Shown here: positions 1-64,000 of the stretch, in pieces
Layout: each line of letters opens with the position of its first letter
Position numbering within the stretch: the first letter of the stretch is position 1
Origin: Thermoproteota archaeon
GTDB lineage: Archaea > Thermoproteota > Bathyarchaeia > Bathyarchaeales > Bathyarchaeaceae
Direction: 5' to 3'
Length of the DNA stretch: 64,000 bases
Assembly (NCBI GenBank): GCA_042565955.1
Contig: JBHORG010000003.1
Coordinates: 33,328 to 97,327, forward strand
The notes under the pieces: model-generated
Told to the model about the DNA's origin: nothing
Database searches by the model: none
The model's input: the letters and a program-made list of their open reading frames with translations, nothing else
Made by a program: the position numbers and the translations under genes

Positions 1-370
1 TTTCATGAAGCCGTTTTTGAAGTGAGAGATTCTGTTGAATCTGAGCTGTTTTCCTTAATACTCGCTTCTGATTGGGATTTGTTTCACACTCAACAAGTAC
101 AACCTGTAGATTAACATTACATGATAGTGTAGCTAGAATATCAGGACGATACGAATGCCACCATAACCGATTGAATGGTGATTCTAAGGGTTCATAATAA
201 ATTGTATACTTTTGGTTTTGAAGTTCTAGTCCAACCGTACACTTCAAGAATTTATGTATGCTCCCTTCCATTTTTCAGCCTTTTGTTAGTGTTCTTTGTT
301 TTCATGTTCGACTACTTTCTGAACATCATAACTTTCAAACAAACAGTTCCAGCTACAAACCCATGGACCA

Positions 371-565
371 TTAAGAGATTTTCTGTAAACCATTATTAAC
401 ACTATCCGTTTTTTCACAAGTGATCTTCAAAGGTTCAATCGAAAGTTTTCTTCCACAATCTGGGCATCTTCCATTTGTTTTTTTTCTAAGACGATAGATG
501 GGAATCATATCACTTCCCTCATAGAGGTTTTTTTCACATCCATGACATACAACGCTAAAACCCAA
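371..565 (-). CDS. small zinc-ribbon protein
   Basis: 64-aa ORF with CHGC and CPDCG cysteine pairs; no family recognised. Confidence 0.4.
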   Translation of the reverse strand: MGFSVVCHGCEKNLYEGSDMIPIYRLRKKTNGRCPDCGRKLSIEPLKITCEKTDSVNNGLQKIS

Positions 566-697
566 TACTTAACACCAAAAGTGAATCACAAAATTTGAAT
601 ATACTAATTAGGTTTGTTAGTAAAGAATTAGAGAAGAGAGCAAACCGAAACTAAAAAAATTGAATTGAAGTTTACGCATCATCAAGAAGTCTTATAG

Positions 698-985
698 TCA
701 CCGGGTCCATCTTTTCAAAAGAGGTAACTTCTTTTTTAGTTGGACTTTGGCTTGCTCAAGAGTTACATTCGGGTCTTTTTCTACCCATATTTCGGCGGAC
801 CTGTTTATCATTATCTCCAAAGTTGTATTGGGTTGGGTAAACTTTCCCTCTTTATAGCAGTGCATGCAATAGTCTTTGCTTTTTTCTCCATTAGCCTCAG
901 TTCCAACAAATTCAGATTGATTCAATGACATACAACAACTTTGACACTTTTGCTCATCGGTTTTCATTGATGTATCCTCATCCAA
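698..985 (-). CDS. zinc-ribbon domain protein
   Basis: 95-aa ORF with CQSCC and CMHC cysteine pairs followed by a helical C-terminal part. Confidence 0.5.
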   Translation of the reverse strand: MDEDTSMKTDEQKCQSCCMSLNQSEFVGTEANGEKSKDYCMHCYKEGKFTQPNTTLEIMINRSAEIWVEKDPNVTLEQAKVQLKKKLPLLKRWTR

Positions 986-1209
986 TATATTGACTACATA
1001 TCGGGGTTATATGACGTTTCAATTCTTATAACTTGTGGAACGCTGAAATCGTGAATGTGAAAAATGGATGTACCGTTTGGATTTGGGGTTAATTATTAAC
1101 CCTAAACAATCACTCCTCCGTTTATGTTACCGTTTTTCTCGAAACAAAACAAAAATTAGCGGGTAATTTGATATAATGCATTAGATGTTCTATTTGTGGG
1201 GAATTTCCT

Positions 1210-2253
1210 TTGAAATTGGTTGATGTTCTGGAGAAACTTTCGAACGCTAACGGAGTAACTGGAAGAGAGGACAACGTTCGAAACCTAATGAAAAAGTATC
1301 TGAAACCTTACGTTGACGAAATCAAAGAAGACAAGCTTGGAAATCTGATTGCCTTCAAGAAGGGAAAGAAGGATGCGCCGACAGTTATGATTGCAGCTCA
1401 CATGGACGAAGTTGGACTCATGATAAAAAACATAAAGAAAAAAGGATTTCTACAATTCACGAAGATCGGGGGTATTGATAACCGTATTCTCTTGGCACAA
1501 AAAGTCATCGTCCACACCGACAATGGACCTTTAATTGGGGTAATTGGATCAAAACCAGTTCACATACAGAAAGAAGAAGATCAAAAAAAAGTCATTGACG
1601 CTGATAAGCTCTTCATTGACATTGGAGCCAGAAATAAAGAAGAAGCTGAAAAGATGGGAGTTCAAGTTGGTGACGTTGTTAGTTTTGATACAACTTTTGC
1701 TCAACTAGGCAATAACGTTGTTTTAGGAAAAGCATTCGACAACCGTGTTGGATGTACCATAATGGTTGAAACTCTAAAGAGACTACAAAAAGTTGACAGT
1801 AACGTTTACGCTGTAGGAACAATACAGGAGGAAGTTGGTCTTCGAGGAGCAACAATAGCGGCCTTTCAGATCGAACCGGATATAGGTATCGCCGTAGATG
1901 CAAGTGTGGCTGGGGACATGCCTGGAGTGGGAGAAGGAGAAGCACCCGCTAAGATGGGGGAAGGACCTGTGTTAACGGTAGCAGATGCTGGATTGATTGC
2001 ACATCCCAAAGTGTTAAGATTGCTTATTGATTCGGCGAAACAAAACAAGATTCCTTATCAACTGGAAACTGGAATCAGAGGTGCCACGGACGCAGCTAGA
2101 ATCGCGTTAAGCAGGAATGGTGTGCCAAGCGGAGTACTGTCAATTCCTGTTCGTTATATTCATAGCCCAGCGGGGCTACTGAATCTTGATGATGTGGAGA
2201 AAGCTATCGAGCTTGCGATCGCAGCTATAAAGAATGTTCCAAAATATTTTTGA
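1210..2253 (+). CDS. M42 family metallo-aminopeptidase (TET/FrvX-like)
   Basis: 347 aa with a TTG start. N-terminal GVTGRE, AAHMDEVG and IQEEVGLRGA motifs are typical of M42 peptidases. Confidence 0.85.
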   Translation: MKLVDVLEKLSNANGVTGREDNVRNLMKKYLKPYVDEIKEDKLGNLIAFKKGKKDAPTVMIAAHMDEVGLMIKNIKKKGFLQFTKIGGIDNRILLAQKVIVHTDNGPLIGVIGSKPVHIQKEEDQKKVIDADKLFIDIGARNKEEAEKMGVQVGDVVSFDTTFAQLGNNVVLGKAFDNRVGCTIMVETLKRLQKVDSNVYAVGTIQEEVGLRGATIAAFQIEPDIGIAVDASVAGDMPGVGEGEAPAKMGEGPVLTVADAGLIAHPKVLRLLIDSAKQNKIPYQLETGIRGATDAARIALSRNGVPSGVLSIPVRYIHSPAGLLNLDDVEKAIELAIAAIKNVPKYF

Positions 2254-2268
2254 CTACAAAGCAATAAA

Positions 2269-2712
2269 TTGGATTTCAAGATGAAGAAACGTTTTAGGTT
2301 TTTGGAGCACACCGCCGATGCATACGTTGAGGCTTATGGTGCCACCTTGGAGGAGGCTTTCGAAAACGCGGCAGCTGCTATGACTGACGTTATGATCCAA
2401 TTGGAAACGGTCGACCCAACAAACGAAGAAAAATTTATTGTTAAAGCTCAAGATGAGCCTGCTCTTCTTTATAGTTGGCTTGAGGAACTACTTCTCAAGT
2501 TTGAGTTGAGCGGAAATCTTTACTCCCGTTTTGAGGTCTCTAGAATTGAAGAAACTTCTGAAGGGTTTAAGCTACGTGCGAAAGCGTGGGGAGAAAATTA
2601 TGACTCAAAGAAGCATCCTTCAAAGGTGGGAATAAAGGCTGCAACTTATCATCAAATGGAAATTCTAAAGGAACCAAAGTTCGTGACTTTGAGGTTTATT
2701 CTAGACATTTAG
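2269..2712 (+). CDS. archease
   Basis: FLEHTADAYVEAYG N-terminal signature and IKAATYH near the C-terminus; the start is possibly the ATG at 2281. Confidence 0.85.
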   Translation: MDFKMKKRFRFLEHTADAYVEAYGATLEEAFENAAAAMTDVMIQLETVDPTNEEKFIVKAQDEPALLYSWLEELLLKFELSGNLYSRFEVSRIEETSEGFKLRAKAWGENYDSKKHPSKVGIKAATYHQMEILKEPKFVTLRFILDI

Positions 2713-3430
2713 CAGCAGGCTCATAGTTTGTTTTAGTTTTTAGTATGGCACCCAAATCATTTCCAAGTCGTTGAAGTTCTTTCCAAATATTTTCTTGGTC
2801 TTCAACTCTGACACATTTATCAGCAGATGCTTTAGCATTTTTTCCGTGTAAAAAACTTACACTACTCATTTCACAATCGTCTCCCCGACCACATGTGAGG
2901 CATGGAACGTTTCCTCTAAGTTGTACCTGCCCAAAAATTTCCATTTTATCCATCTTAAGCTCATTTACTAACGTTCTGCTTACATGATCAACAGGCAAAG
3001 CCAGTCGCCTAATTACTCTAGATAGGCCTGTGAATCTTAAGAATGGGTTGTCTAGCAGTTTGGGAAAAACTCCAGATACAATAATAACAACTGGTTTGTC
3101 TCTGAGTAGATTGTTCACGTGACGCAAAGACCACAAACGTTCCAAAAAAGCCTTGGTGAAAGCGTCAAGAGAACTGTACGGGCTATACGCGCCAATCACC
3201 AAAGCGTCGGCCTCCAAAAGTTTCTTTGAAAGCCAATTGAAGTCGTCTTCTTGTTTACAAACATTGTCTTTTATACAGGATTTGCATGCTTTACATGGCC
3301 GAATGTGAAGATCGCTTAATTTTACAAAATCAGATTCTAATCCGCTCGCCTCTAATACAGCTCTTACTGCGCGGTCAGTATTGCTGTTGGGAATTGGACT
3401 CCCAGAAACACCTAAAATCCTTATACCCAT
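2696..3430 (-). CDS. iron-sulfur flavoprotein-like NADPH-dependent FMN reductase
   Basis: ILGVSGSPxxNSNT flavodoxin-like N-terminus and a compact CKACKSCIKDNVC cysteine cluster. Confidence 0.7.
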   Translation of the reverse strand: MGIRILGVSGSPIPNSNTDRAVRAVLEASGLESDFVKLSDLHIRPCKACKSCIKDNVCKQEDDFNWLSKKLLEADALVIGAYSPYSSLDAFTKAFLERLWSLRHVNNLLRDKPVVIIVSGVFPKLLDNPFLRFTGLSRVIRRLALPVDHVSRTLVNELKMDKMEIFGQVQLRGNVPCLTCGRGDDCEMSSVSFLHGKNAKASADKCVRVEDQENIWKELQRLGNDLGAILKTKTNYEPAAKCLE

Positions 3431-3557
3431 ATGTTTTTTCCTTCACCAAAATGTTACTTATTTCTTACAGATACAGTTTTTCATCAAACACTAATATCCA
3501 TGTAAGAGGTGTTTGGAGTAAAAACTTATAGAGCGCCAGTCATGAATCAGTTTGGTT

Positions 3558-3644
3558 GGAGGGATGGCAGAGCGGATAACGCGCAGGCCTTGAAAGCCTG
3601 TGACCCCCTGGGTCGCGTGGGTTCGAATCCCACTCCCTCCGCCA
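3558..3644 (+). tRNA. tRNA-Ser (UGA), CCA encoded
   Basis: Acceptor GGAGGGA/TCCCTCC, anticodon arm CAGGC-CTTGAAA-GCCTG, long variable arm GACCC-CCT-GGGTC and T arm GTGGG-TTCGAAT-CCCAC. Confidence 0.85.
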
Positions 3645-3939
3645 CAATTTCTTTATTCGTATCTTAATACGTCCACTGGTTATAGTTTTGATACCCACCA
3701 TGTAAATTGATTAGAATTTATAAGATGGGGGGAACAGAAGAGAATTTGTTCCTCTCGCGGCAATGTTACTTTAGATATCATTTTTTGACTCCGATTTGTT
3801 AGCTGTTCCTCTATAACCTAGCTTTTTGAGGGCATATTTGCGTATTTTTGTATAAAATTGACCGAAAGCTTCAGAAACTTCTTCCCCAAACTTATATACA
3901 ACAATAAAAAAAAGGAACTGGGTTGGAGAAGGAACCTTC

Positions 3940-4602
3940 GTGAATTCTGATGTCTTGACGGTTTTAATCGCACTCGGAGCAGTCATTGTAGCTTTGATAA
4001 CGTTCTATATTATGAGACGCGGAAAGGAAAATACTCCTGAAGAGTTACCTAAAATTCCCGAAGCTTCTTCGGTATTGCCTCTGAAAGGAGATCGAACCGT
4101 TACATCTTTTGACGCCCAGAAATCAAAAAAGGAACTTAGGGTACTAGATATCGAAAGAGAAATTCTTAGTTATGGTATTAGACGGTTATATGAAGCTCAG
4201 GCTGAAGGAAAACTAACCGACAAAGAGAGAGAACAGCTGGCTGTAGGTTACAAGGAGAGAATGCTTGAAATAAAAGACTCCATAAACGAAAACGAGTCGG
4301 TTGTAGCTCTCCATGAACTGGAATCCATGCAAGATAATCTTATCAAACTTTTCAATGACCGCTTCGATGAAATAAACAAGAAAATAGGAGGATTGCGGGT
4401 GAACCTAGACCTAAAACCAAAACCCAAGACCCCTAAACCTGTATCAGCTGCACCATCCTATTCTCGAACTGAAAAAGCCATGAAGAAACCAAGAAAGCCC
4501 TCAAAACCAAAGAAAACTGAAGCTGAAGAAAGAATTGATCAGATCAGATCTGAAGTAGAACAAGTTTTGGAACGGCTTGGACAAATGGAAACTGAGGCAT
4601 AA
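3940..4602 (+). CDS. membrane-anchored coiled-coil protein, function unknown
   Basis: GTG start, N-terminal TM helix, charged helical middle and a Lys/Pro-rich segment. Confidence 0.5.
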   Translation: MNSDVLTVLIALGAVIVALITFYIMRRGKENTPEELPKIPEASSVLPLKGDRTVTSFDAQKSKKELRVLDIEREILSYGIRRLYEAQAEGKLTDKEREQLAVGYKERMLEIKDSINENESVVALHELESMQDNLIKLFNDRFDEINKKIGGLRVNLDLKPKPKTPKPVSAAPSYSRTEKAMKKPRKPSKPKKTEAEERIDQIRSEVEQVLERLGQMETEA

Positions 4603-4606
4603 ACAG

Positions 4607-5296
4607 ATGATATGGCGAGAAAAGGCAAAAAAAAAGGTAGCCTTAGAAGCAGTTAAACACGTAAAAGATAATTTCATTGTTGGCTTAGGTAGTGGTAGCA
4701 CAGCAGCCTATGCAATTCAAGAGATAGGGCGGTTAATACAACAGGATAACTTAAGGATTCTCGCAGTTCCATCATCAAGTCAAGCAAAGTATTTAGCAGT
4801 GCAATATGGAGTTCCCTTAACAACATTGGATGAACACCACATTATTGACTTAACAATAGATGGAGCCGATGAAGTTGACAATAAATTTGACATGATAAAA
4901 GGTGGGGGCGGAGCATTAACAAGAGAAAAAATTATCGCCTCAGCAGCCAAACAAGTTGTCATCATCGCAGACGAAACAAAACTAGTAAAAAAACTAGGAA
5001 CAACCTTTCGGGTTCCAGTGGAAGTTTTGCCATTTGGCTTGGCAACAGCTATGGTGAGCATAAAGAAACTGGGCGGAAATCCCCTATTACGGGAGGGAAA
5101 AGGAAAAGTTGGTGCAGTTGTGACAGACAACGGCAACTACATTGTTGACGTTGATTTCGGTCCCATAGATAATGCCGAAAAACTGAATCAGCAGATAAAA
5201 CTTATCCCCGGTGTAATCGAAACTGGGCTCTTCATCGGACTAGCAAACATAGTTTACTTAGGTAAATCCGAAGGAATAATTAGACTAAAAAAGTGA
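4607..5296 (+). CDS. rpiA: ribose-5-phosphate isomerase A
   Basis: GLGSGSTAAY, DGADEVD and KGGGGALTREK motifs. The ATG at 4607 follows the upstream stop at 4600-4602. Confidence 0.85.
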   Translation: MIWREKAKKKVALEAVKHVKDNFIVGLGSGSTAAYAIQEIGRLIQQDNLRILAVPSSSQAKYLAVQYGVPLTTLDEHHIIDLTIDGADEVDNKFDMIKGGGGALTREKIIASAAKQVVIIADETKLVKKLGTTFRVPVEVLPFGLATAMVSIKKLGGNPLLREGKGKVGAVVTDNGNYIVDVDFGPIDNAEKLNQQIKLIPGVIETGLFIGLANIVYLGKSEGIIRLKK

Positions 5297-5471
5297 AATC
5301 TAATTTCTGATACTTTAATCCGTATCTATACAATCAATGTGGCTACAAAACGAATCAACAAATTCCAGAATGCCCAACATAACTAATATTCCTATAATAG
5401 TACTCCATTGGTAAAAACAACTATTTTTCTGAAAAATAAAGAAGCATTAACACTATTCTATAACTGTAAGG

Positions 5472-5563
5472 TGGTGCGGCCGCCGGGATTTGAACCCGGG
5501 ATTGCAGGCTTGGAAGGCTTCCACCGGATATGTCTGTGTCCTACCAGGCTAGACCACAACCGC
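5472..5563 (-). tRNA. tRNA-Gly (UCC) with ~15-nt intron, CCA encoded
   Basis: Reverse complement gives acceptor GCGGTTG/CGGCCGC and T arm CCGGG-TTCAAAT-CCCGG. An anticodon arm CAGGC-CTTCCAA-GCCTG forms only after removing ACATATCCGGTGGAA from inside the 5' stem strand. Confidence 0.7.
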
Positions 5564-5659
5564 ACATGCAAATGAATTGCAATTTAAGACAGTGAACGTC
5601 TTTTATGAATACTCTCTCTATTAAATAACTTTCCAAAAAATCAGATCACTCGAAAGAGG

Positions 5660-5748
5660 TGCGGCCGCCGGGATTTGAACCCGGCTCGTCAGCGTTCCGC
5701 CCTTTTGGGTTGGCAGGCTGATGTCCTTCCAAACTAGACTACGACCGC
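5660..5748 (-). tRNA. tRNA-Gly (GCC) with ~16-nt intron
   Basis: Acceptor GCGGTCG/CGGCCGC. Anticodon stem TCAGC/GCTGA encloses CTGCCA plus a 16-nt insert at or near position 37/38. The T arm is identical to the neighbouring tRNA-Gly. Confidence 0.8.
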
Positions 5749-6134
5749 TTAGGACTGTTTCAAGGTAACTTAGTGCATTTATTTCTTTTCGTAAAAAAGA
5801 AGCTTTCTGTCCCTTTTCTAGTCTACCCGTCAGGGAGAGACTCTGGAATTTTGTGTGTACAACAATACAGACCTTACAGGAGTTTTGATGTCCAAACAAT
5901 AAACTGGGGAATTAGACGCCATAGACAGAACAGAAATATGTTCTCTCTTTGAGCAATTAGAAAAACTTCATATACCTTACACGTTAGCTGTCGAAATAAC
6001 CTGTGACTGCCACGGGATTCTTAAGCTCTCCAAAGTAACAAATAAAAGAACGTGATACCCGCTTATGATGTCTTTTTCACATCTTTTCATGGGTTTCCTA
6101 AAATAACAATTTACTAGAATACTACTGTACATAT

Positions 6135-7127
6135 TTGGGAGGGCAACAACCAGTATTGAATCCAAAAAAAGTGGCGATAATCGTTCTTCTAGCTCTTCTT
6201 TTGTCAACGGCTTTTACAATTCTAAATACAACTTTGGCTCAAACAAATGATCCCCAGAAACAAAAAGCTCAAGCTCTCATGGGCTTTCTAGAGAACAGCA
6301 ACATGAGCATAGTGGTGGCTCTCAATAGATTCGATTCACAGAACATTACAGTGCCATCCGCTGAAACAGCATATAATGAAGGACTTGTACACGCCAAATC
6401 GGCTATTAACCTCTTGAACGAAGAAAAGTTCAGTGAAGCATGCAATGAAGCCGTTGAAGCAATGCAAAAATTCGAAAATGCCTTAAAAATACTAGAATTT
6501 GCCTCTTCAGTGGAACCAACCCCAACAGAGATAACTGCTGAAGAAGCAATCACTTTAAAAGCAAAGATAATTCGAACAATCGAACACTTCGAAAGGTTAG
6601 AAAATTTGACCACACAAGCTTCGAAGGTTGGATACAACACACTAACAATCGAGAAACAACTTAGACAAGTTAAACAACATCTAGAAAATGCGACAGAAAA
6701 ACTATATTCTCTAAACATAGAGGGCGCAGCTGAGGAGCTTTTCATAGCCAAAACATTACTTGATGAATTAACAGAACCCTTTGCCCGGTTAACCAATCTT
6801 GTTAAAGCATCAAATTCTGAGAAGTATCTACAAGAAGCCGAAATCAGAGTCTCCGAAGCTAAGTTAAACATAACACTTTCTGCAACCTTAACACAAGATG
6901 TTAAAAAAGATGCAATAACTGCTCTGAACAATTCGGAAATATACTTAGCAAACGCTAGAGACTTCATAGAAGTCAGCAATGTTGACGAGGCAATTGGAGA
7001 ACTCGAAGAAGCCAAAAAATGGGAAGAAGAATCCAACCGTGCCATAACAGCGGTAACCGATACTCCAAGTTCAGTTGAACCAACAACTGAAAGCATTATT
7101 AAACCAGAAATCTCAACATCGAAGTAG
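6135..7127 (+). CDS. secreted or anchored alpha-helical protein, function unknown
   Basis: Signal/anchor segment followed by a long helical Glu/Lys/Ala-rich sequence; TTG start. Confidence 0.5.
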   Translation: MGGQQPVLNPKKVAIIVLLALLLSTAFTILNTTLAQTNDPQKQKAQALMGFLENSNMSIVVALNRFDSQNITVPSAETAYNEGLVHAKSAINLLNEEKFSEACNEAVEAMQKFENALKILEFASSVEPTPTEITAEEAITLKAKIIRTIEHFERLENLTTQASKVGYNTLTIEKQLRQVKQHLENATEKLYSLNIEGAAEELFIAKTLLDELTEPFARLTNLVKASNSEKYLQEAEIRVSEAKLNITLSATLTQDVKKDAITALNNSEIYLANARDFIEVSNVDEAIGELEEAKKWEEESNRAITAVTDTPSSVEPTTESIIKPEISTSK

Positions 7128-7208
7128 TGGTGCCTTAGTCCTGAATCTACAGTACACAAAAGTTTTAGGCATAAACTTTAAACCTTTTGCTAGAGAAGTG
7201 AAAGCCCA

Positions 7209-8504
7209 TTGAGTAAAAAACGGGCATCCGCCTATCTTACATTCACTTTAATTCTTCTGTTGACACTGACTTCTCAGCAATCATTTTCGGAAGAGACAAC
7301 AGCCGAAACCTTAGTTTTGACAGTTTATACTGACGGTTTTGTGTTTGTTGACTTTTCCATTCTGGTTGACCAAACCTTTCCTACACAGAACATTACAGTT
7401 TTTGGTCAAGTTCTCGAAGACCTTCTTGTTGTCGATAAGGACGGCTTACCCTTAGATTACTCACTAAACAACTCTATACTTAGTGTTTTCAGCCTTGGCA
7501 CCGACGAAACCATCATTACATATCAAACTCAAGACCTCACTTCAAAAGAGGGAAGATACTGGACTCTGACACTTATTGCTCCAATAAATATGCGAATAAT
7601 TTTACCCGAAGAAACCGCAATCATAAGCCTAAACAAAGTGCCAGAAATGATAGAAACAAACAACAATAAAGTAACGCTTCTCATGACTTCTGGTGTAATC
7701 GAAGTAACCTATGTAGTAGGCATCATAGGAACTCAAGTGCACGCGCAAATAGTTCTAGATGACGCTGAAGCTTCTATCATGGAAATCAAGAATTTGGGCA
7801 TCATCGTAACTGAAGCTGAGACAAAACTTCAGGACGCAGAGGACGCTTTTTCTCTTGGAAATTATGCAGAAGCTGAAACTTTGGGAAATTATGTAAAAAA
7901 CTTGGTGATTCAAATTAATCAAACAGCAACTCAAGCCCAGTCCCAAATAATTGAGGCTGAAATCATAATAGCCAATGCCGAAAATGAGGGAAGAACCGAT
8001 GGATTAAATGATGCCAAAGACCTTTTTGATCAGGCTAAACACAATTTTGATCTTGGAGCCTATTTGGAAGCGTTGAGTTTGGCGACTCAGGCATTTTCTA
8101 AAGCTGAAGAATCTAGAATTTCTGTGTCTGATCAACCTGAAAATCTCCTAACACTTGAATTTTTTGGAGTAATGATGATTTCGGCCATCGTTATTTTAGG
8201 CTTCTTTTTTGGTCGGTCAAGAAAGAAACCTAAAGCTGAAGGGAAAAAGAAGAAGCGACTAATAGACTCCGAGCGAATATTTAGAGAACATAAGAATTTG
8301 ATGCCTGAAGAAAAACAAGCGATTCAATTTCTGGTAGACAACAATGGCGAAGCTTTCGAGGCGGAACTCTATGACTACGTTAAGCTTCCGAGAACAACCA
8401 CATGGAGAATGGTAAAACGGCTAAAAGGAATGAACATTATATCCGTGACTAAATTCAGAAGACAAAATCTGGTACGCCTCAAAAACAAATACAATATCAA
8501 ATAA
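7209..8504 (+). CDS. membrane-tethered winged-helix DNA-binding protein
   Basis: Signal peptide, ~300-aa extracytoplasmic part, one TM (FFGVMMISAIVILGFFFG), Lys-rich linker and a C-terminal wHTH-like segment LPRTTTWRMVKRLKGMNIISV. Confidence 0.6.
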   Translation: MSKKRASAYLTFTLILLLTLTSQQSFSEETTAETLVLTVYTDGFVFVDFSILVDQTFPTQNITVFGQVLEDLLVVDKDGLPLDYSLNNSILSVFSLGTDETIITYQTQDLTSKEGRYWTLTLIAPINMRIILPEETAIISLNKVPEMIETNNNKVTLLMTSGVIEVTYVVGIIGTQVHAQIVLDDAEASIMEIKNLGIIVTEAETKLQDAEDAFSLGNYAEAETLGNYVKNLVIQINQTATQAQSQIIEAEIIIANAENEGRTDGLNDAKDLFDQAKHNFDLGAYLEALSLATQAFSKAEESRISVSDQPENLLTLEFFGVMMISAIVILGFFFGRSRKKPKAEGKKKKRLIDSERIFREHKNLMPEEKQAIQFLVDNNGEAFEAELYDYVKLPRTTTWRMVKRLKGMNIISVTKFRRQNLVRLKNKYNIK

Positions 8505-8596
8505 TTGTTCTCTTCTGAAAACTGTTTGCATTGTTTTGAAATTGCCTTTTCGGATCTTTCCATGGATTTCCTAAAGTTATTCCACGATAATTCTTT

Positions 8597-9220
8597 TTGA
8601 CGAGGCTTGAAAAAATGCAAAAGAAAATTGGTATTTCAATAGTTGTGGTGACATTACTTCTCATGGGAGTAATGGCAACTTCAGTATTAGCATTAGACCT
8701 AACATCTGCAAAGAATATCGTTGTTTCAAAAGAGCTAGAAGCAACCGCAACATCAGTGACACCTGAAAGACTTGTATCTGTAAAACCTTACGACTCTTTA
8801 GCATCCGAAACTACTGACGAAGTTTCAATTTACCCAATTCCTGTCGAAATTGGGAGTATACCAGAAGTCAATCAACAGAACCTACGGGATGCTGTGCCAA
8901 ATACCTACGAAGAAGCTGAAACAAGAGTATCAACACTGAGAACTAGATTCCTATTGTATACTCATGATGGTACACACATCATGTGGGGTGTTGTTGGAAA
9001 TAACTACTTCGTAGGCTCAGACAACCTCGGTAAACGATGCTGGGGAATATACGGTAACGGCGTCTTTGCGGGATTCTATGACGGCGAATTCTTCTGGGGT
9101 AACTATCGGGGCGGCAACTGGAAAGCTGAAGGACTCTTCGGACAAAACTATGCGCACGGAAAATACATACTATTTCCAACAGCGGAGATAGCACCAGCAT
9201 TAACGACAGCTGACCCATAA
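8597..9220 (+). CDS. secreted protein, function unknown
   Basis: Signal peptide and a Gly/aromatic-rich C-terminal region; the start may be the ATG at 8615. Confidence 0.45.
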   Translation: MTRLEKMQKKIGISIVVVTLLLMGVMATSVLALDLTSAKNIVVSKELEATATSVTPERLVSVKPYDSLASETTDEVSIYPIPVEIGSIPEVNQQNLRDAVPNTYEEAETRVSTLRTRFLLYTHDGTHIMWGVVGNNYFVGSDNLGKRCWGIYGNGVFAGFYDGEFFWGNYRGGNWKAEGLFGQNYAHGKYILFPTAEIAPALTTADP

Positions 9221-9527
9221 ATACAACCAGTCACCACCCTCTCCCCCTTTTTTCTAAAACCGAAGTTTACCATTAAGTTATCTTCGTTATTGATGAAGGT
9301 AAAACTGTTAATGTAGGTTTTTTGTTTCAAAAGAAACTACCACGCTTAACTCGTACTTGCATTAATGAATAGGATTTCATGTTTAGAGCGCTTTTACAAG
9401 AGAAAATTGAATATTTTATGTTGATTTTGTTCTTTCATTGAAAAATTTTATAAGGCACCCCACCTAATTGGCAAAAGGTTGCCGTATACCGTTATTGTAT
9501 GTGGCAAAGAATTGGAGATGAAACTAA

Positions 9528-11117
9528 ATGAATTTGAGAAGACCAAATGCAGACGAAGCAACCGGTACATTCAATCGATCCAAGAGCGTTACTCCCATGT
9601 CAGGGATCTGTTCAAGATGTGTCGATGGATGTAAAGGCGGTTGCGAAATCTGGTTATCATCATTTAGAGGCCGCGAGGTACTCTACCCTGGACCCTTCGG
9701 AGAAGTAACTGCGGGAGCTGACAAAAACTACCCCATAGACTATTCCCACCTAAACATTCAAGGATACGCTCGCGGAGCTAAAGGGCTTCCAGAAGGCGTT
9801 AAAGCGGACCCAGATACTGCCCTTTTCCCTAAGGTGAACACCGAAACGGATTACGGATGGACCAAAAAGATCAAGCTCAAGGTACCCATATTCACAGGAG
9901 CACTGGGTTCTACGGAAATCGCTCGAAAGAACTGGGAACACTTTGCCATAGGCGCCGCAATATCTGGAATCACACTTGTCTGTGGCGAAAACGTTTGTGG
10001 AATCGATCCTGGACTTGTGCTAAACAGTAATGGAAAGATCACCAAGTCGCCTGAAATGGATAGGCGAATAGAAATCTACAAAAAGTATCATGAAGGTTAC
10101 GGAGAACTCCTTGTCCAGATGAACGTTGAGGACACCCGATTTGGAGTGGCTGAATACGTATCGTCCAAACATGGCTTAGATACAATCGAACTGAAGTGGG
10201 GACAAGGTGCCAAATGTATAGGTGGAGAAATTAAAGTAAAAAGCTTGAATCGAGCTATCGAACTTAAAAAGAGAGGCTATATTGTTTCACCAGATCCTAC
10301 TATTAAGGAGAACCAAGTGGCCTTCAATGAAGGAGCCATTAAAGAATTTGAGCGACACTCCCGTTTAGGCTTTGTAACCAAAGAGACATTCTTAGAAGAA
10401 GTTGACCGTCTCCACGGCTTAGGATTCAAACGAGTTACGTTAAAGACTGGGGCATATTCTGCTTTAGAATTAGCTATGGCACTACGTTATAGTGCAGAAG
10501 CAAAACTTGACCTACTTACAATTGATGGTGCCCCTGGCGGAACAGGTATGAGTCCTTGGCCAATGATGAACGAATGGGGAATTCCAACATTCTATTTGCA
10601 GGCGCTTATGTACAATTTCTGTGAAAAACTTTCAAGCAAAGGCATGAGAGTTCCTGATATAGCTATGGCTGGCGGTTTCTCCTCAGAAGATGGCGTTTTC
10701 AAGGCACTTGCAATGGGTAGCCCCTATGTTAAAGCGGTGTGTATGGGAAGAGGCTTAATGATACCTGGAATGGTTGGAAAGAACATCGAAACCTGGCTAA
10801 GGGAGGGCAATTTACCAAAATCGATTTCAAAGTTCGGTGGTAACGTTCATGAAATCTTTGTTGCCTATGCAGAACTTGAGGAAAAGTTTGGTTCAGACAT
10901 TAAAAACATACCTTTAGGTGCTATTGGAATCTACACTTATGCTCAGAAATTTAGGGTTGGACTCCAGCAGTTAATGGCTGGAAGCAGAAACTTCAACCTT
11001 TCTACTATATCCCGCAAAGACTTGATGGCATTAACAGAAGAGGCAGCAAAAATCTCGGGAATCCCATATGTCATGGACGCATACGGTGAAGAAGCAAACA
11101 GAATACTAGATGAATAA
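9528..11117 (+). CDS. FMN-binding glutamate synthase family protein
   Basis: N-terminal CSRCVDGCKGGC cluster and a GltB-domain-2-like core (DGAPGGTGMSP, GGFSSEDG). Confidence 0.8.
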   Translation: MNLRRPNADEATGTFNRSKSVTPMSGICSRCVDGCKGGCEIWLSSFRGREVLYPGPFGEVTAGADKNYPIDYSHLNIQGYARGAKGLPEGVKADPDTALFPKVNTETDYGWTKKIKLKVPIFTGALGSTEIARKNWEHFAIGAAISGITLVCGENVCGIDPGLVLNSNGKITKSPEMDRRIEIYKKYHEGYGELLVQMNVEDTRFGVAEYVSSKHGLDTIELKWGQGAKCIGGEIKVKSLNRAIELKKRGYIVSPDPTIKENQVAFNEGAIKEFERHSRLGFVTKETFLEEVDRLHGLGFKRVTLKTGAYSALELAMALRYSAEAKLDLLTIDGAPGGTGMSPWPMMNEWGIPTFYLQALMYNFCEKLSSKGMRVPDIAMAGGFSSEDGVFKALAMGSPYVKAVCMGRGLMIPGMVGKNIETWLREGNLPKSISKFGGNVHEIFVAYAELEEKFGSDIKNIPLGAIGIYTYAQKFRVGLQQLMAGSRNFNLSTISRKDLMALTEEAAKISGIPYVMDAYGEEANRILDE

Positions 11118-11228
11118 GGGACACACATTCCTTTCACTTTTTCTTTTTTCATTCCATTTTTCTAATTAATTCAAGGTAGTGCCACAAAGAATATTACTGC
11201 TGATTTTCTCAGTATTTCAGGGATAATA

Positions 11229-11813
11229 ATGAACAGTAAATTGATCGCAGTAGTAATAATTATTGTCGCTGTTATTGTGGTCGGGATTGTTTTTGCGATG
11301 CTATACTTTGGAACTTACAATGACCTAGTGGGACTCGAGGTGACAGTAGATGAGAAATGGGCTGATGTTGAGGCTGTTTTACAGAGAAGGTTTGACTTGA
11401 TACCAAACGTAGTGGATGCAGCTAAACTATACATAGAATATGAAGGGTCGATACTTGAAAACATAACAAGGCTTAGAAGCCAATGGGCAGCAGCACAAAC
11501 AACCGGAAACGAAAATGCTATAGTAAATGCAACAAGTAACCTGGATGCAGGAATATCTCGGTTAATTGTTGTTATGGAAAATTACCCTGAGTTGGAATCA
11601 TCAGAAATAGTACGAGACTTGATTACTGAACTTGAAGGTTCAGAAAACAGGATTTCCACAGAACGTATAAGGTACAACGGTGCTGTAGGAGATTACAACA
11701 GCGCTCGTAGGGTTTTTCCTGCAAATCTTTGGGCCTCAGGATGGGGATTCGAAACTAGGGAATTTTTCGAAGCTAGCATTGGGGCTGATAATCCTCCAGC
11801 AGTAATACAATAA
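11229..11813 (+). CDS. LemA family protein
   Basis: N-terminal TM, then QRRFDLIPNVV and YPELESS motifs characteristic of LemA. Confidence 0.85.
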   Translation: MNSKLIAVVIIIVAVIVVGIVFAMLYFGTYNDLVGLEVTVDEKWADVEAVLQRRFDLIPNVVDAAKLYIEYEGSILENITRLRSQWAAAQTTGNENAIVNATSNLDAGISRLIVVMENYPELESSEIVRDLITELEGSENRISTERIRYNGAVGDYNSARRVFPANLWASGWGFETREFFEASIGADNPPAVIQ

Positions 11814-11842
11814 CCTATCCCAACACACCTAGAGGCGTTCAA

Positions 11843-12628
11843 ATGCTTCACATACCACGAACCATTCTTTTTTTCTTTATATCAATGACAATATTAGTCT
11901 CTTTTTCAACTTCAATTCCAGTTGAATTATTAACTGTCAATGGACAGATAATTTCAAATGACTGGAAAAATGACATTGAAGAGTATCTTCAAGTTGTTGA
12001 TTTGAACACCACTGCTGAGATAGTAATCTATGTTGTTGATTCCCTTTATGATCATGGAATCATGAAAGATGGAAGTGAAATCAATGACCTAGTTCAGCTT
12101 GGAGTATATATATTCAATGAGTTACCTATGGAAACGCCCAGCGGTACAGTAGTTGGAATTGGAAAAAAGGGAAAAGATAACGGTGTTCTAGTTCTTGTTG
12201 TCATGATAGAGCGGGAATGGAGAATCGAAGTAGGCTATGGATTGGAGGGCTACATAACAGACGTAGAATCTAAAAGAATAGCTGAAGATTATTTAGTTCC
12301 AAAATTTCAGGAGGGGGAGTATGGGGAAGGATTGGCAAACACCATTATTGCCCTCGCACTACAGATACCAGAAGTTGATGAAGTGGATCAGATGTCAACG
12401 CGTGGAAGATACGTCTACGATAGCGCAGAATTGCCTGCTGATGAGGAGTTTCCGTGGTGGGTTATATTGTTAATCATTATTTTTGTCCTTGTTATGATTA
12501 GGTTTGGTGGCCGTTTCGGTGGCGGTAGAAGAGGGAGATCTTGGGGTAGTTCAGGTGGTGGAGGTCGCTCTGGAGGTGGAGGAGGCGGTGGAAGTTCTGG
12601 AGGAGGCGGTTCCTCTGGAGGATGGTAA
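11843..12628 (+). CDS. TPM-domain protein with Gly-rich tail
   Basis: Signal sequence, TPM-like core (EIVIYVV, WRIEVGYGLEGYITD), TM and a GGGRSGGGGGGGSSGGGG tail; the usual partner of LemA. Confidence 0.75.
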   Translation: MLHIPRTILFFFISMTILVSFSTSIPVELLTVNGQIISNDWKNDIEEYLQVVDLNTTAEIVIYVVDSLYDHGIMKDGSEINDLVQLGVYIFNELPMETPSGTVVGIGKKGKDNGVLVLVVMIEREWRIEVGYGLEGYITDVESKRIAEDYLVPKFQEGEYGEGLANTIIALALQIPEVDEVDQMSTRGRYVYDSAELPADEEFPWWVILLIIIFVLVMIRFGGRFGGGRRGRSWGSSGGGGRSGGGGGGGSSGGGGSSGGW

Positions 12629-12697
12629 TACTTCACTAATACTTATGTACAATAGAAGCTAATACGTATCAAAAAATCTGCTGATATGTAGAAAACG

Positions 12698-13570
12698 CTA
12701 TTTTGTTGATATTAGCTCTATTTCGAAAAGCTTTGACCACTTTTTTCCAGTCACGAAGAGTCTATCCTCGTTTGGATCATATGCAATTCCGTTTAGTACA
12801 TTTCTAGTAGTCGGATTCACCAAATCTTTGAGACCCGTCAAGTCTATCCGTCCTGTAACCTGACCTGTCTGTGGATCTATTATTACAATCAGGTCTTCTT
12901 TCCAGATATTCGCGTAGATTCTTCCATTAATGTATTCAAGTTCATTAAGCAACTTTACCGGCTCTTCATCATAAACTTCAACCTGAGCAAGGGTCTGGAA
13001 TGTTTCTGGGTCTAGAAAATACAAAGTTTCGTTTCCAACACTCATAATCAACGTACTACCGTTGTGGGTAAGTCCCCATCCTTCAGTGGAATAATTGAAA
13101 GTCTGCAATAACTCAAAGGAGTTTTTGTTATAAACGAAACCTGTGTTGTTTTTCCATGTTAACTGGATTATTTCATCCTCGAAAATTGTGAGGCCTTCTC
13201 CAAAGAAAGTGTTGGGTAAAGAGTAAAGCTGTTTTACGTTGCCTGTTTCCAATTCTACGCGACGTAGTGTAGATTGACCGTAAAGGCCTGTCCCTTCGTA
13301 TAAGACGCCATCATCAAAGACTAGTCCTTGCGTGAATGCATTTTCATCATGGTCATACATATTGACAATCTGGTATGTGTAGTTCAGTGGTTCTAGTTCA
13401 GGCTCAGGTTCAGGATCTGGCTCTGGTTCGGGTTCTGTGGGTACATCAGGTGAAGTATTTGGATCAACTGTGTTGTTACTAAGTAAAACCACCGTAACCG
13501 AAATTGCAGCTATTAAAACCAAGATAATCAGCATAATTGTTATGTGTTGTCGTTTCATGATTGTATCCAA
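12698..13570 (-). CDS. glutaminyl-peptide cyclotransferase (beta-propeller type)
   Basis: FTQGLVFDDGVLYEGTGLYGQSTLRRVELETG and TEGWGLTHNG match the plant/bacterial glutamine cyclotransferase family; N-terminal anchor and a PEPEPDPEPE linker. Confidence 0.8.
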   Translation of the reverse strand: MDTIMKRQHITIMLIILVLIAAISVTVVLLSNNTVDPNTSPDVPTEPEPEPDPEPEPELEPLNYTYQIVNMYDHDENAFTQGLVFDDGVLYEGTGLYGQSTLRRVELETGNVKQLYSLPNTFFGEGLTIFEDEIIQLTWKNNTGFVYNKNSFELLQTFNYSTEGWGLTHNGSTLIMSVGNETLYFLDPETFQTLAQVEVYDEEPVKLLNELEYINGRIYANIWKEDLIVIIDPQTGQVTGRIDLTGLKDLVNPTTRNVLNGIAYDPNEDRLFVTGKKWSKLFEIELISTK

Positions 13571-13875
13571 TAACTTCTGGTAACTCGGCTCTTTTAACAG
13601 TTAATGAAAAAAAATTTGGTATCGCACTTCATCTTAGAAATAGTGAAAGATCTGATAACCTCAAAACAGAAAACTAGCTGAAGTATCTTTTTGTGTAAAT
13701 ACGACTCTGTTGAATCGCTAGAGTTTGTTGCCATCAAGATGTCTCCAATTCTTGTTATCACAATAATGTCGACAAAGACTCACTCAAAAAGCACCATAGA
13801 AAATATCTCCTATCTGTTCCCCTCCATTTTTTGAGTTTAATGGTCTAAAATGTTAAATAGATTTTCCAAGAAACC

Positions 13876-15093
13876 TTGATGTTCCCGGGGGATGTACAGA
13901 TGGAATACTTCCTATTGTTTTTGATTTGGATTGCTGCCGCCTTCTTTTTTCCAGTTATGCTTAGACGATTTCAGATACCCTGGGTAACCGCAGTAATTTT
14001 TGCAGGAATAATCATTGGACCTAATGGTTTGGGTATTGTCAATTCAGGAGAAGTCATGGATTTCCTTGCAACAATAGGGCTTGTTTTCCTAATGTTCACC
14101 GCGGGAATGGATATTAAATTTTCAAAACTAAAAAAAGCAGGAAAAAAGGTGCTGCTCTTTTCTATGGTGAATCTTGGAATTCCCTTTGCTACCGGTTGTT
14201 TTGTTGGAATTTACTTAGGGTTATCCTTTTTTGCATCACTAGTTTTGGGAGTTTGTTTTAGTTCATCATCTGTAGGATTAATCGTTCCAATGTTAAGAGA
14301 GTTGAATCTTAAATCAAAAGTAAAATCAACACTTGTTTCAGCAATATTTCTTGAAGACGTAATTAGCCTTATTCTTCTGGCAATCTTGTTGAAGGCGGTG
14401 GTACCCAATTCTTCGATACCCTTGGAGATTTTTCCAATTGTATTATTAGTATTCGTTTTCGTGGTTCTTTATTTAATACCAATACTTCAAGAATGGCTCT
14501 TTTGGTTTGGACCGTCAAAAGACGTCTTTGCTGGAGGAGTGAGGGCCGTTTTTATCACATTGGCTCTTGTGGCATTAATGGCCGAACTAATAGGTGTTCA
14601 TGCCATGGTTGGAGGATTCTTGGCTGGCTTAACCCTCTCGGATATGCTCAAAAGACGGAAGAAACTTGAACAAAATATCATTGCAATCAGTTACGGATTT
14701 CTAATTCCAATTTTTCTACTTAGTCTGGGAATGACAACAAATATTGCAACGCTCTTTGAACCAGGTGACGCTCTATCAACAGGTTTGATCGTGTTATCAC
14801 TGATAGCAAGTAAATCAGCGAGCGGGTTTCTAGGAGGTCGCCTCCTCGGATTTCCCTCAAGAATCAGCTTGGGAATGGGTGTAATGACAATTGCTCAGAT
14901 GTCAACTACATTAGCGACGGCAAGTTTGGCATTTCAATATGAAATTTTTGATGAAAACATCGTGGCAGCTCTAGTTATTTTGTCAATAATTACCATCATA
15001 ATCACTCCGTTACTTACAAAGTTAATTTTTAGATCGCATAGCGAAAAACCGAGTAAATTTAGTAGATTATGGCGCGGAAACAATGCAAAATGA
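13876..15093 (+). CDS. cation:proton antiporter (CPA family)
   Basis: About 11-12 TM segments and Na+/H+ exchanger-like motifs (LVFLMFTAGMDI). Confidence 0.8.
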   Translation: MMFPGDVQMEYFLLFLIWIAAAFFFPVMLRRFQIPWVTAVIFAGIIIGPNGLGIVNSGEVMDFLATIGLVFLMFTAGMDIKFSKLKKAGKKVLLFSMVNLGIPFATGCFVGIYLGLSFFASLVLGVCFSSSSVGLIVPMLRELNLKSKVKSTLVSAIFLEDVISLILLAILLKAVVPNSSIPLEIFPIVLLVFVFVVLYLIPILQEWLFWFGPSKDVFAGGVRAVFITLALVALMAELIGVHAMVGGFLAGLTLSDMLKRRKKLEQNIIAISYGFLIPIFLLSLGMTTNIATLFEPGDALSTGLIVLSLIASKSASGFLGGRLLGFPSRISLGMGVMTIAQMSTTLATASLAFQYEIFDENIVAALVILSIITIIITPLLTKLIFRSHSEKPSKFSRLWRGNNAK

Positions 15094-15339
15094 CTGTTGA
15101 ATCGTTAATTAGTGACGGACGCATACTATCTACAGTTCATAGATTTATTTTGTGCAATTAACAATTTTATTGTGTGTTGATGAAGCATCTCGTTAGTAGC
15201 GTTAGGCTTCCAATAACCGTGATGATTACACTACCTATTATATAGGTCACCGGATTTTATTATGTACCATTTTGTGGATTCAATTCTATAAAAAAACCAA
15301 CTGAGTTAATATCGTCGGATTATTCCAAGTTAAAAAGAA

Positions 15340-15373
15340 GGTGCCGAGGACCGGACTTGAACTGGCGACGACT
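15340..15373. repeat. attL: displaced copy of the tRNA-Phe 3' end
   Basis: GGTGCCGAGGACCGGACTTGAACTGGCGACGACT matches 20197-20230 at 33 of 34 positions (T versus C at position 24). Confidence 0.85.
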
Positions 15374-16202
15374 ACTTCAATGGTTGATTTAGGCGATTTA
15401 TATGATTTCTTGTTGTTTGCTCGAGCAAAATTGAACTTGAGTCAACTAACTTCTAAGTAATATTTACGAAGAGTCAGGGCCTTTCTTAGAGAAAGAAGTT
15501 CTGTGACTGATAGAGATATTCAAGTTTATATCCAGAAGAAACAGGAAAATTGCGCCCCGTAATATGTTTCTAACAATCATTTCTTCTTTCAAAGCCTATT
15601 TCCGAGGCTACAAGGGTTTGTCATGGATGGATGGTTATAAGCATCCTTCAAGCCCTTTGAAGCTGAAGCCTGAGATAAAAAAAGAAGATGTTAGAAAGTT
15701 CATTGAAGCAATTGACGATCTGGGCGTCAAATGTGTAGCCCTGTTTCTTGCTTCTTCTGGACTAAGACGAGGAGAAGTCCTGGGCCTAAAGAAAGTTGAT
15801 GTTGATAGAGATCTCAGGACTATTGTACCGAATTGTCATTCGGGGCAGACTAAACATTCAGGAATAACTTTCTACAACGAAGAAGCTGAAAGCTGTCTTT
15901 TGGAGTATGAAGAGAAACAAACTCAGAGCGAAAAAGAAAGTGATAGACTTCTACCAGTACGATATGAAAGGTTCTTTTATGCGTGGAAGAGGGCGCGTGA
16001 AAAATCAGCAATATACCTTAAACCTAAGGATATGAGAGATTTCTTCAGTCAAGAAATGGGTAAAGCATTTGTTCCAGATAGATACATTGACGTCTTTCAA
16101 GGTAGAGCCCCTAAAAATGTATTAGCCAAACACTACAATCCTCATGGAATTGCAGTGTTGAAGGAAATCTATGAAAAAGCAAACCTGGAATTTTTTGATT
16201 GA
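15374..16202 (+). pseudogene. tyrosine recombinase (SSV-type-like), C-terminal portion, disrupted
   Basis: The frame entering from attL reads DLYDFLLFARAKLNLSQLTSK-stop-YLRRVRAFLREKSSVTDRDIQVYIQKKQE (core-binding-domain-like). TAA is at 15458-15460 and a +1 frame change lies near 15545-15562. The intact ORF 15564-16202 carries the catalytic region (GLRRGE, GQTKHSG, MRDFF, LAKHY). Confidence 0.7.
16141..16202 (+). repeat. int-end repeat copy 0 (genuine 3' end of the integrase ORF)
   Basis: Core TTGAAGGAAATCTATGAAAAAGCAAACCTG at 16158-16187, encoding LKEIYEKANL. Confidence 0.85.
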
Positions 16203-16260
16203 ATTTTTTTCAAAAAAAAAAACAGAATAATTTCTTTGTTAATAGTAATTCTTGAGGTGA

Positions 16261-16428
16261 TTGTTTTTGAAGGAGTGGAAATGTGTGTCGGTTGGAGATC
16301 ATAAAAATGTTGGCAAGAGGGTTGAGGAATACCAAAAAAATGGTTGGCATCTACATACCTATGCATGTGCTGGAATTGGGGCAATGATGGCTGTTAACCA
16401 TTACTTGCTGTTTGAAAAAGGGGAATAG
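16261..16428 (+). CDS. small hypothetical protein (cassette gene)
   Basis: About 55 codons (TTG 16261 or GTG 16285) ending GWHLHTYACAGIGAMMAVNHYLLFEKGE. Not in the ORF track, and its stop overlaps repeat copy 0b. Confidence 0.25.
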   Translation: MFLKEWKCVSVGDHKNVGKRVEEYQKNGWHLHTYACAGIGAMMAVNHYLLFEKGE

Positions 16429-16457
16429 AAAAAGCAGACTTGAAGGTAATTGGTTAA
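16426..16457 (+). repeat. int-end repeat copy 0b (right half only)
   Basis: TAGAAAAAGCAGACTTGAAGGTAATTGGTTAA aligns with the right half and tail of copy 1 (TATGAAAAAACTGATTTGAAGATAATTGGATAA). Confidence 0.65.
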
Positions 16458-16497
16458 ATCCAATTCTATCAAGACACAGAGTTAATGGAGAGTTTTC

Positions 16498-16655
16498 GGT
16501 TACTCTTTGTTATTGATTTGGAGTTTATGGTTACTTTTAGTTACGTTTTTTTGGATGTTGGGTACTATTTGTTAATAATTTTGATGAAATAATTACTTAT
16601 TGTCACTTTTTCTGTGAATTGTGTTACTTTTTGTGTAACTCTAGAACAAGGCACC
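16498..16655. repeat. degenerate tandem repeat with 31-bp period, about 5 units
   Basis: TACT anchors at 16501, 16532, 16563, 16594 and 16625 are exactly 31 bp apart. Unit starts are TACTCTTTGTTAT, TACTTTTAGTTAC, TACTATTTGTTAA, TACTTATTGTCAC and TACTTTTTGTGTA. Confidence 0.7.
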
Positions 16656-16777
16656 AAAATTATTGTTATAACACCGTTATGTGGTGACATTCTATGTAAC
16701 TAATTCCACAAATAGCCTTCCACCGTGGGTGTAAACTTCTAATCAACTGATAATAATAGTATTAGTAGTGGAAAGAA

Positions 16778-16930
16778 ATGCAGAAACAAAAAAGATTAGA
16801 GTGTTGCGATATAACCTTTAAAACAGAGGAGCATTTCAAAACACATAGAGAAAGGGTGCACCGAGAACCCCTCCCCATCTGGTGCAGAGGCATTATGGGC
16901 GGGTGCGTAAACTGCGGTGGCTGCGTCTAA
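16778..16930 (+). CDS. small Cys/His-rich protein (zinc-finger-like)
   Basis: 50-aa ORF MQKQKRLECCDITFKTEEHFKTHRERVH...CVNCGGCV; not in the ORF track. Confidence 0.35.
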   Translation: MQKQKRLECCDITFKTEEHFKTHRERVHREPLPIWCRGIMGGCVNCGGCV

Positions 16931-16969
16931 GAACCAGCAAGTAATAACCCCTCGATCAACTTTGTTTTT

Positions 16970-17056
16970 TCAATACTTGTGGGACATTACACGGGCTATT
17001 CTCCTGAAGTGTTGAAGGAAATCTATGAAAAAACTGATTTGAAGATAATTGGATAA
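16970..17056 (+). repeat. int-end repeat copy 1 (integrase C-terminal remnant)
   Basis: Translates SILVGHYTGYSPEVLKEIYEKTDLKIIG-stop; core at 17012-17041. Confidence 0.8.
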
Positions 17057-17097
17057 TTAGGTTCAAAAAACCAAAATAACCGTTCCTATCCAAGTAG

Positions 17098-17595
17098 TTA
17101 GAACCTATTAAAGCTAAACATTTTCTCAAACGGTTTCTTCTTTTTTTGTTTTGGCTGTTCGGCAGGATACCCGAAAGTTAATAATGCAACAACTTTCCAT
17201 TTATCAGGGATTTTGAGCAATTCCTTGACTTTTTTTTCTTTGCAAGCTCCTATCCAACATGAACCGATCCCTAAAGCCCATGCAGCAATAACCATGTTCT
17301 GCATTGCAATTGTAGTGTCAACAACGGCCCATTTTCCAGTCAAAAGCGATTTTATGTCTGCACAGCCAACAATGACAACGGGAGCATTTTTAACAAAACG
17401 GGTAATCAAATTATCGCACAAGTTCTTCAGTATATCATGATCATTCACAATGACGAAACGAATAGGTTGTCTATTAGCAGCTGAAGGAGCCTGTCTGCCA
17501 GTCTCAAGAATTTGCTGCAAAACATCTTCAGGTATATCTTTGTTTTCATAGCGTCTAATGCTCCTTCGGCTGAGAAATAAATCAAGAAGAGACAT
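17098..17595 (-). CDS. nitroreductase family protein
   Basis: RRSIRRY, APSAANRQP and the C-terminal GYP motif. Confidence 0.85.
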   Translation of the reverse strand: MSLLDLFLSRRSIRRYENKDIPEDVLQQILETGRQAPSAANRQPIRFVIVNDHDILKNLCDNLITRFVKNAPVVIVGCADIKSLLTGKWAVVDTTIAMQNMVIAAWALGIGSCWIGACKEKKVKELLKIPDKWKVVALLTFGYPAEQPKQKKKKPFEKMFSFNRF

Positions 17596-17659
17596 AAAAC
17601 CTCACTTTGTATTTCAAGCAGCAATACTTAATAATATTTGTGAGTAGGGCAGAGAGTCT

Positions 17660-17755
17660 AGAAACTGTTTGGCTAAAAACTTTGATTCCCATGGAATCGC
17701 CATGTTGAAGGAAATTTATAAAAAAGCAAAATTGACGATATTTTGGAAACAGTAA
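17660..17755 (+). repeat. int-end repeat copy 2 (integrase C-terminal remnant)
   Basis: Translates NCLAKNFDSHGIAMLKEIYKKAKLTIFWKQ-stop, compared with integrase NVLAKHYNPHGIAVLKEIYEKANLEFFD; core at 17705-17734. Confidence 0.85.
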
Positions 17756-17863
17756 TTCAATCTAAATACCTTAGAATTTGTCATATAATTCTAATTTTCT
17801 ACAGACTGTAATAACACGCAGAATTTAAATAGACTTCAAGAAACAACAGTATCAGGGAAAAAA

Positions 17864-18493
17864 ATGTCTTTGGAATCTAACAAAACACTAGGCGGTATAG
17901 GCGCAATTCTGTTAGCAATCCCGTTTCTTAGCTTAATTGGAATAATACTTGTGTTGATTGCTATGAAGGGGATGGGAGACTACTATGATGATGACGACAT
18001 TTTCAAAAATGCACTTTATGGTTTCATTTTTGGTTTCGTCGGAGTTATTGCTTTGATAGCTGTTATCCTAATGCTTGCATTTGGTTTTTCAACCGTTTCA
18101 CCTGTTATCACAGATACTACTGCGATCGGATTTAGTGGATTCGGATTATTCATAATAGCGTTCATTGTACTCTATGTATTCTCTCTGATTGGAGCAATAT
18201 TCTATAGAAAATCGTTGGATATTCTCTCAGAAAAGTCTGGTGAACAAATGTTCAGTACTGCGGGATTAATTTTGCTAATAGGTGCTGCGATACCCGTAAT
18301 AGGTGAAATACTAAAGTTTGTAGCGTGGATATTGGCAGCTGTAGGATTCTTTAATATAAAAAAATCAACTCAGATACCCGAATCAAAAGAACCAGTTCTT
18401 CCAGGTGAAGGAAAACAATTCTGCAAATATTGTGGAGCACCAATTCAACCTGAAGCAACATTCTGTCAAAAATGTGGCAAAAAGATAGAGTAA
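17864..18493 (+). CDS. multi-pass membrane protein (DUF996-like) with C-terminal zinc ribbon
   Basis: The N-terminus is paralogous to ORF 27495-28082 (LSLIGIILVLIAMKGMGDYY versus LSLIGIILLLIGLKGLADFY); C-terminal CKYCGAPIQPEATFCQKCG. Confidence 0.7.
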   Translation: MSLESNKTLGGIGAILLAIPFLSLIGIILVLIAMKGMGDYYDDDDIFKNALYGFIFGFVGVIALIAVILMLAFGFSTVSPVITDTTAIGFSGFGLFIIAFIVLYVFSLIGAIFYRKSLDILSEKSGEQMFSTAGLILLIGAAIPVIGEILKFVAWILAAVGFFNIKKSTQIPESKEPVLPGEGKQFCKYCGAPIQPEATFCQKCGKKIE

Positions 18494-18530
18494 ACCATTA
18501 TTACCCTTTTTTTAAATTCTCTAAATAATT

Positions 18531-18611
18531 AGTCGCCTACACTACACAGATTATTCATCTAAAATTTTGAATGAAATCTATGAAAAAGCAAACCTGAAAA
18601 GCTTAATCTGA
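18531..18611 (+). repeat. int-end repeat copy 3 (integrase C-terminal remnant)
   Basis: Translates SRLHYTDYSSKILNEIYEKANLKSLI-stop; core at 18567-18596. Confidence 0.8.
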
Positions 18612-18744
18612 TTGTATTTTTTTATCTGATAATAAAGAGAAAGAAAAGTTTTTTGACAAAACAGCCAAATATTGTACAAGAATTTAAGATTCATACAATT
18701 TAAAAGCCTTTTTTGGATTATTGTATTAATATATTCTCACCTGA

Positions 18745-19041
18745 GTGACTAAGGGGGTATTACTTATGGAATTGTTCAGAGCTTTATTGGATTCTGGTGT
18801 GTTAATACCAGGTGTGGCTCTAACTTTAGTTTTTTTTGTAGCGTACCTTTTGGTATCTGCAAAGCATTCTATTCCTCTAAGCGTTGATGAGATTGAAACT
18901 TTATGGAAGGCCCATAAGCAATCTACATATTGTAAAGCAGATAATTGGATTGGAATAACTAAAAAGCAGGAAATGATTGGGTATAAATGTGAATGTGGCT
19001 ATAAGCAAATTCAAAAGAAGCCACTTCTTAATTTTAATTAG
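18745..19041 (+). CDS. small membrane protein with Cys motif, function unknown
   Basis: One TM (VALTLVFFVAYLLV) and CKADNW...CECGY; the start may be the ATG at 18766. Confidence 0.4.
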   Translation: MTKGVLLMELFRALLDSGVLIPGVALTLVFFVAYLLVSAKHSIPLSVDEIETLWKAHKQSTYCKADNWIGITKKQEMIGYKCECGYKQIQKKPLLNFN

Positions 19042-19089
19042 AACTTTGATTTTTTTATGTGGACGTATCTCCAAGTCAGTGATAGTGAT

Positions 19090-19172
19090 GCTTTATATTG
19101 ACTATAAACTAAGAACGATTGAAGAGAATTTATGAAAAAGCAAACTTGAAAGTGAAGTTGATTATAATGTGA
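19090..19172 (+). repeat. int-end repeat copy 4 (frameshifted integrase C-terminal remnant)
   Basis: LYIDYKLRTIEE in one frame is followed by RLKRIYEKANLKVKLIIM-stop in another; core at 19119-19148. Confidence 0.75.
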
Positions 19173-19206
19173 GGAAAAATTTCTTTTTTAAGCATGTCTA
19201 CGTTTT

Positions 19207-19374
19207 CTAGTCATTTCTCATTAAATAAATTGGTTTATCCAATTCAAGTTGGCTAACACAGGATTTCAGAAGTTTGTAATATGCCTTTCTTGCTTTTGTT
19301 CTAATTTTTCCTTTCAAAAAAAGTATCTCTTTTTCCATCATATCTATTTCAAATCTTATTGCTTCTTTCCTCAT
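19207..19374 (-). CDS. small hypothetical protein (cassette gene)
   Basis: 55-aa ORF MRKEAIRFEIDMMEKEILFLKGKIRTKARKAYYKLLKSCVSQLELDKPIYLMRND. Not in the ORF track and more protein-like than the listed + strand ORF 19249-19446. Confidence 0.25.
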   Translation of the reverse strand: MRKEAIRFEIDMMEKEILFLKGKIRTKARKAYYKLLKSCVSQLELDKPIYLMRND

Positions 19375-19521
19375 CTTATTAATCAAATTACTTCCCCCAA
19401 AATGAAGAATTTAGTACCAATTAATTCAAAAATCTCCAATAGATAATAAATTTATTGATTTTCAAATCTGTCTTTCTAAACAATATTTTAAATCTGTTTA
19501 TTTGCATGCTGGTTCTCAAGT

Positions 19522-19596
19522 AGACATAATACGGATTTTTCACCAGAGCGGTTGAAGGAAATCTATGAAAAAGCTAACTTGAGATTACTAAAATAA
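19522..19596 (+). repeat. int-end repeat copy 5 (integrase C-terminal remnant)
   Basis: Translates RHNTDFSPERLKEIYEKANLRLLK-stop; core at 19552-19581. Confidence 0.8.
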
Positions 19597-19662
19597 GCAA
19601 CTTACTATCATGTTCAAAACTTAAATATGCCCTGAATGATACAAAGTGCGGGGGAATACTAG

Positions 19663-19944
19663 ATGACTAAGTATGTGGTATCTCTTCCTGCAAAGTGGGA
19701 ACAGTTTCTTGTAGGTTTAGCCGATGATCACCAAGTTGATCTGAATAGCGTCGTCAATGAATTGTGCACATGGGCCTTTTCTAATTCCGAAATAAAGAAA
19801 CAGTTTGAACTATTGTTGGATGATGCTTTTCCCCCAATGGGTGAAGTTGCAGACAAAGCAAGGGCGGCTGGAGAAGAAATCGGCATGAATGAAGAAGAAA
19901 AGGAAGAAGAATCTGAAGAGGAATCTCACGATCATAGAGACTGA
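19663..19944 (+). CDS. small acidic protein, function unknown
   Basis: 93 aa with a highly acidic tail (EEEKEEESEEESHDHRD). Confidence 0.45.
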   Translation: MTKYVVSLPAKWEQFLVGLADDHQVDLNSVVNELCTWAFSNSEIKKQFELLLDDAFPPMGEVADKARAAGEEIGMNEEEKEEESEEESHDHRD

Positions 19945-20008
19945 GACTTTATCATAATTGAACAATTATTCTGGGAGAACTTCTCAAAGTTGAAGACTAC
20001 CACAATAG

Positions 20009-20196
20009 AGAAGAAAAACAACTGTTAGTCTTTATCTTACTAAAGAAACTGTTGAACGGGCACGTTTTCATAACTTAAATCTTAGTAGAATTGCAGAACA
20101 AGCGTTAATCAGCATTTTAGACTATTTAGAACCACAAAACAACAAACAAAGCTCAAACTTTCTTGGCACAGGTTATCTTCTGAAAGAAAGTGTAAT
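20009..20196 (+). pseudogene. open frame reading into attR: putative Int(N) part with ribbon-helix-helix-like segment
   Basis: No stop from 20009 into the repeat. Reads KTTVSLYLTKETVERARFHNLNLSRIAEQALISILDYLE...ESVMVPRTGLE in the same codon phase as the frame leaving attL. No canonical start codon before the ATG at 20195. Confidence 0.4.
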
Positions 20197-20301
20197 GGTG
20201 CCGAGGACCGGACTTGAACCGGCGACGACTCGGTCTTCAGCTTCACCCTCAACAATGTTTATTGTTGAGTCGAGTGCTCTCCCAGTCTGAGCTACCTCGG
20301 C
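20196..20301 (-). tRNA. tRNA-Phe (GAA) with ~29-nt intron, CCA encoded
   Basis: Acceptor GCCGAGG/CCTCGGC and D arm GCTC-AGACTGGGA-GAGC. Anticodon arm CTCGG-CTGAAGA-CCGAG forms after removing ACTCAACAATAAACATTGTTGAGGGTGAA, which contains a perfect 9-bp hairpin. T arm GCCGG-TTCAAGT-CCGGT. Confidence 0.8.
20197..20230. repeat. attR: att core inside the functional tRNA-Phe
   Basis: GGTGCCGAGGACCGGACTTGAACCGGCGACGACT spans CCA through the T arm to the variable loop of the tRNA. Confidence 0.85.
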
Positions 20302-20410
20302 GCCACTCAACAAGAACCATAACTTGTTTTTTAAGCTTTTTGAAAAAATGTGCCTTTGTCTCCTCTGAAAATGAACCATAACCTATTAACCCATGCAAAA
20401 TGAATGCTAG

Positions 20411-20845
20411 ATGAGTGTTGAAAAGAGCATGAGTGATGTTTGTGTCTTCTGTCGTATAGCTTCCGGCAAAGCACCAGCAAGCATCGTTTACGAAGATACC
20501 AACATATTAGCTTTCATGGATCTGAATCCCGCTAATGTTGGTCACACTTTAGTCATTCCCCGGGAACATTGGGAGAACATTTATGATGTTCCCGAAAAAA
20601 CACTAGCTGAAATGGCTGCAGTTGTCAAGAGAGTTAGTGTTGCAGTGAAGAAAACCGTTGGTGCAGATGGAATTAAGATCATCCAGCTTAATGGGAGAGC
20701 TGCTGGTCAATTGGTGATGCATATTCACATTCATGTAATACCAACCATTTCTAAAGCCGGAGTCATGATGGGTTATCGTGGACGTATAACTCCAGAACGA
20801 AGAGACTTGGATGAGAATGCGAAAAAGATACGGAAAAACCTTTGA
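20411..20845 (+). CDS. HIT family protein
   Basis: CVFCRI N-terminus and the histidine triad HIHIHVIP. Confidence 0.85.
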   Translation: MSVEKSMSDVCVFCRIASGKAPASIVYEDTNILAFMDLNPANVGHTLVIPREHWENIYDVPEKTLAEMAAVVKRVSVAVKKTVGADGIKIIQLNGRAAGQLVMHIHIHVIPTISKAGVMMGYRGRITPERRDLDENAKKIRKNL

Positions 20846-20871
20846 AGTTTTGCTGTCGACAAAATGGTTGG

Positions 20872-20966
20872 TGGTGGGCCCGGCCGGATTTGAACCGGCG
20901 ATCTCTTCCGCGTGAGGGAAGCGTCTTTTGGCCTCAAAGGGAGTTAACCAACTGGACCACGGGCCC
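20872..20966 (-). tRNA. tRNA-Val (CAC) with ~18-nt insert in the D arm, CCA encoded
   Basis: Acceptor GGGCCCG/CGGGCCC, intact anticodon arm CTTCC-CTCACGC-GGAAG and T arm GCCGG-TTCAAAT-CCGGC. There are 36 nt between position 9 and the anticodon stem instead of about 18. Confidence 0.75.
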
Positions 20967-21283
20967 ACTCTACAAACCTAAACGATACATGATTCCTTTA
21001 TATCTTTTATAGCAACCTTTTGTTTCCTTTTTTCAGAAAAAAGGAACCTAGTAATATCTTTTAGTAAAATCTGTGCTTGATCTGACCAGAAACAATTTTT
21101 TTCGGAAGATCACATTCAAGTCACATTTAATTATGGTTTCTATTTTCATGGAATAGAAAAGAAAAAAATGGATTGGAATAAAATGCTAAGTAATTTGTAG
21201 ATAGTACGCTTGTCCTAAATACCGACTTTGAAGATTAATAATATGATATGGGAAATAGAAAATTCAGATTTTCCTTTATTGTT

Positions 21284-21436
21284 TTAACGGACTATTTCTC
21301 GTTTCTTCCATCGTAGATTCTTGTTTCTACATTTTCTGCACTTGACGGCAGCGGAAGAGTTTCGTACTCCACAGTCTCTGCAGATTTTCATGTATAGCCT
21401 ATGCTTCTGAGCGAGTGTTTTTTTGAATGGGTCCAT
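21284..21436 (-). CDS. rpl40e: 50S ribosomal protein L40e
   Basis: 50-aa ORF MDPFKKTLAQKHRLYMKICRDCGVRNSSAAVKCRKCRNKNLRWKKREIVR with the L40e zinc-ribbon pattern; not in the ORF track. Confidence 0.8.
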   Translation of the reverse strand: MDPFKKTLAQKHRLYMKICRDCGVRNSSAAVKCRKCRNKNLRWKKREIVR

Positions 21437-21769
21437 TATAGGCAAATCAAATGTTCTCCGTTAACTAAAGATTAGTAACGATTCAAATCACCCCCGACCT
21501 AAATATGTTTTCCCTTTACATATTTGTAAAAAAACTAAAAAGAAAATTTAATTTGCCTCAAGAAAAATCGTAGGCTTTTTGAAAGAGACAATTCACGGTT
21601 TGCCTAACTTTGGGTGATATTCCAAGTTATACCACAACGTATTTATTGTTCTGTCAAAAACTTTAGCAAGTTCACAACCAGAATAAACGAAGAAGTGAGG
21701 CGGTAAGAACACGCAAGTTTAAAAGGCTCCACCGCTAACTCCTTTATTCCATGGAGGATTCAAGACGCA

Positions 21770-22276
21770 GTGAAAACCGAATTATGCAATTTCTGCTTGA
21801 AAAGCGGAATATTGTGTTCAAAATGTCAAGGAAAACTTGAGTCGGGAGATGTCAGTGAGGTAGACTTCACTATAGCTCGATTACTTTTGTCTCTGGAACC
21901 GCAGTATCCTTCTCTTCAAGATGTACATTTTCACAAGGCTGTGGAAGCCGATAGGATCCTCGCTATTCTCGTCAATAAGGGTGATGTGCCGCGTCTTTTG
22001 AGCCATGGCGGAAAAATTGTTAAGGCTCTTGGCGAAAAGACTGGAAAAACTATTCGCGTTCTGGAATATGGAGTAACTGAACGAAAATTCCTAGAAGACC
22101 TCTTTGTTCCTTTGACGATTCTAACAATAAACAAGATTTGGTTGCCAGACGGAACAACAGAAACAAGAGTCATCTTGAATCGGGGAAGACGAAAACGAAT
22201 CCCTAATGTCAAAGCTTCGAAGGAACTCGCTGAAAAGCTTCGGGGAATGACTCTCCGAGTAGAATTCGCTCAATAA
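21770..22276 (+). CDS. Zn-ribbon plus KH-like RNA-binding protein (NusA-like)
   Basis: N-terminal CNFCL...CSKC and a GGKIVKALGEKTGKTIRV KH-type GXXG segment; a possible TATA element TTTAAAA lies about 50 nt upstream. Confidence 0.45.
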   Translation: MKTELCNFCLKSGILCSKCQGKLESGDVSEVDFTIARLLLSLEPQYPSLQDVHFHKAVEADRILAILVNKGDVPRLLSHGGKIVKALGEKTGKTIRVLEYGVTERKFLEDLFVPLTILTINKIWLPDGTTETRVILNRGRRKRIPNVKASKELAEKLRGMTLRVEFAQ

Positions 22277-22285
22277 CCGTCGTCG

Positions 22286-23614
22286 GTGTCTCAAATGAAA
22301 CTTGACAAGATGGGAGACTGGCGAAGAACCCATTATTCAGCTGATATAGGTCCTGAACTCGACGGACAGGATGTCTTGGTTTTCGGTTGGATTCAGGAGA
22401 TTCGCGACTTAGGTGGCTTACGTTTTCTTATACTACAAGACAAGACTGGACAGTTACAAATCACTATTCATCGACACAAAGTTGCAGCTGAGGTAGTGGA
22501 GAAGGCTGAGTCATTGCAGAAACAATACAGCATCGGCGTTAAAGGCACAGTTAAGAAAATGGGGAAGGCTCCCAGAGGAGCGGAAATTGTACCTAAAGAA
22601 ATGCGAATATTTAGTGTATCACAGCAGCCATTACCTCTCGATATAACTGGACGAACCAAAGCAGAGATTGATGTACGCTTGGATGCCCGAGTTTTAGATT
22701 TACGCAGAGAAGAAAATCAAGCTATCTTCAGGGTTCAACATGTTGCACTTGAGGCTTCCAGATCTTTCTTGTCAAAACGAGGCTTCATGGAAGTATTCAC
22801 ACCCCGAATTATCGTGTCCGCGACTGAGGGAGGTTCTGCCCTGTTTCCGGTAGCATATTTCACGCGAGAGGCTTTTCTGGCTCAGAGCCCTCAACTCTAC
22901 AAAGAAGAACTAATTCTGGATTTTGAGCAGGTCTTTGAGATAGGACCCTTTTTCAGAGCCGAGGAATCACACACTCGTCGTCATCTAAGCGAATTCATTT
23001 CTGTAGATATCGAGCAGGCTTTTGCAAATGCTGAAGACGTTATGAGTGTTCTCGAAGAGCTAATTCATAGCGTCTGTAAAGATGTGGTGACTAACTGTAA
23101 ACGGGAACTTAAGCTTCTAGGTCACGAGATTGTAGTTCCTGAAATTCCTTTTATGCGTTTAACTTACAGTAAGATTTTGGAGGAGCTGGAGGCAGAAAAG
23201 ATTCATATTCCATGGGGCGAGGACATTCCCACAGTAGCTTATAGAATTCTTGGAAAGCTTCATCCATACTATTATTTCATTACTGACTGGCCAACGAAAG
23301 CTAAAGCGTTTTACATCAAACCAAAAGATGACCAACCAGAACTGAGCGAAGGCTTTGATTTGATGTGGAATTGGGTAGAACTTTCGTCAGGAGGTGCCCG
23401 CATTCATTCCAAAGAATTGCTAATGAAACGGTTGTCAGAGCAAGGACTAAGTACAGAGTCTTTTAAGACTCATCTAGCGGCGTTCGATTATGGTATGCCT
23501 CCTCATGCGGGATGGGGCTTGGGCTTGGCAAGACTAGTTATGGTTCTTACAGGTGTAAAAAACATACGAGAAGTAGTGCTCTTCCCACGAGACAAATTCA
23601 GATTAACACCCTAA
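22286..23614 (+). CDS. aspS: aspartate--tRNA ligase, archaeal type
   Basis: OB-fold N-terminus and class II motifs (QSPQLYKE, FRAEESHTRRHLSEF, GGARIH, GWGLGLARL). Confidence 0.9.
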   Translation: MSQMKLDKMGDWRRTHYSADIGPELDGQDVLVFGWIQEIRDLGGLRFLILQDKTGQLQITIHRHKVAAEVVEKAESLQKQYSIGVKGTVKKMGKAPRGAEIVPKEMRIFSVSQQPLPLDITGRTKAEIDVRLDARVLDLRREENQAIFRVQHVALEASRSFLSKRGFMEVFTPRIIVSATEGGSALFPVAYFTREAFLAQSPQLYKEELILDFEQVFEIGPFFRAEESHTRRHLSEFISVDIEQAFANAEDVMSVLEELIHSVCKDVVTNCKRELKLLGHEIVVPEIPFMRLTYSKILEELEAEKIHIPWGEDIPTVAYRILGKLHPYYYFITDWPTKAKAFYIKPKDDQPELSEGFDLMWNWVELSSGGARIHSKELLMKRLSEQGLSTESFKTHLAAFDYGMPPHAGWGLGLARLVMVLTGVKNIREVVLFPRDKFRLTP

Positions 23615-23623
23615 CCTCAGTAG

Positions 23624-24991
23624 CTAGTATCCGGCTGCTATCAGGTCTTGGGATTTCATGAATTCTCGCAGCAGGACAGTTGCATAGCTTCCTCGATTCA
23701 ATGTAAAACCAAGTTTCATCATCTGTTTGTCAGGGTTCTCTTTATCTTCGGATATTTCTTCTTGAACCAGATTCCAGACTGGATTTAGGATTGCCCGTAC
23801 TCTACCATCTGCAGTTGCTTCTGGCATAGACGGAATCTTGAATTGTTCTGGAGTAACGTTTTGGGATTTAAGAATTGCTTGTTCTATTTCTCCCTGTATT
23901 CCTTTGGATGGTGGTTGTTCTGGACCTATTAGGGGAGCTGCTACACACATCTTTTTCTCTTTCACCATCTGTTCTATTGTTTGAATGTTCGTTTCAGTTG
24001 CCTGATCATATTCTTCAATGGGTAAACCATGCTTGTCAAGCCTTATAGTATAATCGCCTATCTGTGGCTCGTTTAGAGGAATTCCTTTTCGTATTCGTTC
24101 GCTGATAAACCTGTTAAAAAGATACGACTGATGGCCTTGAACAAAGAGCTTACGAAGTCTCCGAGGTAACTCTCTGAATGCACCCACAAAATCGTTTGGA
24201 TATTTTATTAGGTGACGGAGCATGAATCGTTCATACCTTAAAAATCTAGGGAAACGTTCGAGAGCCTCCTCAAAATTCATTGTATCCTGTAACAGTTGCC
24301 GAGCCTCCCTCGCTACTGGATTCTCATGGATACTGGGTTCTGCAAGAAAAACGAGCGCCGCCTTCTCCGTGTCTCCTCTTGTTAGATATTTACCTATCTG
24401 ATGAGTGTTGGGTCTAATAGTACCAAAACGTTGGTGCCCAAAAAAGTTGGGAACCCCTCCCTGTTGCTTTATTTCTTCTTTGATGCTTTTTGTTTGCTCT
24501 TCAATAACCGATACTGGATGGTCGATTCCTCTTATTGTTATGTGGAATCTGTTTCCTCTAATGAGCTGAGAATACATCCTTTCTCTGGAAAAACGTTGGG
24601 GATAAACCGTTAAGTCTTTTATTTGCACATCTAAAACCTTGTTTGGCGACACATTCTGCAGGCTTATGTGCTGGGCGGTAAGCGCTTTAGTGTCCTTGAT
24701 TCCCGCAAATCTGATACGTTTCTGGCTTATTCTTAGCCTTTCTGCAACCTGTCTAACTGCCAAAAAAGTGTCCCATCGCCGCTTAACCAATACACAGATT
24801 AGATAACGTCCCTCGCCGACAGGCTTCCAAACCTCAACAGGCCCGGAAACCTTAGCTAACGAACCATCAACCAAGAGTTCCTCAACTACAAAATCATCTA
24901 GTAGGTGACGAATTTTTCCCCCAATCCCCAAAGACTGGGTAGAGTAAACTTCTATACCTACTTTTTTTTCGAGTTGTGGAACCTGCAACAA
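23624..24991 (-). CDS. truD: tRNA pseudouridine synthase TruD/Pus7
   Basis: LDDFVVEE and FAGIKDTKA motifs and length typical of archaeal TruD. Confidence 0.85.
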   Translation of the reverse strand: MLQVPQLEKKVGIEVYSTQSLGIGGKIRHLLDDFVVEELLVDGSLAKVSGPVEVWKPVGEGRYLICVLVKRRWDTFLAVRQVAERLRISQKRIRFAGIKDTKALTAQHISLQNVSPNKVLDVQIKDLTVYPQRFSRERMYSQLIRGNRFHITIRGIDHPVSVIEEQTKSIKEEIKQQGGVPNFFGHQRFGTIRPNTHQIGKYLTRGDTEKAALVFLAEPSIHENPVAREARQLLQDTMNFEEALERFPRFLRYERFMLRHLIKYPNDFVGAFRELPRRLRKLFVQGHQSYLFNRFISERIRKGIPLNEPQIGDYTIRLDKHGLPIEEYDQATETNIQTIEQMVKEKKMCVAAPLIGPEQPPSKGIQGEIEQAILKSQNVTPEQFKIPSMPEATADGRVRAILNPVWNLVQEEISEDKENPDKQMMKLGFTLNRGSYATVLLREFMKSQDLIAAGY

Positions 24992-24999
24992 ATGTAACC

Positions 25000-25386
25000 T
25001 CAGAGCAGACTTAGTTTTCCTGTTATGATATCCACCTTATTGGCAGGAGCAGGACCTATTCCTAGGCAGGTTGTGGTGTTTGGCGGGATTTCAGTTAAGC
25101 CTCTGTCGACGATCAATACTGCTGGCAGTTTTGTGTTTCTGGCTTTTCTTTCAAGCTCCAAAATCTCCTGTTCAGACTTCGCCTTAACAGCAATTTTACA
25201 TTGTCCTTCATTAATCCACGGGGTCCACCATTCGGGGCGGTTCTTTCGTGCATACTCGGATGCGGAGACAGCAGCGTGTCCAGCCTGAGCAGCCATTTTG
25301 CCTTTGCTCATCTTGATGTCAGTTCTCACAACTATAACCATCTTATAAGAGAAAGACGCCGAATCACAAGATATTCTTCCCGTCAT
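25000..25386 (-). CDS. pth2: peptidyl-tRNA hydrolase Pth2
   Basis: VIVVRTDIKMSKGKMAAQAGHA and GLTEIPPNTTTCLGIGP; the true start is probably the ATG at 25341. Confidence 0.85.
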   Translation of the reverse strand: MTGRISCDSASFSYKMVIVVRTDIKMSKGKMAAQAGHAAVSASEYARKNRPEWWTPWINEGQCKIAVKAKSEQEILELERKARNTKLPAVLIVDRGLTEIPPNTTTCLGIGPAPANKVDIITGKLSLL

Positions 25387-25510
25387 GTTACTTTAGCCTC
25401 AACTGTATTCTATTGTTTCTCTTTCCTACTCTAAAACGCTTCCATAACAAAATCCGACGCAATCAACTTTTTTTCAAAAACTGAAATAGATTGTTTTAAT
25501 TAGGGGATGT

Positions 25511-26728
25511 TCACCGTTTTTTTGAAGAGGTCAGCCAGGAGTATATGAAATAGCTGATTATTGCGAGTGCACCTGGATACTTTATCATTGGAATAAGTGA
25601 TCTGCCTTGGAAATCGAGATCTCCAACCTTCTCAAGGACATCATTAATTCCTACTCTGTTGCACCAGTCGATTATTTTGTCCATTCTACTGTCTGATAGC
25701 CTGTTTAACATTCTTCGTATCTGAAGCATAGCTGCCAAATCAAAACCCACAAGTTTCTTCCATTGATGCTGATAATTGGAAAGGAAAGTTTCAGAAAAGT
25801 TGTTGTTCTTAACTGCTTCGTTGGCAACCTCTCCTGCAACTTTAGCGCATGTTAACCCAAATATGACGCCTCCTCCTGTTGTCGATTTTACTTGGGATGC
25901 CGCGTCTCCTACCACAAGAAAACCGTTTGAATATGTTTTGGATATTGGCCCCGCCAAGGGTATGGGATGAAGATTAATGCTTGTGACTTTACTTTTTTTT
26001 AGCATATCAGAAACCACGGGATGTTTTCTCATGAACCTCTGCAGATGCTGGTGGGGATTACCTGTTGAAGTGGCTAAGCCAACCTTTGCTGTGCCATCCT
26101 TTCCAGGGATTATCCATCCAAAAAAGTCGGGAGCAACGTTTCTTCCAAAAAACACCTCAACCATATCTTCCTCTATATTTTCTATTCCATTGACATGTGC
26201 TTGAATTCCCCGAACCGTCATGGATGCATTCAGACCCTTTAAGCCTGTCTTCTTCAGAATGGCTGATGAACAGCCCTCAGCGTCTATAACAACATTCGTT
26301 TCCAGTTTCATCTCTCCTTTTAGGGTGACTCCATTAGTAAAGCCTGAATCAAAGAGTAGAGACTTCACTCTTGACTTGAAGCGATATTGAACTCCTGCTT
26401 TTACAGCTAAATTATATAGATGCTTATCGAAGAGTTCCCTGTCAACAACATATGTAACTGGATTTTGGCACCTTAACACGAACTCTTTACCTGCCGGAGA
26501 ATGAAAAATGGCTCCTTTAATTTTGTTTTCAATAACATCCAGTGGTATTTGTAACCCTAACCGTTTGAGACTGGAGATGTTTAGGTGACCAGCGCAATGA
26601 TTCGGCACTCCTATCTTTTCATGCTCTTCGCAAACAACCACTTCGGAACCTAGTTTGGCAGCTGTATATGCTGCGTATGAACCGCAGGGGCCTCCTCCAA
26701 TCACAATAATGTCAGGTTTTATTTTCAC
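25511..26728 (-). CDS. geranylgeranyl reductase family oxidoreductase
   Basis: DIIVIGGGPCGSYAA FAD-binding motif and LVVGDAASQVKSTTGGG. Confidence 0.85.
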   Translation of the reverse strand: MKIKPDIIVIGGGPCGSYAAYTAAKLGSEVVVCEEHEKIGVPNHCAGHLNISSLKRLGLQIPLDVIENKIKGAIFHSPAGKEFVLRCQNPVTYVVDRELFDKHLYNLAVKAGVQYRFKSRVKSLLFDSGFTNGVTLKGEMKLETNVVIDAEGCSSAILKKTGLKGLNASMTVRGIQAHVNGIENIEEDMVEVFFGRNVAPDFFGWIIPGKDGTAKVGLATSTGNPHQHLQRFMRKHPVVSDMLKKSKVTSINLHPIPLAGPISKTYSNGFLVVGDAASQVKSTTGGGVIFGLTCAKVAGEVANEAVKNNNFSETFLSNYQHQWKKLVGFDLAAMLQIRRMLNRLSDSRMDKIIDWCNRVGINDVLEKVGDLDFQGRSLIPMIKYPGALAIISYFIYSWLTSSKKR

Positions 26729-26835
26729 AAATCTTCCTCTTGTGAAGTCAGTGGTTTTACTATATCACGGGAAGTTTTAAAAGATAGCATATATAAGAGG
26801 GCATTGTATTATCCAGAATTCCTTGAGGTGTTGCT

Positions 26836-27021
26836 GTGAGCGAGAGAATAAACATCGTTATGCCCAAATGCATGTCATGTAATCGAATTATTCCTCCGGG
26901 CGAAGATTCAACAAAAACTAATTGCCCAAACTGTGGAGAAATACTCATCTGGCGTTGTGCTAAATGTCGACAGTTCGGAAGAAACTACCGCTGTCCCAAA
27001 TGCAGCTTTATTGGGCCATAG
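26836..27021 (+). CDS. small multi-CPxCG zinc-finger protein (DUF1610/HVO_2753-like)
   Basis: 61 aa with four Cys pairs (CMSC, CPNCG, CAKC, CPKC). Confidence 0.7.
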   Translation: MSERINIVMPKCMSCNRIIPPGEDSTKTNCPNCGEILIWRCAKCRQFGRNYRCPKCSFIGP

Positions 27022-27494
27022 CTCAGGTTTAATGAGCTAGTCACTTCTGTTTCTGGATTAGCCTACTTTTTCAAATATATAGGCGAAAGTTGGTTGTTTT
27101 AGTCTAGTTTCCGTTCACATTATAACTAAAATACCCACTTTATTCTCTTTCTAAGATCCAACGAAAGTTTAAGATCTTGATTCTGGTGCTTAGAACTTGA
27201 GAGCTTCTGATCAAAATCCACAAAGGGATGCTTCTGTTCCACAATTTATTGTTTTTGTTTATGCTATTTTGTTGATAATCATATTTCTAAATCAATTTTT
27301 ATTACGAACTAAATAACTCTGGAATACACTTTTGAATTCACCAAAATGATATTCAATATTAGGTGTTTCTCGATGTTATTATCCGAAACATTTAATCTTG
27401 AAAGTGATTCCCGAGATTTTTTAGTGAACTACTTCAGTGCTGAGAAAAGCTTTTATTCAATTCGCATGATAATTGCCCATCAGGGTAATAGAAA

Positions 27495-28082
27495 ATGACT
27501 TTTGAATCAAGTAAAAATCTTAGTGCTGTCGGAGCTTTATTGATAGTTATTGGTGCTGTCTTAGGTTTCGTAGTGTCTTTTTCAGGTATTCTGTCATTAA
27601 TCGGTATAATTCTGTTGCTTATTGGATTAAAGGGGCTTGCGGATTTCTACAAAGAAGAGGGTATATTCAACAATGCGCTTTATTCCATACTTATTGCTGT
27701 GGTGGGATGTGTAGTTGGTGTCGGAATCATAGCGGTTACAGCTGTTTCGGCTTTGGCTGATGAGGGCATCGATTGGGCTAATGTAGACGATTGGGTTAAT
27801 TATGGAACTGATGTATTTACAGATTTTGACTTTAGTCCAATATTGGATCTGTTAGTTGCATTATTGGTTGGTCTAATAATTTTCTATGTAGTCTTGATCA
27901 TTTCAATGTATTTCCTTAGGAAGTCAATGAATCAATTATCAACAAAGTCTGGAATCGGTTTGTTTGGTACCGCTGGGATACTAGTGCTTATAGGCGCAGT
28001 AATACCCGTTATAGGGTTACTGCTAATTTGGATTGGTTTTGTACTAGCTACAGTAGCATTATTCCAAATGAAAAAAGAGTAA
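27495..28082 (+). CDS. multi-pass membrane protein (DUF996-like)
   Basis: Paralog of the element-borne ORF 17864-18493 but lacking its zinc ribbon. Confidence 0.65.
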   Translation: MTFESSKNLSAVGALLIVIGAVLGFVVSFSGILSLIGIILLLIGLKGLADFYKEEGIFNNALYSILIAVVGCVVGVGIIAVTAVSALADEGIDWANVDDWVNYGTDVFTDFDFSPILDLLVALLVGLIIFYVVLIISMYFLRKSMNQLSTKSGIGLFGTAGILVLIGAVIPVIGLLLIWIGFVLATVALFQMKKE

Positions 28083-28589
28083 GCTAGGGCATAATCTAGT
28101 CTATTGAATAGACAATAAAAAACCAACACACCCTTTTTTTATCTTCCATTCGCGATTACTATAATACATTGTTTCACAGTCACACGATATGTTTCATTTA
28201 GAACGTAATTACTCGTAATCGCATCCATTAGATCCACAACTAGACCATCTTCTTACAGTTCCCCCATGTGTTAAGTTAAAGCTAAAGTAGACGTGTTTAT
28301 CCACATTGCCAACTTGCCATAATATTCTGACTTTTCATCTTTAATATTGTTAATATTTTTCTTGCTGTCTCGTTCCTACGAATAGAAATTATTTTCATCT
28401 CTATGTTGAAGATTATTTTATTCAAAATATCGTTTGTTTGATTCATCGAAAGTTACCTCTAATATAATGATGATTTGTAAACAGAGGTAACATTTCTAAC
28501 TGGTTGCACATCCTGAATCTTAAAGTGCAATGTAGTATTAACTGTCTAAACTAAACCTTTTTAAATGATTTATTTTATCCCTTCAATTT

Positions 28590-28656
28590 GCGGGTAGGTG
28601 GTGCCTCCCACCCGTTCCGCATTAAAAATCCCGGAGTCGGGAGGTAAAAAGATAGA
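28590..28656 (+). promoter_or_regulatory. candidate structured 5' leader that sequesters the SD sequence
   Basis: Hairpin GCGG-(GGTGG-TGCCTC-CCACC)-CCGC. Its loop CCTCCC (28604-28609) is complementary to GGGAGG (28639-28644), 12 nt upstream of the ATG. A competing local hairpin TCCC-GGAGTC-GGGA is also possible. Confidence 0.35.
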
Positions 28657-29187
28657 ATGAAAACAAATGAAGTAAGTTTAACGATAGTTTTTACAAGTTT
28701 GTATGCAGTTTTAGTGATTGCTTTAGGAACAATGGGTCAAGGTCCTGTGCAATTGCGTGTTGCTGATTGCCTGATTCCATTAGCAGCTTTGTTTGGTTGG
28801 CCCGTAATCGTTGGTGTAACTGCTGGGTGCTTTGTGGGTAACTCATTCGTTTGGTTGGGTACAGAGGACGTTGTCTTTGGGACAATCGCTAACTTGATCG
28901 CAGCAACCATAGTTTTTCTTCTTAGAAAACGACAATTGTTGGCTTGCACTGTTGGTTCTTTGCCGATTGGATTTATTGTGGGAAGCTACCTTTGGTTATT
29001 CTTCGATTTCCAAGTAGACATCTTTGGATTACTCATTCCATCATGGGCTGCTATGATTGCGAGCGTTACACTAAGCACTTTAATTGTGATGTCGGGAATA
29101 GGTTATGCTATACTCAATGCATTGAGCGGTTCGAGCTTTATCCAAGTGTTCAAATCTTGGGGAATAAAAGTATACAATAAAGAATAA
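28657..29187 (+). CDS. QueT-like queuosine/archaeosine precursor transporter
   Basis: About 5 TM segments and a GPVQLRVADCLIPL segment resembling the QueT signature (G.IQFRVSE). Confidence 0.65.
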   Translation: MKTNEVSLTIVFTSLYAVLVIALGTMGQGPVQLRVADCLIPLAALFGWPVIVGVTAGCFVGNSFVWLGTEDVVFGTIANLIAATIVFLLRKRQLLACTVGSLPIGFIVGSYLWLFFDFQVDIFGLLIPSWAAMIASVTLSTLIVMSGIGYAILNALSGSSFIQVFKSWGIKVYNKE

Positions 29188-29300
29188 ACTGCATCAACAG
29201 GTTTGCTGATCTCAGAAATAAAATGTTGAAAGGCAATGTTCCTAACGGAATCAGGATAGAAGATGTTTTATTACTAGAAAATATTGGTTGTGAGTAAGAG

Positions 29301-29795
29301 ATGGATCAAGAAACAGTTTTTGGGTTAGCAGAACCATTTTTGAAGAGAAACGATTTTGGAATACCCCATACCAGAATAGTCTTTGATATCGCAACCAAAA
29401 ACTTTGAGATTCCCCAAGAATTGGAAGAATTGATCTTTTGTTCTATAATCATGCATGATATAGGCGGAAAGAGCATCAAAAAGCAATATGAGGATGGTCC
29501 AAAAATAGCTGCGTCTATTCTACAAAAACTGGGATATGACCAGAATTTTGTTGATCAAGTTTGCGAAATTGTACGCACTCACCATGATCATCCTGATAAT
29601 CAGTCTTTGGCTTTCAAGTTATTGTCAGATTCAGACAAGCTTGCAATGTTTTCTAGTGAAGAGTTTTCTTATTACAACTCGCAACCTGATTTTTACTGGA
29701 ACCAAATAGTTAACCTAATCTATCAAGAGCATGCAAGAGATTTAGCAAAGGAACTGTTGCATCAAAGAAAAGCTCATACAGCACAAAAATACTAA
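29301..29795 (+). CDS. HD-domain protein
   Basis: IIMHDIGG and VRTHHDHPD motifs. Confidence 0.7.
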   Translation: MDQETVFGLAEPFLKRNDFGIPHTRIVFDIATKNFEIPQELEELIFCSIIMHDIGGKSIKKQYEDGPKIAASILQKLGYDQNFVDQVCEIVRTHHDHPDNQSLAFKLLSDSDKLAMFSSEEFSYYNSQPDFYWNQIVNLIYQEHARDLAKELLHQRKAHTAQKY

Positions 29796-30015
29796 GCAAT
29801 TATTTTTTTGGTCTTTCAGCCTATTGGAACCATTACAGTTCACTGTACACAAAAATGAGTTTACGTGATAGGTTACACAATCTCCTGGAAAGATAATTTT
29901 TTATTAATTGTCAAACCATTAATAATGTTGGCTGCATTCATCATGTTGCTGGTGTTCTTCCAGAAATCTTCTTTACAAAGATGAATCAGAAAAATATGAA
30001 AAAGGGTAACATAAC

Positions 30016-32514
30016 ATGGACAAAAAAGGTATCATTTGTTTAGTTTTGTTTGTAATCCTTTTAGCCTCAGCCTTTTCTGTTTCCATTCCCTTTACAGCAA
30101 TCGAAACTGCAACCGCTTATGAAGTCTCGGCTGAGCCTCGAGAAAATCATGATTGGCCTATGTTTCACCAGAACTTAATGCACACTGGCAAGTCAGAATC
30201 AGCAGCTCCAAAAACAAACCAGACCCTGTGGAAATTCAATACTGGTGGTCAAGTAGGTTCTCCGGTTGTGGAAGGCGGTTTAGTTTATGTGGGTTCGTAT
30301 GACCGTAAAATCTACGCTTTGGATGCAACAAACGGATCTCAAGTGTGGAGTTATGAAAGTGGTGGGGTGGTGGTTTCTCGTCCTGTCGTAGTTGACGATT
30401 TGGTTTACGTAGGTTCAGAAGATTACAAGGTTTATGCTTTGGATGCATCCAATGGTGCTGAAGTATGGAATTTCACGACAGAATACTTCGTGGATACAGA
30501 TCCCGCATACTCTAATGGTATAGTTTATGTAGGCTCTGTTGACAACAAGGTTTACGCTATTAACGCTTCAACAGGAGATCATATATGGAGTTACAAAACA
30601 GACGGACAGATTATGTTGTCTTCTCCGTTAGTTGCTGAGGACATTGTGTACATAGGTTCAATAGACAACAATATTTATGCTTTAGATGCCTTAAATGGGA
30701 ACCTCATATGGAATTACGAAACTGGTGATAATGTTGTTTCCTCTCCTGCTGTTTTCAATAACCTAGTCGTTGTAAGCTCATTAGATAACCAGATTTACGG
30801 TTTGGATTCTTCTAACGGCACCTTAGTTTGGAATTTTACTACTAGTGGTGAAGTATATTCCTCTCCAGCTATTAGTGAAGGCAAGGTTTATGTTGGTTCA
30901 CAAGATAGCAGGATTTACTGTTTGGATGGTTTAACTGGAGATTATATTTGGGATTACAAAACAGGGGGCGGTATATCATCCTCTCCTGTTGTGACTGGTG
31001 GCAAGGTTTATGTGGGTTCATTAGATAACAAGATTTATTGTTTAGATGCATCCAACGGCGACTTGATATGGAACTATAAGACAGAAGACCTTGTGATTTC
31101 TCGTCCTGATGTTGCTAACGGATTAGTTTACGTGGGCGGATGGGACGGCAAGCTTTATGCTTTGGACATATTAGATGGAGACCTTGTGTGGAAATTCAGA
31201 ACTGGAGGAAAAGTGGACTCTTCTGTTGCAGTAGTTGATGGTATAGTTTACGTGGGTTCCCATAACAACAAAGTTTTCGCATTAAACGCTACAACCGGTA
31301 TGATAGGTTATGATATTGAACTACACAACACTGTCATCTGGTCTTTCACTGCCGACGATTTGATCCTGTTGTCTTCTCCTGCTGTAGCTAATGGCCTAGT
31401 TTATGTAGGTTCGTACGATCACAATGTTTACGCTTTGAATGCTTCAACAGGCGACTACATATGGAATTACAAAACAGATCTTTATGTTGTTTCTTCTCCT
31501 GCAGTAGCTAATGGCTTGGTTTATGTTGGCTCACAGGACAAAAAGGTGTACGCCTTGGACGCCTTGACTGGTGACCATGTATGGAACTACACAACTGGCG
31601 GAAAGATTGTAATGTCTTCTCCTGCTGTTGCCAACGGATTAGTCTACATAGGCTCATTAGATTACAATGTTTACGCCTTAGATGCTTCAACAGGCGACTA
31701 TGTTTGGAATTATAAAACAGGTGATATGGTTCTGTCTTCCCCTGTTGTAGTTAACGGTTTGGTATATTTCGGATCACAGGACCATAAAGTGTACGCATTG
31801 GATGCATCTGATGGCACTTTGGTGTGGAATTTCACAACTAGTGGTCCTGTGTATTCTTCTGCTGCAGTGGCTGACGGGATTGTATACATTGGCTCACGGG
31901 ACAACAGAATTTACGCATTTAATACATTAACTGGTGCGCAAATCTGGAATTATTCAACAGGAGGTTTTGTAGATTCTTCTCCTGCAGTGGCTGATGGCAA
32001 AGTTTACGTGGGTTCAGAAGACAAAAAGTTATACTCATTTAATGCTTCAACAGGTGAGCACCTCTGGGACTATGAAACAGAAGATGCAGTAGTCTCTTCT
32101 CCTGCTATAGCTAATGGCATAACCTATGTTGGTTCATATGATCACCTAGTTTATGCGATAGGAGAGTATACTCCAAGTAACACAACTTTTAAAGTGTCTT
32201 TTGTTGCGTCGGGCTTACCCAAAGAAGCAAACTGGACAGTAAGCTTCAACGATCAAATAAAAAGCTCAACTTCAAACACAATAATTTTTGAAATCCAAAA
32301 CGGGGAGTACTCCTTTTCTATATTTTCGCCAGCGGGGTATAACGCTTCTTTATCATCTGGAACTGTAATCGTAAACTCAGAAAACTTTAACCAGCAAATA
32401 TTATTCAATTCGACTGTTCAAGACTCTTCATTGCTTGATACTTTGTTGCCTGTTATGGTTGTGCTAATTTTGATTGCAATTGTTGGTGTCGTGATTTACT
32501 TGAGAAAACATTAG
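30016..32514 (+). CDS. PQQ-like beta-propeller repeat surface protein
   Basis: Signal peptide and about 18 repeats of SSPAVANGLVYVGSxDxKVYALDAxTGDxxWNY, followed by an Ig-like segment and a C-terminal TM anchor. Confidence 0.85.
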   Translation: MDKKGIICLVLFVILLASAFSVSIPFTAIETATAYEVSAEPRENHDWPMFHQNLMHTGKSESAAPKTNQTLWKFNTGGQVGSPVVEGGLVYVGSYDRKIYALDATNGSQVWSYESGGVVVSRPVVVDDLVYVGSEDYKVYALDASNGAEVWNFTTEYFVDTDPAYSNGIVYVGSVDNKVYAINASTGDHIWSYKTDGQIMLSSPLVAEDIVYIGSIDNNIYALDALNGNLIWNYETGDNVVSSPAVFNNLVVVSSLDNQIYGLDSSNGTLVWNFTTSGEVYSSPAISEGKVYVGSQDSRIYCLDGLTGDYIWDYKTGGGISSSPVVTGGKVYVGSLDNKIYCLDASNGDLIWNYKTEDLVISRPDVANGLVYVGGWDGKLYALDILDGDLVWKFRTGGKVDSSVAVVDGIVYVGSHNNKVFALNATTGMIGYDIELHNTVIWSFTADDLILLSSPAVANGLVYVGSYDHNVYALNASTGDYIWNYKTDLYVVSSPAVANGLVYVGSQDKKVYALDALTGDHVWNYTTGGKIVMSSPAVANGLVYIGSLDYNVYALDASTGDYVWNYKTGDMVLSSPVVVNGLVYFGSQDHKVYALDASDGTLVWNFTTSGPVYSSAAVADGIVYIGSRDNRIYAFNTLTGAQIWNYSTGGFVDSSPAVADGKVYVGSEDKKLYSFNASTGEHLWDYETEDAVVSSPAIANGITYVGSYDHLVYAIGEYTPSNTTFKVSFVASGLPKEANWTVSFNDQIKSSTSNTIIFEIQNGEYSFSIFSPAGYNASLSSGTVIVNSENFNQQILFNSTVQDSSLLDTLLPVMVVLILIAIVGVVIYLRKH

Positions 32515-32618
32515 GAAAACTATGCGTTGACTTGATCTTTACTTTCCAAGTATGGACTTAAGGTTAATGACGGTAAATTTAATTGGCAAATAACCAGTAG
32601 AGAGGGTGCACGGCGTTT

Positions 32619-33044
32619 TTATTTTACGTAGAACATGTCCTTTGTTGCAGTTGGCTTTATTGTTTCTTGTTGTATTTTCTTTTCTATCTTTTTTTCTTGG
32701 CTTCCGGTTATCTTTGCATCGTAGTCAACAAAGGCACATACAAGATCGGCGAGATTCTTGTTTATTTCTGTCAATTCATCTAACGAAAATTGTGCCATAA
32801 TGTCAGGATTGTCAGCCCACTGCAACCAACCAGTTACGCTTCGTTGTAATGCAAGTACTGTGAACCTTATTGTTCGCACCGTGTCGAGGCGGTCACTTCC
32901 CTCGACCTTTGATGAGTTCTTTATTTCCTTCAAAATTCGTTGGCAGTCGTTAACCCATTTTCCTTCCATGAGTTGCACCACAGTATACCCTAGGAAATTC
33001 GGCCATAAAAGGTTTCTTAATTTCAAATATTTTTGCAAAAACAT
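32619..33044 (-). CDS. hypothetical protein
   Basis: The C-terminal ~115 aa look protein-like (RTIRFTVLALQRSVTGWLQWADNPDIM). The listed 225-aa version overlaps the DUF1385 gene, so an internal ATG (33044 or 32969) is preferred. Confidence 0.45.
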   Translation of the reverse strand: MFLQKYLKLRNLLWPNFLGYTVVQLMEGKWVNDCQRILKEIKNSSKVEGSDRLDTVRTIRFTVLALQRSVTGWLQWADNPDIMAQFSLDELTEINKNLADLVCAFVDYDAKITGSQEKKIEKKIQQETIKPTATKDMFYVK

Positions 33045-33073
33045 ATAAGAACCGATAAATTCTCTTTTCAGAT

Positions 33074-33970
33074 ATGAGCCTAAACGACAAGCGAGAGAAA
33101 GAATCATCCTTAGCCTTTGGTGGACAAGCAGTAATGGAGGGCGTAATGATCCGTTCCAAAGACAATTTGGTAATATGTGTACGACAACCCAACCAAGAAA
33201 TTGTAACAAAGACAGAAAAACTGCGTTCACTTTCTCAAAAGTACAGATTCCTGAAAATTCCTTTTTTGAGAGGAATCCTGGCTCTGTTTGAAACATTATA
33301 CTCGGGAATCAAAGGCATCTATTTCTCTGCAAATGCCACTTTTGGTGATAATGAAGAAGCAAGCCTCAATCCTAAAGAAATCGCCATAACCCTTGTTGTT
33401 TCCCTTGGTTTATCTGTGCTATTGTTTAGTGTCTTGCCTTTCTACTTTACGTCCCTTTTAGATCTCGGGGTAGGAGTTCTCTTCAATGTGACTGAAGGAG
33501 TAGTTAGGCTTAGTTTCCTTCTTGTTTACCTAGCGGCAGTATCAATGCTCAAAGATTTCAAGCGGATACTCCAATATCACGGCGCAGAACATGCATCAAT
33601 CAACGCATATGAGGCTGGAGTTGAATTAAATGTCGAGAATGTCCGAAAATACTCCCGTTTTCACGCTAGATGCGGAACCTCATTCCTTCTCATAGTTACG
33701 TTAATTAGCATTCTGTTTTTCACGATAATAACAAGCCCGGATTATGTGACAAGGTTCGCCTACAGGATTGTTCTAATTCCAGTCATCAGTGCTGTTTCTT
33801 ATGAGCTTTTGCGGCTAAGCGATAGATACAAAAACTCAATGGCAGTTAGGGCTTTAGTAGCTCCTGGTTTGCTTCTTCAACGTTTCACGACTCGGCAGCC
33901 TGACGACGGCATGATTGAAGTAGCTATAAAAGCTGTGAAAGAAGTTGAAAGCCTACAACGGGCCAGTTAA
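33074..33970 (+). CDS. DUF1385 family membrane protein
   Basis: FGGQAVMEGVMIRS N-terminus and the YHGAEH motif. Confidence 0.8.
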   Translation: MSLNDKREKESSLAFGGQAVMEGVMIRSKDNLVICVRQPNQEIVTKTEKLRSLSQKYRFLKIPFLRGILALFETLYSGIKGIYFSANATFGDNEEASLNPKEIAITLVVSLGLSVLLFSVLPFYFTSLLDLGVGVLFNVTEGVVRLSFLLVYLAAVSMLKDFKRILQYHGAEHASINAYEAGVELNVENVRKYSRFHARCGTSFLLIVTLISILFFTIITSPDYVTRFAYRIVLIPVISAVSYELLRLSDRYKNSMAVRALVAPGLLLQRFTTRQPDDGMIEVAIKAVKEVESLQRAS

Positions 33971-34030
33971 TAAAGTCAAGATTTCGGATTACTTATAAAT
34001 AGGCAGTTGTCTTCTCAGAAATAGGCGATT

Positions 34031-34735
34031 GTGGTGGATTCCCTGAAACTGGACCTAAAGTCTTGGAAGCTCTTCTTTACTATCTATAAATTGGCAGAAT
34101 TAGGTGCTTCTACACGAACTGTTAAGGTTTCCACGGAGTATCTAGCTGAAAAAATTGGGGCATCCCAGCAAACAGCATCTCGACACCTTATCAGCTTGGA
34201 GAAGTTAGGGTGGATCAAAAGAACCATAACAGCCGAAGGCTGTTTGATAAAAATCACTAACCAAGGCATTGCCGAGTTAAAAAAATTGTACTCTGAATTG
34301 CGTTTAATTTTTGAGTCTGATTATCCTCCATCAATTATTTTGGAGGGTGTTTTGTTCAGCGGTTTGGGTGAGGGCGCCTATTATGTTACCAAAGCTGGGT
34401 ATCGTAAACAATTTATGGAAAAGCTTGGCTTTGATCCCTATCCTGGAACTCTTAATATCAAATTAACAACTGATTATGATCTAAAATCTCTCTCAGAGCT
34501 TGAAACGTATCCTGCTGTGGAACTTGAAGGTTTTCAGGATGAATCCAGAACTTTTGGTTCCGTAAAGTGCTACCCTGCAATAATAAATAATAAAGTGAAG
34601 GGCGCTGTTATCTATGCTCTAAGAAGTCATTACGGGTCTTCGGTGCTAGAGATTGTTTCCCCATCGTTTCTTAGAAGTAGCTTGAAACTAAAAGATGGAA
34701 ACAAGGTAAAAGTTGAGATTATGATCTTACCCTAG
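34031..34735 (+). CDS. ribK: wHTH-fused CTP-dependent riboflavin kinase (RbkR-like)
   Basis: The N-terminal ~90 aa are wHTH-like (SQQTASRHLISLEKLGWI). The C-terminal archaeal RibK core has GLGEGAYY and YPGTLNIKL. Confidence 0.8.
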   Translation: MVDSLKLDLKSWKLFFTIYKLAELGASTRTVKVSTEYLAEKIGASQQTASRHLISLEKLGWIKRTITAEGCLIKITNQGIAELKKLYSELRLIFESDYPPSIILEGVLFSGLGEGAYYVTKAGYRKQFMEKLGFDPYPGTLNIKLTTDYDLKSLSELETYPAVELEGFQDESRTFGSVKCYPAIINNKVKGAVIYALRSHYGSSVLEIVSPSFLRSSLKLKDGNKVKVEIMILP

Positions 34736-34742
34736 TTCTTTC

Positions 34743-35201
34743 TTAATGATTGGCTGTTTCAATGATCTTCTTAACGATTTTTGAGGAACTGTCCAGCGCT
34801 CTTTTTCCAAATCTTCCTATCTTTGCAACTTCGATTCTTGCTTTCTTTTCTTCTATTACTTTTCGTAATTCCGTTTCCACTCCATCTTGGTCGTGGCCCA
34901 CGGCGATTACGTTCGGTTTTATCTTCTCAATTACTTTATCTATGCTGAAGTTCTCCCAACCCAAGATTGCTTCATCAACAACCTTCAAGGACTCGACGAG
35001 TCTTCGTCGTTGATCTTCTGGCATAACAGGTTTTTTTCCTTTTCTAGTTTTAACAGTGCTGTCTCTAGCAACTAAAACTATTAATTCTGCGTTTTTCCCC
35101 CCCAATTTTTTTGCTTCTTCTAGAAATCTAACGTGACCTAAGTGAAGCAAATCAAAAGTTCCTGAAGCTAGCACAATTCTTTTTTTCTTTTTTGTTACCA
35201 T
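34743..35201 (-). CDS. ribL: FAD synthetase, archaeal RibL type
   Basis: Cytidylyltransferase-fold motif GTFDLLHLGHVRFLEEAK; about 150 aa. Confidence 0.8.
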   Translation of the reverse strand: MVTKKKKRIVLASGTFDLLHLGHVRFLEEAKKLGGKNAELIVLVARDSTVKTRKGKKPVMPEDQRRRLVESLKVVDEAILGWENFSIDKVIEKIKPNVIAVGHDQDGVETELRKVIEEKKARIEVAKIGRFGKRALDSSSKIVKKIIETANH

Positions 35202-35455
35202 GAGAACTCTACAGCTCCTAACAGTCGTAGGGCATCTAACAGTCCCTCACAATAGGCAATGGATGTAAGGCTTGTTTCCATTTTTCCTTTCTCTTGATAA
35301 TATTTTGCGTCTGCCAGATAACGTTTAGCCCAGTCGAACACTGTCTTTGTTTCGGCTTCGTTTATATGTACCTCCTTTGGCAATTGTCCTATTTCCTTAA
35401 GAACTCGGTCAGCACCTCGGATATACTTAGTAATCAGATTATCAATGTTTGTCAT
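35195..35455 (-). CDS. DUF357 domain protein
   Basis: YLADAKYY...SIAYCEGLLDALRLLG pattern. Confidence 0.65.
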   Translation of the reverse strand: MTNIDNLITKYIRGADRVLKEIGQLPKEVHINEAETKTVFDWAKRYLADAKYYQEKGKMETSLTSIAYCEGLLDALRLLGAVEFSW

Positions 35456-36255
35456 TGTGCCATCTCCATTATTTCTTGTGGTGCATCAGCCAATGTTATG
35501 AGTGCTTCGGCTTCCATAAAATGGAGTTTGTCCGGAAATATTAGAGTGTGGGGAGGAGCGCCAAAGTCGTAGTTTATCACTTCTTCTATGTATCCCGCCT
35601 TTACTATTGGTTCATATGAGCCTGCCCGCGACACGCCAACAACCAATGTTCTTGAGGTGACAACTTGTTCTTTTTTTTGTTTTTCCAGTTCCAGAAGGAT
35701 CTGCAGCGCCTCATTAACTGTTAAATATTTCTGCTTCTCAGCTTTAATGTCTAAATAGCACATGGTGTGAAGTCCCATTTTCTTATTCTCTCGGATAACA
35801 TTGTATGGTGTTTCTGAAACAAATCCCTCTTCAACAAACGGTATTGTAACCGTTTTTCCAAACTTGTAATTCTGTAATCCCGAAATACCCCTAACAGCTG
35901 AAACCACAGATGCACCATGTATAACACGGGTTTTGATTCCTCTTTTTTCTGCGCTAATCCTCAAGTCAACATGAGTTGTGGCGATCATTGGGTCTCCCTG
36001 GACTAGAAATACTGCTTTTCCCTTCTTTGCTGCTTCAATAAGTTGTTGACCATCTTCCTCCTCTAGGACTCTTCGTGAAACAACATTAATCGCCTTTCCT
36101 ATAATCTCCTCAAGTTTCCTGATGGAGATCCCAGGCATTAGGCTTGTGTAAAATTCGGCAAAAACTATGTCTGCCTCTTTTAGTTCTTCAAGTCCCCTAA
36201 TTGAGAGGTCTTTTTCATCATATAGTCCTAATCCGATGAAGACAAGTTCATTCAA
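35452..36255 (-). CDS. dph5: diphthine synthase
   Basis: FIGLGLYDEKDLSIRGLE N-terminus, tetrapyrrole-methylase fold motifs and a C-terminal PPH motif. Confidence 0.9.
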   Translation of the reverse strand: MNELVFIGLGLYDEKDLSIRGLEELKEADIVFAEFYTSLMPGISIRKLEEIIGKAINVVSRRVLEEEDGQQLIEAAKKGKAVFLVQGDPMIATTHVDLRISAEKRGIKTRVIHGASVVSAVRGISGLQNYKFGKTVTIPFVEEGFVSETPYNVIRENKKMGLHTMCYLDIKAEKQKYLTVNEALQILLELEKQKKEQVVTSRTLVVGVSRAGSYEPIVKAGYIEEVINYDFGAPPHTLIFPDKLHFMEAEALITLADAPQEIMEMAQ

Positions 36256-36533
36256 AGCCTTCCTGCTCCCATTACCTTAGATCCTTTTTGCGAACTTGCT
36301 TAAAAACTAGTAAATTATGACTCTGCTCTCTATTTTGTTAATCTTTTCTTTCACTATTACTTTAGGGTGCTTGATGTAAGTGGATCTGTTTCTGGGTATC
36401 ATATGCAAACACAGAAAGGATGGAACTTATTTTAACTGGAAATATGATTATAGCAAAAGTGCTTTGAATATTATGTATGATGTTTGTAGCAAAGAGCCAA
36501 AATTAGCTTTCTTATAGGTTTTGTCAAACTCTA

Positions 36534-36848
36534 CTAATAACCTGCTACTGTTAGAACGCCTGAAATTGCTTTAAAATCGCGCAACTGAATCTTGTGTGCC
36601 TCTTTAATTATGGGGCTAACGACCTTAAGTACTGTTAAACCACGTTTAGTCACAACGTAAACTCCGTTGTTTGAACCCAAATTTTGTTTTTCAACGAGGT
36701 TATGGTTTGTCAGTAGCTTCAGATGCTGTATTAAATGTGTTTTTTCTAGTTCAACAGTGGTTCTCAACCACATTAAATTCATGGCACCGTTAGACGCCAA
36801 AGCACAAAGAATCTCAATGCATATCTGCAGTTTTGATCGATACACCAT
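36534..36848 (-). CDS. winged-helix DNA-binding protein
   Basis: 104 aa with a wHTH-like pattern (ILCALASNGAMNLMWL...LTNHNLVEKQ). Confidence 0.55.
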   Translation of the reverse strand: MVYRSKLQICIEILCALASNGAMNLMWLRTTVELEKTHLIQHLKLLTNHNLVEKQNLGSNNGVYVVTKRGLTVLKVVSPIIKEAHKIQLRDFKAISGVLTVAGY

Positions 36849-37173
36849 TTTACCCCTTTTATCTTCAGATCATAAATGACGCATCTTTTGTTTAGTGTGT
36901 CATTATTTTCCTAATTTACTCCTTTGTTACACTCTGTTTTATAGGTATTATGAATTATAAATTCAAACACGAAATCATTATTTTGATGTTGTTCTCATTT
37001 CTGAGGAAGATAGTTTCTTGTTCTATATTTTGATATGAGTTAGGATAAGCTTTGCAAAGTCACCAAATGTAGATTTGATAATCCGTGAAAGCTTTTTATC
37101 CAATGTTTTTTTGTTGTTTAAGAACAAAAAATATATGGGTACCTGCTCTCACAATAGGAGAGTGCCTCTTTGT

Positions 37174-37275
37174 GGGCCCGTAGCTCAGCAAGGCAGAGCG
37201 GCGGACTGGTCCATTGGGACTAGGCTGAGACTCTTAATCCGTAGGTCAGGGGTTCAATTCCCCTCGGGCCCGCCA
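37174..37275 (+). tRNA. tRNA-Lys (CUU) with ~25-nt intron, CCA encoded
   Basis: Acceptor GGGCCCG/CGGGCCC. Anticodon stem GCGGA/TCCGT encloses 32 nt ending CTCTTAA. T arm AGGGG-TTCAATT-CCCCT. Confidence 0.75.
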
Positions 37276-37324
37276 ACTTATTTCATTAGTTTTCCTCTTG
37301 GACATTATGCTGTGAGCCGTTGAA

Positions 37325-37585
37325 TTATATTATATTCTTCCTTTTCGTCACAACGTATGTGATAATGATCATGACAACAAGGATTACTGTAATTATTGGT
37401 GTGAACGAGCATCCTGCTTTGTATCCCAACATGCATGCTTTACTTACATATGGGAAGGGTATCACAGTCTTAATTGCAGCAAGAACCAATCCGATAATTA
37501 CAATGTAGACCTTGGTTCGTGTTGTTATTTGAATTTTCTCAGGTCCTGTAACTCTTTTTTTGGTTGAATTGTTTTGCATAATCAT
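37325..37585 (-). CDS. small membrane protein, function unknown
   Basis: 86 aa with two hydrophobic helices; the opposite-strand ORF 37320-37508 is an alternative. Confidence 0.3.
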   Translation of the reverse strand: MIMQNNSTKKRVTGPEKIQITTRTKVYIVIIGLVLAAIKTVIPFPYVSKACMLGYKAGCSFTPIITVILVVMIIITYVVTKRKNII

Positions 37586-37806
37586 TCATGTTCTCAGATG
37601 TGGTCACGCTTTGAAATCTTTTTCTCAACTTTTTATCTCATGTATATTCTCAGAATGGTCACACAATGCAAGGTATTTATGATGCTCCAACCATGACATT
37701 GTTTCTACACTTCTCTCAACTGATGGTGCGTGAATCTGAATTTTGACTTAACAAAGTATTACTTCCAGTAAGGGCACACTCCAAAGAGTTTATTGAATCA
37801 AAATAG

Positions 37807-38616
37807 GTGTGCTGTTCAGTGTCTGCGCCTTTGATCGAAACATCTGAGCTTACTAAACGATTTGGCTCAGTTCAAGCCCTAACCGGACTTAATTTCAGAG
37901 TATTTCCCGGAGAAATCTATGGTTTACTAGGTCCAAACGGAGCGGGTAAAACTACAACCATCAAAGCTATCATCGGATTAGTGGAACCAACCTCAGGATG
38001 TGTAAAAGTTCAAGGCTTTGATCCCGTAACGAATCCCATCGAGGTCAAATCAAGAATAGGATATGTTGCCGAAAAACCAATTTTATACGAGTCTCTTTCT
38101 ACAAGGGACTTCTTGGAGTTTGTTGCATCTATACGAAAAATCGATCAAACTTCTGTCAACCATGTAGTAACCCGCCTCGGAGACGCCCTTGATATGGCAA
38201 AATATTTCGACGCTCCGATAGCTACTTTGTCAACTGGAATGAAACAGAAGGTAGCGTTGATTGCTTCTCTTGTTCATCAACCTCCAGTTCTATTATTAGA
38301 TGAGCCTCTGAGTGGTCTTGATGCCAAAAGTAGTCGCATAGTAAAGGATCTGCTTTTGATACATACAAAAAAGGGTGGTGCAGTTCTATTTTCCACACAT
38401 ATAATGGAAGTGGCTGAGAATATCTGCACAAGAATAGGCATAATCTATCAGGGTAAGATAATCGCTGAGGGTACGCTTGAGCAGCTGAAACGTAAAACCG
38501 GAAGTAAAAACGAAACTTTGGAAGAAGTCTTCTTGAAGCTGACAAACGAAGAGACCGATGTTGTCAACAAAACCCGACTGTTGGGGGAGGCATTCTTCAA
38601 TAATGAAGTTGCTTGA
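37807..38616 (+). CDS. ABC transporter ATP-binding protein
   Basis: Walker A GPNGAGKTT, signature LSTGMKQK and Walker B LLLDEP; GTG start. Confidence 0.85.
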   Translation: MCCSVSAPLIETSELTKRFGSVQALTGLNFRVFPGEIYGLLGPNGAGKTTTIKAIIGLVEPTSGCVKVQGFDPVTNPIEVKSRIGYVAEKPILYESLSTRDFLEFVASIRKIDQTSVNHVVTRLGDALDMAKYFDAPIATLSTGMKQKVALIASLVHQPPVLLLDEPLSGLDAKSSRIVKDLLLIHTKKGGAVLFSTHIMEVAENICTRIGIIYQGKIIAEGTLEQLKRKTGSKNETLEEVFLKLTNEETDVVNKTRLLGEAFFNNEVA

Positions 38617-40228
38617 TGCTTGGCGTTTGAGTCGTTTGCCTTACAAGGAAGTCGTGTACAAATCCATAGCTGAAGAAAGAGGTCGTATGTGGTGGGGCGG
38701 TTTTGGTAGAGGACGACTTGGTGCAGACATACAAAATGATTTTGAGTTAACCAAAAAAGCATTAAGGATAGCAAAGTTCGACAAAATACTAGTATCGATA
38801 TTTAACATTATAGCTGCAGTTATACCTTTCACTGCACAGTTATTTGGTTCTCCAATCCTTGGTTTAACAAGTGCAGTCTCATTGAGTTTAGCTGTGACCT
38901 TTGGCTTCATGGTATTATATGCAATTCAGACATTTTCCTCTTTTGTTCGGCCAGAATCCTCAGTCCTGTTATCTACTTTACCGCTGGAGCATAATGATTT
39001 CTCTCTGATTACTTTGTTCTCTTTTATCAGGTCTGTAGATTACATGGTTGTGGGGGCAATACTAAGTCAATTAATCCTTGTGGCTTATTATACTGCTTCT
39101 CCAGTTGCGATAGGGATTATGTTTGTGGCTTCTGTGATGAATGCTGTGCTTGCTGTTGCAGTTGCTCTTTGGTTCTCGAGAATGTTCCAAAAAAACATCT
39201 CCCGTGGAGGAAGATCTAAGAGCAGCAGTGCATTGCGTTTAGTTTTCATATTGATGTGGGGATCACTGCTGATGGGAGTGAGCCTCTTGATTAGTTTGCC
39301 ATGGTACATCGTGCCCTCTTTAGAAACGACGCTGCTTGTCCCCAATCAATTTGTAAATATACTCTTTTGTTTTTTGCATCCGTTCTCTGTAGGCATAACA
39401 ATCTCTAACTTAGGAGGGTCCTTCATTGCAGGGTTTACGGTATCATTTGCGGCTGTCTGTATGGTGGGATATGTTATTGTTGCTGGGTTTGCAGGAAAAT
39501 GGATACTCAAAACGGTGAAACGCATATCCCAAGGAACAGACATTAAAGTAACGCGAATAACAGCAAAAGATTTCTCGATAAAAACGCGTAATCCGTTATT
39601 TAGTTATATCCTAAAAGACCTAAAGATTTCCTCAAGAAATCCTGCAACAGCCTTCTTTTTTGCCTTTCCCATCTTAGAAACTGTGATAATATCTTTCATA
39701 ACTACGAACTTTGAGGTTCTACGGGCTTCCACGTTACTTGTTATGACATTTATGGGCGGAATCTTTGTTTTGCTTATGCCTCTTGCGTTGTTGAGTGCAG
39801 AGGGAACTGGGTTGGAATACACCAAAACGTTGCCATTGAACATTAACAAGATCATAACTTCCAAGACGTTAATATCTACATTGACCTATGTTCCAGTGCC
39901 CATAGTTCTATTCGCCATGGCACTCCTAAAACCCCTGACTTCTCCTCTTACAATTCTTATCCCATTTTTTGTCATATTGTCGATAGCCTCAGCAAGTGTT
40001 TTTGAGATTCAACTCTTCCTGAACTCTGTAACCAAAGGAAAAATATCGGCTCTAATTCACGATTTAAAAAAACTAGTAATCGGTGTTACAACTTTGTTTA
40101 TTCCAATGGTTGCCTATGCTTTTACATATTTACTTACTTTTAATCACGTTATTGCAATTTTTAGTATCGGTGGAGTGTCCCTTTCAGAACTGATGTTAGC
40201 TCTTTATCTACTCAAACGAAACAAATAG
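38603..40228 (+). CDS. multi-pass membrane protein, probable ABC permease partner
   Basis: More than 10 TM segments. The ATG at 38603 overlaps the end of the ATPase gene. Confidence 0.6.
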   Translation: MKLLDAWRLSRLPYKEVVYKSIAEERGRMWWGGFGRGRLGADIQNDFELTKKALRIAKFDKILVSIFNIIAAVIPFTAQLFGSPILGLTSAVSLSLAVTFGFMVLYAIQTFSSFVRPESSVLLSTLPLEHNDFSLITLFSFIRSVDYMVVGAILSQLILVAYYTASPVAIGIMFVASVMNAVLAVAVALWFSRMFQKNISRGGRSKSSSALRLVFILMWGSLLMGVSLLISLPWYIVPSLETTLLVPNQFVNILFCFLHPFSVGITISNLGGSFIAGFTVSFAAVCMVGYVIVAGFAGKWILKTVKRISQGTDIKVTRITAKDFSIKTRNPLFSYILKDLKISSRNPATAFFFAFPILETVIISFITTNFEVLRASTLLVMTFMGGIFVLLMPLALLSAEGTGLEYTKTLPLNINKIITSKTLISTLTYVPVPIVLFAMALLKPLTSPLTILIPFFVILSIASASVFEIQLFLNSVTKGKISALIHDLKKLVIGVTTLFIPMVAYAFTYLLTFNHVIAIFSIGGVSLSELMLALYLLKRNK

Positions 40229-40294
40229 CGCAAAATTTTGTTGCTATGACTCTACGAATTTAAGTGCCTTTCAACTATTGTTATGTGAGAAACA

Positions 40295-41362
40295 GTGCCA
40301 AAAGCAGTATGCTTAAAGGTTCCAAAAAAATTGGGTGAACAAGCAATTCGTCTAATCGTAGATCTTGACCTTTCTAATCCCGAACTAAAGATTCAACCAA
40401 TGGAAGACTATCTGTATATACCTTTAATTAATGAGCCTTTTTCTGCTGATCTTAAAAAATTCGAGAAGAAAATGCAAAAATTCGAAATCACTACCTACCA
40501 CTTCACTGAACGAGAGAAACGACATTTTGTGCCATCCGATTTTCTGACAGACAAACTACCCCAAAATCTCTTTAATGCAATTCCAAGAGCAATCGATTTT
40601 TTAGGTGATATCGCAATCGTCGAGATTCCGCCAGAGCTAGTAGTCTACAAGAAGACTATTGGCGAGGCAATACTGAAAGCACACAAGCAGACCAGAACGG
40701 TTCTAGCCAAGTCTGGAGTAGTTAAAGGAGTTTATCGTTTAAGAGAATTTGAGGTTATAGCTGGGATCGAAAAAACAGTTACCATTTACCAAGAGTACGG
40801 TTGCAGGTATCATCTCGATGTTGCTAGAGCCTACTTCTCTCCAAGGCTTTCGAGTGAACACAACAGAGTTGCTTCAGATGTAAAAGATGGAGAAATAGTT
40901 GTTGACCTGTTCGCTGGAGTTGGGCCCTTCGCTATTCCAAGTGCAAAAAAGCACAAAAACGTGCAAGTCTATGCTATTGATCTGAATCCAGATGCCGTGT
41001 CTCTTCTGGAAAAGAATATTGCTATGAATCGTACAGAAAAACAAGTCGTGCCCATTCTTGGTGACGCTAGACAAGTTGTCAGAGAACAGTTGCTTGGAAA
41101 GGCTGATCGTATAATTATGAACCTGCCTGAAATCGCGTTAGAATTTATTGATGTAGCCTGTGAAACTCTCAAACCCGAGGGAGGTATCATTCATTATTAT
41201 GGTTTTTTGAAAGCTTCAAACCCGTTGGAAGCAGCAAAAGTTCGATTAATCCAAGCTGTGAACCAGAACAAGAGGCAAATAAAGAAAATCCGATTGGCGA
41301 AGACTGTCAGAGAGGTTGCCCCATATACCTGGCAGGTTGTTGTAGATGCGATACTTCAATAG
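40295..41362 (+). CDS. trm5: tRNA (guanine37-N1)-methyltransferase Trm5/Taw22 family
   Basis: Met-10+ like core with VVDLFAGVGPFAIP and IMNLPE motifs. Confidence 0.8.
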   Translation: MPKAVCLKVPKKLGEQAIRLIVDLDLSNPELKIQPMEDYLYIPLINEPFSADLKKFEKKMQKFEITTYHFTEREKRHFVPSDFLTDKLPQNLFNAIPRAIDFLGDIAIVEIPPELVVYKKTIGEAILKAHKQTRTVLAKSGVVKGVYRLREFEVIAGIEKTVTIYQEYGCRYHLDVARAYFSPRLSSEHNRVASDVKDGEIVVDLFAGVGPFAIPSAKKHKNVQVYAIDLNPDAVSLLEKNIAMNRTEKQVVPILGDARQVVREQLLGKADRIIMNLPEIALEFIDVACETLKPEGGIIHYYGFLKASNPLEAAKVRLIQAVNQNKRQIKKIRLAKTVREVAPYTWQVVVDAILQ

Positions 41363-41786
41363 ATTCTACAGTCAACGTAACTTTAACTTTTTGATTAGGG
41401 TCTTTTAGTTTTTCAACAAGATCTCTTGAAAAGTCGACGGCAGCCTTATTTGCTCCAATTGCCAACGTTCGACTGCATACAAAATCACTCTTTCGCACTA
41501 CTAAATCTGTGGGATGTGTAAATTGTAACTTCGGGCTTCCTTTTGCAATAACAATCTCTTTCAGTTTACCTGCCTCAATCGTTATTGTTATTTTTGCCCC
41601 ATTTTTTCTTGCCGCTTCTTTGAATTCAGTAGGCAGGTCAATTACAGCTTTTGTTGCTTCTACGGCTACTATGCAATCGCCTTGTTTCGTTAGAGTAGTC
41701 TCCTTTGTGACCTCCGATGTTGTTTTGTGGGTTGACTGTATATTCTTGTTTCCACGTGCATAAAAAACAACAGTTACAGTGTTCAT
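41307..41786 (-). CDS. DUF371 domain protein
   Basis: ARGNKNIQSTHKTTSEVTKE...QGDCIVAV pattern. Confidence 0.7.
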   Translation of the reverse strand: MNTVTVVFYARGNKNIQSTHKTTSEVTKETTLTKQGDCIVAVEATKAVIDLPTEFKEAARKNGAKITITIEAGKLKEIVIAKGSPKLQFTHPTDLVVRKSDFVCSRTLAIGANKAAVDFSRDLVEKLKDPNQKVKVTLTVESIEVSHLQQPARYMGQPL

Positions 41787-41857
41787 GATACAAAAAGCAC
41801 TATACCCTTCAGATATTTCTTTAGCATTGACCTCTATTATGTTCGATTGCGATTAGG

Positions 41858-42838
41858 TTATTCAAGAACTTCTATGGAGTCAACCTTTCCATCGCCATCA
41901 AGATCAAATCCCTGAATTACAACTGCAAATTCTTCTTCACCATAATTCTTTAATGTCTTATCCCCGAATTTTGTGAGAGCGAGAACACACGCTTTTGTTC
42001 CAACCGCCTTGTTGCCCGCAAGGACAATTACTGTTTTTTCTTTGTTACATGGATTAGGTATTCTCGCTATTACTCCCATGTTGTCTGCTGTGTAGACCTT
42101 TTGGGTTTTTTCTGAAACTAGACCTCCTAAAAGGAAACCATGTTCAGAGGGTATCATGTTAAAGTGTATTGGTAAACTATCGTTGAATTCTTGGGTGATC
42201 AGGTTTGTTCCTGGGCCACCTATCACGATTAGGTTGTTATTCTCTTCTTTCTCAGCTTTCACGTCAACATCCAATTTTATAGTAAAGTCTTCTGGTAAAC
42301 TCACGAATTGACCAAAGAAGAATGTTAGATATGCGGCGTAGTGTCCATCTCTGGCTTTAGCTTTGAATGGTCCGTGAGGGTCAGGGCTTCCCACTATAAT
42401 TTTTCCTTCAAAGATTCCATCTTTAATAACGGGACTTAGAAACTGCCACATTTTCTTTTGAATATTAACGACTGGGAACCTGTTGGTTTTTTGGGAACCA
42501 AATGGCAGTTCTACTCCCATTGCTGGAAATGTAGCTTTATAGTATTTAGCGAAAGCTCCCTTCTTTTCTTCTTCTCGAACGATCTTTATTGCACCTGCTT
42601 TGGTTAGTTTTCTAATGTGGTAGTAAATCTTCTGTTCGTGTACATTCAGTTTTCTGGCAATTTCCATGGGGTACATCTCTTGTTCGCTGAGAATTTGAAG
42701 AATCTTCCAACTGAGTTTGTGTAAAACTGATTTGAGTTTCTCTGGGTCGTCGAAAACTACTATATCTTTGACCGTTAGTTGTCTTTTTTCTTCAGTGATT
42801 AGCAGCTTTTTTTTCATGATCGAGTTTATAGCTAACAC
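41858..42838 (-). CDS. ArsR-type HTH protein with large C-terminal domain
   Basis: SWKILQILSEQEMYPMEIARKLNVHEQKIYYHIRKL wHTH segment followed by a ~220-aa uncharacterised domain. Confidence 0.65.
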   Translation of the reverse strand: MLAINSIMKKKLLITEEKRQLTVKDIVVFDDPEKLKSVLHKLSWKILQILSEQEMYPMEIARKLNVHEQKIYYHIRKLTKAGAIKIVREEEKKGAFAKYYKATFPAMGVELPFGSQKTNRFPVVNIQKKMWQFLSPVIKDGIFEGKIIVGSPDPHGPFKAKARDGHYAAYLTFFFGQFVSLPEDFTIKLDVDVKAEKEENNNLIVIGGPGTNLITQEFNDSLPIHFNMIPSEHGFLLGGLVSEKTQKVYTADNMGVIARIPNPCNKEKTVIVLAGNKAVGTKACVLALTKFGDKTLKNYGEEEFAVVIQGFDLDGDGKVDSIEVLE

Positions 42839-42983
42839 TGTTATAAATATTTTTTTAATGGTTGATTGTTGTAATATACGTTTAAGAGGGGACCTATGTG
42901 AGATGTCGATGTTTTAGTGTTGGTCGAATTAGTGGGCCTTTTTAACTCCGGAATTTTATATACTTGGTCTAGATGCAATGCGC

Positions 42984-43325
42984 TCAGTAGGCTGACTGAC
43001 CTTTCTTAATATATTTCTGCATCTCTTGCCATATCCCTTTAACATCCGGTACTTTTCCCAATATTGGGTCCATTTTTTTACTGTATGTTTCGATGATTAA
43101 AATGCCTTTTCTTCGAATTATACCCCTTTCACTATACTGCATTGTTCTGATATCCTCGATTCTTTCTGCGATGATTCTATCCTTTTTGAATAAGACTCCT
43201 CGTCGTCTAAACAATAGTATTCGTTGGTCGGTTATGTAAAATACAAAATTATCATTGAGGCTTTTGATCCAGTTGCTTTGGAATATTATTAATTCTCCAG
43301 GGAAAAGGAAGTCTGAAAGAACCAC
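42984..43325 (-). CDS. PH-like domain protein, function unknown
   Basis: FYITDQRILLFRRRG pattern reminiscent of bacterial PH/GRAM-like domains. Confidence 0.45.
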   Translation of the reverse strand: MVLSDFLFPGELIIFQSNWIKSLNDNFVFYITDQRILLFRRRGVLFKKDRIIAERIEDIRTMQYSERGIIRRKGILIIETYSKKMDPILGKVPDVKGIWQEMQKYIKKGQSAY

Positions 43326-43568
43326 ATTACTCTCCGTGTCTTTGTTGAGTTTTTTAGTTCATATTTCTTGTGGTTGTGCTGGAGGTGATAGTTGGTCATC
43401 TGTACGGTTTAGGTGTTGTAAAAAAAACTATTATGATTTATTTTTTAATTCTAAAACAAGATTCCTAAAAATGTTTATAGATAATCTTCCAGTTTAACTA
43501 AAGCCTGTTAAGACCAGAATACAGTATTAACCTGTAACTTCAAATTACAAAATAATGAGGAAAAAATA

Positions 43569-45392
43569 ATGTGTGGTATATTCGGATGCATCTTACGAAC
43601 AGGTGAAGCTGCCTCGATAATTCATGGTGGTTTAAAAAAGCTTGAATATCGAGGCTACGACTCTGTTGGAATAGCAACACTTCAAGGTAACCAGCTATCT
43701 ATCAAAAAGGATAGTGGAAAAATTGATGAAGTTCACGCAAAACACAACCTCGACGATCTTCCTGGACGATTGGGAATCGGTCATACCCGATGGGCTACAC
43801 ACGGTGCACCATACAAAGAGAACTCCCATCCTCATACAGACTGCAACAACCAGGTTGCTGTTGTTCATAATGGCATAATTGAGAATTTTGGGGAACTCCA
43901 AACTGAACTACAAGAGCGTGGTCACGTTTTCAAGTCAAAAACTGACACAGAGGTCATCGCACATCTTCTCGAAGAACAGTTGGAGAATGGTTTGTCCTTT
44001 GTTGATGCGGCTCGTGAGACAATAAAGCAATTAGAAGGTTCTTACGCAATTGCTGCAATCTCTGTTAAAGAACCTAATAAAATAATTTGTGCTCGAAAAG
44101 AGAGTCCTCTTGTTCTGGGAGTAGGCGAAAATAGCATCTATGTTGCGTCCGACATTCCAGCTTTTCTCCCTAAAACGAATAGATCTGTTATCATTCAGGA
44201 TGGAGAGCTTGTTATTTTGAATAATGCTGGCTATGAAATCCGGAATATCAATGATTGGCAACAGGTCACAAGGGAACCTGAGATTATAGATTGGGCTCCT
44301 GAAATGGCTGAGAAACAGGGTTATCCACATTTTATGCTAAAGGAGATTCATGAGCAGCCTTTTCGTTTACGAAACACACTCAGGTTGCAGGATAAATACT
44401 TAGAGTTGATGACCACTTTCCTTGATCGGGCGGGAGAAGTGTTCTTGGTAGCGTGTGGAAGCTCATATCATGCTTGCCTCGCAGCATCATACTTGTTTTC
44501 CAAGTTGTCCTTCTTACCAACTCATACTGTTGTTGCCTCAGAGTTCCTTGAACAATATGGAAAATCAGTGAACATCGATAGTACCTTACTGGTAGTAAGC
44601 CAGTCTGGAGAAACCGCTGACTCTTTAAACGCAGTTGAAAGTGCTAAGCTACGAGCCGCTACCGTTCTGGGTCTAACAAACATTGTCGGCTCCACCCTGA
44701 CCCGTATTGCGCGAGTATTCATTTGTCAGCAGTCGGGTCCAGAGATTGGCGTCGCAGCAACGAAAACATTTACTTCTCAGCTTTCAGTGCTTTCTCAGCT
44801 CGCCATAAGACTTGCCAAGAAACGGGGAAAGATATCTCATGTGGAGATTGAGGAAATCGAGGAGAAACTTGAGCAGATTCCAGATATTGTTGAATGTGCT
44901 ATCAATGGTCAGGAAGAGAAAATAAAACAGTTAGCGAAAAAGTATCAGGGCAAGCAAGCCTTTTTCTTTCTAGGACGGGGAATCAGTTCGGCTGTCGCCA
45001 ATGAAGGCAGACTAAAACTTATGGAGATTTCTTACATTCCATCTATAGCGTATCCTGCAGGAGAAAGTAAACATGGTCCCATTAGCCTGATTGAGCTCGG
45101 TTTTCCTGTGATTTTTGTTTGCCCAAAGGGTGATACGCATAGGCCTATGATTAGTAATATTATGGAGATGAAGGCTAGAGGTGCTTCCATAATCGTAGTG
45201 GTTGAGAAGGGTGATGAGGAGATAAAAGCGTTAGCTGACGATTATATTGAGATAGAAACAGGATTGCCTGAAGTTTTGTCTCCAATACCTTTTGTTATTC
45301 CGTTGCAACTCTTCGCTTACTACATGGCACTTGAGCGAGATTGCGACCCTGACATGCCTAGAAACTTGGCCAAATCCGTCACTGTAAAATAG
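43569..45392 (+). CDS. glmS: glutamine--fructose-6-phosphate aminotransferase
   Basis: MCGIFG N-terminus, two SIS domains and the C-terminal LAKSVTV motif. Confidence 0.95.
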   Translation: MCGIFGCILRTGEAASIIHGGLKKLEYRGYDSVGIATLQGNQLSIKKDSGKIDEVHAKHNLDDLPGRLGIGHTRWATHGAPYKENSHPHTDCNNQVAVVHNGIIENFGELQTELQERGHVFKSKTDTEVIAHLLEEQLENGLSFVDAARETIKQLEGSYAIAAISVKEPNKIICARKESPLVLGVGENSIYVASDIPAFLPKTNRSVIIQDGELVILNNAGYEIRNINDWQQVTREPEIIDWAPEMAEKQGYPHFMLKEIHEQPFRLRNTLRLQDKYLELMTTFLDRAGEVFLVACGSSYHACLAASYLFSKLSFLPTHTVVASEFLEQYGKSVNIDSTLLVVSQSGETADSLNAVESAKLRAATVLGLTNIVGSTLTRIARVFICQQSGPEIGVAATKTFTSQLSVLSQLAIRLAKKRGKISHVEIEEIEEKLEQIPDIVECAINGQEEKIKQLAKKYQGKQAFFFLGRGISSAVANEGRLKLMEISYIPSIAYPAGESKHGPISLIELGFPVIFVCPKGDTHRPMISNIMEMKARGASIIVVVEKGDEEIKALADDYIEIETGLPEVLSPIPFVIPLQLFAYYMALERDCDPDMPRNLAKSVTVK

Positions 45393-45481
45393 AAAACTGT
45401 TCAGAAGAGCAAACAGGTTTCTATGTTGGTGAAGAAAAAGGTTCTAAAGTCAACGAAAAAATCTTCTGCTAGGGTCTCAAG

Positions 45482-45790
45482 ATGTCGGGAGGAACATTGT
45501 GGATGGTAAGTAATTATGGTCATGTGACGAATCCAACTGTTCATCCAGAGTGGATAATGTCCCATTCTCCTAGCAACATGGAGATGTTGTTTGCTGTTGG
45601 TGGTGGCGATAAACTTGTTGGAGTAGCCGATCACTATAGCTATCCCCTTGAACTAGAGGTGTGGATTGAAACCAGACGAAATAGTAAGAGTTGGTGGTTA
45701 CTGGAATCCGTCAGTGGAGACGAGTGTATCATTGACGCCTGAATTAGTTCTGGGTTGGGTTTTTGTGATGTTTGTCAGAAGTCTTATATG
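45482..45790 (+). pseudogene. frameshifted fragment of a BtuF/FepB-type substrate-binding protein gene
   Basis: SPSNMEMLFAVGGGDKLVGVADHYSYP parallels APSNTEILFALGAGDKVVGVTDVCDYP of ORF 46588-47538. The continuation VGGYWNPSVETSVSLTPELVLG is in another frame. Only about 100 of 316 residues are represented. Confidence 0.6.
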
Positions 45791-45836
45791 CCTGTTAGGA
45801 TTGATGATCCATCCCAATGTGTAGGATGTTTAAAAC

Positions 45837-46469
45837 GTGAAGGCTGCGGCTCTATTTTCTGGTGGCAAAGATTCCCTATATGCGGTGTATCTTGTTGAAA
45901 AGCAGGGTGTTGAGGTTGATCATCTTATAAGTTTGCTTCCAACTCTTCCTTGGCCTTCTCCTCATGCGGAGAATATGGAATCTTTGAAAATGTTAGCGGA
46001 GTCAATGGGGAAGCATCACCTAATTGTTGATTGTCGACAAAAGGGAGCTTTAGTTGAGGTACTCAAAAGCCTAAATGTTGACGCTTTGGTAGCTGGCGAC
46101 ATTGATGTTGAAGAGCATGTGACCGCTTTTGAGATTGTCTGTAAAAAGGCTGGTTTGAAGTTGCTTGAGCCCTTATACGGTAGAAGCACATTCGAGCTTT
46201 TCGATGAAATCTTTGATTCGGGATTCAAGGCGTTAATTACAGGTGTAAACTTGAAGGACTTGAGTGAGGAATGGCTGGGCTTTGTTATCAGTAAAGAGAC
46301 TAGCGCAGAGTTTCTGTCAAAGATTGGAAATGTGGACCCTTTGGGTGAAAACGGCGAGTTTCATACTCTTGTTCTTGAGTGTCAACTCTACTCGAAAACG
46401 TTCAAGGTAGTGACTGCAGAGAGGAAGGATGGGATGGGTATGGCTTATCTTAATGTGTCGATTGTGTAA
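45837..46469 (+). CDS. dph6: diphthine--ammonia ligase-like ATP pyrophosphatase (Dph6/MJ0570 family)
   Basis: AALFSGGKDSLYAVY PP-loop motif and ENGEFHT near the C-terminus; GTG start. Confidence 0.75.
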   Translation: MKAAALFSGGKDSLYAVYLVEKQGVEVDHLISLLPTLPWPSPHAENMESLKMLAESMGKHHLIVDCRQKGALVEVLKSLNVDALVAGDIDVEEHVTAFEIVCKKAGLKLLEPLYGRSTFELFDEIFDSGFKALITGVNLKDLSEEWLGFVISKETSAEFLSKIGNVDPLGENGEFHTLVLECQLYSKTFKVVTAERKDGMGMAYLNVSIV

Positions 46470-46587
46470 ACTTTTTGTTTATTCTGGGTTTGTTGGAAAT
46501 TCGTATCTCCTTTTTTTATGTGTTTGTTTTTATCAAAAGTTTTATATGTATATGGATGGATTATCCATCCAATGGGATGTATAACCA

Positions 46588-47538
46588 ATGAAGAAAACCA
46601 CCATTTATCTATTGACAACAATCATAATCATTGCCTTAGTTGTTTCAGTCTATGCTTATAACCTATATCAAGTCGAACCCCACACATTCGAGGGCGGCGA
46701 CCTCGTCGATGATCTGGGCTACTCGTTGACTTTAACTTCGCCTCCAGAAAGGATCGTGTCATTGGCACCAAGCAACACTGAAATATTGTTTGCACTTGGA
46801 GCAGGTGATAAAGTTGTGGGCGTAACGGATGTCTGTGACTATCCTTACAATTTTGCGACTTGGGTCGAAGCTGGTAACATGACTAGCATTGGGAACTATT
46901 GGCAACCAGCAGTAGAACCCATTATTGCTCTTGATCCTGATCTTGTTTTTGCTGCTACTTCGAGTGAAGAAACTGCTGAGACTCTGCGAAGCCTTGGATA
47001 CAATGTCTTGATAGTAGAACCAAAAACTATTAACGGTGTTCTTAGTGGCATCCAATTGATAGGCAGGGCAACTGGTAATGATATTAAAGCTGGTGAGTTG
47101 GTGAGTGAACTCAGGCAGAGAATAGATGCGGTCACCAACAGTGCATCGGAGGCAACTTCTATTCCAGCAGTATATCACGAAATTTGGGGACCCGATATCC
47201 AGAGTGCAGGTCCAGGAACATTCATTCATGAGTTGATAGCCTTAGCGGGTGGGCAAAACATTTTCCATGATGCAATTTCTTCTTTTCCTATTGTTAGCTC
47301 GGAAACTGTTATTGAAAGGAATCCTGACGTGATCATATTTCCTCACATGTATATGGGCACTCAATCTTGGGGAAGCTACGAAGATATAGCCAATAGACCC
47401 GGATGGAACGTTATAACTGCTATTCAGAACGACAACTTCCACATAATCGATGCAAGTATAATCTCTAGGTCTGGTCCAAGACTCATGGACGCATTAGAAA
47501 TTATTGCGGAAATGATTCATCCGGAAATTTTTGGGTAA
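46588..47538 (+). CDS. ABC transporter substrate-binding protein (cobalamin/iron-siderophore type)
   Basis: N-terminal anchor, RIVSLAPSNTEILFALG and a periplasmic binding protein type 2 pattern. Confidence 0.85.
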   Translation: MKKTTIYLLTTIIIIALVVSVYAYNLYQVEPHTFEGGDLVDDLGYSLTLTSPPERIVSLAPSNTEILFALGAGDKVVGVTDVCDYPYNFATWVEAGNMTSIGNYWQPAVEPIIALDPDLVFAATSSEETAETLRSLGYNVLIVEPKTINGVLSGIQLIGRATGNDIKAGELVSELRQRIDAVTNSASEATSIPAVYHEIWGPDIQSAGPGTFIHELIALAGGQNIFHDAISSFPIVSSETVIERNPDVIIFPHMYMGTQSWGSYEDIANRPGWNVITAIQNDNFHIIDASIISRSGPRLMDALEIIAEMIHPEIFG

Positions 47539-47588
47539 GCCTAAAATATTTCCCCTTTTTTATACAATAAATCATTTGTGAAATATCG

Positions 47589-48659
47589 ATGAAGATTGAC
47601 GCAGGAGAATCGCATTTAAGACGTGTCTCTCACTGGAAGTTATATTTTGTTTTACTAACCGGTATATTGTTGCTTGTTTTCATTTTTTCCCTTAACATAG
47701 GTTTTTCTCATATTCCCTTCGACAATATCTTGAAGATACTCGCAAAAAACGTTCCAATCTTAGGTGATTTTGTAGAATTCTCAGGTTTTTCAGAGGTTCA
47801 AGAATCAATAATTATTCACATTAGGTTGCCTCGAGTTCTGGGCGGAGCTTTGGTGGGTGTAGCCTTAGCGGTTGCGGGTGTGGCATATCAAGGAATCTTC
47901 AGAAATCCCATGGCAGACCCATACACTATAGGAGCTATGGGCGGGGCATCTTTCGGAGCAGCAGTTGCAATAGTTCTAGGTGTAGGAGTTGCCCTACTTG
48001 GAGTAAATACAGTACCCATTTTTGCCTTCATTGGTGCATTGTTGTCTGTTTTCCTAGTTTATGCCATTTCAAGAGAAGGCCCAAGAGTTCCTATCACAAC
48101 CTTAATACTCTCCGGATTAACTGTAACCATTTTTTTTAATGCATTAGTTACATATTTGAAATTAATCGCCGGTGACAGACTTCATGCACTAACGTTTTGG
48201 ATCATGGGCGGCTTTACGTACACCAACTGGACTGACGTATCAACTATCTTTCCCCTCGTCATTATTGGTACTATAGTCGTCTATCTCTATGCACGCGACC
48301 TGAACATCCTTGTTTTAGGGGAAGAGCAAGCCCAGCACTTAGGTGTTGAATTAGAGAAAGTAAAAAAGATATTATTGGCTGCGGGAGCCCTCATAACCGC
48401 TGCGGCTGTTTCTATTAGCGGTTTAATTGGTTTTGTAGGTTTGATAATCCCACATTTAACAAGAATCCTTATTGGTCCAGATCACCGTATTCTTCTCCCA
48501 ACTTCAGCAATCGTAGGCGCTTCCTTCATGATGATCTGTGATGCCTTGGCACGAGTAATAATAGCTCCTACCGAGTTGCCTGTTGGTGTGATAACAGCCG
48601 TTACAGGCGGTCCGTTTTTTATATATCTCCTTCGTCGTAAGAGCCGAGGATATCAGTAA
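47589..48659 (+). CDS. FecCD/BtuC family ABC permease
   Basis: RLPRVLGGALVGVALAVAG and C-terminal GGPFFIYLL motifs. Confidence 0.9.
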   Translation: MKIDAGESHLRRVSHWKLYFVLLTGILLLVFIFSLNIGFSHIPFDNILKILAKNVPILGDFVEFSGFSEVQESIIIHIRLPRVLGGALVGVALAVAGVAYQGIFRNPMADPYTIGAMGGASFGAAVAIVLGVGVALLGVNTVPIFAFIGALLSVFLVYAISREGPRVPITTLILSGLTVTIFFNALVTYLKLIAGDRLHALTFWIMGGFTYTNWTDVSTIFPLVIIGTIVVYLYARDLNILVLGEEQAQHLGVELEKVKKILLAAGALITAAAVSISGLIGFVGLIIPHLTRILIGPDHRILLPTSAIVGASFMMICDALARVIIAPTELPVGVITAVTGGPFFIYLLRRKSRGYQ

Positions 48660-48671
48660 GGTGATAATGTT

Positions 48672-49964
48672 ATGGTGAAGTTAACAATCGATGGCATTGA
48701 CTGCTATTATGGGTCCGTTAATATTCTGGAGGATATTCAGTTTGCAGTTAAGAGCGGCGAATTTCTTGGAATTCTTGGTCCCAACGGTTCAGGAAAAACT
48801 ACTTTGCTCAAAAGCATCAGCAGATTACTCAAGCCGCGAAAAGGAACGATCCTCATAGGTGATTTGAACATCTATAACATGAAAACCGTAGAAGTTGCAA
48901 AACAGTTGGCAGTGGTCCCGCAGACCACACCAGTAACATTCGATTTTACTTCTTTGGAGGTAGTTCTTATGGGGCGTAATCCCCATATGGCTCGGTTCGC
49001 GATGGAAAGCAAAGCGGACATGGCTATAGCAAAGAATTCCATGAAATTAACCAATACTTGGGATTTCGCCGACAGACCTGTAACCGAACTTAGCGGTGGA
49101 GAAAGGCAACGCGTGATAATTGCGCGTGCCCTGACTCAGGAACCCAAAATTCTTTTGTTAGACGAACCAACAACCCATTTGGACATCAGTAACCAGCTGG
49201 AAATAATGGACCTCATCAAGCATTTGTGTAAAACAAAGAAGTTGTTGATAGTTGCGGTTTTTCATGACTTCAATTTGGCTGCACGATACTGTGATTCTAT
49301 AATTCTTTTGAAGGAAGGCAAGATTGTTGCTGCCGGTAAATCCTATGAGACTCTAACAAGCGAAAACGTCAAAAAAGTTTTCAGTGTTGACACTATTGTG
49401 AAGAAACATCCTATTACTGGTTATCTTCATGTGATTCCCATCTCACGACCCATAAATCTGATTCAGAAGAGCCTTATTGTTCATATTATATCTGGAGGTG
49501 GTACAGGTAGCCCCGTGATGAAGGCCCTGCTGGATGAAGGTTATCGTGTTACTGCTGGGGTTCTCAACCTTTTAGACACAGATCAGGAAACTGCCCAACT
49601 GTTGTCGATTCCAACAACAAACGAGGCTCCATTTTCCCCGATAACAGATGAAGCATACAAAGCAAACCTACAGCTGATGAGTAAAGCTAATGTTCTTGTG
49701 ATAACGCCGACCCAGTTTGGAGGTGGCAACCTTCGTAACCTAGAAGCTGCAGAAACGGTATTGGAGACTGGAATACCCACAATACTCCTAGATGATGGCC
49801 TAATAGCTGAGAGAGATTTCACCAACGGAAAAGCCACAGAACACTTGAAAAGACTCAAAAGCAAAGGTGCATCAACCGTGAAGAGCATCAGCGAACTAGT
49901 AAATTTCATCAACAACTTAGAAACCAAAAACAACAAACAGAACAATCAAACAGTACACCCATAA
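48672..49964 (+). CDS. ABC transporter ATP-binding protein with ~170-aa C-terminal extension
   Basis: Walker A GPNGSGKTT, LSGGERQR and LLLDEPT lie in the first ~255 aa, followed by an unrecognised domain beginning LIVHIISGGGTGSPV. Confidence 0.85.
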   Translation: MVKLTIDGIDCYYGSVNILEDIQFAVKSGEFLGILGPNGSGKTTLLKSISRLLKPRKGTILIGDLNIYNMKTVEVAKQLAVVPQTTPVTFDFTSLEVVLMGRNPHMARFAMESKADMAIAKNSMKLTNTWDFADRPVTELSGGERQRVIIARALTQEPKILLLDEPTTHLDISNQLEIMDLIKHLCKTKKLLIVAVFHDFNLAARYCDSIILLKEGKIVAAGKSYETLTSENVKKVFSVDTIVKKHPITGYLHVIPISRPINLIQKSLIVHIISGGGTGSPVMKALLDEGYRVTAGVLNLLDTDQETAQLLSIPTTNEAPFSPITDEAYKANLQLMSKANVLVITPTQFGGGNLRNLEAAETVLETGIPTILLDDGLIAERDFTNGKATEHLKRLKSKGASTVKSISELVNFINNLETKNNKQNNQTVHP

Positions 49965-50038
49965 TTTGGTGACTCAGTCATTTTCTTGAAAAATTAGATA
50001 CTTTTTTATTCATTCTATAGACTCTTAACAATTGTCCA

Positions 50039-51121
50039 ATGGTGAGTATTGTGAGACAAACTGGACCCTTGTTTATTTTACCTTGGAGATGCACACAAGC
50101 CTGCACCAGCAGTTGCTTGCACTGCGGTTTTGCATCAACTCCCGTAGCTTCAGACGCGTTGGGAACAAAAAAAACCAAGCATATTATCGATCAAATATAT
50201 GATTTTGGCGCAACCTTTCTAGGAATAAGCGGTGGCGAGCCTCTTCAACGAAAAGACCTCCCAGAACTAATAGAGTACGCCAAAAAAGTGGGCTTGAATG
50301 TCAGTCTCATTACCAACGGCTCTTTTGTTGGCGACAAATTTTTTGATACCCTAGCTAAGCATGGAGTTCGTGTCTCAGTAAGTATTGATGGATCAGAAGA
50401 AATCAATGATGCAATACGCGGAAAGGGTGCATACGAAAAAGCCATTTCAACAATAGAGAAGGCGTCCAAAGCAGGATTGCTGGACTGTCTTGTAGCTACC
50501 CTTGCAAACGTCGACTCGGAGCGAAATAACGTTAACTCCTTGGATATGGAACACATCATCAAACTAGCTGAAGCTAATGGTGCTCGTTGGGTAGTGATTC
50601 ACGGATTTGTTCCCTTCAACAGCACAAAGGAGCACCTGGCCAAGAATCCCTCCCCGCAACAGTACGAAAGAATCTGGAACGAGGTTTACGATTTAAGTAT
50701 GAAATATAAGGGGAAACCTGAGGTCAACGTTTATTGTCCCTTTTATGCACGAGTTGCTAAACAGCGGGGAATGCCAAACTTTGATGATTGGTTCAAGAAC
50801 TTTTTCCTTGGAAAATGCGCCATCGCAGGAAAATATATGAGTGTAATCGAAAATGGGGATGTAATACCCTGCAGCTTCAATGATCGTATCAAACTGGGAA
50901 ACATTGAGGACAAGTCTCTAAATCAACTCTGGGGAGAACTACAAAAATCAGAACTTGCTCTGAAGCTCGGAGACAAAGGCAACTTGAAGGGGAAATGTGG
51001 CGTATGCGAATATAAAGAAATTTGTGGTGGATGCAGAACAAGAGCAGAAATGTATACTGGAGACATCTTTGAGTCTGATCCATCATGTGGATATGTTCCA
51101 AAAAGTCTACGTGAACAATAA
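50039..51121 (+). CDS. radical SAM protein with SPASM-like C-terminal domain
   Basis: CTSSCLHC (CxxxCxxC), GISGGEPL and a C-terminal CGVCEYKEICGGCRTRA cluster. Confidence 0.8.
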   Translation: MVSIVRQTGPLFILPWRCTQACTSSCLHCGFASTPVASDALGTKKTKHIIDQIYDFGATFLGISGGEPLQRKDLPELIEYAKKVGLNVSLITNGSFVGDKFFDTLAKHGVRVSVSIDGSEEINDAIRGKGAYEKAISTIEKASKAGLLDCLVATLANVDSERNNVNSLDMEHIIKLAEANGARWVVIHGFVPFNSTKEHLAKNPSPQQYERIWNEVYDLSMKYKGKPEVNVYCPFYARVAKQRGMPNFDDWFKNFFLGKCAIAGKYMSVIENGDVIPCSFNDRIKLGNIEDKSLNQLWGELQKSELALKLGDKGNLKGKCGVCEYKEICGGCRTRAEMYTGDIFESDPSCGYVPKSLREQ

Positions 51122-51146
51122 CACATAAGACATCAAGTCTAGCCAA

Positions 51147-53456
51147 CTACCTTTTTGTTGTATATACTGTAATTCTACCGTTGTCATAAAGTCTGTCTAA
51201 ATCTGGAGAAACCTCCCTTTCTGAGAGAACTTGTTGCGGTTGTGTGTCAACAACCACCAATTTGATGTCGTACTCTTCAATGTATGTAGGAAAGTCTATC
51301 TGTTCAATATCCAGTTTGGCGGTTGAATCATATTCCTGTATAAATTCTGAGGCTTCAAACTGTTTTATGCCTTCAAAATCAGAGTTGCAAAGAAGCGTCG
51401 AAAATGAAACCTCTTGTTTCATTCCATCCTCCAAATAGCCTAATTCGTATCTGACCGTTAATAGGTCAATTAATTTATTTTCCAGAGCACCGATGGTAAA
51501 AAAATTGGGTGTATCATGGAAATCGAAAACTCCGAGTATTTGATTGTTTGAATCAAGTATCGCTATAACGTTTCCCTCTACCCTGTCAAAATCGTCCTCT
51601 ATTACCACCCATTCTCTTTCTTCGTTAACGTATGTGGCCTTATCCCATGGATTTTGCCATTCAAGAACTCCCGGAACAAGTGCTTTCTTAAAATCAAAGG
51701 AAAGATCCATAAAATTGCCGAATTCCAATTTGACGTTTGCCAAGTTTTTGTGAGCTTCGATCAACCAATTTATATCAACTACAGAACTGTTACTTGAAAA
51801 CGTGACAGTCTTCGTGACCTTGAATAGTTCATGACTATATTCTGAAATCAACTGAGTCTTTTCCGGGGTGGTAATTGTCCAGTAAATGTTTTGGTCAGTT
51901 TCAGAGAGTGGGATCTCTCTCCATCTGCCGAATGGATCAATATGAATCACGGTTGCTTTCTCGTTTGGAATGCTAATGCCTCTATTCCAAATGTTGTGAA
52001 TTGCTACATACATTTCTAGCCCAGGATTTGGGCTTGCTGAAGTGTATTCTTGAATAAGTGTGCGTGTGTTGTGCATCTCATAGAAGCCATACAATACTGA
52101 TTCGGCAATTGCGTTTCTATAATACTGGGGGTCTGTCTCTTGAATTGTTTCACGTTCTGAAAGGATATTGAGCCAAGACCCTGGGCTTCTTGATGATACC
52201 ACTCTTCCCTCTGGGGATGAATACTGTTTTATCCAAAGAGCCGAATTGTAGCTAGATATTGACGATCTTTCATAGAATTCTGGATAGGTTTCTGTTCTTT
52301 GGAGAAAGAAAGTGCCTTGTAGAATGAATAAAGAAACGATTGATACCAAAGCAAAAACTTTGGTAACTTTTAGAATTATTTGTTTTCCTTTGATGTTTTG
52401 GGATATTATTGTTTCAAAAATCGCGGGTATTTTTGTTAGACTATATGTTAAGATTCCTGCAAGAATTGCCAATGGTGTGGCGAAAAAGTATACGAAACGG
52501 ATGTAGGGCAAGTAAAAACCAAAAATGTATGATTGAGACAAAAGGAATGGAATTGATATCCATGTAAATATTAATATTGATGCTGTCAAGTTTTTCTTTT
52601 TTTTCAGTAAGATTATTGTTAAGGGTATTCCTAATAATGCTATGTATAATGATGCCCCAAAGTTGTTTCTGATTAATGCATCAAGTCCTACTTCGGGGAT
52701 ATTGTAGACGGTCTCTGTCATAGTAAAAAATAGATGTTCTATAATCCTGTTGGAATATTCAATAATCAATCTTGCGTACCATGCTAGTAGTGCCAAGCCG
52801 CCACCAACAATTATTCCAAAAAATACTAGGATCTTTCTTTTTTTGCTGCTTGTTTTGGTGACTAGAAATGCGGGAATAAACATCAGAACAAAAACGAATG
52901 TGGCAAGTTGATGTGATAATACGATTGTGAATGATCCTATAAATAGGAAGAATGTTTTCTGGTAAACGTGCATATCTTTGTTTAGGATGTAAAAAATGAA
53001 TGCTATGTATGCCAAGCCTAGAAAGTTTGCGTAGCCTCCCCAGAAAATCATTTCAGAAAGTGGAACGGAAAGAATTACGAAAACGGATGCTGTAACTCCG
53101 ATACCTATTCCAAATAATTTTTTGCATAGCAAGTAGGTGGATAGTAGGATTAGAACATTGAGGGTTGCGATTAGCATTTTTAGAATGAATGCTGCAGCAA
53201 TGACATCTAGGGTTCCTGCGAGAATTTGGAGTATTGCTAATAATGTGTGGAACAGGGGTGGATACCATGGGACTGTGCTGTATGTGACTTTTTGGTCGAT
53301 TACAATTGTTGCTGATTTTCCAAGGTGTACGGCGGGGTCGTTTCCTGGGAGTATTCCTGCGGATGACATTTGGTGAACTGTGATAATAAATAGTATTGAT
53401 GCGGCGATTATGATAAAAACCAGTTCAATAGTTGACAGTTTTATTTTTTGCACCAA
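51147..53456 (-). CDS. GT-C-like integral membrane glycosyltransferase, paralog A
   Basis: About 12 N-terminal TM segments plus a ~400-aa soluble domain. Shares the LPGNDPAVH loop and SEMIFWGGYAN motif with ORFs 54569-57328 and 58969-61245. Confidence 0.55.
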   Translation of the reverse strand: MVQKIKLSTIELVFIIIAASILFIITVHQMSSAGILPGNDPAVHLGKSATIVIDQKVTYSTVPWYPPLFHTLLAILQILAGTLDVIAAAFILKMLIATLNVLILLSTYLLCKKLFGIGIGVTASVFVILSVPLSEMIFWGGYANFLGLAYIAFIFYILNKDMHVYQKTFFLFIGSFTIVLSHQLATFVFVLMFIPAFLVTKTSSKKRKILVFFGIIVGGGLALLAWYARLIIEYSNRIIEHLFFTMTETVYNIPEVGLDALIRNNFGASLYIALLGIPLTIILLKKKKNLTASILIFTWISIPFLLSQSYIFGFYLPYIRFVYFFATPLAILAGILTYSLTKIPAIFETIISQNIKGKQIILKVTKVFALVSIVSLFILQGTFFLQRTETYPEFYERSSISSYNSALWIKQYSSPEGRVVSSRSPGSWLNILSERETIQETDPQYYRNAIAESVLYGFYEMHNTRTLIQEYTSASPNPGLEMYVAIHNIWNRGISIPNEKATVIHIDPFGRWREIPLSETDQNIYWTITTPEKTQLISEYSHELFKVTKTVTFSSNSSVVDINWLIEAHKNLANVKLEFGNFMDLSFDFKKALVPGVLEWQNPWDKATYVNEEREWVVIEDDFDRVEGNVIAILDSNNQILGVFDFHDTPNFFTIGALENKLIDLLTVRYELGYLEDGMKQEVSFSTLLCNSDFEGIKQFEASEFIQEYDSTAKLDIEQIDFPTYIEEYDIKLVVVDTQPQQVLSEREVSPDLDRLYDNGRITVYTTKR

Positions 53457-53693
53457 TTGTCCTCCAAGTTGTTGGGAGTCAGGAGTACATGATTAATGAG
53501 GTTGCCCTAATTAAAATATCAGTTTTCCCGCGGATTTGGAATATTTACCTAAACTATTTTGCTGGTTCTAAACTTGAAATGTTTCTTTACTGGATTATAT
53601 CGGGATTCGAAAATAATTCTATTTTCTGAGCATTTTTGTGTAGGAAGCTTTCCTTTTAAGATGTGGCGTCTCTTGCCTCTTAAGGTTGAAGTC

Positions 53694-53906
53694 ATGAAGC
53701 ATCTGTTCTGTGATTGTTGCGGAGATACTGTCGTTGCAGTGTATCCATGTAAATTTGTTTTTCATGACGGTTTAACCTCTGAGTTTAATATTTGCATAGA
53801 TTGTATGGAAACTGGAACTCTGGAAATAAACCTCAAACGAAAGAGGATGGTTTCCAAAATTCTTTTTAGATTATCAAAAAACCGCAAAAGAGCGCAGACG
53901 CAGTAG
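53694..53906 (+). CDS. small Cys-rich protein, function unknown
   Basis: MKHLFCDCCGD...CIDCMETG with a basic tail; an internal ATG of the listed ORF 53559-53906. Confidence 0.25.
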   Translation: MKHLFCDCCGDTVVAVYPCKFVFHDGLTSEFNICIDCMETGTLEINLKRKRMVSKILFRLSKNRKRAQTQ

Positions 53907-54568
53907 GTGTTCAATAAGTAGAACACTCTGTTCTAATCCATGGAACTAAATTTCGCTCTAACCTAGAATAATACGGTTAATGGGTGAGTGAGGGTACTGT
54001 ATTCAATAAAACATGTGACTGTCAACGAGTTGGATAAGCTAATTGAGACTATTGTACATGTGAACACGAAAAGCTGCTATTCATAGACGTAGTTCACTTT
54101 GTTATTTGAAAAACCTTGGCGTTTCTGTTGTTGAATACGATTTGTAAGTTTGGTTTTCCAAGAAATTCAAATGGACCTGGACCTTTTGGTCTCTGCGTAG
54201 CACATACGAAACACTATGTTTCTCTATCGTTTCATCGTAATCTTATACGAATAACTGGTCTGTGGTTCTGTTTCTGAATGAGAAGCTGAAGGGGTACGTA
54301 TACTTGATTGTTTACGAAACGTTAGAAACCATGATCCTTTGGTCAACTTACAGATAGAAAAGGAAAACAACAATTAACCTCATCTCGTCTTTAACTGTAA
54401 AATTATAGTTTATCCTATAATACTGCCTAGAGCTTGAGTAAGTTGAGAAGATCCCTCAGGATTTCGTCAATCGTAGTCATTTTTGCAGGCGTCAGTTTAC
54501 TGTTTGTTCTATATACAACCTAAAGCAAACAGAGAATAAGCGCCTTTTTTCTATTCTAAAACTTCAAC

Positions 54569-57328
54569 CTAATTAACTTTAAAAATAACTATGCTGTCGT
54601 TTTGAAACACTTCGGTATAATGTTCAGAGTCAATACGAAACAGGTCAATCGCTTGATACCTGTTTATGAGGATATAATCAATGTGTAGATATTCGATCAA
54701 GTCATATGAATTGTAAACGGTGAAGGTTTGATTGTCATTTGTCTTTTCGGTGGGGGATTCTATGAAGGGGGATACTATGAATATCCTAATGTGAACATAA
54801 AGATTGTCTTGCAACGGATCGGGTTCGAAGTAGTAAGATGGAACAGGCGCGGATTCTTTTGTATTTTCGAACCAGACTGTATATCGGTTAAGATTACCGT
54901 TGGTTTTTATTACCTCAATTTGGACTCGTGTATCTTCGTTGGGTGATGCTTGAGAAAGGGAAACACCATGATTTTCTAATACTTCACAATCTTCCAATGA
55001 TGTGTCAAACAATGCCCATAGATTGACCTTGAACATCGTCAGCGTAGAGTTTTTGGGCAATATTTGAAAGATGACATCCACAGATGATTTCTCTTCACTA
55101 ATTATTACGCTTCTATTGATTTCAATATAAGGTTGCTCGTAAGTAATAGTAAAGTTTGCCGACGTTTCATCATATTCGATGCTTGAAGTCCTATTTTCAG
55201 AATAGAAGGGGGCTGGGAGTAACCATTCTTCGTTTTCGAATGGGACGTTGGGAAGATAACTAACGTAGATTTCGAAATATTGAATATTCCTGTTAGGTGT
55301 AGCAAACACCATGTTAACGGAGCTGGTTTCTCCGCTTTTCAGACTCAACTCGTAGCTGCCCCGAAATGGATTGCCTCGTTGAAACGTCGGTTCAATGTCT
55401 CCTTGGTCATTATACAGGTATACATCTATACCTACGGAAGAATCGCTAATACCTTCTTGCGAGAATTGAATAATTTCTTCTATTCTGTAGTCATTCCTGA
55501 TTGTGGCGTTAATTACAACTGCAGGAACACCTATAAAATCTTCCTCGCCGCTATCTTCCGTAAAGCTTACGTTGGAATAAGCATAACTTAGAGAGGCTGA
55601 TTCAAGAAAGATATTGGTTGGTTTATTATTATTGTTTTGAACGTATGGTGGCCAAGATAAATAGTGTGGACCAATTGTAATAGTATCAGATGGTACCGCA
55701 TCAAATTGCGTGTTGATCTCTTGAGATGACGTTAGGTTATTGTTTGTGGAGTAAAACAATTGATGTTGTTTATCGTTTAAGGTAAGCTTGTCTTGATAAT
55801 CATTATCAATAAAAGCGGCGATCTTTGGGTTTGTGGTGCTTGAAGGATAAGCCTCGGTTACACTAAGGTTGTATTCGGCAGAATAAGTTCCTGCGAAAAT
55901 TCGATTGGCGATTCGGATTTCGTCTCGCTCAAGTTGGTAAGAGTAGTAATTGAGATCTCCTGAGAATACACATAATCGTTTAGAGTATCCTTCGATCCAC
56001 CAGCCGTATGAATTGCCTCCGCCACCTATTGTCCCTTTTGGATGCCCAGATGTTGCTATTGTGGCATTCGGGGCGGTGTTATCTTTGATCCATCTTAATG
56101 CTTCGATTTCGTCATTATAGATGAACTGGTAGCTTTCTGGTGCTGAAGTGTGTTCTCTATCGTTCTGATAATAATGGCGAATCGTCATTACTGGGATCTG
56201 GAAACCGATTATAGCTATGAAACAAACAACAATCAGGTAAATGGTCATCCTTGAATTTTTAACGTTCTTGTAAGCATGTATAATGATGTTCTCTTTGATG
56301 TTATCATAAAGCCAGACGATATCGAAAAACAGGTCTCTTAAGTAGATACCGAAACACAAAATCAGGGGGATGGGCAGAAAATAGAGCCATCGGAAAAGGT
56401 GTCCAGTAACCAAAGATAGAAGAAATGGCGAAAGGGAAAGACTGCAGAGAATCAGTCCATTATTTTTGTGCTCCTCCTTAACGTATTTAGACAGAGCAAA
56501 GAGGCCTAGTCCAAATACAATTGTAACAGCAAAGAAATCCCAAAATTCCACTATTCCCCATAAGCTGCTAAGGGATATTTGTGGTATTGAAAAAAGGGTA
56601 TTTTCCCCTATCTCATTCGAAGAGTTCTGAAAAAAACTAAGGTAAAAAGAAAAGTATGGTAAGCTAAATACTACGGTAACTATAGTCATAAGAAATAAAC
56701 TTTTTATTCGGACTTTGCTAATTCGCTTATGCGTTAACGTTGTAGCTATGAAGAAGATGAATAACGAAAACAATAAATAAATTGCTACAAGAATGTGCGT
56801 GCCTACAACTAAGCTGAAGAAGAAACCTGAAAGTAGTAAGTTCTTTTTTGAAGGTTCTTCCATTAAATCGACGAAAAAGAATAAAGTGAGTAGCATAAAA
56901 GAAAAACCTAGAAAGTTGGGGGTACCTCCCCAAGAAATCATCTCAAAATTACTTATGAATAATACAAGAAGCCATGTACAAATCAAGGAGGCAAGACGAC
57001 TGCCTGAGAGTCTTCTTGCAAGAAGAAAAAATGGAATAGTGATTACTGAAAAGACCAATGAGGCCACAATTTTCAATGCAGTAAACTCTTCAAAAATTCT
57101 AAGGATCATATCAAGCAGGACGAAAAAAATGGGGTTATGTCGAAGCCCCCATCCTCTTAAGTCGTTTCCGCGCAAAATTTCTACTTGTGTAAGGTAATTC
57201 CCATAATCAGAACCAGGCGGAGCCTTATTGACAAGCCCAACATAATAAAGAACAAAGGAAACGATGAATATTAGTAACAACATCAGAATCAAAGGAAGAT
57301 ATGAAGACAAACGCTTATTTGCCAACAT
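54569..57328 (-). CDS. GT-C-like integral membrane glycosyltransferase, paralog B
   Basis: PPGSDYGNY loop, NFEMISWGGTPN motif and YGWWIEGY after the last TM; its start overlaps the end of the GT4 gene by 14 nt. Confidence 0.55.
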   Translation of the reverse strand: MLANKRLSSYLPLILMLLLIFIVSFVLYYVGLVNKAPPGSDYGNYLTQVEILRGNDLRGWGLRHNPIFFVLLDMILRIFEEFTALKIVASLVFSVITIPFFLLARRLSGSRLASLICTWLLVLFISNFEMISWGGTPNFLGFSFMLLTLFFFVDLMEEPSKKNLLLSGFFFSLVVGTHILVAIYLLFSLFIFFIATTLTHKRISKVRIKSLFLMTIVTVVFSLPYFSFYLSFFQNSSNEIGENTLFSIPQISLSSLWGIVEFWDFFAVTIVFGLGLFALSKYVKEEHKNNGLILCSLSLSPFLLSLVTGHLFRWLYFLPIPLILCFGIYLRDLFFDIVWLYDNIKENIIIHAYKNVKNSRMTIYLIVVCFIAIIGFQIPVMTIRHYYQNDREHTSAPESYQFIYNDEIEALRWIKDNTAPNATIATSGHPKGTIGGGGNSYGWWIEGYSKRLCVFSGDLNYYSYQLERDEIRIANRIFAGTYSAEYNLSVTEAYPSSTTNPKIAAFIDNDYQDKLTLNDKQHQLFYSTNNNLTSSQEINTQFDAVPSDTITIGPHYLSWPPYVQNNNNKPTNIFLESASLSYAYSNVSFTEDSGEEDFIGVPAVVINATIRNDYRIEEIIQFSQEGISDSSVGIDVYLYNDQGDIEPTFQRGNPFRGSYELSLKSGETSSVNMVFATPNRNIQYFEIYVSYLPNVPFENEEWLLPAPFYSENRTSSIEYDETSANFTITYEQPYIEINRSVIISEEKSSVDVIFQILPKNSTLTMFKVNLWALFDTSLEDCEVLENHGVSLSQASPNEDTRVQIEVIKTNGNLNRYTVWFENTKESAPVPSYYFEPDPLQDNLYVHIRIFIVSPFIESPTEKTNDNQTFTVYNSYDLIEYLHIDYILINRYQAIDLFRIDSEHYTEVFQNDSIVIFKVN

Positions 57329-58526
57329 TATTCATTACCAAACCAAAAAAGTCTTCCACATGATTTGTGATGATATCCCAGTCGTATTTTTTTGCATAGT
57401 TTACAGCGTTAACGCTCAGTTCCTTCCACTGTTCTTCATTACTATGCAGTTGAGTAATTGCTGCGGCAATCGAAATCTCACTCGGTTCTACCATAAGGCC
57501 GCATTTGAAACCGCACAATTCCTTTACGGCGTTTTCTGAATAGTTTAACGTAACAAAGGGTACACCAGCCGCCATAGCCTCCAAGACTACAATACCTGAA
57601 CCCTCTCTCTCGCTTGGTGAAACAAAAAGCCAAGCACTTTTCAATAGATCAATCATCTGGTTTTCAGGCAAAAATCCATGAATAAAACAATCCTTGATGC
57701 CCGCAGCCCAGTTTCTTACTGAGTGAAGTTCTGAACCAGAACCGATAACATGTAACTCAGCCGTAGGTATTTTCTTTTTAACTTCACGAAAAGCGTCAAC
57801 TAACAACTTTACATGTTTATGAGAAACGATACGGCCGACGTAGACGATACGCCCCCATACCTTAGTACGTGAAGTGCTAAACTTTACGAAGTTGACCCCA
57901 TTGGGAATCACGACCACTTTTGAGGGTTTGATCTTTAGAAGATTCGATAGTCTTTGTCTTGTAAATTCTGAAACAGCAACATGGTAGTCACCAACATTCT
58001 TTAGCAGTTTCTGCATCAAAGTTACTTTTAGAAAATTGGTCCAAACCTCACACCACTCTTGAATTAGTGGACTGGCTACAGGTTTTGCACACAAAGAGTG
58101 AAGAATTGGCCACTGATTAGAATAATAAAGATCGAAATCTGAGCCTAGCAATCGCATTAACGACGACGCTGAATATTTCACAATGCCTCCAAAAGAACGA
58201 AATCCATCAGCTGAAACATAATTTCGAGAATATGCATACCGATGCACAATTATTCCGTTTACTTCTTCTTCTTTAGGCAAATTTTCATCGTATTGAATGG
58301 TAAAAACATGGATTTCATGCCCTCTGGTAGCTAACCTGCGCCCAATTTCCATATGCCTTGTCTCACATCCGCCTATGTGAGGATGGAAAAACTCGGTCAG
58401 ATAAGCTATTTTCAGGTTCCGCACAGCAATATACATCCAATCTTTGAAGCCCAATTTCTTTTCGCGTAAACAGGAACAATAGTATCGCTCATGATTATTT
58501 GATCTCCTGCTTGTAGAACCCACCAT
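57315..58526 (-). CDS. GT4 family (GT-B fold) glycosyltransferase
   Basis: The C-terminal EREGSGIVVLEAMAAGVP motif is typical of group 1 glycosyltransferases; the start is probably the ATG at 58436. Confidence 0.85.
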   Translation of the reverse strand: MVGSTSRRSNNHERYYCSCLREKKLGFKDWMYIAVRNLKIAYLTEFFHPHIGGCETRHMEIGRRLATRGHEIHVFTIQYDENLPKEEEVNGIIVHRYAYSRNYVSADGFRSFGGIVKYSASSLMRLLGSDFDLYYSNQWPILHSLCAKPVASPLIQEWCEVWTNFLKVTLMQKLLKNVGDYHVAVSEFTRQRLSNLLKIKPSKVVVIPNGVNFVKFSTSRTKVWGRIVYVGRIVSHKHVKLLVDAFREVKKKIPTAELHVIGSGSELHSVRNWAAGIKDCFIHGFLPENQMIDLLKSAWLFVSPSEREGSGIVVLEAMAAGVPFVTLNYSENAVKELCGFKCGLMVEPSEISIAAAITQLHSNEEQWKELSVNAVNYAKKYDWDIITNHVEDFFGLVMNNVGK

Positions 58527-58813
58527 CAGGCAACATTTGTTCTATAATTGACTTCTCTAAAGAAATTATCTCTAAAAAGATTATCTATAGATCCATTACC
58601 AGCAATCATACCAATAACCTCCGAAGGCAATCTCTGATAAGACTTTGCGTAGAATACCTTATTCAAAGTCTGATTACCCTTGCACTCAACATTCACTTTC
58701 AAAGGCTCCCGAAAAATAAAAGAATCCTCCTTGTTAGCACAACCTTCTGGTAGAACATTGAATTCATATTCAGTCATACAATCACAACTTTCTGAATGCC
58801 AAGGATGTTTCAA
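58526..58813 (-). CDS. hypothetical protein
   Basis: 95-aa ORF whose stop overlaps the listed GT4 start. Confidence 0.35.
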   Translation of the reverse strand: MKHPWHSESCDCMTEYEFNVLPEGCANKEDSFIFREPLKVNVECKGNQTLNKVFYAKSYQRLPSEVIGMIAGNGSIDNLFRDNFFREVNYRTNVA

Positions 58814-58968
58814 CTTAGAATTGGATAAAGCCAGAGTATACTTGAACGTGATATATTTTATTTTCAGTTCCTATTCTAGATATGATAGGGATAGTTTGTG
58901 GTTACCTTTACTTGTCTAGAATAGACGAATTTCAGTTTCCAAATCCCTCTTAGGCTTCATAGAATAGG

Positions 58969-61245
58969 TCATTTTACTACTTGAAAAATGGCAACGTTTC
59001 CGCTGTTGAATACGAACCGAAAATTGGGATCTTCAGAGAACTTCAAATAGGCTTCTTGGTTTCTGCAAACCACAAATGAAACTTTATATTTTTCAATCAT
59101 TTCTTTGTAATCCCAGAAAAATAATGGCCCGTCAGTTTCTGTTTTTTGGGGATTTGTTAGGAATTCAATATATGTGTGTTCTATGTCTTCCGACCCGTTT
59201 AGGTCTTGGGCGTCAAACACCCCAATCAACATTTTGATATTTTGAGTTCTCTTTCTTGGATCTCCAAAAAGCATCTCGACTCTTTCTGGTTTCGTTTCGT
59301 TCTTAATATATCCGGGGAGATCTTTTGGAAAGATTACCTGCCCACACAATTTATTCCTCCAATAGTAAACTCCTAAATACGAATTCGACTCACCATGTTT
59401 AATGATACCTTCTATTTCTCTAACAAATATTGGAAAATAGATGTTGTAGAGGTTAATTTGAGAATTCTTGACCTCTATATCATACGACAGTTCAGCAAAT
59501 CTTACTCCCCGTTTTATCACCAATGTTCTATTAACCCTGAACAATTCATCTTCATATTGTACCAAAAATGTGGCAGAATTTTCATTATTAATTATCGTAG
59601 GTGTTCCAACCCTTTCCATTTCTGCAATTTTTCTGGTTCCATTAATTTCAGTTCCCTGAGTGGATATTAGATACCAAAATTCAATCCACTCTTCTTGTAT
59701 ATTAAATATTGAAAAGGATTCCCCATCCCCCAGTTCTATTCTAAATTCTATGCCTTTATCCGAAACATTTCCGTAATTCTCTCCAACTGAAATTAAGTTA
59801 TTATCAAAATAGTACAAGAAGTTTTTTTCAAGAATAACCTGTGCTGCTCGGGCAACTTCCAGTTCGTGGGAATATATTAGAAATTCTAAGCCCGCAGCGC
59901 TCATGGTTGGTCTTTCGCCGATTCCTCCAAGCCACCATCCATAGGTGTGTTCTGCTACTAGAACAGACTCTTCTGGGGTATTGTTTCTGATCCATTCGAG
60001 TGTTGCGTTTTCTGGCTCATACATTGTTGTGTAGAAGTTTGCTCTTTGTAAAGCATCGTTTGGAAAGATTGACCCTATCGAAAGGATGATGAAAATGAAT
60101 ATACTTGCAGAAAATGTTGTTATTGGGAGAGTTTTTTTGATGCGGTTCCACTTGATTCTTGGGACTTTCTTGATAGCTATTGCAGTGTATCGGAAAATGT
60201 AGAGTAGCCCTGCTGAGATTATTATGATTAGTGGGAAATCGAAAAAATACATGAATCTTGAATAGTCAATGATTACTCCAAACAGGTAAGCCTGAGTCAT
60301 AACTATTGGAACAAGAAACCACGCAATCAAAAGAAGGCTCTGGCTGTCAAACATTTTTTTTCTTGATGCTTTAAACATAAACAATGCTGGAATAACAACA
60401 ATCACTAACAGTAAAATTGCATTATCAACAGTGCGGTTTGCAAGTATGATGTTTCGGTTATCAAGTCCTCCCGTTGCTGCCCCTTCAGATGATGCACCAA
60501 TATAGAAACTAAAGACCCTAAGTATCCATGGCGACGCAGTTACTACACCTGCACATACAGAAACCACAAAAAAACGAAGCAGACTCTTTATTTGCATGTC
60601 TTCTTTTTTCTTCCATTTTCCTATCAGCAACAAAACAAGGTAGAATCCCAAGATTGGAAAAACAACAAACAAACTAAATGTATGGGTTATAATTAGACTC
60701 CCAAAAAGAAGTGCCCCTACAAGTAAGTGACTAAGTTTTGGTTTGTTTGCATATTTGAAGAACAGATAAAAAATTGTTACGATTAGCGAAAGGGATACAA
60801 TGTTTGTGTATCCACCCCAGCTTATCATCTCAATACTTAACATTGAAACTGTTGCAAAAAATGCTGCAAGTAAACCTGCATTGCTGTTATTCCAGATTTT
60901 CTTTGAGACAAGATATGCGAGAAATACTATGACTGAGCTGTAGAATGCAGCTGTGATTAGTTCTGCAAGTATCAGATCCATTCCGCTAAGGAGTATTAAG
61001 GTGGTTACGAAAAAGTGGAATCCTGGTGGTGTTGCGAGTGTTTCACCTCCCATGTGATACGGGTTCCAGTTTGGTAATTCTCCTTTTTCGAGCATGAGGT
61101 TTATAATGCTGCCGTGAAAGCCAATGTCAGAACTTGGGGGATAGGGATTATGAAAGATAACTGCTGCTCTAAACAAGAAAGAAAAAGCGAATATTACCAA
61201 AAGCAGCACGGTTTTCTTATCTCTCGTTGTAAACCACCATCCCAA
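58969..61245 (-). CDS. GT-C-like integral membrane glycosyltransferase, paralog C
   Basis: PPSSDIGFH loop, SIEMISWGGYTN motif and YGWWLGGIGERP after the last TM. Confidence 0.55.
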   Translation of the reverse strand: MGWWFTTRDKKTVLLLVIFAFSFLFRAAVIFHNPYPPSSDIGFHGSIINLMLEKGELPNWNPYHMGGETLATPPGFHFFVTTLILLSGMDLILAELITAAFYSSVIVFLAYLVSKKIWNNSNAGLLAAFFATVSMLSIEMISWGGYTNIVSLSLIVTIFYLFFKYANKPKLSHLLVGALLFGSLIITHTFSLFVVFPILGFYLVLLLIGKWKKKEDMQIKSLLRFFVVSVCAGVVTASPWILRVFSFYIGASSEGAATGGLDNRNIILANRTVDNAILLLVIVVIPALFMFKASRKKMFDSQSLLLIAWFLVPIVMTQAYLFGVIIDYSRFMYFFDFPLIIIISAGLLYIFRYTAIAIKKVPRIKWNRIKKTLPITTFSASIFIFIILSIGSIFPNDALQRANFYTTMYEPENATLEWIRNNTPEESVLVAEHTYGWWLGGIGERPTMSAAGLEFLIYSHELEVARAAQVILEKNFLYYFDNNLISVGENYGNVSDKGIEFRIELGDGESFSIFNIQEEWIEFWYLISTQGTEINGTRKIAEMERVGTPTIINNENSATFLVQYEDELFRVNRTLVIKRGVRFAELSYDIEVKNSQINLYNIYFPIFVREIEGIIKHGESNSYLGVYYWRNKLCGQVIFPKDLPGYIKNETKPERVEMLFGDPRKRTQNIKMLIGVFDAQDLNGSEDIEHTYIEFLTNPQKTETDGPLFFWDYKEMIEKYKVSFVVCRNQEAYLKFSEDPNFRFVFNSGNVAIFQVVK

Positions 61246-61526
61246 TAAATACGACTACCCTTTTCTTGTTGAATACAATTTATTGCTTTCCTAAGAACAT
61301 AAACCCGTTTCAATATGCATATTACGCGGTTATTAATACTGCATTATTGAAAATAACATTTTTTCTGAAGAACTCTTTTCCATTCTTATTACACTCAAAA
61401 TTAGTAATACCGAATATAGGTAGATCGTTTATTGTTATCAAATTTGTTCTTTACGGGACCAAACCTATACCCAAGGTCAAGGTTTCTTTAGAAAAACACG
61501 TTTAAGGAAGCATCATAAAACATATT

Positions 61527-62759
61527 TTGGGGAAATTAATGCGTTATAAAAGGCTATTTCTTCTAATCATATTAATTTCTGTTTTACTTAGTTTTTTTTT
61601 ACTTTATTTGGTTGGAGTATTCTTAGAAAATGGGATCCAAACAAATAGAGACACAAGTATGGATGCCGCTGGTTCGGTGATTGAAACGTCTGATGGAGGA
61701 TACGCCATAGCTGGTCTTACACAAACCGTAGGTACTGAAGATGGTGATTTTTGGTTGATCAAAACTGACAAAGATGGAAATGAAGAATGGAACCGGACAT
61801 ATGGAGGAGAAAAGTTTGAAACAGCCCATTCATTGGTTGAGACATCAGATGGAGGATATGCCTTAGCTGGAGATACACAATCCTTTGGTGCTGGAGATAG
61901 TGATTATTGGTTAGTCAAAACTGACGAAAATGGAAATGAAGAATGGAACCAGACATATGATAAAGGAGCCGATGAGAGAGCTCGTTCGTTGGTTGAGGCA
62001 TCTGATGGCGGATACGTATTAGCTGGTGATATAAGTTATTCCAGTGTTGATCTTGATTATGGATGGTATGAAGCTTGGCTGGTTAAGACTGATGAAAATG
62101 GGAATATGGAATGGGATCGGACATACGGAAGAGAAGGTTTTGATGGTGCTTACGGGTTGGTTGAGGCCTCCGATGGAGGATATGTCTTAGCGGGCTTCAC
62201 ACAAATGATTTGGGGTGATGGATGGAATAATTTTTGGTTAGTAAAGACTGACCCAAACGGGAATTCGGATTGGAGCAAAACATATGGAGGAGATAGACCT
62301 CAAAATGCATACGGGTTGGTTGAAGCGTCTGATGGAGGATATGTCTTGGTTGGTTTCACAGACTTTTCTGATGCTGAACGGTCAGCTTTTTGGTTGGTTA
62401 AGACTGACAAAGATGGTGATATGGTGTGGAACCAGACATTCAGAGGAAATTATGATTATGCTTGGGATTTGGTAGAGGTGCCTGATGGAGGATATGCCTT
62501 AGTTGGACGTACAGACTATGTTGACCCCGAAGGTTATGATGTTGTGTTGATTAAGACCAACCAAAATGGAAATGTGGAATGGACAAAGACATACGGGGTA
62601 AGTGAAATGTCTGAAGAGGCTTATTCGTTGGTTTTGACATCTGATGGAGGCTTCATTATGGCAGGATATACATGTTCTTCGGGTTATGAATACCCCGATT
62701 TTTGGTTGACTAAAACTGATGCAAATGGAAATATGCAGTGGAACAGGATATATGGGTAA
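61527..62759 (+). CDS. membrane-anchored seven-repeat (propeller-like) protein
   Basis: N-terminal TM followed by seven ~50-aa repeats SLVEtSDGGYaLAG-T-s-g----D-WLVKTD-NGN-eWn-TYG. Confidence 0.7.
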   Translation: MGKLMRYKRLFLLIILISVLLSFFLLYLVGVFLENGIQTNRDTSMDAAGSVIETSDGGYAIAGLTQTVGTEDGDFWLIKTDKDGNEEWNRTYGGEKFETAHSLVETSDGGYALAGDTQSFGAGDSDYWLVKTDENGNEEWNQTYDKGADERARSLVEASDGGYVLAGDISYSSVDLDYGWYEAWLVKTDENGNMEWDRTYGREGFDGAYGLVEASDGGYVLAGFTQMIWGDGWNNFWLVKTDPNGNSDWSKTYGGDRPQNAYGLVEASDGGYVLVGFTDFSDAERSAFWLVKTDKDGDMVWNQTFRGNYDYAWDLVEVPDGGYALVGRTDYVDPEGYDVVLIKTNQNGNVEWTKTYGVSEMSEEAYSLVLTSDGGFIMAGYTCSSGYEYPDFWLTKTDANGNMQWNRIYG

Positions 62760-62969
62760 ACAAGCAGTAATACTGCTAAATCGTTGGTTTAGACGAGTAG
62801 AGAATGAAGAGACTTGGGTTGCCTTTTTGAATAGCTTGTCTGAAAAGCAAAATCGCCGTGAATAGGTATTGTTATTTCAATTTAGAACAAAAAACTCCAC
62901 CAAAACGTTATAAACCTCAGATTCAAACATCAATTTTGCCTTGAAACCAAACGGTTAGGGAAAATAAAA

Positions 62970-63830
62970 GTGAATAAAAATTCTATAAAAGAAAATTTGT
63001 GGAAAATCGGCGCACTAATAATCATCCTTGGCGGTTCCCTTCTCGGCTTGTTTATGTTGAGCAATGAAGGATATTATTTCTTTAATTTTCAGCACCTTTA
63101 CACGGGGGGCTTTCTCATTATGGGATTTATTTTTTTGTTTTTCGGTTTTATATTAACTATAATCTGTTTAGATCAATATGAAGAATCAGAGATTAAACAG
63201 GATAACACGACCAAAATAAGAGTAGTGTTAACCGTGGTAACTATTCTTCACTTGATTTTAATTGGATACTTGATGTCAATCGATCATGAATGGACAGTTT
63301 TACCATTAATTACAGACGATCAATCATTCGCTTTCTATTATGGATTCAGTATTTCGAGTAATGGCGTATTCTTTGTATCTCTGTTTTTATTCGGTATTTT
63401 TGTTCTTCCTTTCATTTTTGCCGAAACAGGATTTTTGGATGATTCTCCTAATGAACAAGTCCATAATTTAGAGGAGGAAAGTTACACAATTGAAGAAACC
63501 GAAGAGAGTTTTGATCGATTTGTCGCGTTTCTAAAAAATCGATTTGTTCCATTAAAGAGAATAAAAAAATTCAAGAATTATACCCTTCAAATCAAGAATT
63601 ATACATTACCCCTTGCGATAACTTTTACAATCCTAGGAAGCTTTTTAGTAATATTACCATCCTTTATTTTTATTGACGGACCACGGGTTAGGATCCATGA
63701 AACAGGAAAATTTTTCACTAAATACTATAGGGGGTTCCTTCGCGGTCAACTCCTATTTATTGGAATATTATTGATAGTAGGTTTTACGTTGATTATTCAT
63801 TATATTCGTCGTCGACACTCAGAAAATTAA
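62970..63830 (+). CDS. multi-pass membrane protein, function unknown
   Basis: About 6 TM segments, an acidic linker and a GTG start. Confidence 0.5.
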   Translation: MNKNSIKENLWKIGALIIILGGSLLGLFMLSNEGYYFFNFQHLYTGGFLIMGFIFLFFGFILTIICLDQYEESEIKQDNTTKIRVVLTVVTILHLILIGYLMSIDHEWTVLPLITDDQSFAFYYGFSISSNGVFFVSLFLFGIFVLPFIFAETGFLDDSPNEQVHNLEEESYTIEETEESFDRFVAFLKNRFVPLKRIKKFKNYTLQIKNYTLPLAITFTILGSFLVILPSFIFIDGPRVRIHETGKFFTKYYRGFLRGQLLFIGILLIVGFTLIIHYIRRRHSEN

Positions 63831-64000
63831 GAATTATTATGCGCACATTATGAGAATGTACCAGGAAATTAAGAAGAATCTAAGATGAGGTAAACCTAAG
63901 TGATAATATAAACTTCCATCTTTTTTCTAGAGTTAAATTGTACCCCCCAAACCCACAACGTTTTCAACAAATCCAAATGAAGGCTACAGGAACTGTGAAA

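Follow-up and report, generated by a model that had tools for sequence, protein, structure and literature searches.

The region 15340-20230 of the window (the whole stretch of 64,000 nucleotides that was analysed) is very probably a trapped integrative element, with an integrase gene (int) split at a tRNA-Phe gene and a cargo of cassettes bounded by copies of the int 3' end. In the order of events that we infer, the attP site would lie inside the int ORF, in a flexible linker between an N-terminal RHH module, int(N), and an XerA/pNOB8-like C-terminal part, int(C). Recombination of attP with the 3' part of tRNA-Phe(GAA) would insert the circle, restore the tRNA from element DNA, and leave int(C) at attL and int(N) at attR. 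Later decay of both parts in the window strain would have trapped the element.

The element is bracketed by a 34-bp repeat, GGTGCCGAGGACCGGACTTGAAC(T/C)GGCGACGACT, with 33 of 34 positions identical. Repeat search finds its copies at 15340-15373 (attL, plus strand, the displaced tRNA-Phe 3' part) and 20197-20230 (attR, plus strand) only, with no matches expected from shuffled sequences, and the repeat described at both ends in the initial annotation is therefore real. The attR copy is the 3' part of a functional tRNA, from the variable loop to CC. This intact tRNA-Phe(GAA), the integration target, occupies 20196-20301 on the minus strand including CCA. Rfam RF00005 matches 20199-20301 on the minus strand with 46.3 bits. 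ARAGORN missed the gene on the raw sequence, but calls tRNA-Phe(GAA) when a 29-nt intron (20242-20270, in the 5' strand of the anticodon stem) is taken out; the earlier placement of the right copy inside an intact tRNA-Phe gene is supported by both programs. No second tRNA-Phe-like gene was found in the assembly, which is 95.6% complete. The GC content of the element is 35.1%, compared with 39.7-40.0% for the flanks.

In a sister strain (locus L071), attL is identical to the window attR at all 34 positions, so the T/C mismatch is a recent change in the window strain. The element is missing from congeners: the empty locus sought in related genomes, with a single att and without int, is present at tRNA-Phe in at least 12 of them. 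An empty tRNA next to exactly the left flank of the element was found in no congener examined, because the region is hypervariable.

The frame leaving attL from position 15341, VPRTGLELATTTSMVDLG..., continues into the integrase, and the GTG at 15341 within attL is a possible start of int(C). The int(C) pseudogene (15341-16202, plus strand) codes for a tyrosine recombinase with a core-binding domain followed by a catalytic domain, as had been read from the left copy; it was assigned by profile search and has an intact orthologue at the same locus of the sister strain. Three lesions are found in place of the two previously counted: CAA to TAA at 15458-60, TAC to TAA at 15560-62 and an extra A near 15575. 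The ORF of the catalytic domain (15564-16202) is intact. The frame entering attR from 20009, RRKTTVSLYLTKETVERARFHNLNLSRIAEQAL...KESVMVPRTGLEPATT, has the same codon phase as the attL exit frame, and translation of both confirms this earlier observation. In the int(N) remnant (19941-20196, plus strand; translation and profile search), the start codon is lost (ATG to CTG at 19941), two stops interrupt the sequence (19959 and 20006), and shifts of frame precede the RHH. The CcdA-like RHH domain (20012-20194) is free of stops and continues into attR. The int(N) RHH scores 23.0 and 26.9 bits, above the Pfam cut-off of 22.4. The proposal that the circle would rebuild one int gene of about 350 codons holds for the phase of the halves, but the rebuilt gene would have about 375 codons (about 87 from int(N) and 287 from int(C)) and int(N) is also damaged. 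Since both parts have decayed, the window element is unable to excise itself.

The cassette array that forms the cargo was missing from the initial description of the element. No virus or plasmid backbone is found between int(C) and int(N). The cargo consists of five to six cassettes, all listed here on the plus strand; at the end of every cassette stands a copy, about 45 bp long, of the int 3' end. The first member of the repeat family is the 3' core and tail of int itself (GTGTTGAAGGAAATCTATGAAAAAGCAAACCTGG...TGA, 16155-16202), which is also the left breakpoint of a cassette swap between strains. Cassette 1a (16203-16457) has a 55-aa ORF (16261-16428) and a short remnant of the int 3' end (about 16425-16457), and is also found in L023, L059, L060 and L062. 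Cassette 1b (16458-17056) contains GTTAC-rich non-coding sequence and a 50-aa ORF (16778-16930), and is closed by remnant 3 (16983-17056), ending in ...GHYTGYSPEVLKEIYEKTDLKIIG and a stop. Cassette 2 (17057-17755) carries a nitroreductase on the minus strand (17098-17595) and is closed by remnant 4 (17648-17755); it is the first cassette after int in L019, and occurs in L059 and L071 as well. Cassette 3 (17756-18611), with a DUF996 membrane protein with zinc ribbon (17864-18493) and remnant 5 (18538-18611), is shared with L023, L006, L056 and L071. Cassette 4 (18612-19172) has a 98-aa ORF (18745-19041) and is closed by remnant 6 (about 19087-19172). Cassette 5 (19173-19596; 27.6% GC), closed by remnant 7 (19523-19596), lacks a convincing ORF, the candidate being one of 59 aa on the minus strand. 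A 93-aa ORF with an acidic C-terminus (19663-19944, plus strand) follows the last remnant and precedes int(N); it has no family match and is absent from the other loci compared.

Remnants cluster at just two loci of the window genome, all in the same orientation, and recur in L006, L019, L023, L056, L059-L061, L069/70 and L071. The layout of a cassette array is found at ten or more loci; several cassettes are common to more than one of them, in different positions and orders. Each locus has one int(N). A single swap is seen between the window and L071, with breakpoints within the 21-bp core, GAAATCTATGAAAAAGCAAAC, and the int tails differ (NLEFFD-stop and NLRILS-stop, respectively). The copies of the int 3' end are very probably recurrent recombination junctions where cassettes are gained, replaced and reordered, and a swap adjoining int also replaces the C-terminal tail of the integrase. 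The consensus frequency is 0.8-1.0 over about 33 nt of the remnant block and about 0.4 in the background on both sides. The cores are equally conserved in remnants and in int genes; instead of marking a selected site, this may mean that the copies are young or have been homogenised.

There is nearly an even chance that the arrays grew by ordinary means. Two related elements would co-integrate at att, and homologous recombination at the conserved int 3' ends, or at an older remnant, would remove what is redundant, namely the backbone, int(N), att and the body of int; arrangements that retain either an internal att or extended int homology would be unstable and lost. Remnants of two int subtypes (NPHGI... 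and TDYSPE...) within one array are consistent with such growth, as are the tandem att copies at L023 and at C22, a second element of the window genome. Cassette junctions also vary by several nucleotides, without one fixed position, and L019 retains backbone genes common to the array-free L017 and L020. Activity resembling homologous recombination is documented for Int-pTN3 (PMC8371274). However, this route requires repeated recombination on only 21-45 bp of identity. The int portion surviving in remnants never exceeds the last 55 codons, and no intermediate with a longer int fragment occurs among about 45 remnants. The abrupt start of several remnants at the core is also left unexplained.

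It is somewhat less probable that the exchange is site-specific, with the 21-33-bp core acting like attI and the remnants like attC, recombined by the window integrase or by another recombinase. The sharp boundaries of the conserved block point in this direction, as does the remnant that moves with the cassette on its left, like attC. The swap runs from mid-core to mid-core with the int tail replaced, the arrays always begin at the int 3' end in one orientation, and the int genes bearing arrays fit the core better than several array-free ones. Against this, the junctions differ by several nucleotides, and the cores show neither dyad symmetry nor hairpin potential (mean folding z-score 0.12 for 42 remnants). 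With the tRNA att they have only the heptamer ACTTGAA in common, L066 fits the core well yet has no array, and cassette genes occur in either orientation. The broader proposal is equally tentative: the elements of Bathyarchaeia may form a gene-capture platform, with a site in the last 7-11 int codons where cassettes would be inserted, excised and reordered site-specifically, an insertion adjacent to int providing a new C-terminal tail.

This arrangement can be compared with known modular systems. Integrons consist of IntI, attI and attC cassettes, and Ghaly et al. (2022) reportedly found them in archaeal MAGs. As in integrons, the array lies behind the gene of a tyrosine recombinase and is made up of co-oriented cassettes, 0.25-2.5 kb in length and mostly with a single gene; a short repeat copy closes each cassette, and shared cassettes differ in order between arrays. 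However, the repeat in the window corresponds to the last codons of the recombinase itself instead of a separate attI, it forms neither a hairpin nor an imperfect palindrome, and the genes of the cassettes are not uniformly oriented. The platform also lies inside a mobile element that integrates into a tRNA gene, and the recombinase is not IntI. Accretion of modules is known from the pdif modules of Acinetobacter plasmids and from CIME/ICE. These share exchangeable modules bounded by short conserved sites, and elements stacked at one target, but their sites are dif-like or att and lie outside genes, while the site in the window is integrase coding sequence.

The window integrase scores above cut-off for PF00589 and PF16795. 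Its catalytic signature R...K...R...Y (SGLRRGE, TKHSG, KDMRDFF and AKHY) aligns with XerA. The initial annotation called the enzyme SSV-type, which stands for the architecture, with att in the ORF and the int(C)/int(N) split, while the protein family is unclear and nearer to pNOB8/XerA. Profile and alignment searches against all three types give full-length similarity to pNOB8 Int (291 residues, 27% identity, E 1e-17) and to nearly the whole of XerA (int(C) 19-283 against XerA 11-278), but only 37 aligned residues of SSV1 Int. The PF16795 (Phage_integr_3) match is weak and partial, reaching 31.5 bits and covering only profile positions 104-145, compared with 207 bits over positions 2-161 for SSV1 Int and 27.8 bits, also partial, for pNOB8 Int. 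The SSV1-like N-terminal domain (PF07935) is absent from the window integrase by profile search, and a CcdA-like RHH is found there instead. In the ML tree, the window family falls outside the clade of known suicidal integrases (96/90) and groups with pNOB8-type enzymes (82/51), but the AU test (p 0.245) does not reject a single clade that unites the family with those suicidal integrases. To judge from these comparisons, the window enzyme resembles pNOB8/XerA-type recombinases more than it does SSV1 Int. Two specific assignments were rejected: XerA chromosome dimer resolvase (NF040815, 68 bits against a cut-off of 220) and IntI-type integrase (TIGR02249, 28 bits against 265).

Homologues of int number 177, and among the 120 of them listed, 82 have a tRNA-derived peptide (VPRAG[LF]EPATT or its other frame) near the N-terminus. 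Translations of L006, L007, L017, L020, L023 and C22 show that the RHH ORF enters attR in the int(C)-exit frame. With the window, this gives seven loci with an in-phase split by translation (the window, five related loci and C22), and three more, L067, L069 and L070, are consistent by coordinates only. C22 is integrated at tRNA-Val(GAC). It shares the RHH core motif NLSRIAEQALISILDYLEPQN with the window int(N), and the int(C) parts are 36% identical. The sole unsplit gene found, P0082 (L065; 356 aa), has the RHH domain, the tRNA 3' part (att) and the recombinase in one ORF. It belongs to a 52%-identical subfamily, and no tRNA is found near it. A targeted search for unsplit close relatives of the window int gave only an int(N) read-through. 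The AlphaFold model of P0082 predicts RHH-like helices at residues 10-41, a low-confidence linker at 45-77 containing the att peptide, and a confident recombinase at 75-350; in a fold search, its nearest folds are XerA.

The SSV-type ('suicidal', type I) integrases include those of SSV1/SSV2, pXZ1, pTN3 and pT26-2 (PMC8371274, PMC7253208), and that of NitEve-E3 in Thaumarchaeota (PMC6563490). The window family shares with them attP in the int ORF, the targeting of a tRNA 3' part, and the positions of int(N) at attR and int(C) at attL. In both, the frame in which att is translated varies among members, and the two parts of int evolve as modules of their own, as seen for C22 and the window. However, an RHH takes the place of the SSV1 D-335 domain as N-terminal module, the hosts are mesophilic Bathyarchaeia from sediment, and BLAST agrees with the tree in placing the family nearer to the pNOB8-type. 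Tandem att copies, reported as never observed for suicidal integrases (PMC7253208), occur in the family. The pNOB8-type (type II) enzymes of Sulfolobus conjugative plasmids have the best full-length similarity, the same Pfam signature and a common C-terminal motif, ...LK(K/E)IYE(E)KA. Their genes remain intact after integration, while the window ORF is cut between the RHH and the recombinase body. As read from its sequence, int(C) on its own comprises both recombinase domains in full, and has a start codon within att, which also differs from the SSV-type.

This last feature leads to an alternative that we consider rather unlikely, in which the partition is only formal. Starting from GTG/ATG in att, int(C) would be a self-sufficient pNOB8-type integrase, and the RHH an accessory part (arm-binding or directionality) of the free form only; integration would then act as a switch and would not kill the integrase. 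The alignment of int(C) with XerA and pNOB8 Int, the GTG provided by attL and the predicted flexible linker around the att peptide are in accord with it. In 64 of the 82 homologues with the peptide, the ORF called starts no more than three residues before it. However, gene callers pick the first available start, and ORF starts are no proof of translation. The RHH ORF has no stop before att in ten of ten loci, and truncation at the N-terminus reportedly leaves SSV-type integrases inactive in vitro (PMC8371274). That a tRNA fragment, duplicated or arisen by chance, lies next to an unrelated integrase-like ORF without any integration is extremely improbable, as nothing speaks for it except that tRNA-like fragments are generally abundant in archaeal genomes, while shuffles give no such match, the frames are continuous, and the flanking pieces are homologous to two halves of one gene at many loci.

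Most descriptions of self-splitting integrases come from hyperthermophilic archaea, and a single origin has been proposed for them in a review. The split integrase of the trapped element belongs to a large family of mesophilic sediment archaea with this gene architecture, which differs by its RHH N-terminal module, by a body closer to the non-splitting pNOB8/XerA types, and by a body that is complete after the split. Whether the split kills the enzyme or is a directionality switch, and whether the architecture arose once or more often, can now be tested. The organisation of the cargo is the less expected part of the finding. Accessory genes, including nitroreductase, flavin reductase, NUDIX, MFS and membrane proteins, are found across loci in cassettes delimited by copies of the integrase tail and swapped between closely related strains. 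If site-specific capture is true, the system would be integron-like but built from different parts, with no hairpin sites, a site within the recombinase gene, and a platform on a self-splitting, tRNA-integrating element. If a dedicated reaction underlies the swaps, it would solve the integron problem a second time and independently, and would provide a route of gene flow in one of the most abundant groups of sediment archaea.

Only two copies of the 34-bp repeat that bounds the element (15340-20230) are present in the 64-kb window, at 15340-15373 (attL) and 20197-20230 (attR), with one T/C difference between the copies, while shuffled sequence gives zero matches. Rfam detects a minus-strand tRNA gene at 20199-20301 (46.3 bits), of which the right copy makes up the 3' part, so that the repeat pair described in the initial annotation, with its right copy in an intact tRNA-Phe, is borne out. 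ARAGORN misses this gene in the raw sequence because a 29-nt intron (20242-20270) breaks the anticodon stem; after removal of the intron it calls tRNA-Phe(GAA), with a span of 20196-20301 including CCA. No other tRNA-Phe-like gene was found in the 2.04-Mb, 95.6%-complete assembly, and within the element Rfam has no match besides the tRNA. Judged by the names attached to homologues and related loci, the assembly is a Bathyarchaeia MAG. The intron, which contains a 9-bp hairpin, interrupts the anticodon stem on its 5' strand instead of taking the canonical position 37/38; att ends before it. At 20872-20966 ARAGORN reports a 95-nt tRNA-Ala(GGC), for which Rfam at its gathering threshold gives no match. 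The T/C mismatch was considered as a marker of the crossover and dropped, as the attL of the sister strain carries C.

The frame starting at 15341 reads VPRTGLELATTTSMVDLG... and runs on as a tyrosine recombinase. An open frame from 20009 reads RRKTTVSLYLTKETVERARFHNLNLSRIAEQALISILDYLEPQNN...KESVM-VPRTGLEPATT and enters the repeat in the same phase as the frame leaving 15341. In the recombinase part, int(C), matches to PF00589 and PF16795 exceed the cut-offs, and the part upstream of att, int(N), matches the CcdA-type ribbon-helix-helix (RHH) family. In an alignment with intact relatives, int(C) carries three lesions (CAA>TAA at 15458, TAC>TAA at 15560 and an extra A near 15575), not the two counted in the initial annotation, whose gene length is also corrected; by the same comparison, the ATG of int(N) has become CTG (19941), and its RHH is preceded by stops and frame changes. 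The contig of a sister strain, L071, is 92-97% identical to the window and has the left flank in common. In L071 int(C) has no interruption and attL matches the attR of the window at 34/34 positions, so that both the damage and the mismatch in att are of recent date in the window.

Most of the int homologues listed (177 in all) are about 287 aa long and start at or near V/M-VPRAG(L/F)EPATT, a peptide encoded by the reverse complement of the tRNA T-arm and acceptor end. Pairs of attL and attR, 24-38 bp long, were located at the related loci L006, L007, L017, L020 and L023. At the last four of these, an ATG-started ORF of 70-100 codons with a homologous RHH runs into attR and is in phase with the int(C) frame at attL, whereas at L006 the first in-frame start of the RHH ORF is GTG. 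The in-phase split layout agrees by coordinates at L067, L069 and L070. A natural unsplit gene, P0082 (356 aa, locus L065), encodes the RHH and the recombinase with TGGTCCCGCGGGCAGGATTTGAACCTGCGACACTC between them; read on the opposite strand, the DNA for TGGTCCCGCGGGCAGGATTTGAACCTGCGACACTC is a clean tRNA 3' end, and no tRNA gene is found near P0082 at this locus. A targeted search for unsplit close relatives returned none but P0082, and one int(N) read-through, P0121. The AlphaFold model of P0082 has RHH-like helices (residues 10-41), a low-confidence linker (45-77) and a confident two-domain recombinase, and its nearest solved folds are archaeal XerA. The att-encoded peptide is predicted to lie inside the long linker, which explains why tRNA sequence is tolerated in either reading frame.

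A second split-integrase element of about 14.2 kb, with 8 int-3' remnants, is present in the same genome at tRNA-Val(GAC), on contig C22 (C22:205204-221990; locus L016 covers 201000-220000). Its attL is at 207696, its int(N) at 221676-221910, and its attR, in the tRNA-Val(GAC) gene, at 221913. The att is read here in a different frame from that of the window (VRWWAGPDLNRRPSA), and the frame is again continuous. Thus the in-phase frames in the window, in the related loci and in C22, together with the unsplit P0082, support the initial proposal of an integrase gene split at att. The int(C) of C22 has 36% identity to that of the window, yet the two int(N) have the RHH core motif NLSRIAEQALISILDYLEPQN in common, a pattern that suggests module exchange. 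An older tandem att copy (205204), trailed by remnants only, lies upstream of the C22 element. On several contigs of the 2-Mb genome, tyrosine-recombinase genes with open frames of more than 280 aa number at least 12, one of them at C22:222258, just past the tRNA-Val/tRNA-Ala pair.

The tRNA-Phe-HIT locus is kept across the genus. In at least 12 congeners the tRNA provides the single att-like match and there is no int gene within 14 kb; two congener genomes retain a second att copy without int. The distance from a conserved block (window ~5,400-13,400) to tRNA-Phe is 2-13 kb across congeners and hypervariable, and a clean empty site with the left flank of the window was not found among them. 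The GC content of the element is 35.1%, against 39.7-40.0% in the flanks. The initial annotation had named two results that would count against its reading, either a rebuilt N-terminal part unlike any integrase N-terminus with homologues starting downstream of the att core, or the sequence of 15340-15373 in related genomes without any element; on this evidence, neither applies. To the left of attL, a Na+/H+ exchanger gene (13876-15093) lies in a region (13400-15339) that is non-syntenic in congeners and common to L071 only, and the gene may itself be older DNA captured at this tRNA hot-spot. A 1.5-kb stretch of the window (11161-12687) is missing from the otherwise collinear L071. At L023, a third att copy 4 kb past attR encloses a segment (8611-12624) with DUF3795, DUF6326, ADH and DUF998, without int or remnants, which looks like an older captured segment.

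The architecture of the element's int is that of the 'suicidal' SSV-type integrases, which have been described in Sulfolobales, Thermococcales, Archaeoglobales and a few Methanosarcinales, with one split SSV1-like integrase in Thaumarchaeota (PMC8371274, PMC7253208, PMC6563490). The label 'SSV-type' holds for the architecture, while the protein does not clearly belong to the SSV clade. SSV1 Int matches PF16795 with 207 bits and has the D-335 N-domain, whereas the int family of the element matches part of PF16795 with 31 bits, a partial match like that of pNOB8 Int. Over 291 aligned residues the family has 27% identity to pNOB8 Int (E 1e-17); the alignment with SSV1 Int covers just 37 residues. 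Plasmid matches are to Sulfolobus conjugative plasmids only. A viral affiliation was rejected, as a protein search of a phage collection gave no match and the int core was not found in IMG/VR contigs. In the BLAST matrix and the ML tree the family falls beside pNOB8-type enzymes (support 82/51), and SSV1, pXZ1, pT26-2 and pGE2 form a clade (96/90) that does not include it. The tree weakly favours an independent origin of the split architecture, although the AU test does not reject a joint clade with the known suicidal integrases (p 0.245). Since int(C) alone spans nearly all of XerA and has a GTG/ATG inside att, what the split takes away may be no more than an accessory DNA-binding domain.

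The int 3' end is found in six further copies inside the element, all on the plus strand, each with a stop codon in register (...LKEIYEKANL-xxx-stop), and these remnants divide short units. Searching the six-frame genome with a profile of the 45 C-terminal int residues gave clustered matches at just two places, the window element and the C22 element (8-9 copies). The same layout occurs at L006, L019 (at least 9 copies), L023, L056, L059, L060, L061, L069/70 and L071; L007, L017, L020, L066 and L067 have no array and carry hypothetical MGE-type genes. The core is present in strand-consistent clusters in 5 of 61 related genomes, with zero matches in the reversed control. The conserved block, GTTGAAGGAAATYTATGAAAAAGCAAACYTGAA, has consensus frequencies of 0.8-1.0 and falls to background on either side. 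Pairwise identity of the core is 0.77 among remnants versus 0.74 among real int genes, but as a sign of selection this is suggestive only, because two int subtypes gave rise to the remnants, which may be young.

The order of the cassettes differs between arrays. The nitroreductase unit takes third place in the window and first place in L019, and in L059 it stands ahead of cassette 1a; this cassette, the DUF996 unit and a flavin-reductase unit are likewise common to several arrays with different neighbours, and each remnant moves together with the gene on its left. The L019 array sits between int and backbone, as the backbone genes of L019 recur in the array-free L017 and L020. The clearest strain-level swap is seen between L071 and the window. 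Collinearity of the two extends as far as ...ATCTATGAAAAAGCAAAC of int and resumes at GAAATCTATGAAAAAAC of the next core; the swapped stretch measures 830 bp in the window, and its counterpart in L071 is an unrelated 497 bp with no ORF. The int tails differ correspondingly (NLEFFD versus NLRILS before the stop). The shared and reordered cassettes and this swap identify the cores as recombination junctions. A recombinase may act on the cores as sites, or, once elements have co-integrated at att, homologous recombination may use their 21-45 bp of identity; the junction positions vary somewhat. Passive decay of tandem full elements is insufficient as an explanation: about 45 remnants retain no int sequence from before profile position 231 of 291, no piece of int(N), att or int body (profile 1-230) is found among them, and int(N) occurs once per locus, adjoining attR, a pattern that random decay of stacked elements does not predict. 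Hairpins of the attC kind are rejected, with a mean folding z of 0.12 and no hairpin potential in the remnants. The DUF996 protein of the cassette has a chromosomal paralogue (46% identity over 72 aa), encoded 9 kb away at 27864-28079.

An ORF-less, conserved block of about 300 bp, rich in GTTAC/GTAAC and with promoter-like AAAATTTTAAAGG, is found at L071 5593-6089, L023 4163-4456, C22:208650-208963, C77:23682-23917 (another contig) and L055 148-392. In four elements with different int subtypes it lies immediately 3' of the int stop, and the C77 copy adjoins a tRNA 3' end. The block could serve as an origin or as an arm-type binding region, or could encode an RNA. At 16498-16655 cassette 1b has many GTTAC(T) motifs, and Tandem Repeats Finder detects no 31-bp periodic repeat in it at score >=30.

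No published description of the int-tail cassette arrangement was found in the literature. The element is best described as a trapped element that has a self-splitting integrase and carries, as cargo, a cassette array built on the tail of that integrase.

Follow-up and report, generated by a model that had tools for sequence, protein, structure and literature searches.

The window, by which is meant the whole 64,000-nt stretch of DNA analysed, is best read as containing at 15340–20301 a single Bathyarchaeia integrative element within the 3′ end of a tRNA-Phe gene. The element is ~4.9 kb in length and runs in the order attL, int, cargo, conserved arm and attR/tRNA. Instead of a fixed gene set, its cargo consists of seven cassettes arrayed one after another, each with a single gene. 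The features are as follows.

15340–15373, + strand: attL, a 34-nt antisense copy of the tRNA gene 3′ end (direct repeat D4; att HMM match).
15341–16202, + strand: tyrosine integrase pseudogene of the 'A family', Phage_integrase/Phage_integr_3 type (Pfam PF00589 and PF16795; three-frame translation).
16158–16191, + strand: core c0, the true 3′ end of int (LKEIYEKANL; pattern and PWM match), followed by the tail EFFD and a stop ending at 16202.
16181–16435, + strand: cassette 1, with the c0 tail, a degenerate half-core (~16213–16223), a tiny ORF (16261–16428) and the right-half core c1 (GAAAAAGC at 16428–16435).
16436–17034, + strand: cassette 2, with the c1 right half, tail KVIG and stop (to 16457), a Cys/His-rich ORF (16778–16930), a B-type integrase remnant from 16983 and left core c2 (17012–17034).
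17035–17727, unstranded: cassette 3, with the c2 right half and tail (CTGATTTGAAGATAATTGGATAA), a nitroreductase on the − strand (17098–17595), an A-type remnant from 17648 (34 codons, Tyr replaced by Phe) and left core c3 (17705–17727).
17728–18589, + strand: cassette 4, with the c3 tail (TIFWKQ and stop), a DUF996 and zinc-ribbon membrane protein (17864–18493), a B-type remnant from 18538 and left core c4 (18567–18589).
18590–19141, + strand: cassette 5, with the c4 tail (KSLI and stop), an ORF of 98 aa with one TM segment and a Cys-rich end (18745–19041) and left core c5 (19119–19141); the integrase-like flank is almost absent.
19142–19574, unstranded: cassette 6, with the c5 tail (KVKLIIM and stop), a small helical ORF on the − strand (19207–19386), a B-type remnant from 19523 (Tyr replaced by Asn) and left core c6 (19552–19574).
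19575–20014, + strand: cassette 7, with the c6 tail (RLLK and stop) and an acidic protein ORF (19663–19944).
20015–20196, + strand: conserved arm adjoining attR, the putative P arm of attP.
20197–20301, − strand: attR and the intron-containing target tRNA gene (Rfam RF00005, 46.3 bits at 20199–20301; att identity block 20197–20230).

A 34-nt direct repeat found by repeat search (15340–15373 and 20197–20230, 97% identical) flanks the array on both sides and is the 3′ end of the minus-strand tRNA gene at 20199–20301. From its sequence this gene reads as tRNA-Phe(GAA); ARAGORN gave no call for it, while Rfam RF00005 did. attL also codes for the first ~11 residues of the integrase frame (VPRTGLELATT); homologues begin VPRAG(L/F)EPATT. 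The arm at 20015–20196 has 72–89% identity to the attR-proximal stretch of many otherwise unlike elements, including those at the related loci L019, L002, L061, L067, L074 and L080, and in a circular form would lie directly upstream of the integrase start. Related elements adjoin tRNA-Phe, tRNA-Val and tRNA-Gly genes; by att HMM each has exactly two att sites, with none inside the arrays. An earlier note on this DNA had reported no att copies or larger integrase remnants between the modules. That is correct for the intervals between core copies, but the tRNA-derived att repeats bounding the whole array had been overlooked.

The local integrase is inactivated. Its N-terminal part is broken by TAA stops at 15458–15460 and 15560–15562 and by a +1 frameshift near 15572–15575, and the catalytic part is still open (ORF 15564–16202). 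Copy 0 of the core, previously taken as the end of an integrase ORF, is the true 3′ end of the gene, but the gene is a pseudogene, and because of this the cassette platform in the window is probably frozen. In the sister strain (locus L017) the frame is intact. There are 229 homologues of about 287 aa, assigned to Bathyarchaeales wherever named. At least three integrase families (A, B and C, about 31–35% identical), each with full-length members, have the same cores, and cassettes therefore appear to circulate among elements with different integrases and different tRNA targets.

The 3′ core of the integrase gene recurs head-to-tail between 16158 and 19581 as six full and one or two half copies, all on the + strand, in agreement with the single orientation claimed before. 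A 30-nt core pattern with up to three mismatches matches at 16158, 17705, 18567, 19119 and 19552, and nowhere in 100 shuffles, so that the chance expectation is zero copies. The copy at 17012 (five mismatches) and the right-half copy at 16428–16459 were found by repeat search and PWM, and a further, degenerate half-core is likely at about 16213–16223. Core-to-core spacings are 270, 584, 693, 862, 552 and 433 nt. Read in the core frame, the remnants at c2 to c6 are integrase C-termini, as proposed (GHYTGYSPEVLKEIYEKTDLKIIG, GRESRNCLAKNFDSHGIAMLKEIYKKAKLTIFWKQ, LHYTDYSSKILNEIYEKANLKSLI, ERLKRIYEKANLKVKLIIM and RHNTDFSPERLKEIYEKANLRLLK respectively, each ending in a stop). The stop codon lies 4–7 codons past the core, not 5–9.

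Each cassette begins with the right part of a core (RRAYYTGAAR, then 4–7 tail codons and the stop) and ends with the left part of the core that follows (...GAWAARGC), which is usually preceded by 7–270 nt of integrase-like sequence. In c0 the exchange point is inferred to fall after 16180, between GAAAAAGC and AAAC. Pfam confirms the gene content given earlier for cassettes 3 (nitroreductase, 5e-34) and 4 (DUF996, 2e-25, with zinc ribbon). Cassette 1 is also present in L019 and L099, directly joined to ...GAAAAAGC/AGATTA; L099 lacks cassette 2, and its tiny-ORF cassette abuts the nitroreductase cassette via a single half-core. Cassette 4 recurs in L017, L019, L012 and L002, at other positions or in other arrays.

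Integrase-3′ remnants were found in 15 of 49 evaluable related elements; the other 34 have none, and relatives without remnants carry a plasmid-like module in place of cassettes. All arrays are situated between the 3′ end of int and a tRNA gene on the minus strand. Across 99 related loci, 153 of 153 PWM matches and 86 of 87 nhmmer matches are co-oriented with int. Arrays of 3–10 cores occur in L019, L080, L006, L073, L017 and L093; L012 and L013 have arrays and no intact integrase. In relatives, consecutive cores are a median of 810 nt apart, and the interval usually holds one main ORF, which may face either way; the accessory cargo includes nitroreductase, NUDIX, GNAT, MFS, flavodoxin, flavin reductase, rhodanese and peptidase M16 genes. 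Related genomes have different cassette sets bordered by the same core, as the earlier note anticipated; none of the three refuting conditions that it listed was borne out. Remnant cores are closer to the integrase core of their own array than to those of other integrases (mean percentile 0.29, Wilcoxon p = 1.5e-4).

The differences between related contigs are of whole cassettes, with breakpoints inside the core. The window and the sister strain are 92–97% identical up to 16187 and unrelated beyond; identity returns at 17018 (inside c2) and extends to 18599 (c4), after which they are again unrelated. Between L073 and L093, 944 nt in one are exchanged for 68 nt in the other exactly between positions 23 and 24 of two successive cores. 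The integrases of L073 and L075 diverge by 12–26% up to core position 5, and the sequences by only 3–8% from the core through the first cassette; likewise, identity between L104 and the window rises from 70% in the pre-core flank to 93% beyond core position 23. Together with the half-core and tail that belong to it, the nitroreductase cassette has five different left partners: a full-length integrase of family A in L025 and one of family B in L104, the c2 remnant in the window, non-integrase DNA in L017 and a half-core in L099. The two integrase families are only 31% identical. Peptidase M16, DUF996 and tiny-ORF cassettes are similarly found in different arrays. A downstream cassette carries the right part of the core and the tail along with it, which supports the suggestion that each insertion supplies a replacement C-terminus. 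The defined boundaries expected from alignment were borne out: identity between related loci switches inside the 34-nt core. As a qualification, remnants differ at their 5′ edges, which lie 7 to about 270 nt out and are not sharp.

On these comparisons, exchange of cassettes at the core is very probable. The case rests wholly on assembled contigs, mostly metagenomic; neither enzyme activity nor a circular cassette or excision junction was seen. Recombination between cores would account for the gain, loss and exchange of cassettes, and the crossover would lie in or adjoining the 8-bp GAWAARGC centre. We somewhat favour the fuller reading of a cassette platform that inserts at the integrase's own 3′ coding end, each cassette bringing a new integrase tail. 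The 3′ coding end would serve as an attI-like site; entry of a cassette, possibly as a circle, would give the integrase its last 8–11 residues anew and shift the earlier tail downstream. The catalyst is inferred to be the element's own SSV-related (Phage_integr_3) tyrosine integrase, and its role, as against recombination at short homologies, is about as likely as not or slightly less so. The right end of the core resembles a tRNA T-loop (ACTTGAA), yet its variation does not follow that of the local att site, so that recognition by the same integrase is unproven. Of the site-specific insertion proposed in the earlier note, exchange at the core is supported; integrase catalysis has not been shown, and some module junctions lie outside cores.

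The most serious alternative, which we regard as possible but unlikely, dispenses with a dedicated site. Short integrase-3′ remnants would act as portable homology, swapped by host RadA or by a homology-tolerant integrase, and would first have arisen from illegitimate deletions after one element entered or adjoined another. Between diverged partners, no perfectly identical tract is longer than the core, which is conserved partly at the protein level, since it codes for a C-terminal peptide conserved across the integrase families; its family-wide variation falls on third codon positions. The core has no dyad symmetry and no excess of single-strand structure (z from −1.1 to +0.1). The ragged 5′ edges of the remnants and junctions at microhomology elsewhere (ATGCGAA at the junction of Y and X in L074) point the same way. 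Moreover, the related archaeal integrase Int-pTN3 is a precedent, recombining short non-att homologies; this needs 100 bp (PMC5495485). Many of the present junctions, however, have only about 30 nt in common, and some cassettes only 8–16 nt of core (c1; positions 7–22 in L017), well short of that length. Host homologous recombination is an unlikely agent on this analysis, because for Thermococcus there are reports of it only at lengths of 500 bp or more (PMC5495485). The apparent breakpoints are spread over core positions −5 to +34, but the best-resolved junctions coincide at positions 22–24, and all that were mapped are compatible with one crossover near ...GAWAARGC/RRAYYTGAAR, though this is not proven. 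No intermediate with two full integrases or an internal att was seen among the 49 elements.

That each module is instead the stump of a decayed tandem or nested element (integrase 3′ end plus cargo, without cassette mobility) is very improbable and already largely refuted. The remnants do come from real integrase families that have full-length members, a few longer stumps exist (residues 192–283 in L013, 218–290 in L080 and 221–284 in L012), and tRNA-linked islands, tycheposon islands among them, are known to contain fragmented integrases. Yet att or tRNA fragments between modules are absent in every array, and no second full-length integrase of the same family was found in the 49 elements. 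In every remnant it is the 5′ part that is lost and the 3′ end that is kept, with a median of 84 nt of a ~860-nt gene retained and ≤170 nt in 62 of 66 cases, a shape that random decay of whole genes would not produce. The reduced tandem proviruses named earlier as a possible refutation thus find no support. The separate histories of pre-core flank and post-core sequence, the five left partners of one cassette and the presence or absence of single cassettes at cores also count against decay.

Equally improbable is retention of the repeats for another function, as small expressed peptides mimicking the integrase C-terminus or as terminator or regulatory signals, with recombination incidental. 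Many remnants are called as 35–150-aa ORFs in databases and T-rich stretches follow several tails, but most remnants lack a start codon or have internal stops and catalytic changes (Y to F, Y to N), half-cores exist, and a cassette gene may point the same way as the repeat or against it. Assembly chimeras at the core repeat could mimic swaps in comparison loci that are mostly short-read metagenome contigs with a core common to strains and elements, but are scarcely credible given a repeat of about 30 nt, well under the final k of k141-labelled assemblies (inferred from contig names), long arrays on large contigs (L002, 776 kb; L012, 146 kb; L013, 82 kb; and the 64-kb window) and identical arrangements in independent samples (L004/L075/L091, L072/L074 and L069/L071).

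The preferred reading remains a platform for cassettes at the 3′ coding end of the integrase gene, and no published description of such a layout was found. The element fails the IntI model and lacks an attC hairpin; since these defining integron parts are absent, 'integron-like' refers to geometry only. For these Bathyarchaeia elements, single accessory genes would be kept as swappable cassettes, an integron-like form of gene capture built from different parts.

The array lies within one integrated element, bracketed by a direct repeat whose right copy forms the 3′ end of a tRNA gene. These att repeats were left out of the layout proposed in the earlier note. The features that define the element are:

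15340–15373 and 20197–20230: two copies of a 34-nt direct repeat, 97% identical, bracketing the array
20199–20301, minus strand: tRNA gene (Rfam 46.3 bits), its 3′ end being the right repeat copy

The sequence of the target tRNA reads as tRNA-Phe(GAA), and the gene was overlooked by ARAGORN because it has an intron. It and the neighbouring tRNA-Ala(GGC) gene (20872–20966, minus strand, 95 nt) both apparently contain introns. With an integrase at one end, direct repeats of the tRNA 3′ end at both ends and one of these within an intact tRNA gene, the criteria for a tRNA-integrating element are met. The same architecture is found in the related loci (numbered with the prefix L) L002, L004, L008, L019, L067, L074 and L080. 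There are exactly two att sites per element, attL at the start of the integrase and attR at a minus-strand tRNA gene (Phe, Val or Gly). No viral relatives were found in IMG/VR. A stretch of ~180 nt directly inside attR is conserved at 72–89% among elements with otherwise unrelated cargo (window 20015–20196; L019 8423–8634; also L002, L061, L065, L067, L074, L080 and L091). Its probable identity is the P arm of attP or, in the circular form, the promoter region of the integrase.

The window integrase has 229 database homologues of about 287 aa, from Bathyarchaeales wherever named. The N-termini of the homologues read VPRAG(L/F)EPATT, the antisense translation of the 3′ end of the tRNA acceptor and T-arm, and att therefore lies within the first 11 codons of the gene. 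In the window the start codon overlaps the CCA end of the tRNA (15340–15373). Such a start is present in more than 100 homologues of family A (proteins P0003–P0120) and also in integrases of family B, 31% identical to A (P0155, P0156, P0159, P0165 and P0169). Because the att 34-mer occupies the very start of the ORF (codons 1–11) the integrated gene stays whole, and it is found intact beside attL in the syntenic sister strain L017, in L019 and in many others. The earlier note missed the inactivation of the window gene: a +1 frameshift near 15572 and TAA stops at 15458 and 15560 interrupt its N-terminal part, and the gene is dead. The frame is intact in L017, the flanks of which are 92% identical.

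Phage_integrase and Phage_integr_3 are the only Pfam domains. The window protein, P0003, P0159 and P0138 score 30.4–33 bits with PF16795 (cut-off 27). The TIGR02249 model of the integron integrase (NCBIfam; cut-off 265) does not match the A-family protein P0003 and gives 27.4 bits for the B-family protein P0159. An identity as the archaeal chromosome-dimer resolvase XerA was rejected, since the scores with the equivalog model NF040815 (45–84 bits) do not reach its cut-off of 220 and the gene is located inside an att-bounded element. Families A, B and C all occur as full-length genes. The C-family integrase of L010 is 33–34% identical to family A, and the C-terminal sequence L(K/R)xIYxKAxLK is common to all three. 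A full-length integrase ending in HY.DYSPE was initially absent from 120 homologues and 99 loci, and a word-indexed search for the B ending returned short A-type ORFs only. The idea that flavour B is a cassette-only site was dropped after an exhaustive profile search yielded full-length B-family integrases; the B remnants are thus real integrase ends. The B-type profile matches 148 clusters (50% identity). A degraded A-family integrase is also present at L100 (9787–10217), on a 155-kb contig of MAG GCA_038883485.1 that is labelled Candidatus Jordarchaeaceae (Asgard); either the family extends past Bathyarchaeia or the contig was assigned to the wrong genome bin.

The 30-nt core TTGAAGGAAATCTATGAAAAAGCAAACYTG occurs with three or fewer mismatches at 16158, 17705, 18567, 19119 and 19552, with none expected from shuffled sequences. 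Repeat finding and a position weight matrix (PWM) add two further copies, one at 17012 that is more diverged and one of the right half only at 16428–16459. All lie on the plus strand, in keeping with the head-to-tail copies of the integrase 3′ end described in the earlier note. Translated in the frame of the core, the window copies (c0 to c6, c0 being the end of the integrase gene itself) give integrase C-termini of two flavours, each with its own stop 4–7 codons past the core:

c0 and c3, plus strand: A-flavour C-terminus, AKHYNPHGIAVLKEIYEKANL
c2, c4 and c6, plus strand: B-flavour C-terminus, HYT.YSPE.LKEIYEKANLK

One main ORF is found per module (tiny, Cys/His, nitroreductase, DUF996 with zinc ribbon and three small ORFs), and the ORFs and domain matches confirm that the modules hold single genes in either orientation. 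The G+C content of the array region is 0.33–0.36, below the value of about 0.38–0.43 for its surroundings. An exact-protein look-up found no record of the DUF996 and nitroreductase proteins. Directly before the tiny-ORF cassette there is an A-rich run, TCAAAAAAAAAAACAGA (16205–16223), that aligns with ATGAAAAAGCAGA of L019 and L099. From this alignment it looks like a decayed extra half-core, which would give an ‘empty’ interval of ~30 nt after c0. A weak PWM match at 63869–63902 (score 20.8) was rejected as a probable chance match because its translation is not integrase-like.

The comparison set comprises 99 related loci from Bathyarchaeia genomes and metagenomes. These contain 153 matches to the core PWM, always in the orientation of the integrase. 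With an nhmmer model built on the 3′ part of the integrase gene, 86 of 87 non-integrase matches fall on the plus strand. The remnants are always truncated at the 5′ side and always retain the 3′ end. Their median length is 84 nt, and 62 of the 66 comprise 170 nt or less of the ~860-nt gene. At least one remnant is present in 15 of 49 evaluable elements. The median distance from core to core is 810 nt, and remnants of the three integrase families are mixed within arrays. Larger arrays are found in L019 (5), L080 (7), L006 (4), L073 and L017 (3). Two arrays have no intact integrase nearby:

L012, 5437–12954: array of 10 cores, adjoining tRNA-Gly at 13274–13350
L013, 7616–15909: array of 7 cores

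A 23S rRNA gene lies about 6.6 kb from the L012 array. The cargo of the arrays consists of accessory genes (MFS, NUDIX, GNAT, flavodoxin, flavin reductase, rhodanese, peptidase M16 and SNase). In remnant-free relatives a conserved plasmid-like module replaces the accessory-gene cassettes:

L003 13473–15272, L066 12814–14442, L028 and L029: a 540–600-aa P-loop protein and a ~110-aa protein starting MVLLTLVDGKKGP

Many ‘proteins’ of 35–150 aa in public sets (P0121–P0137 and P0139–P0285) are, as judged from their sequences, integrase 3′ remnants called as genes; some are annotated ‘intergrase/recombinase’ (spelling of the source). Among relatives from hot springs, L033 (1712–2072), L036 and L007 carry a one-gene insertion of ~360 nt right after the integrase tail when compared with L042, L049 and L054. 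It ends in the weak right-half-core-like sequence AAATTCAAAAGG, and may have arisen by the same kind of insertion, with no remnant left that can be recognised.

Cassette boundaries were analysed junction by junction; a histogram of raw HSP end points near the cores was not used because most of its signal comes from the place where integrase homology trivially stops. Between the window and L017, similarity extends up to 16187, the end of c0, and is followed by unrelated stretches of 830 and 497 nt. It returns at 17018 inside c2, continues at 97% up to 18599 at c4 and is then lost. L073 and L093 are 96–97% identical elsewhere, and one has a cassette of 944 nt where the other has 68 nt of filler; the switch points fall exactly between positions 23 and 24 in two successive cores. 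The integrases of L073 and L075 differ at 12–26 positions per 100 nt as far as core position 5, while the core, tail and first cassette differ at 3–8 per 100 nt. In L099 the tiny-ORF and nitroreductase cassettes are joined via one half-core, where the window has the Cys/His cassette (c1–c2). The nitroreductase cassette brings its own right half-core and tail (CTGATTTGAAGATAATTGGATAA) and is found with five different left partners:

L104: full-length B-family integrase
L025: full-length A-family integrase
window: c2 remnant
L017: non-integrase DNA plus core positions 7–22
L099: half-core

L104 and the window are 70% identical over the 27 nt preceding the core and 93% past core position 23. The tiny-ORF, DUF996 and peptidase M16 cassettes recur across several arrays and positions. 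All resolved junctions are compatible with a putative single exchange point between ...GAWAARGC and RRAYYTGAAR-tail. On these alignments the tail and the core's right half go with the downstream cassette, and the integrase-like flank and left half with the upstream one. Defined identity boundaries at the cores, as envisaged in the earlier note, are thus found in the L073/L093 switch and in the comparisons with L017, L075 and L104; related genomes with differing cassette sets at the same core are provided by L017, L099 and the L073/L093 pair. Cassette exchange at the cores is established at the level of comparative genomics. A junction between modules Y and X lies away from any core (L074 2300 and L072 2609 versus L075 1197 and L073 2381), at a shared ATG(C/T)GAA(C)TC microhomology, and therefore not every cargo rearrangement uses the core.

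The simplest account is that of the earlier note. The cores would recombine with one another; cassettes would exit as circles carrying one core each and insert again at any of the cores, insertion at c0 swapping the last 8–11 residues of the integrase. That the element's own integrase catalyses the exchange is an inference, and the serious rival is that exchange is driven by homology, with the remnants serving as portable homology only. Catalysis by the integrase is inferred from its position, the strict polarity and the precision of the junctions, and because the shared sequence is very short, down to 8–16 nt in half-cores. A further ground, by analogy, is that a related archaeal integrase can recombine short non-att sequences, whereas the homologous recombination of the host in Thermococcus requires at least 500 bp (PMC5495485). 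Counting against integrase catalysis, or leaving it open, the core is constrained as protein sequence too, it lacks dyad symmetry and a fold and does not co-vary with the T-loop of att, the 5′ edges of the remnants are ragged, and one or more of the module joins is a microhomology join off the core. It is also unexplained how the 3′ integrase piece came to be attached to a gene in the first place. When the DNA of six cassette boundaries was folded, each strand in turn, there was no attC-like structure (z −1.1 to +0.1 relative to shuffles, with no common hairpin), and inspection of the core sequence revealed no dyad symmetry. The right end of the core, ACTTGAA, matches the tRNA T-loop in att; this likeness to a pseudo-att site was dropped as evidence because core and att do not co-vary over more than 60 loci.

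Assembly chimeras are unlikely, as large contigs and the 64-kb window carry arrays, and independent samples yield identical arrangements. The decay of tandem or nested integrated elements is contradicted by the remnant length distribution, by the different histories of the sequences before and after the core, and by the absence of both internal att sites (att HMM of the arrays, E up to 10) and N-terminal or central integrase fragments between the window copies (tblastn with full integrases), as the earlier note had maintained for the window. The criterion for tandem whole elements, internal partial-tRNA att sites with further integrases, is not met: none of the 49 elements has a second full-length integrase of the same family. 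The most far-reaching reading compatible with the evidence is of an independently evolved archaeal counterpart of the integron, in which SSV-related integrase families would use their own 3′ coding end as the cassette insertion site, single-gene circles would circulate among tRNA-integrated elements of Bathyarchaeia across families ~31% identical, and each capture would rewrite the C-terminal tail. In full, we hold it tentatively, at slightly less than an even chance.

To our knowledge integrons are the one well-understood prokaryotic machine for collecting and reshuffling single genes. As in integrons, a tyrosine-recombinase gene stands beside an array of mostly single-gene cassettes (0.3–2.6 kb), each bounded by a repeated recombination site, and the first site adjoins the integrase gene as attI does. 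Close relatives differ in cassette sets, the same cassettes reappear in other arrays, and the accessory genes cover a similar range (GNAT, NUDIX, nitroreductase and others). The integrase-less arrays L012 and L013 resemble CALINs. The criterion for an integron array, a variable, site-bounded cassette set beside an integrase gene, is met. Unlike integrons, the enzyme is of the Phage_integr_3 type and not IntI, linear copies of the 3′ coding end of the integrase itself stand in place of attC hairpins, and the platform as a whole is an element that integrates at tRNA genes and has its own attL and attR. The insertion point falls within the integrase ORF, with the result that the enzyme receives a rewritten tail from each cassette. 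Cassette ORFs lie on either strand in the window and relatives and are not co-oriented, so that on orientation they fail the criterion of mostly promoterless, co-oriented cassettes driven from a common Pc promoter. The layout works in the manner of an integron but does not pass the tests that define one (IntI, attC hairpins and co-oriented cassettes). For the integrons that have been reported from Archaea, the machine is again that of IntI and attC (Ghaly et al. 2022, PMC9668308).

In SSV-type (‘suicidal’, type I) archaeal integrases attP lies within the integrase ORF (Badel et al. 2021, PMC8371274). The Bathyarchaeia enzymes share with these the Phage_integr_3 domain, a tRNA att inside the frame (codons 1–11 antisense to the tRNA 3′ end) and the marking of recombination joints by integrase-gene fragments. 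They differ in that att is at the extreme 5′ end, so that the gene is neither split nor inactivated by integration, and in that 3′ ends make up the repeated fragments, which have no relation to the tRNA att and lie within one element rather than at its borders. Tycheposons of Prochlorococcus are tRNA-targeting cargo elements that also form islands (bioRxiv 10.1101/2020.12.28.424599). They too are small, are inserted at the 3′ end of a tRNA and have a tyrosine recombinase that faces inward from one end. A replication module is optional, the adaptive cargo varies, and their islands hold fragmented integrases. Those islands are stacks of successive whole elements with partial tRNAs between, whereas the Bathyarchaeia arrays have no internal tRNA pieces, repeat only the last ~30–170 nt of the integrase gene and exchange single genes at the repeat.

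Recombinase-less modules bounded by copies of a tyrosine-recombinase site are known as CIMEs and IMEs next to ICEs, and as pdif/Xer modules on Acinetobacter plasmids. There too such modules accumulate or swap beside or within a mobile element; the sites are ordinary att or dif sequences outside genes, where the Bathyarchaeia site is the recombinase's own coding end and the arrays are located in archaeal tRNA-integrated elements. In shufflons (Rci/sfx of IncI plasmids) inverted-repeat sites flip segments of pilV. These likewise place tyrosine-recombinase sites within coding sequence and swap alternative protein C-termini, but the Bathyarchaeia sites are direct repeats that alter the recombinase's own tail and carry unrelated cargo genes.

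No description of arrays bounded by an integrase's own 3′ end was found in the literature searched, which covered Bathyarchaeota integrases, archaeal integrons, archaeal tyrosine recombinases, Thaumarchaeota integrated elements, aloposons and tycheposons, in line with the earlier note, whose author knew of no such system. We class the system as a tyrosine-recombinase cassette platform, one with a fair chance of being an archaeal analogue of the integron that arose independently. Co-oriented integrase 3′ cores provide a simple marker for accessory-gene cassettes in uncultured archaea. If the integrase catalyses the exchange, the site (GAWAARGC with its arms) would be a defined and testable recombination site for a poorly studied integrase group, and the many 35–150-aa ‘integrase/recombinase’ mini-ORFs in metagenome annotations would be accounted for. 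The same DNA would then be both recombination site and C-terminal tail of the recombinase, tying cargo capture to the sequence of the enzyme. Bathyarchaeia are an abundant sediment lineage, and the locus and its relatives suggest that they have a second route to the collection and reshuffling of single genes, one that relies on other components, namely an SSV-related integrase, a linear site of ~30 bp that is its own coding end, and a tRNA-integrating carrier.

Follow-up and report, generated by a model that had tools for sequence, protein, structure and literature searches.

We propose that the leader preceding the queT gene of this Bathyarchaeia genome is a cis-acting translational OFF riboswitch of an undescribed class, predicted to respond to preQ0 or a close 7-deazaguanine; we put the probability of this reading at roughly 0.7. 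The leader RNA is 60 bases long, and its pseudoknot element spans 57 nt (28589–28645) upstream of the QueT gene. Coordinates refer to the 64,000-nt stretch of DNA analyzed, hereafter the window, and the features of the leader all lie on the forward strand. Since the element stands only before genes for the uptake or synthesis of preQ0, an undescribed archaeal riboswitch class is the most likely explanation. The original prediction had suggested a riboswitch-like pseudoknot at this position, and that candidate reading, made from sequence, was supported wherever it could be tested computationally. The element is not a chance fold, and it is the comparative evidence, not the folding energy, that is decisive here.

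The element contains a GC-rich hairpin. Its outer stem, P1, is formed by GCGG (28590–28593) and CCGC (28617–28620) and is lengthened by the pair U28589–A28621. Its 5′ strand, U-GCGG, thus occupies 28589–28593, and its 3′ strand, CCGC-A, occupies 28617–28621, as supported by covariation and RNAalifold. The 5′ strand is followed by J1, a conserved unpaired GURR (GUAG in this leader; 28594–28597) whose bases are candidate pocket residues and whose G28594 may pair with U28616. An inner hairpin (28597–28612; −6.5 kcal/mol) is formed by GGUGG (28597–28601) and CCACC (28608–28612) around the loop UGCCUC and contains part of the anti-Shine–Dalgarno (anti-SD) strand. The hexamer CCUCCC (28604–28609) is fully complementary to GGGAGG (28639–28644), the sole Shine–Dalgarno sequence (SD) ahead of the ATG at 28657. 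This hexamer belongs to the pseudoknot 5′ strand, G-CCUCCC (the anti-SD) and then ACCC (28603–28613), which has its partner at 28633–28645 (duplex energy, −19.1 kcal/mol). The original prediction described the leader sequence correctly throughout. It had also assigned CCUCCC to a hairpin loop; the complementarity to GGGAGG holds, but the hexamer does not lie wholly in the loop, because its last two Cs sit in the inner stem. The pseudoknot and the inner hairpin, which have positions 28608–28609 in common, are therefore mutually exclusive.

Between the pseudoknot strand and P1 lies L2, the trinucleotide GUU (28614–28616), also a candidate for the pocket on the basis of its conservation. Downstream of P1, L3 (28622–28632) consists of the A-rich linker UUAAAAA (28622–28628) and a conserved YCCC; its putative role is modelled on that of the A-rich L3 in preQ1-I. 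The pseudoknot 3′ strand, GG-A-GU-C-GGGAGGU (28633–28645), is assigned from covariation and includes the SD, GGAGGU (28640–28645). The spacing of 12 nt from the SD to the ATG in the window is long. The minimum-free-energy fold of the leader combines P1, the inner hairpin, and a local hairpin, UCCC(G)/(C)GGGA (28629–28642; −6.8 kcal/mol), over the first SD bases. This fold has an energy of −24.1 kcal/mol, with z = −1.9 for the leader and −2.9 for the hairpin, values that are mildly unusual and, as energies by themselves, not decisive.

QueT was searched in 40 relatives, and the DNA upstream of it was examined. The same core was present ahead of queT orthologues in all 30 fetched loci, which represent the own genus and 11 other families of the order, and the flanks diverge. 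The family core reads GCGGGURRGUGG..CCUCC(C)ACCCGUUCCGC, followed by an A-rich stretch, YCCCGG, and then (G)GGAGG. A covariance model, R1, was built from 84 sequences. It recovers a single copy in the own genome (84.5 bits) and the motif in 93 of 151 sampled Bathyarchaeia genomes (72 of the 95 high-quality ones), as well as in 16 genomes outside Bathyarchaeia in a sample of the phylum Thermoproteota.

A DNA-pattern scan over one genome per GTDB species gave at least about 60 archaeal matches. Those listed are mostly from Bathyarchaeia, including Ca. Bathyarchaeum tardum and Ca. Bathycorpusculum; among them there are also one Methanomethylicota MAG, one Promethearchaeota (Asgard) MAG, and several labelled Nitrososphaerota. 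Scored with R1, the archaeal pattern matches reach 42–91 bits, compared with at most 20 bits for the bacterial ones. A wider range extending to high-GC bacteria (Streptomyces and others) was considered and rejected: with scores of 20 bits or less, a GC-rich composition, and no SD, these matches are due to chance.

The distribution has some irregularities within Bathyarchaeia. In two families, f20 and f21, queT is present in all 12 sampled genomes and R1 finds no match; their queT leaders may be different or very divergent. A divergent clade, L191–L195 (family f17 and G033), has CCCC-AAAA in place of CCCCGG and GCU or GAU in place of GUU. It keeps P1 and the covarying pseudoknot and scores 27–31 bits with R1. 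One further copy (L190, G154:C281) has a mutated P1 and core and lies ahead of a QueT-like frame, in a genome with two other intact copies. It appears to be a degenerate remnant of the motif.

The pairings were examined in alignment A2, which comprises 100 distinct copies aligned to the model. Since the model contained no pseudoknot, that pairing did not shape the alignment. Compensatory changes across these copies occur in three features: the outer stem P1, the inner hairpin, and the anti-SD:SD pseudoknot. The closing pair of P1 takes five forms in A2 (GC 70, AU 13, UA 7, GU 5, CG 2), and the four inner pairs are invariant there. The top pair is flipped from G-C to C-G in L169, L171, L175, and L176 (GGCGC/GCGCC vs GGCGG/CCGCC). 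The pseudoknot partners tested were columns 23/85, 28–31/84–81, 37/80, and 38/78, picked after the alignment had been viewed. When P1 and the pseudoknot are counted jointly, 94.7% of cells are paired. Double changes amount to 118 cells, compared with 41.9 in shuffles that ignore relatedness among the copies, and none of 500 shuffles was as high. The covariation score was 0.300, as against 0.078 or less with slid partners.

The clearest signal for the pseudoknot is a U-A register shift, CCUCCC/GGGAGG versus CCUCC/GGAGG. Pair 31/81 is CG in 60 copies, UA in 29, and UG in 8, and pair 30/82 is UA in 56 and CG in 30. Pair 38/78 is CG in 82 copies and UA in 7 (CCUCCU/AGGAGG), and the flanking pair 23/85 occurs as G·U, G-C, A-U, or U-A. 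The helix can be extended by pairing ACCC with GG-N-GU, up to 11–12 bp; in the extension, pair 40/75 is CG in 73 copies (UA 5, UG 2, AU 1), pair 42/71 is CG in 95 (UG 4), and pair 41/72 is invariant. Divergent copies, some of them outside A2, carry GCCCUCC/GGAGGGC, GCCCCC/GGGGGC, or UCCCCC/GGGGGA. Many core positions are invariant and thus uninformative on pairing, and a mutual-information scan of all column pairs found nothing covarying beyond P1 and the pseudoknot. The original prediction depended on the pairing being conserved and covarying in orthologous leaders. Both were found, and the SD-sequestering pairing that it described covaries over about 100 distinct copies.

Two leaders, L186:101-174 and L189:1501-1572, have no SD. 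Their pairing is UCCGA/UCGGA, directly upstream of the start codon, and the UCGGA strand lies from a few nucleotides (L189) to about a dozen (L186) before the likely start. In these two leaders, the switch may mask the start region instead of an SD.

The inner hairpin (columns 17–20/37–40) is 95.8% paired and shows changes from U-A to C-G or G-C, in counts that lean towards this hairpin because it is part of the model. RNAalifold independently predicts three of its four pairs and also pairs G13·U45. In L072, L098, and L067, the hairpin is disrupted with no compensating change, and the two-state model described below may therefore not hold everywhere.

Other local pairings were tried and rejected as family features. 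The original prediction had pointed to a competing local hairpin over the SD. It is present in this sequence but is not conserved across the family: the corresponding CCC/GGG helix (columns 67–70 with 78–82) is 75.3% paired versus 74.1% in shuffles, and its outer pair is unpaired in half of the cells. An anti-P1 pairing between CGGG of the P1 5′ strand and the downstream CCCCGG involves segments that are invariant in A2, and it is lost in the GCGC-type P1 variants. In L072, L098, and L067, changes that disrupt the pairing of G19–G21 with the linker CCC are not compensated.

All 100 copies have the G and U of J1, and the two bases after them are nearly always purines (AG, GA, AA, or GG). L2 is GUU in all 100 A2 copies, and only its middle base varies (GCU, GAU) in the divergent clade. 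The AAA of the linker (columns 64–66 of A2) and the CCC vary little or not at all. GURR, GUU, and AAAYCCC are thus the conserved single strands, and the sequence contains no U-rich strand. Such invariance of unpaired bases is typical of a ligand pocket, and we regard these residues as a candidate pocket.

The position of the element within the transcript is suggested by 110 aligned upstream regions. Relative to the first G of GCGG, they are A-rich from −41 to −36 and T/A-rich from −35 to −28, and at −4, about 26 nt from the TATA box, a purine is favored (71%), preceded by a pyrimidine. For the queT leader, the composition points to an archaeal promoter at 28549–28565, with an A-rich BRE-like stretch and then the TATA-like TTTTTAAA (28558–28565). 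The purine at −4 and the TATA spacing predict a transcription start zone at 28585–28588, with the start near 28585. With a start about 4 nt upstream of P1, the motif would open the mRNA and lie entirely within its 5′ UTR. The original prediction could not have accommodated a start downstream of 28620; the promoter geometry of the 110 copies puts the predicted start ahead of the hairpin, by about 4 nt. SD-like words are about 4-fold enriched before the long ORFs of the window, which indicates that SD-led initiation is used here. Upstream of the queT promoter, a DUF996 membrane protein gene (27495–28082, +) is followed by a very AT-rich spacer of about 470 bp (28083–28548), in which a search of Rfam over 28400–28760 with E up to 10 found nothing.

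The proposed regulated gene (28657–29187, +) encodes a protein of 176 amino acids. Its identity, given as QueT-like in the original prediction, is confirmed by a match to PF06177 (QueT) at 82.7 bits, against a cutoff of 33.7. No other QueT match occurs in the genome (2.04 Mb, 95.6% complete). Nearly all copies of the motif have QueT as the downstream gene. The exceptions are L076, with QueE and then QueC; L064, with QueE; and L124, with QueC and then QueT. Every named gene behind the motif makes or imports preQ0. The association with 7-deazaguanine metabolism is thus stronger than could be seen from the single leader on which the original prediction was based, since the leader also precedes queE and queC.

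At two further loci, a membrane protein of 230–280 amino acids is encoded directly behind the leader, replacing QueT (L176:1570-2265, +; L101:5727-6557, −). It has no match in Pfam or NCBIfam. The two proteins are 32% identical to each other (E = 7e-31) and share a GGPGFITL motif. In the Atlas, both lie nearest to clusters annotated as ECF transporter S component (0.94), which we take as a lead only. The protein may be an as yet unnamed transporter of 7-deazaguanines.

The own genome encodes arcTGT (C41:3743-4714, 279 bits). Searches for QueC, QueD (PTPS), and QueE gave only weak superfamily matches, and none of the three was detected in this genome, which is 95.6% complete. The organism would accordingly depend on preQ0 uptake, and QueT is probably the sole source of preQ0 in this genome. 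Located 113 nt behind queT on the same strand is an HD-domain gene (29301–29795, +), whose position is kept in 12 loci of genus relatives at 64–76% identity. It may be co-transcribed with queT.

We propose the following two-state mechanism for the leader. The mRNA would begin about 4 nt before P1, a stem of 5–6 bp (N-GCGG/CCGC-N′) that encloses a loop carrying the anti-SD, CCUCC[C], and then ACCC. The part after P1 comprises the A-rich linker, the invariant CCC, and the tail GG-N-GU-N-GGGAGGU with the SD. In the ON state, the inner hairpin (GUGG/CCAC) would lock the anti-SD and leave the SD free. In the OFF state, loop and tail would form an H-type pseudoknot of up to 11–12 bp in which the SD is buried. 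The invariant GU after P1, the GUU before the P1 3′ strand, and the AAA...CCC of the linker would come together where P1 joins the pseudoknot helix and may form a pocket there for a guanine-like base. Binding of the ligand would then stabilize the OFF fold. This direction would fit a product that represses the genes for its own uptake and synthesis.

The element was compared with the known riboswitch classes. A scan of the window with Rfam at the gathering score gave no preQ1 match, only tRNAs and noise. With E up to 10, the leader and 19 divergent loci matched neither preQ1-I, II, or III nor any other family. The three preQ1 covariance models were those that the original prediction had named for comparison; scanning them gave no match, and neither did the other Rfam models.

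In its layout, the element is most like preQ1-I (RF00522, types 1–3). Both are H-type pseudoknots with a P1 of 5 bp topped by G/C, loop bases that pair with a 3′ tail over the SD, a U that directly follows the P1 5′ strand region, and an A-rich L3 after the P1 3′ strand. They also share an association with queuosine/7-deazaguanine genes, including queT, and a translational OFF logic (PMC11625349), which for the element is a prediction. However, the element measures 57 nt, whereas the preQ1-I aptamer has about 34 nt. GUU precedes its P1 3′ strand, in place of the AC/UC with the specificity cytosine that defines preQ1-I (PMC11625349). Its L3 is longer and ends in the invariant CCC, its pseudoknot helix reaches 11–12 bp and covers the whole SD, it has an inner hairpin that competes with the pseudoknot, and it is archaeal.

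The preQ1-II class (RF01054; the COG4708/queT motif of Streptococcaceae and Lactobacillales) likewise precedes queT. As in the element, the full SD is Watson–Crick paired to an anti-SD, and the pseudoknot helix lies beside the presumed pocket; control is purely translational, as proposed here, and the size class is similar (PMC11625349). Nevertheless, the embedded P4 hairpin of its HLout fold is not supported in the element, in which the only candidate, CCC/GGG, fails. The element has a C-rich tract instead of a U-rich strand for U-A-U triples, the lack of a 5′ P1 hairpin is listed as a further difference, and the hosts are archaea rather than Bacillota. With preQ1-III (RF02680), the element shares the presumed ligand family and a pseudoknotted aptamer. 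Class III is much larger, and its SD lies in a separate helix more than 40 Å from the pocket (PMC11625349), whereas the SD of the element is inside the core pseudoknot. Classes II and III have ten pocket nucleotides in common, among them those of the U-A-U major-groove triples; the element, with GURR, GUU, and AAAYCCC as its conserved single strands, has no U-rich strand. From these differing features and the lack of an Rfam match, we regard the element as one that would work like a preQ1-type SD-sequestering pseudoknot and do not assign it to class I, II, or III.

Our literature search found no published description of the element, and the word "archaea" is absent from a 2024 review of preQ1 riboswitches. 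In surveys, archaeal riboswitches are mainly TPP and fluoride, with rare FMN, Mg2+-I, and guanidine-II, all of them shared with bacteria (PMC5473149, 2017).

A riboswitch of the same fold might recognize a ligand other than preQ0, such as preQ1, the archaeosine base, queuine, 7-carboxy-7-deazaguanine (CDG), guanine, or another purine. The gene association indicates a pathway and not a single compound, known preQ1 riboswitches bind preQ0 and preQ1 alike (PMC11625349), and the substrate of QueT is without experimental verification (PMC5372724). However, the free base inserted by arcTGT in archaeosine synthesis is preQ0 (PMC5372724), and QueE and QueC, whose genes also stand behind the leader, make preQ0. 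We consider a different ligand unlikely.

It is also conceivable that the SD-masking fold is stabilized by a protein or a tRNA, with the leader serving as an operator for an RNA-binding regulator, arcTGT, or unmodified tRNA. Protein-mediated feedback employs conserved structured leaders with masked SDs as well, and the invariant bases could equally form a protein-binding site. Such an operator nevertheless appears quite improbable: no candidate regulator gene is consistently linked to the motif, the neighbors vary except for queT and the HD-domain gene within the genus, and a small pseudoknot element that accompanies genes of three enzyme or transporter families, all from a single small-molecule pathway, bears the usual signature of a riboswitch. 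The simplest alternative would be a constitutive translational attenuator or an RNA thermometer, giving low or temperature-dependent translation of queT with no metabolite sensing. SD masking by itself can tune expression, and the folding energies are just modestly below those of shuffles. Simple masking would require neither the roughly 20 invariant unpaired bases nor an identical core before queT, queE, and queC in several classes, and we regard this alternative as very unlikely. The metabolite-binding riboswitch remains our preferred reading. The leader shares with riboswitches in general a conserved, covarying structure in the predicted 5′ UTR and an association with genes of one pathway, here those for QueT, QueE, and QueC.

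We lean, if only slightly, towards the view that the element represents a riboswitch class native to archaea and widespread among them, the first of its kind. As such, it would be a fourth structural solution to 7-deazaguanine recognition, tuned to preQ0 rather than preQ1, with a C-rich or GUU pocket unlike the known alpha, beta, and gamma binding modes, and it would mark further unnamed preQ0 transporters, for example the S-component-like family of L176 and L101. If this is correct, an archaea-only class that occurs in about 60% of the sampled Bathyarchaeia would alter the picture of riboswitches as rare in this domain. It would offer a new fold beside the preQ1 riboswitch family, useful for comparing recognition strategies, and a small ligand-controlled translational switch for archaeal genetics. 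The motif also points to unannotated 7-deazapurine transporters. It would provide a first handle on how archaea control the salvage and synthesis of the archaeosine precursor. In the organism studied here, whose genome is apparently without queC, queD, and queE, the element would control the only identified route to preQ0.
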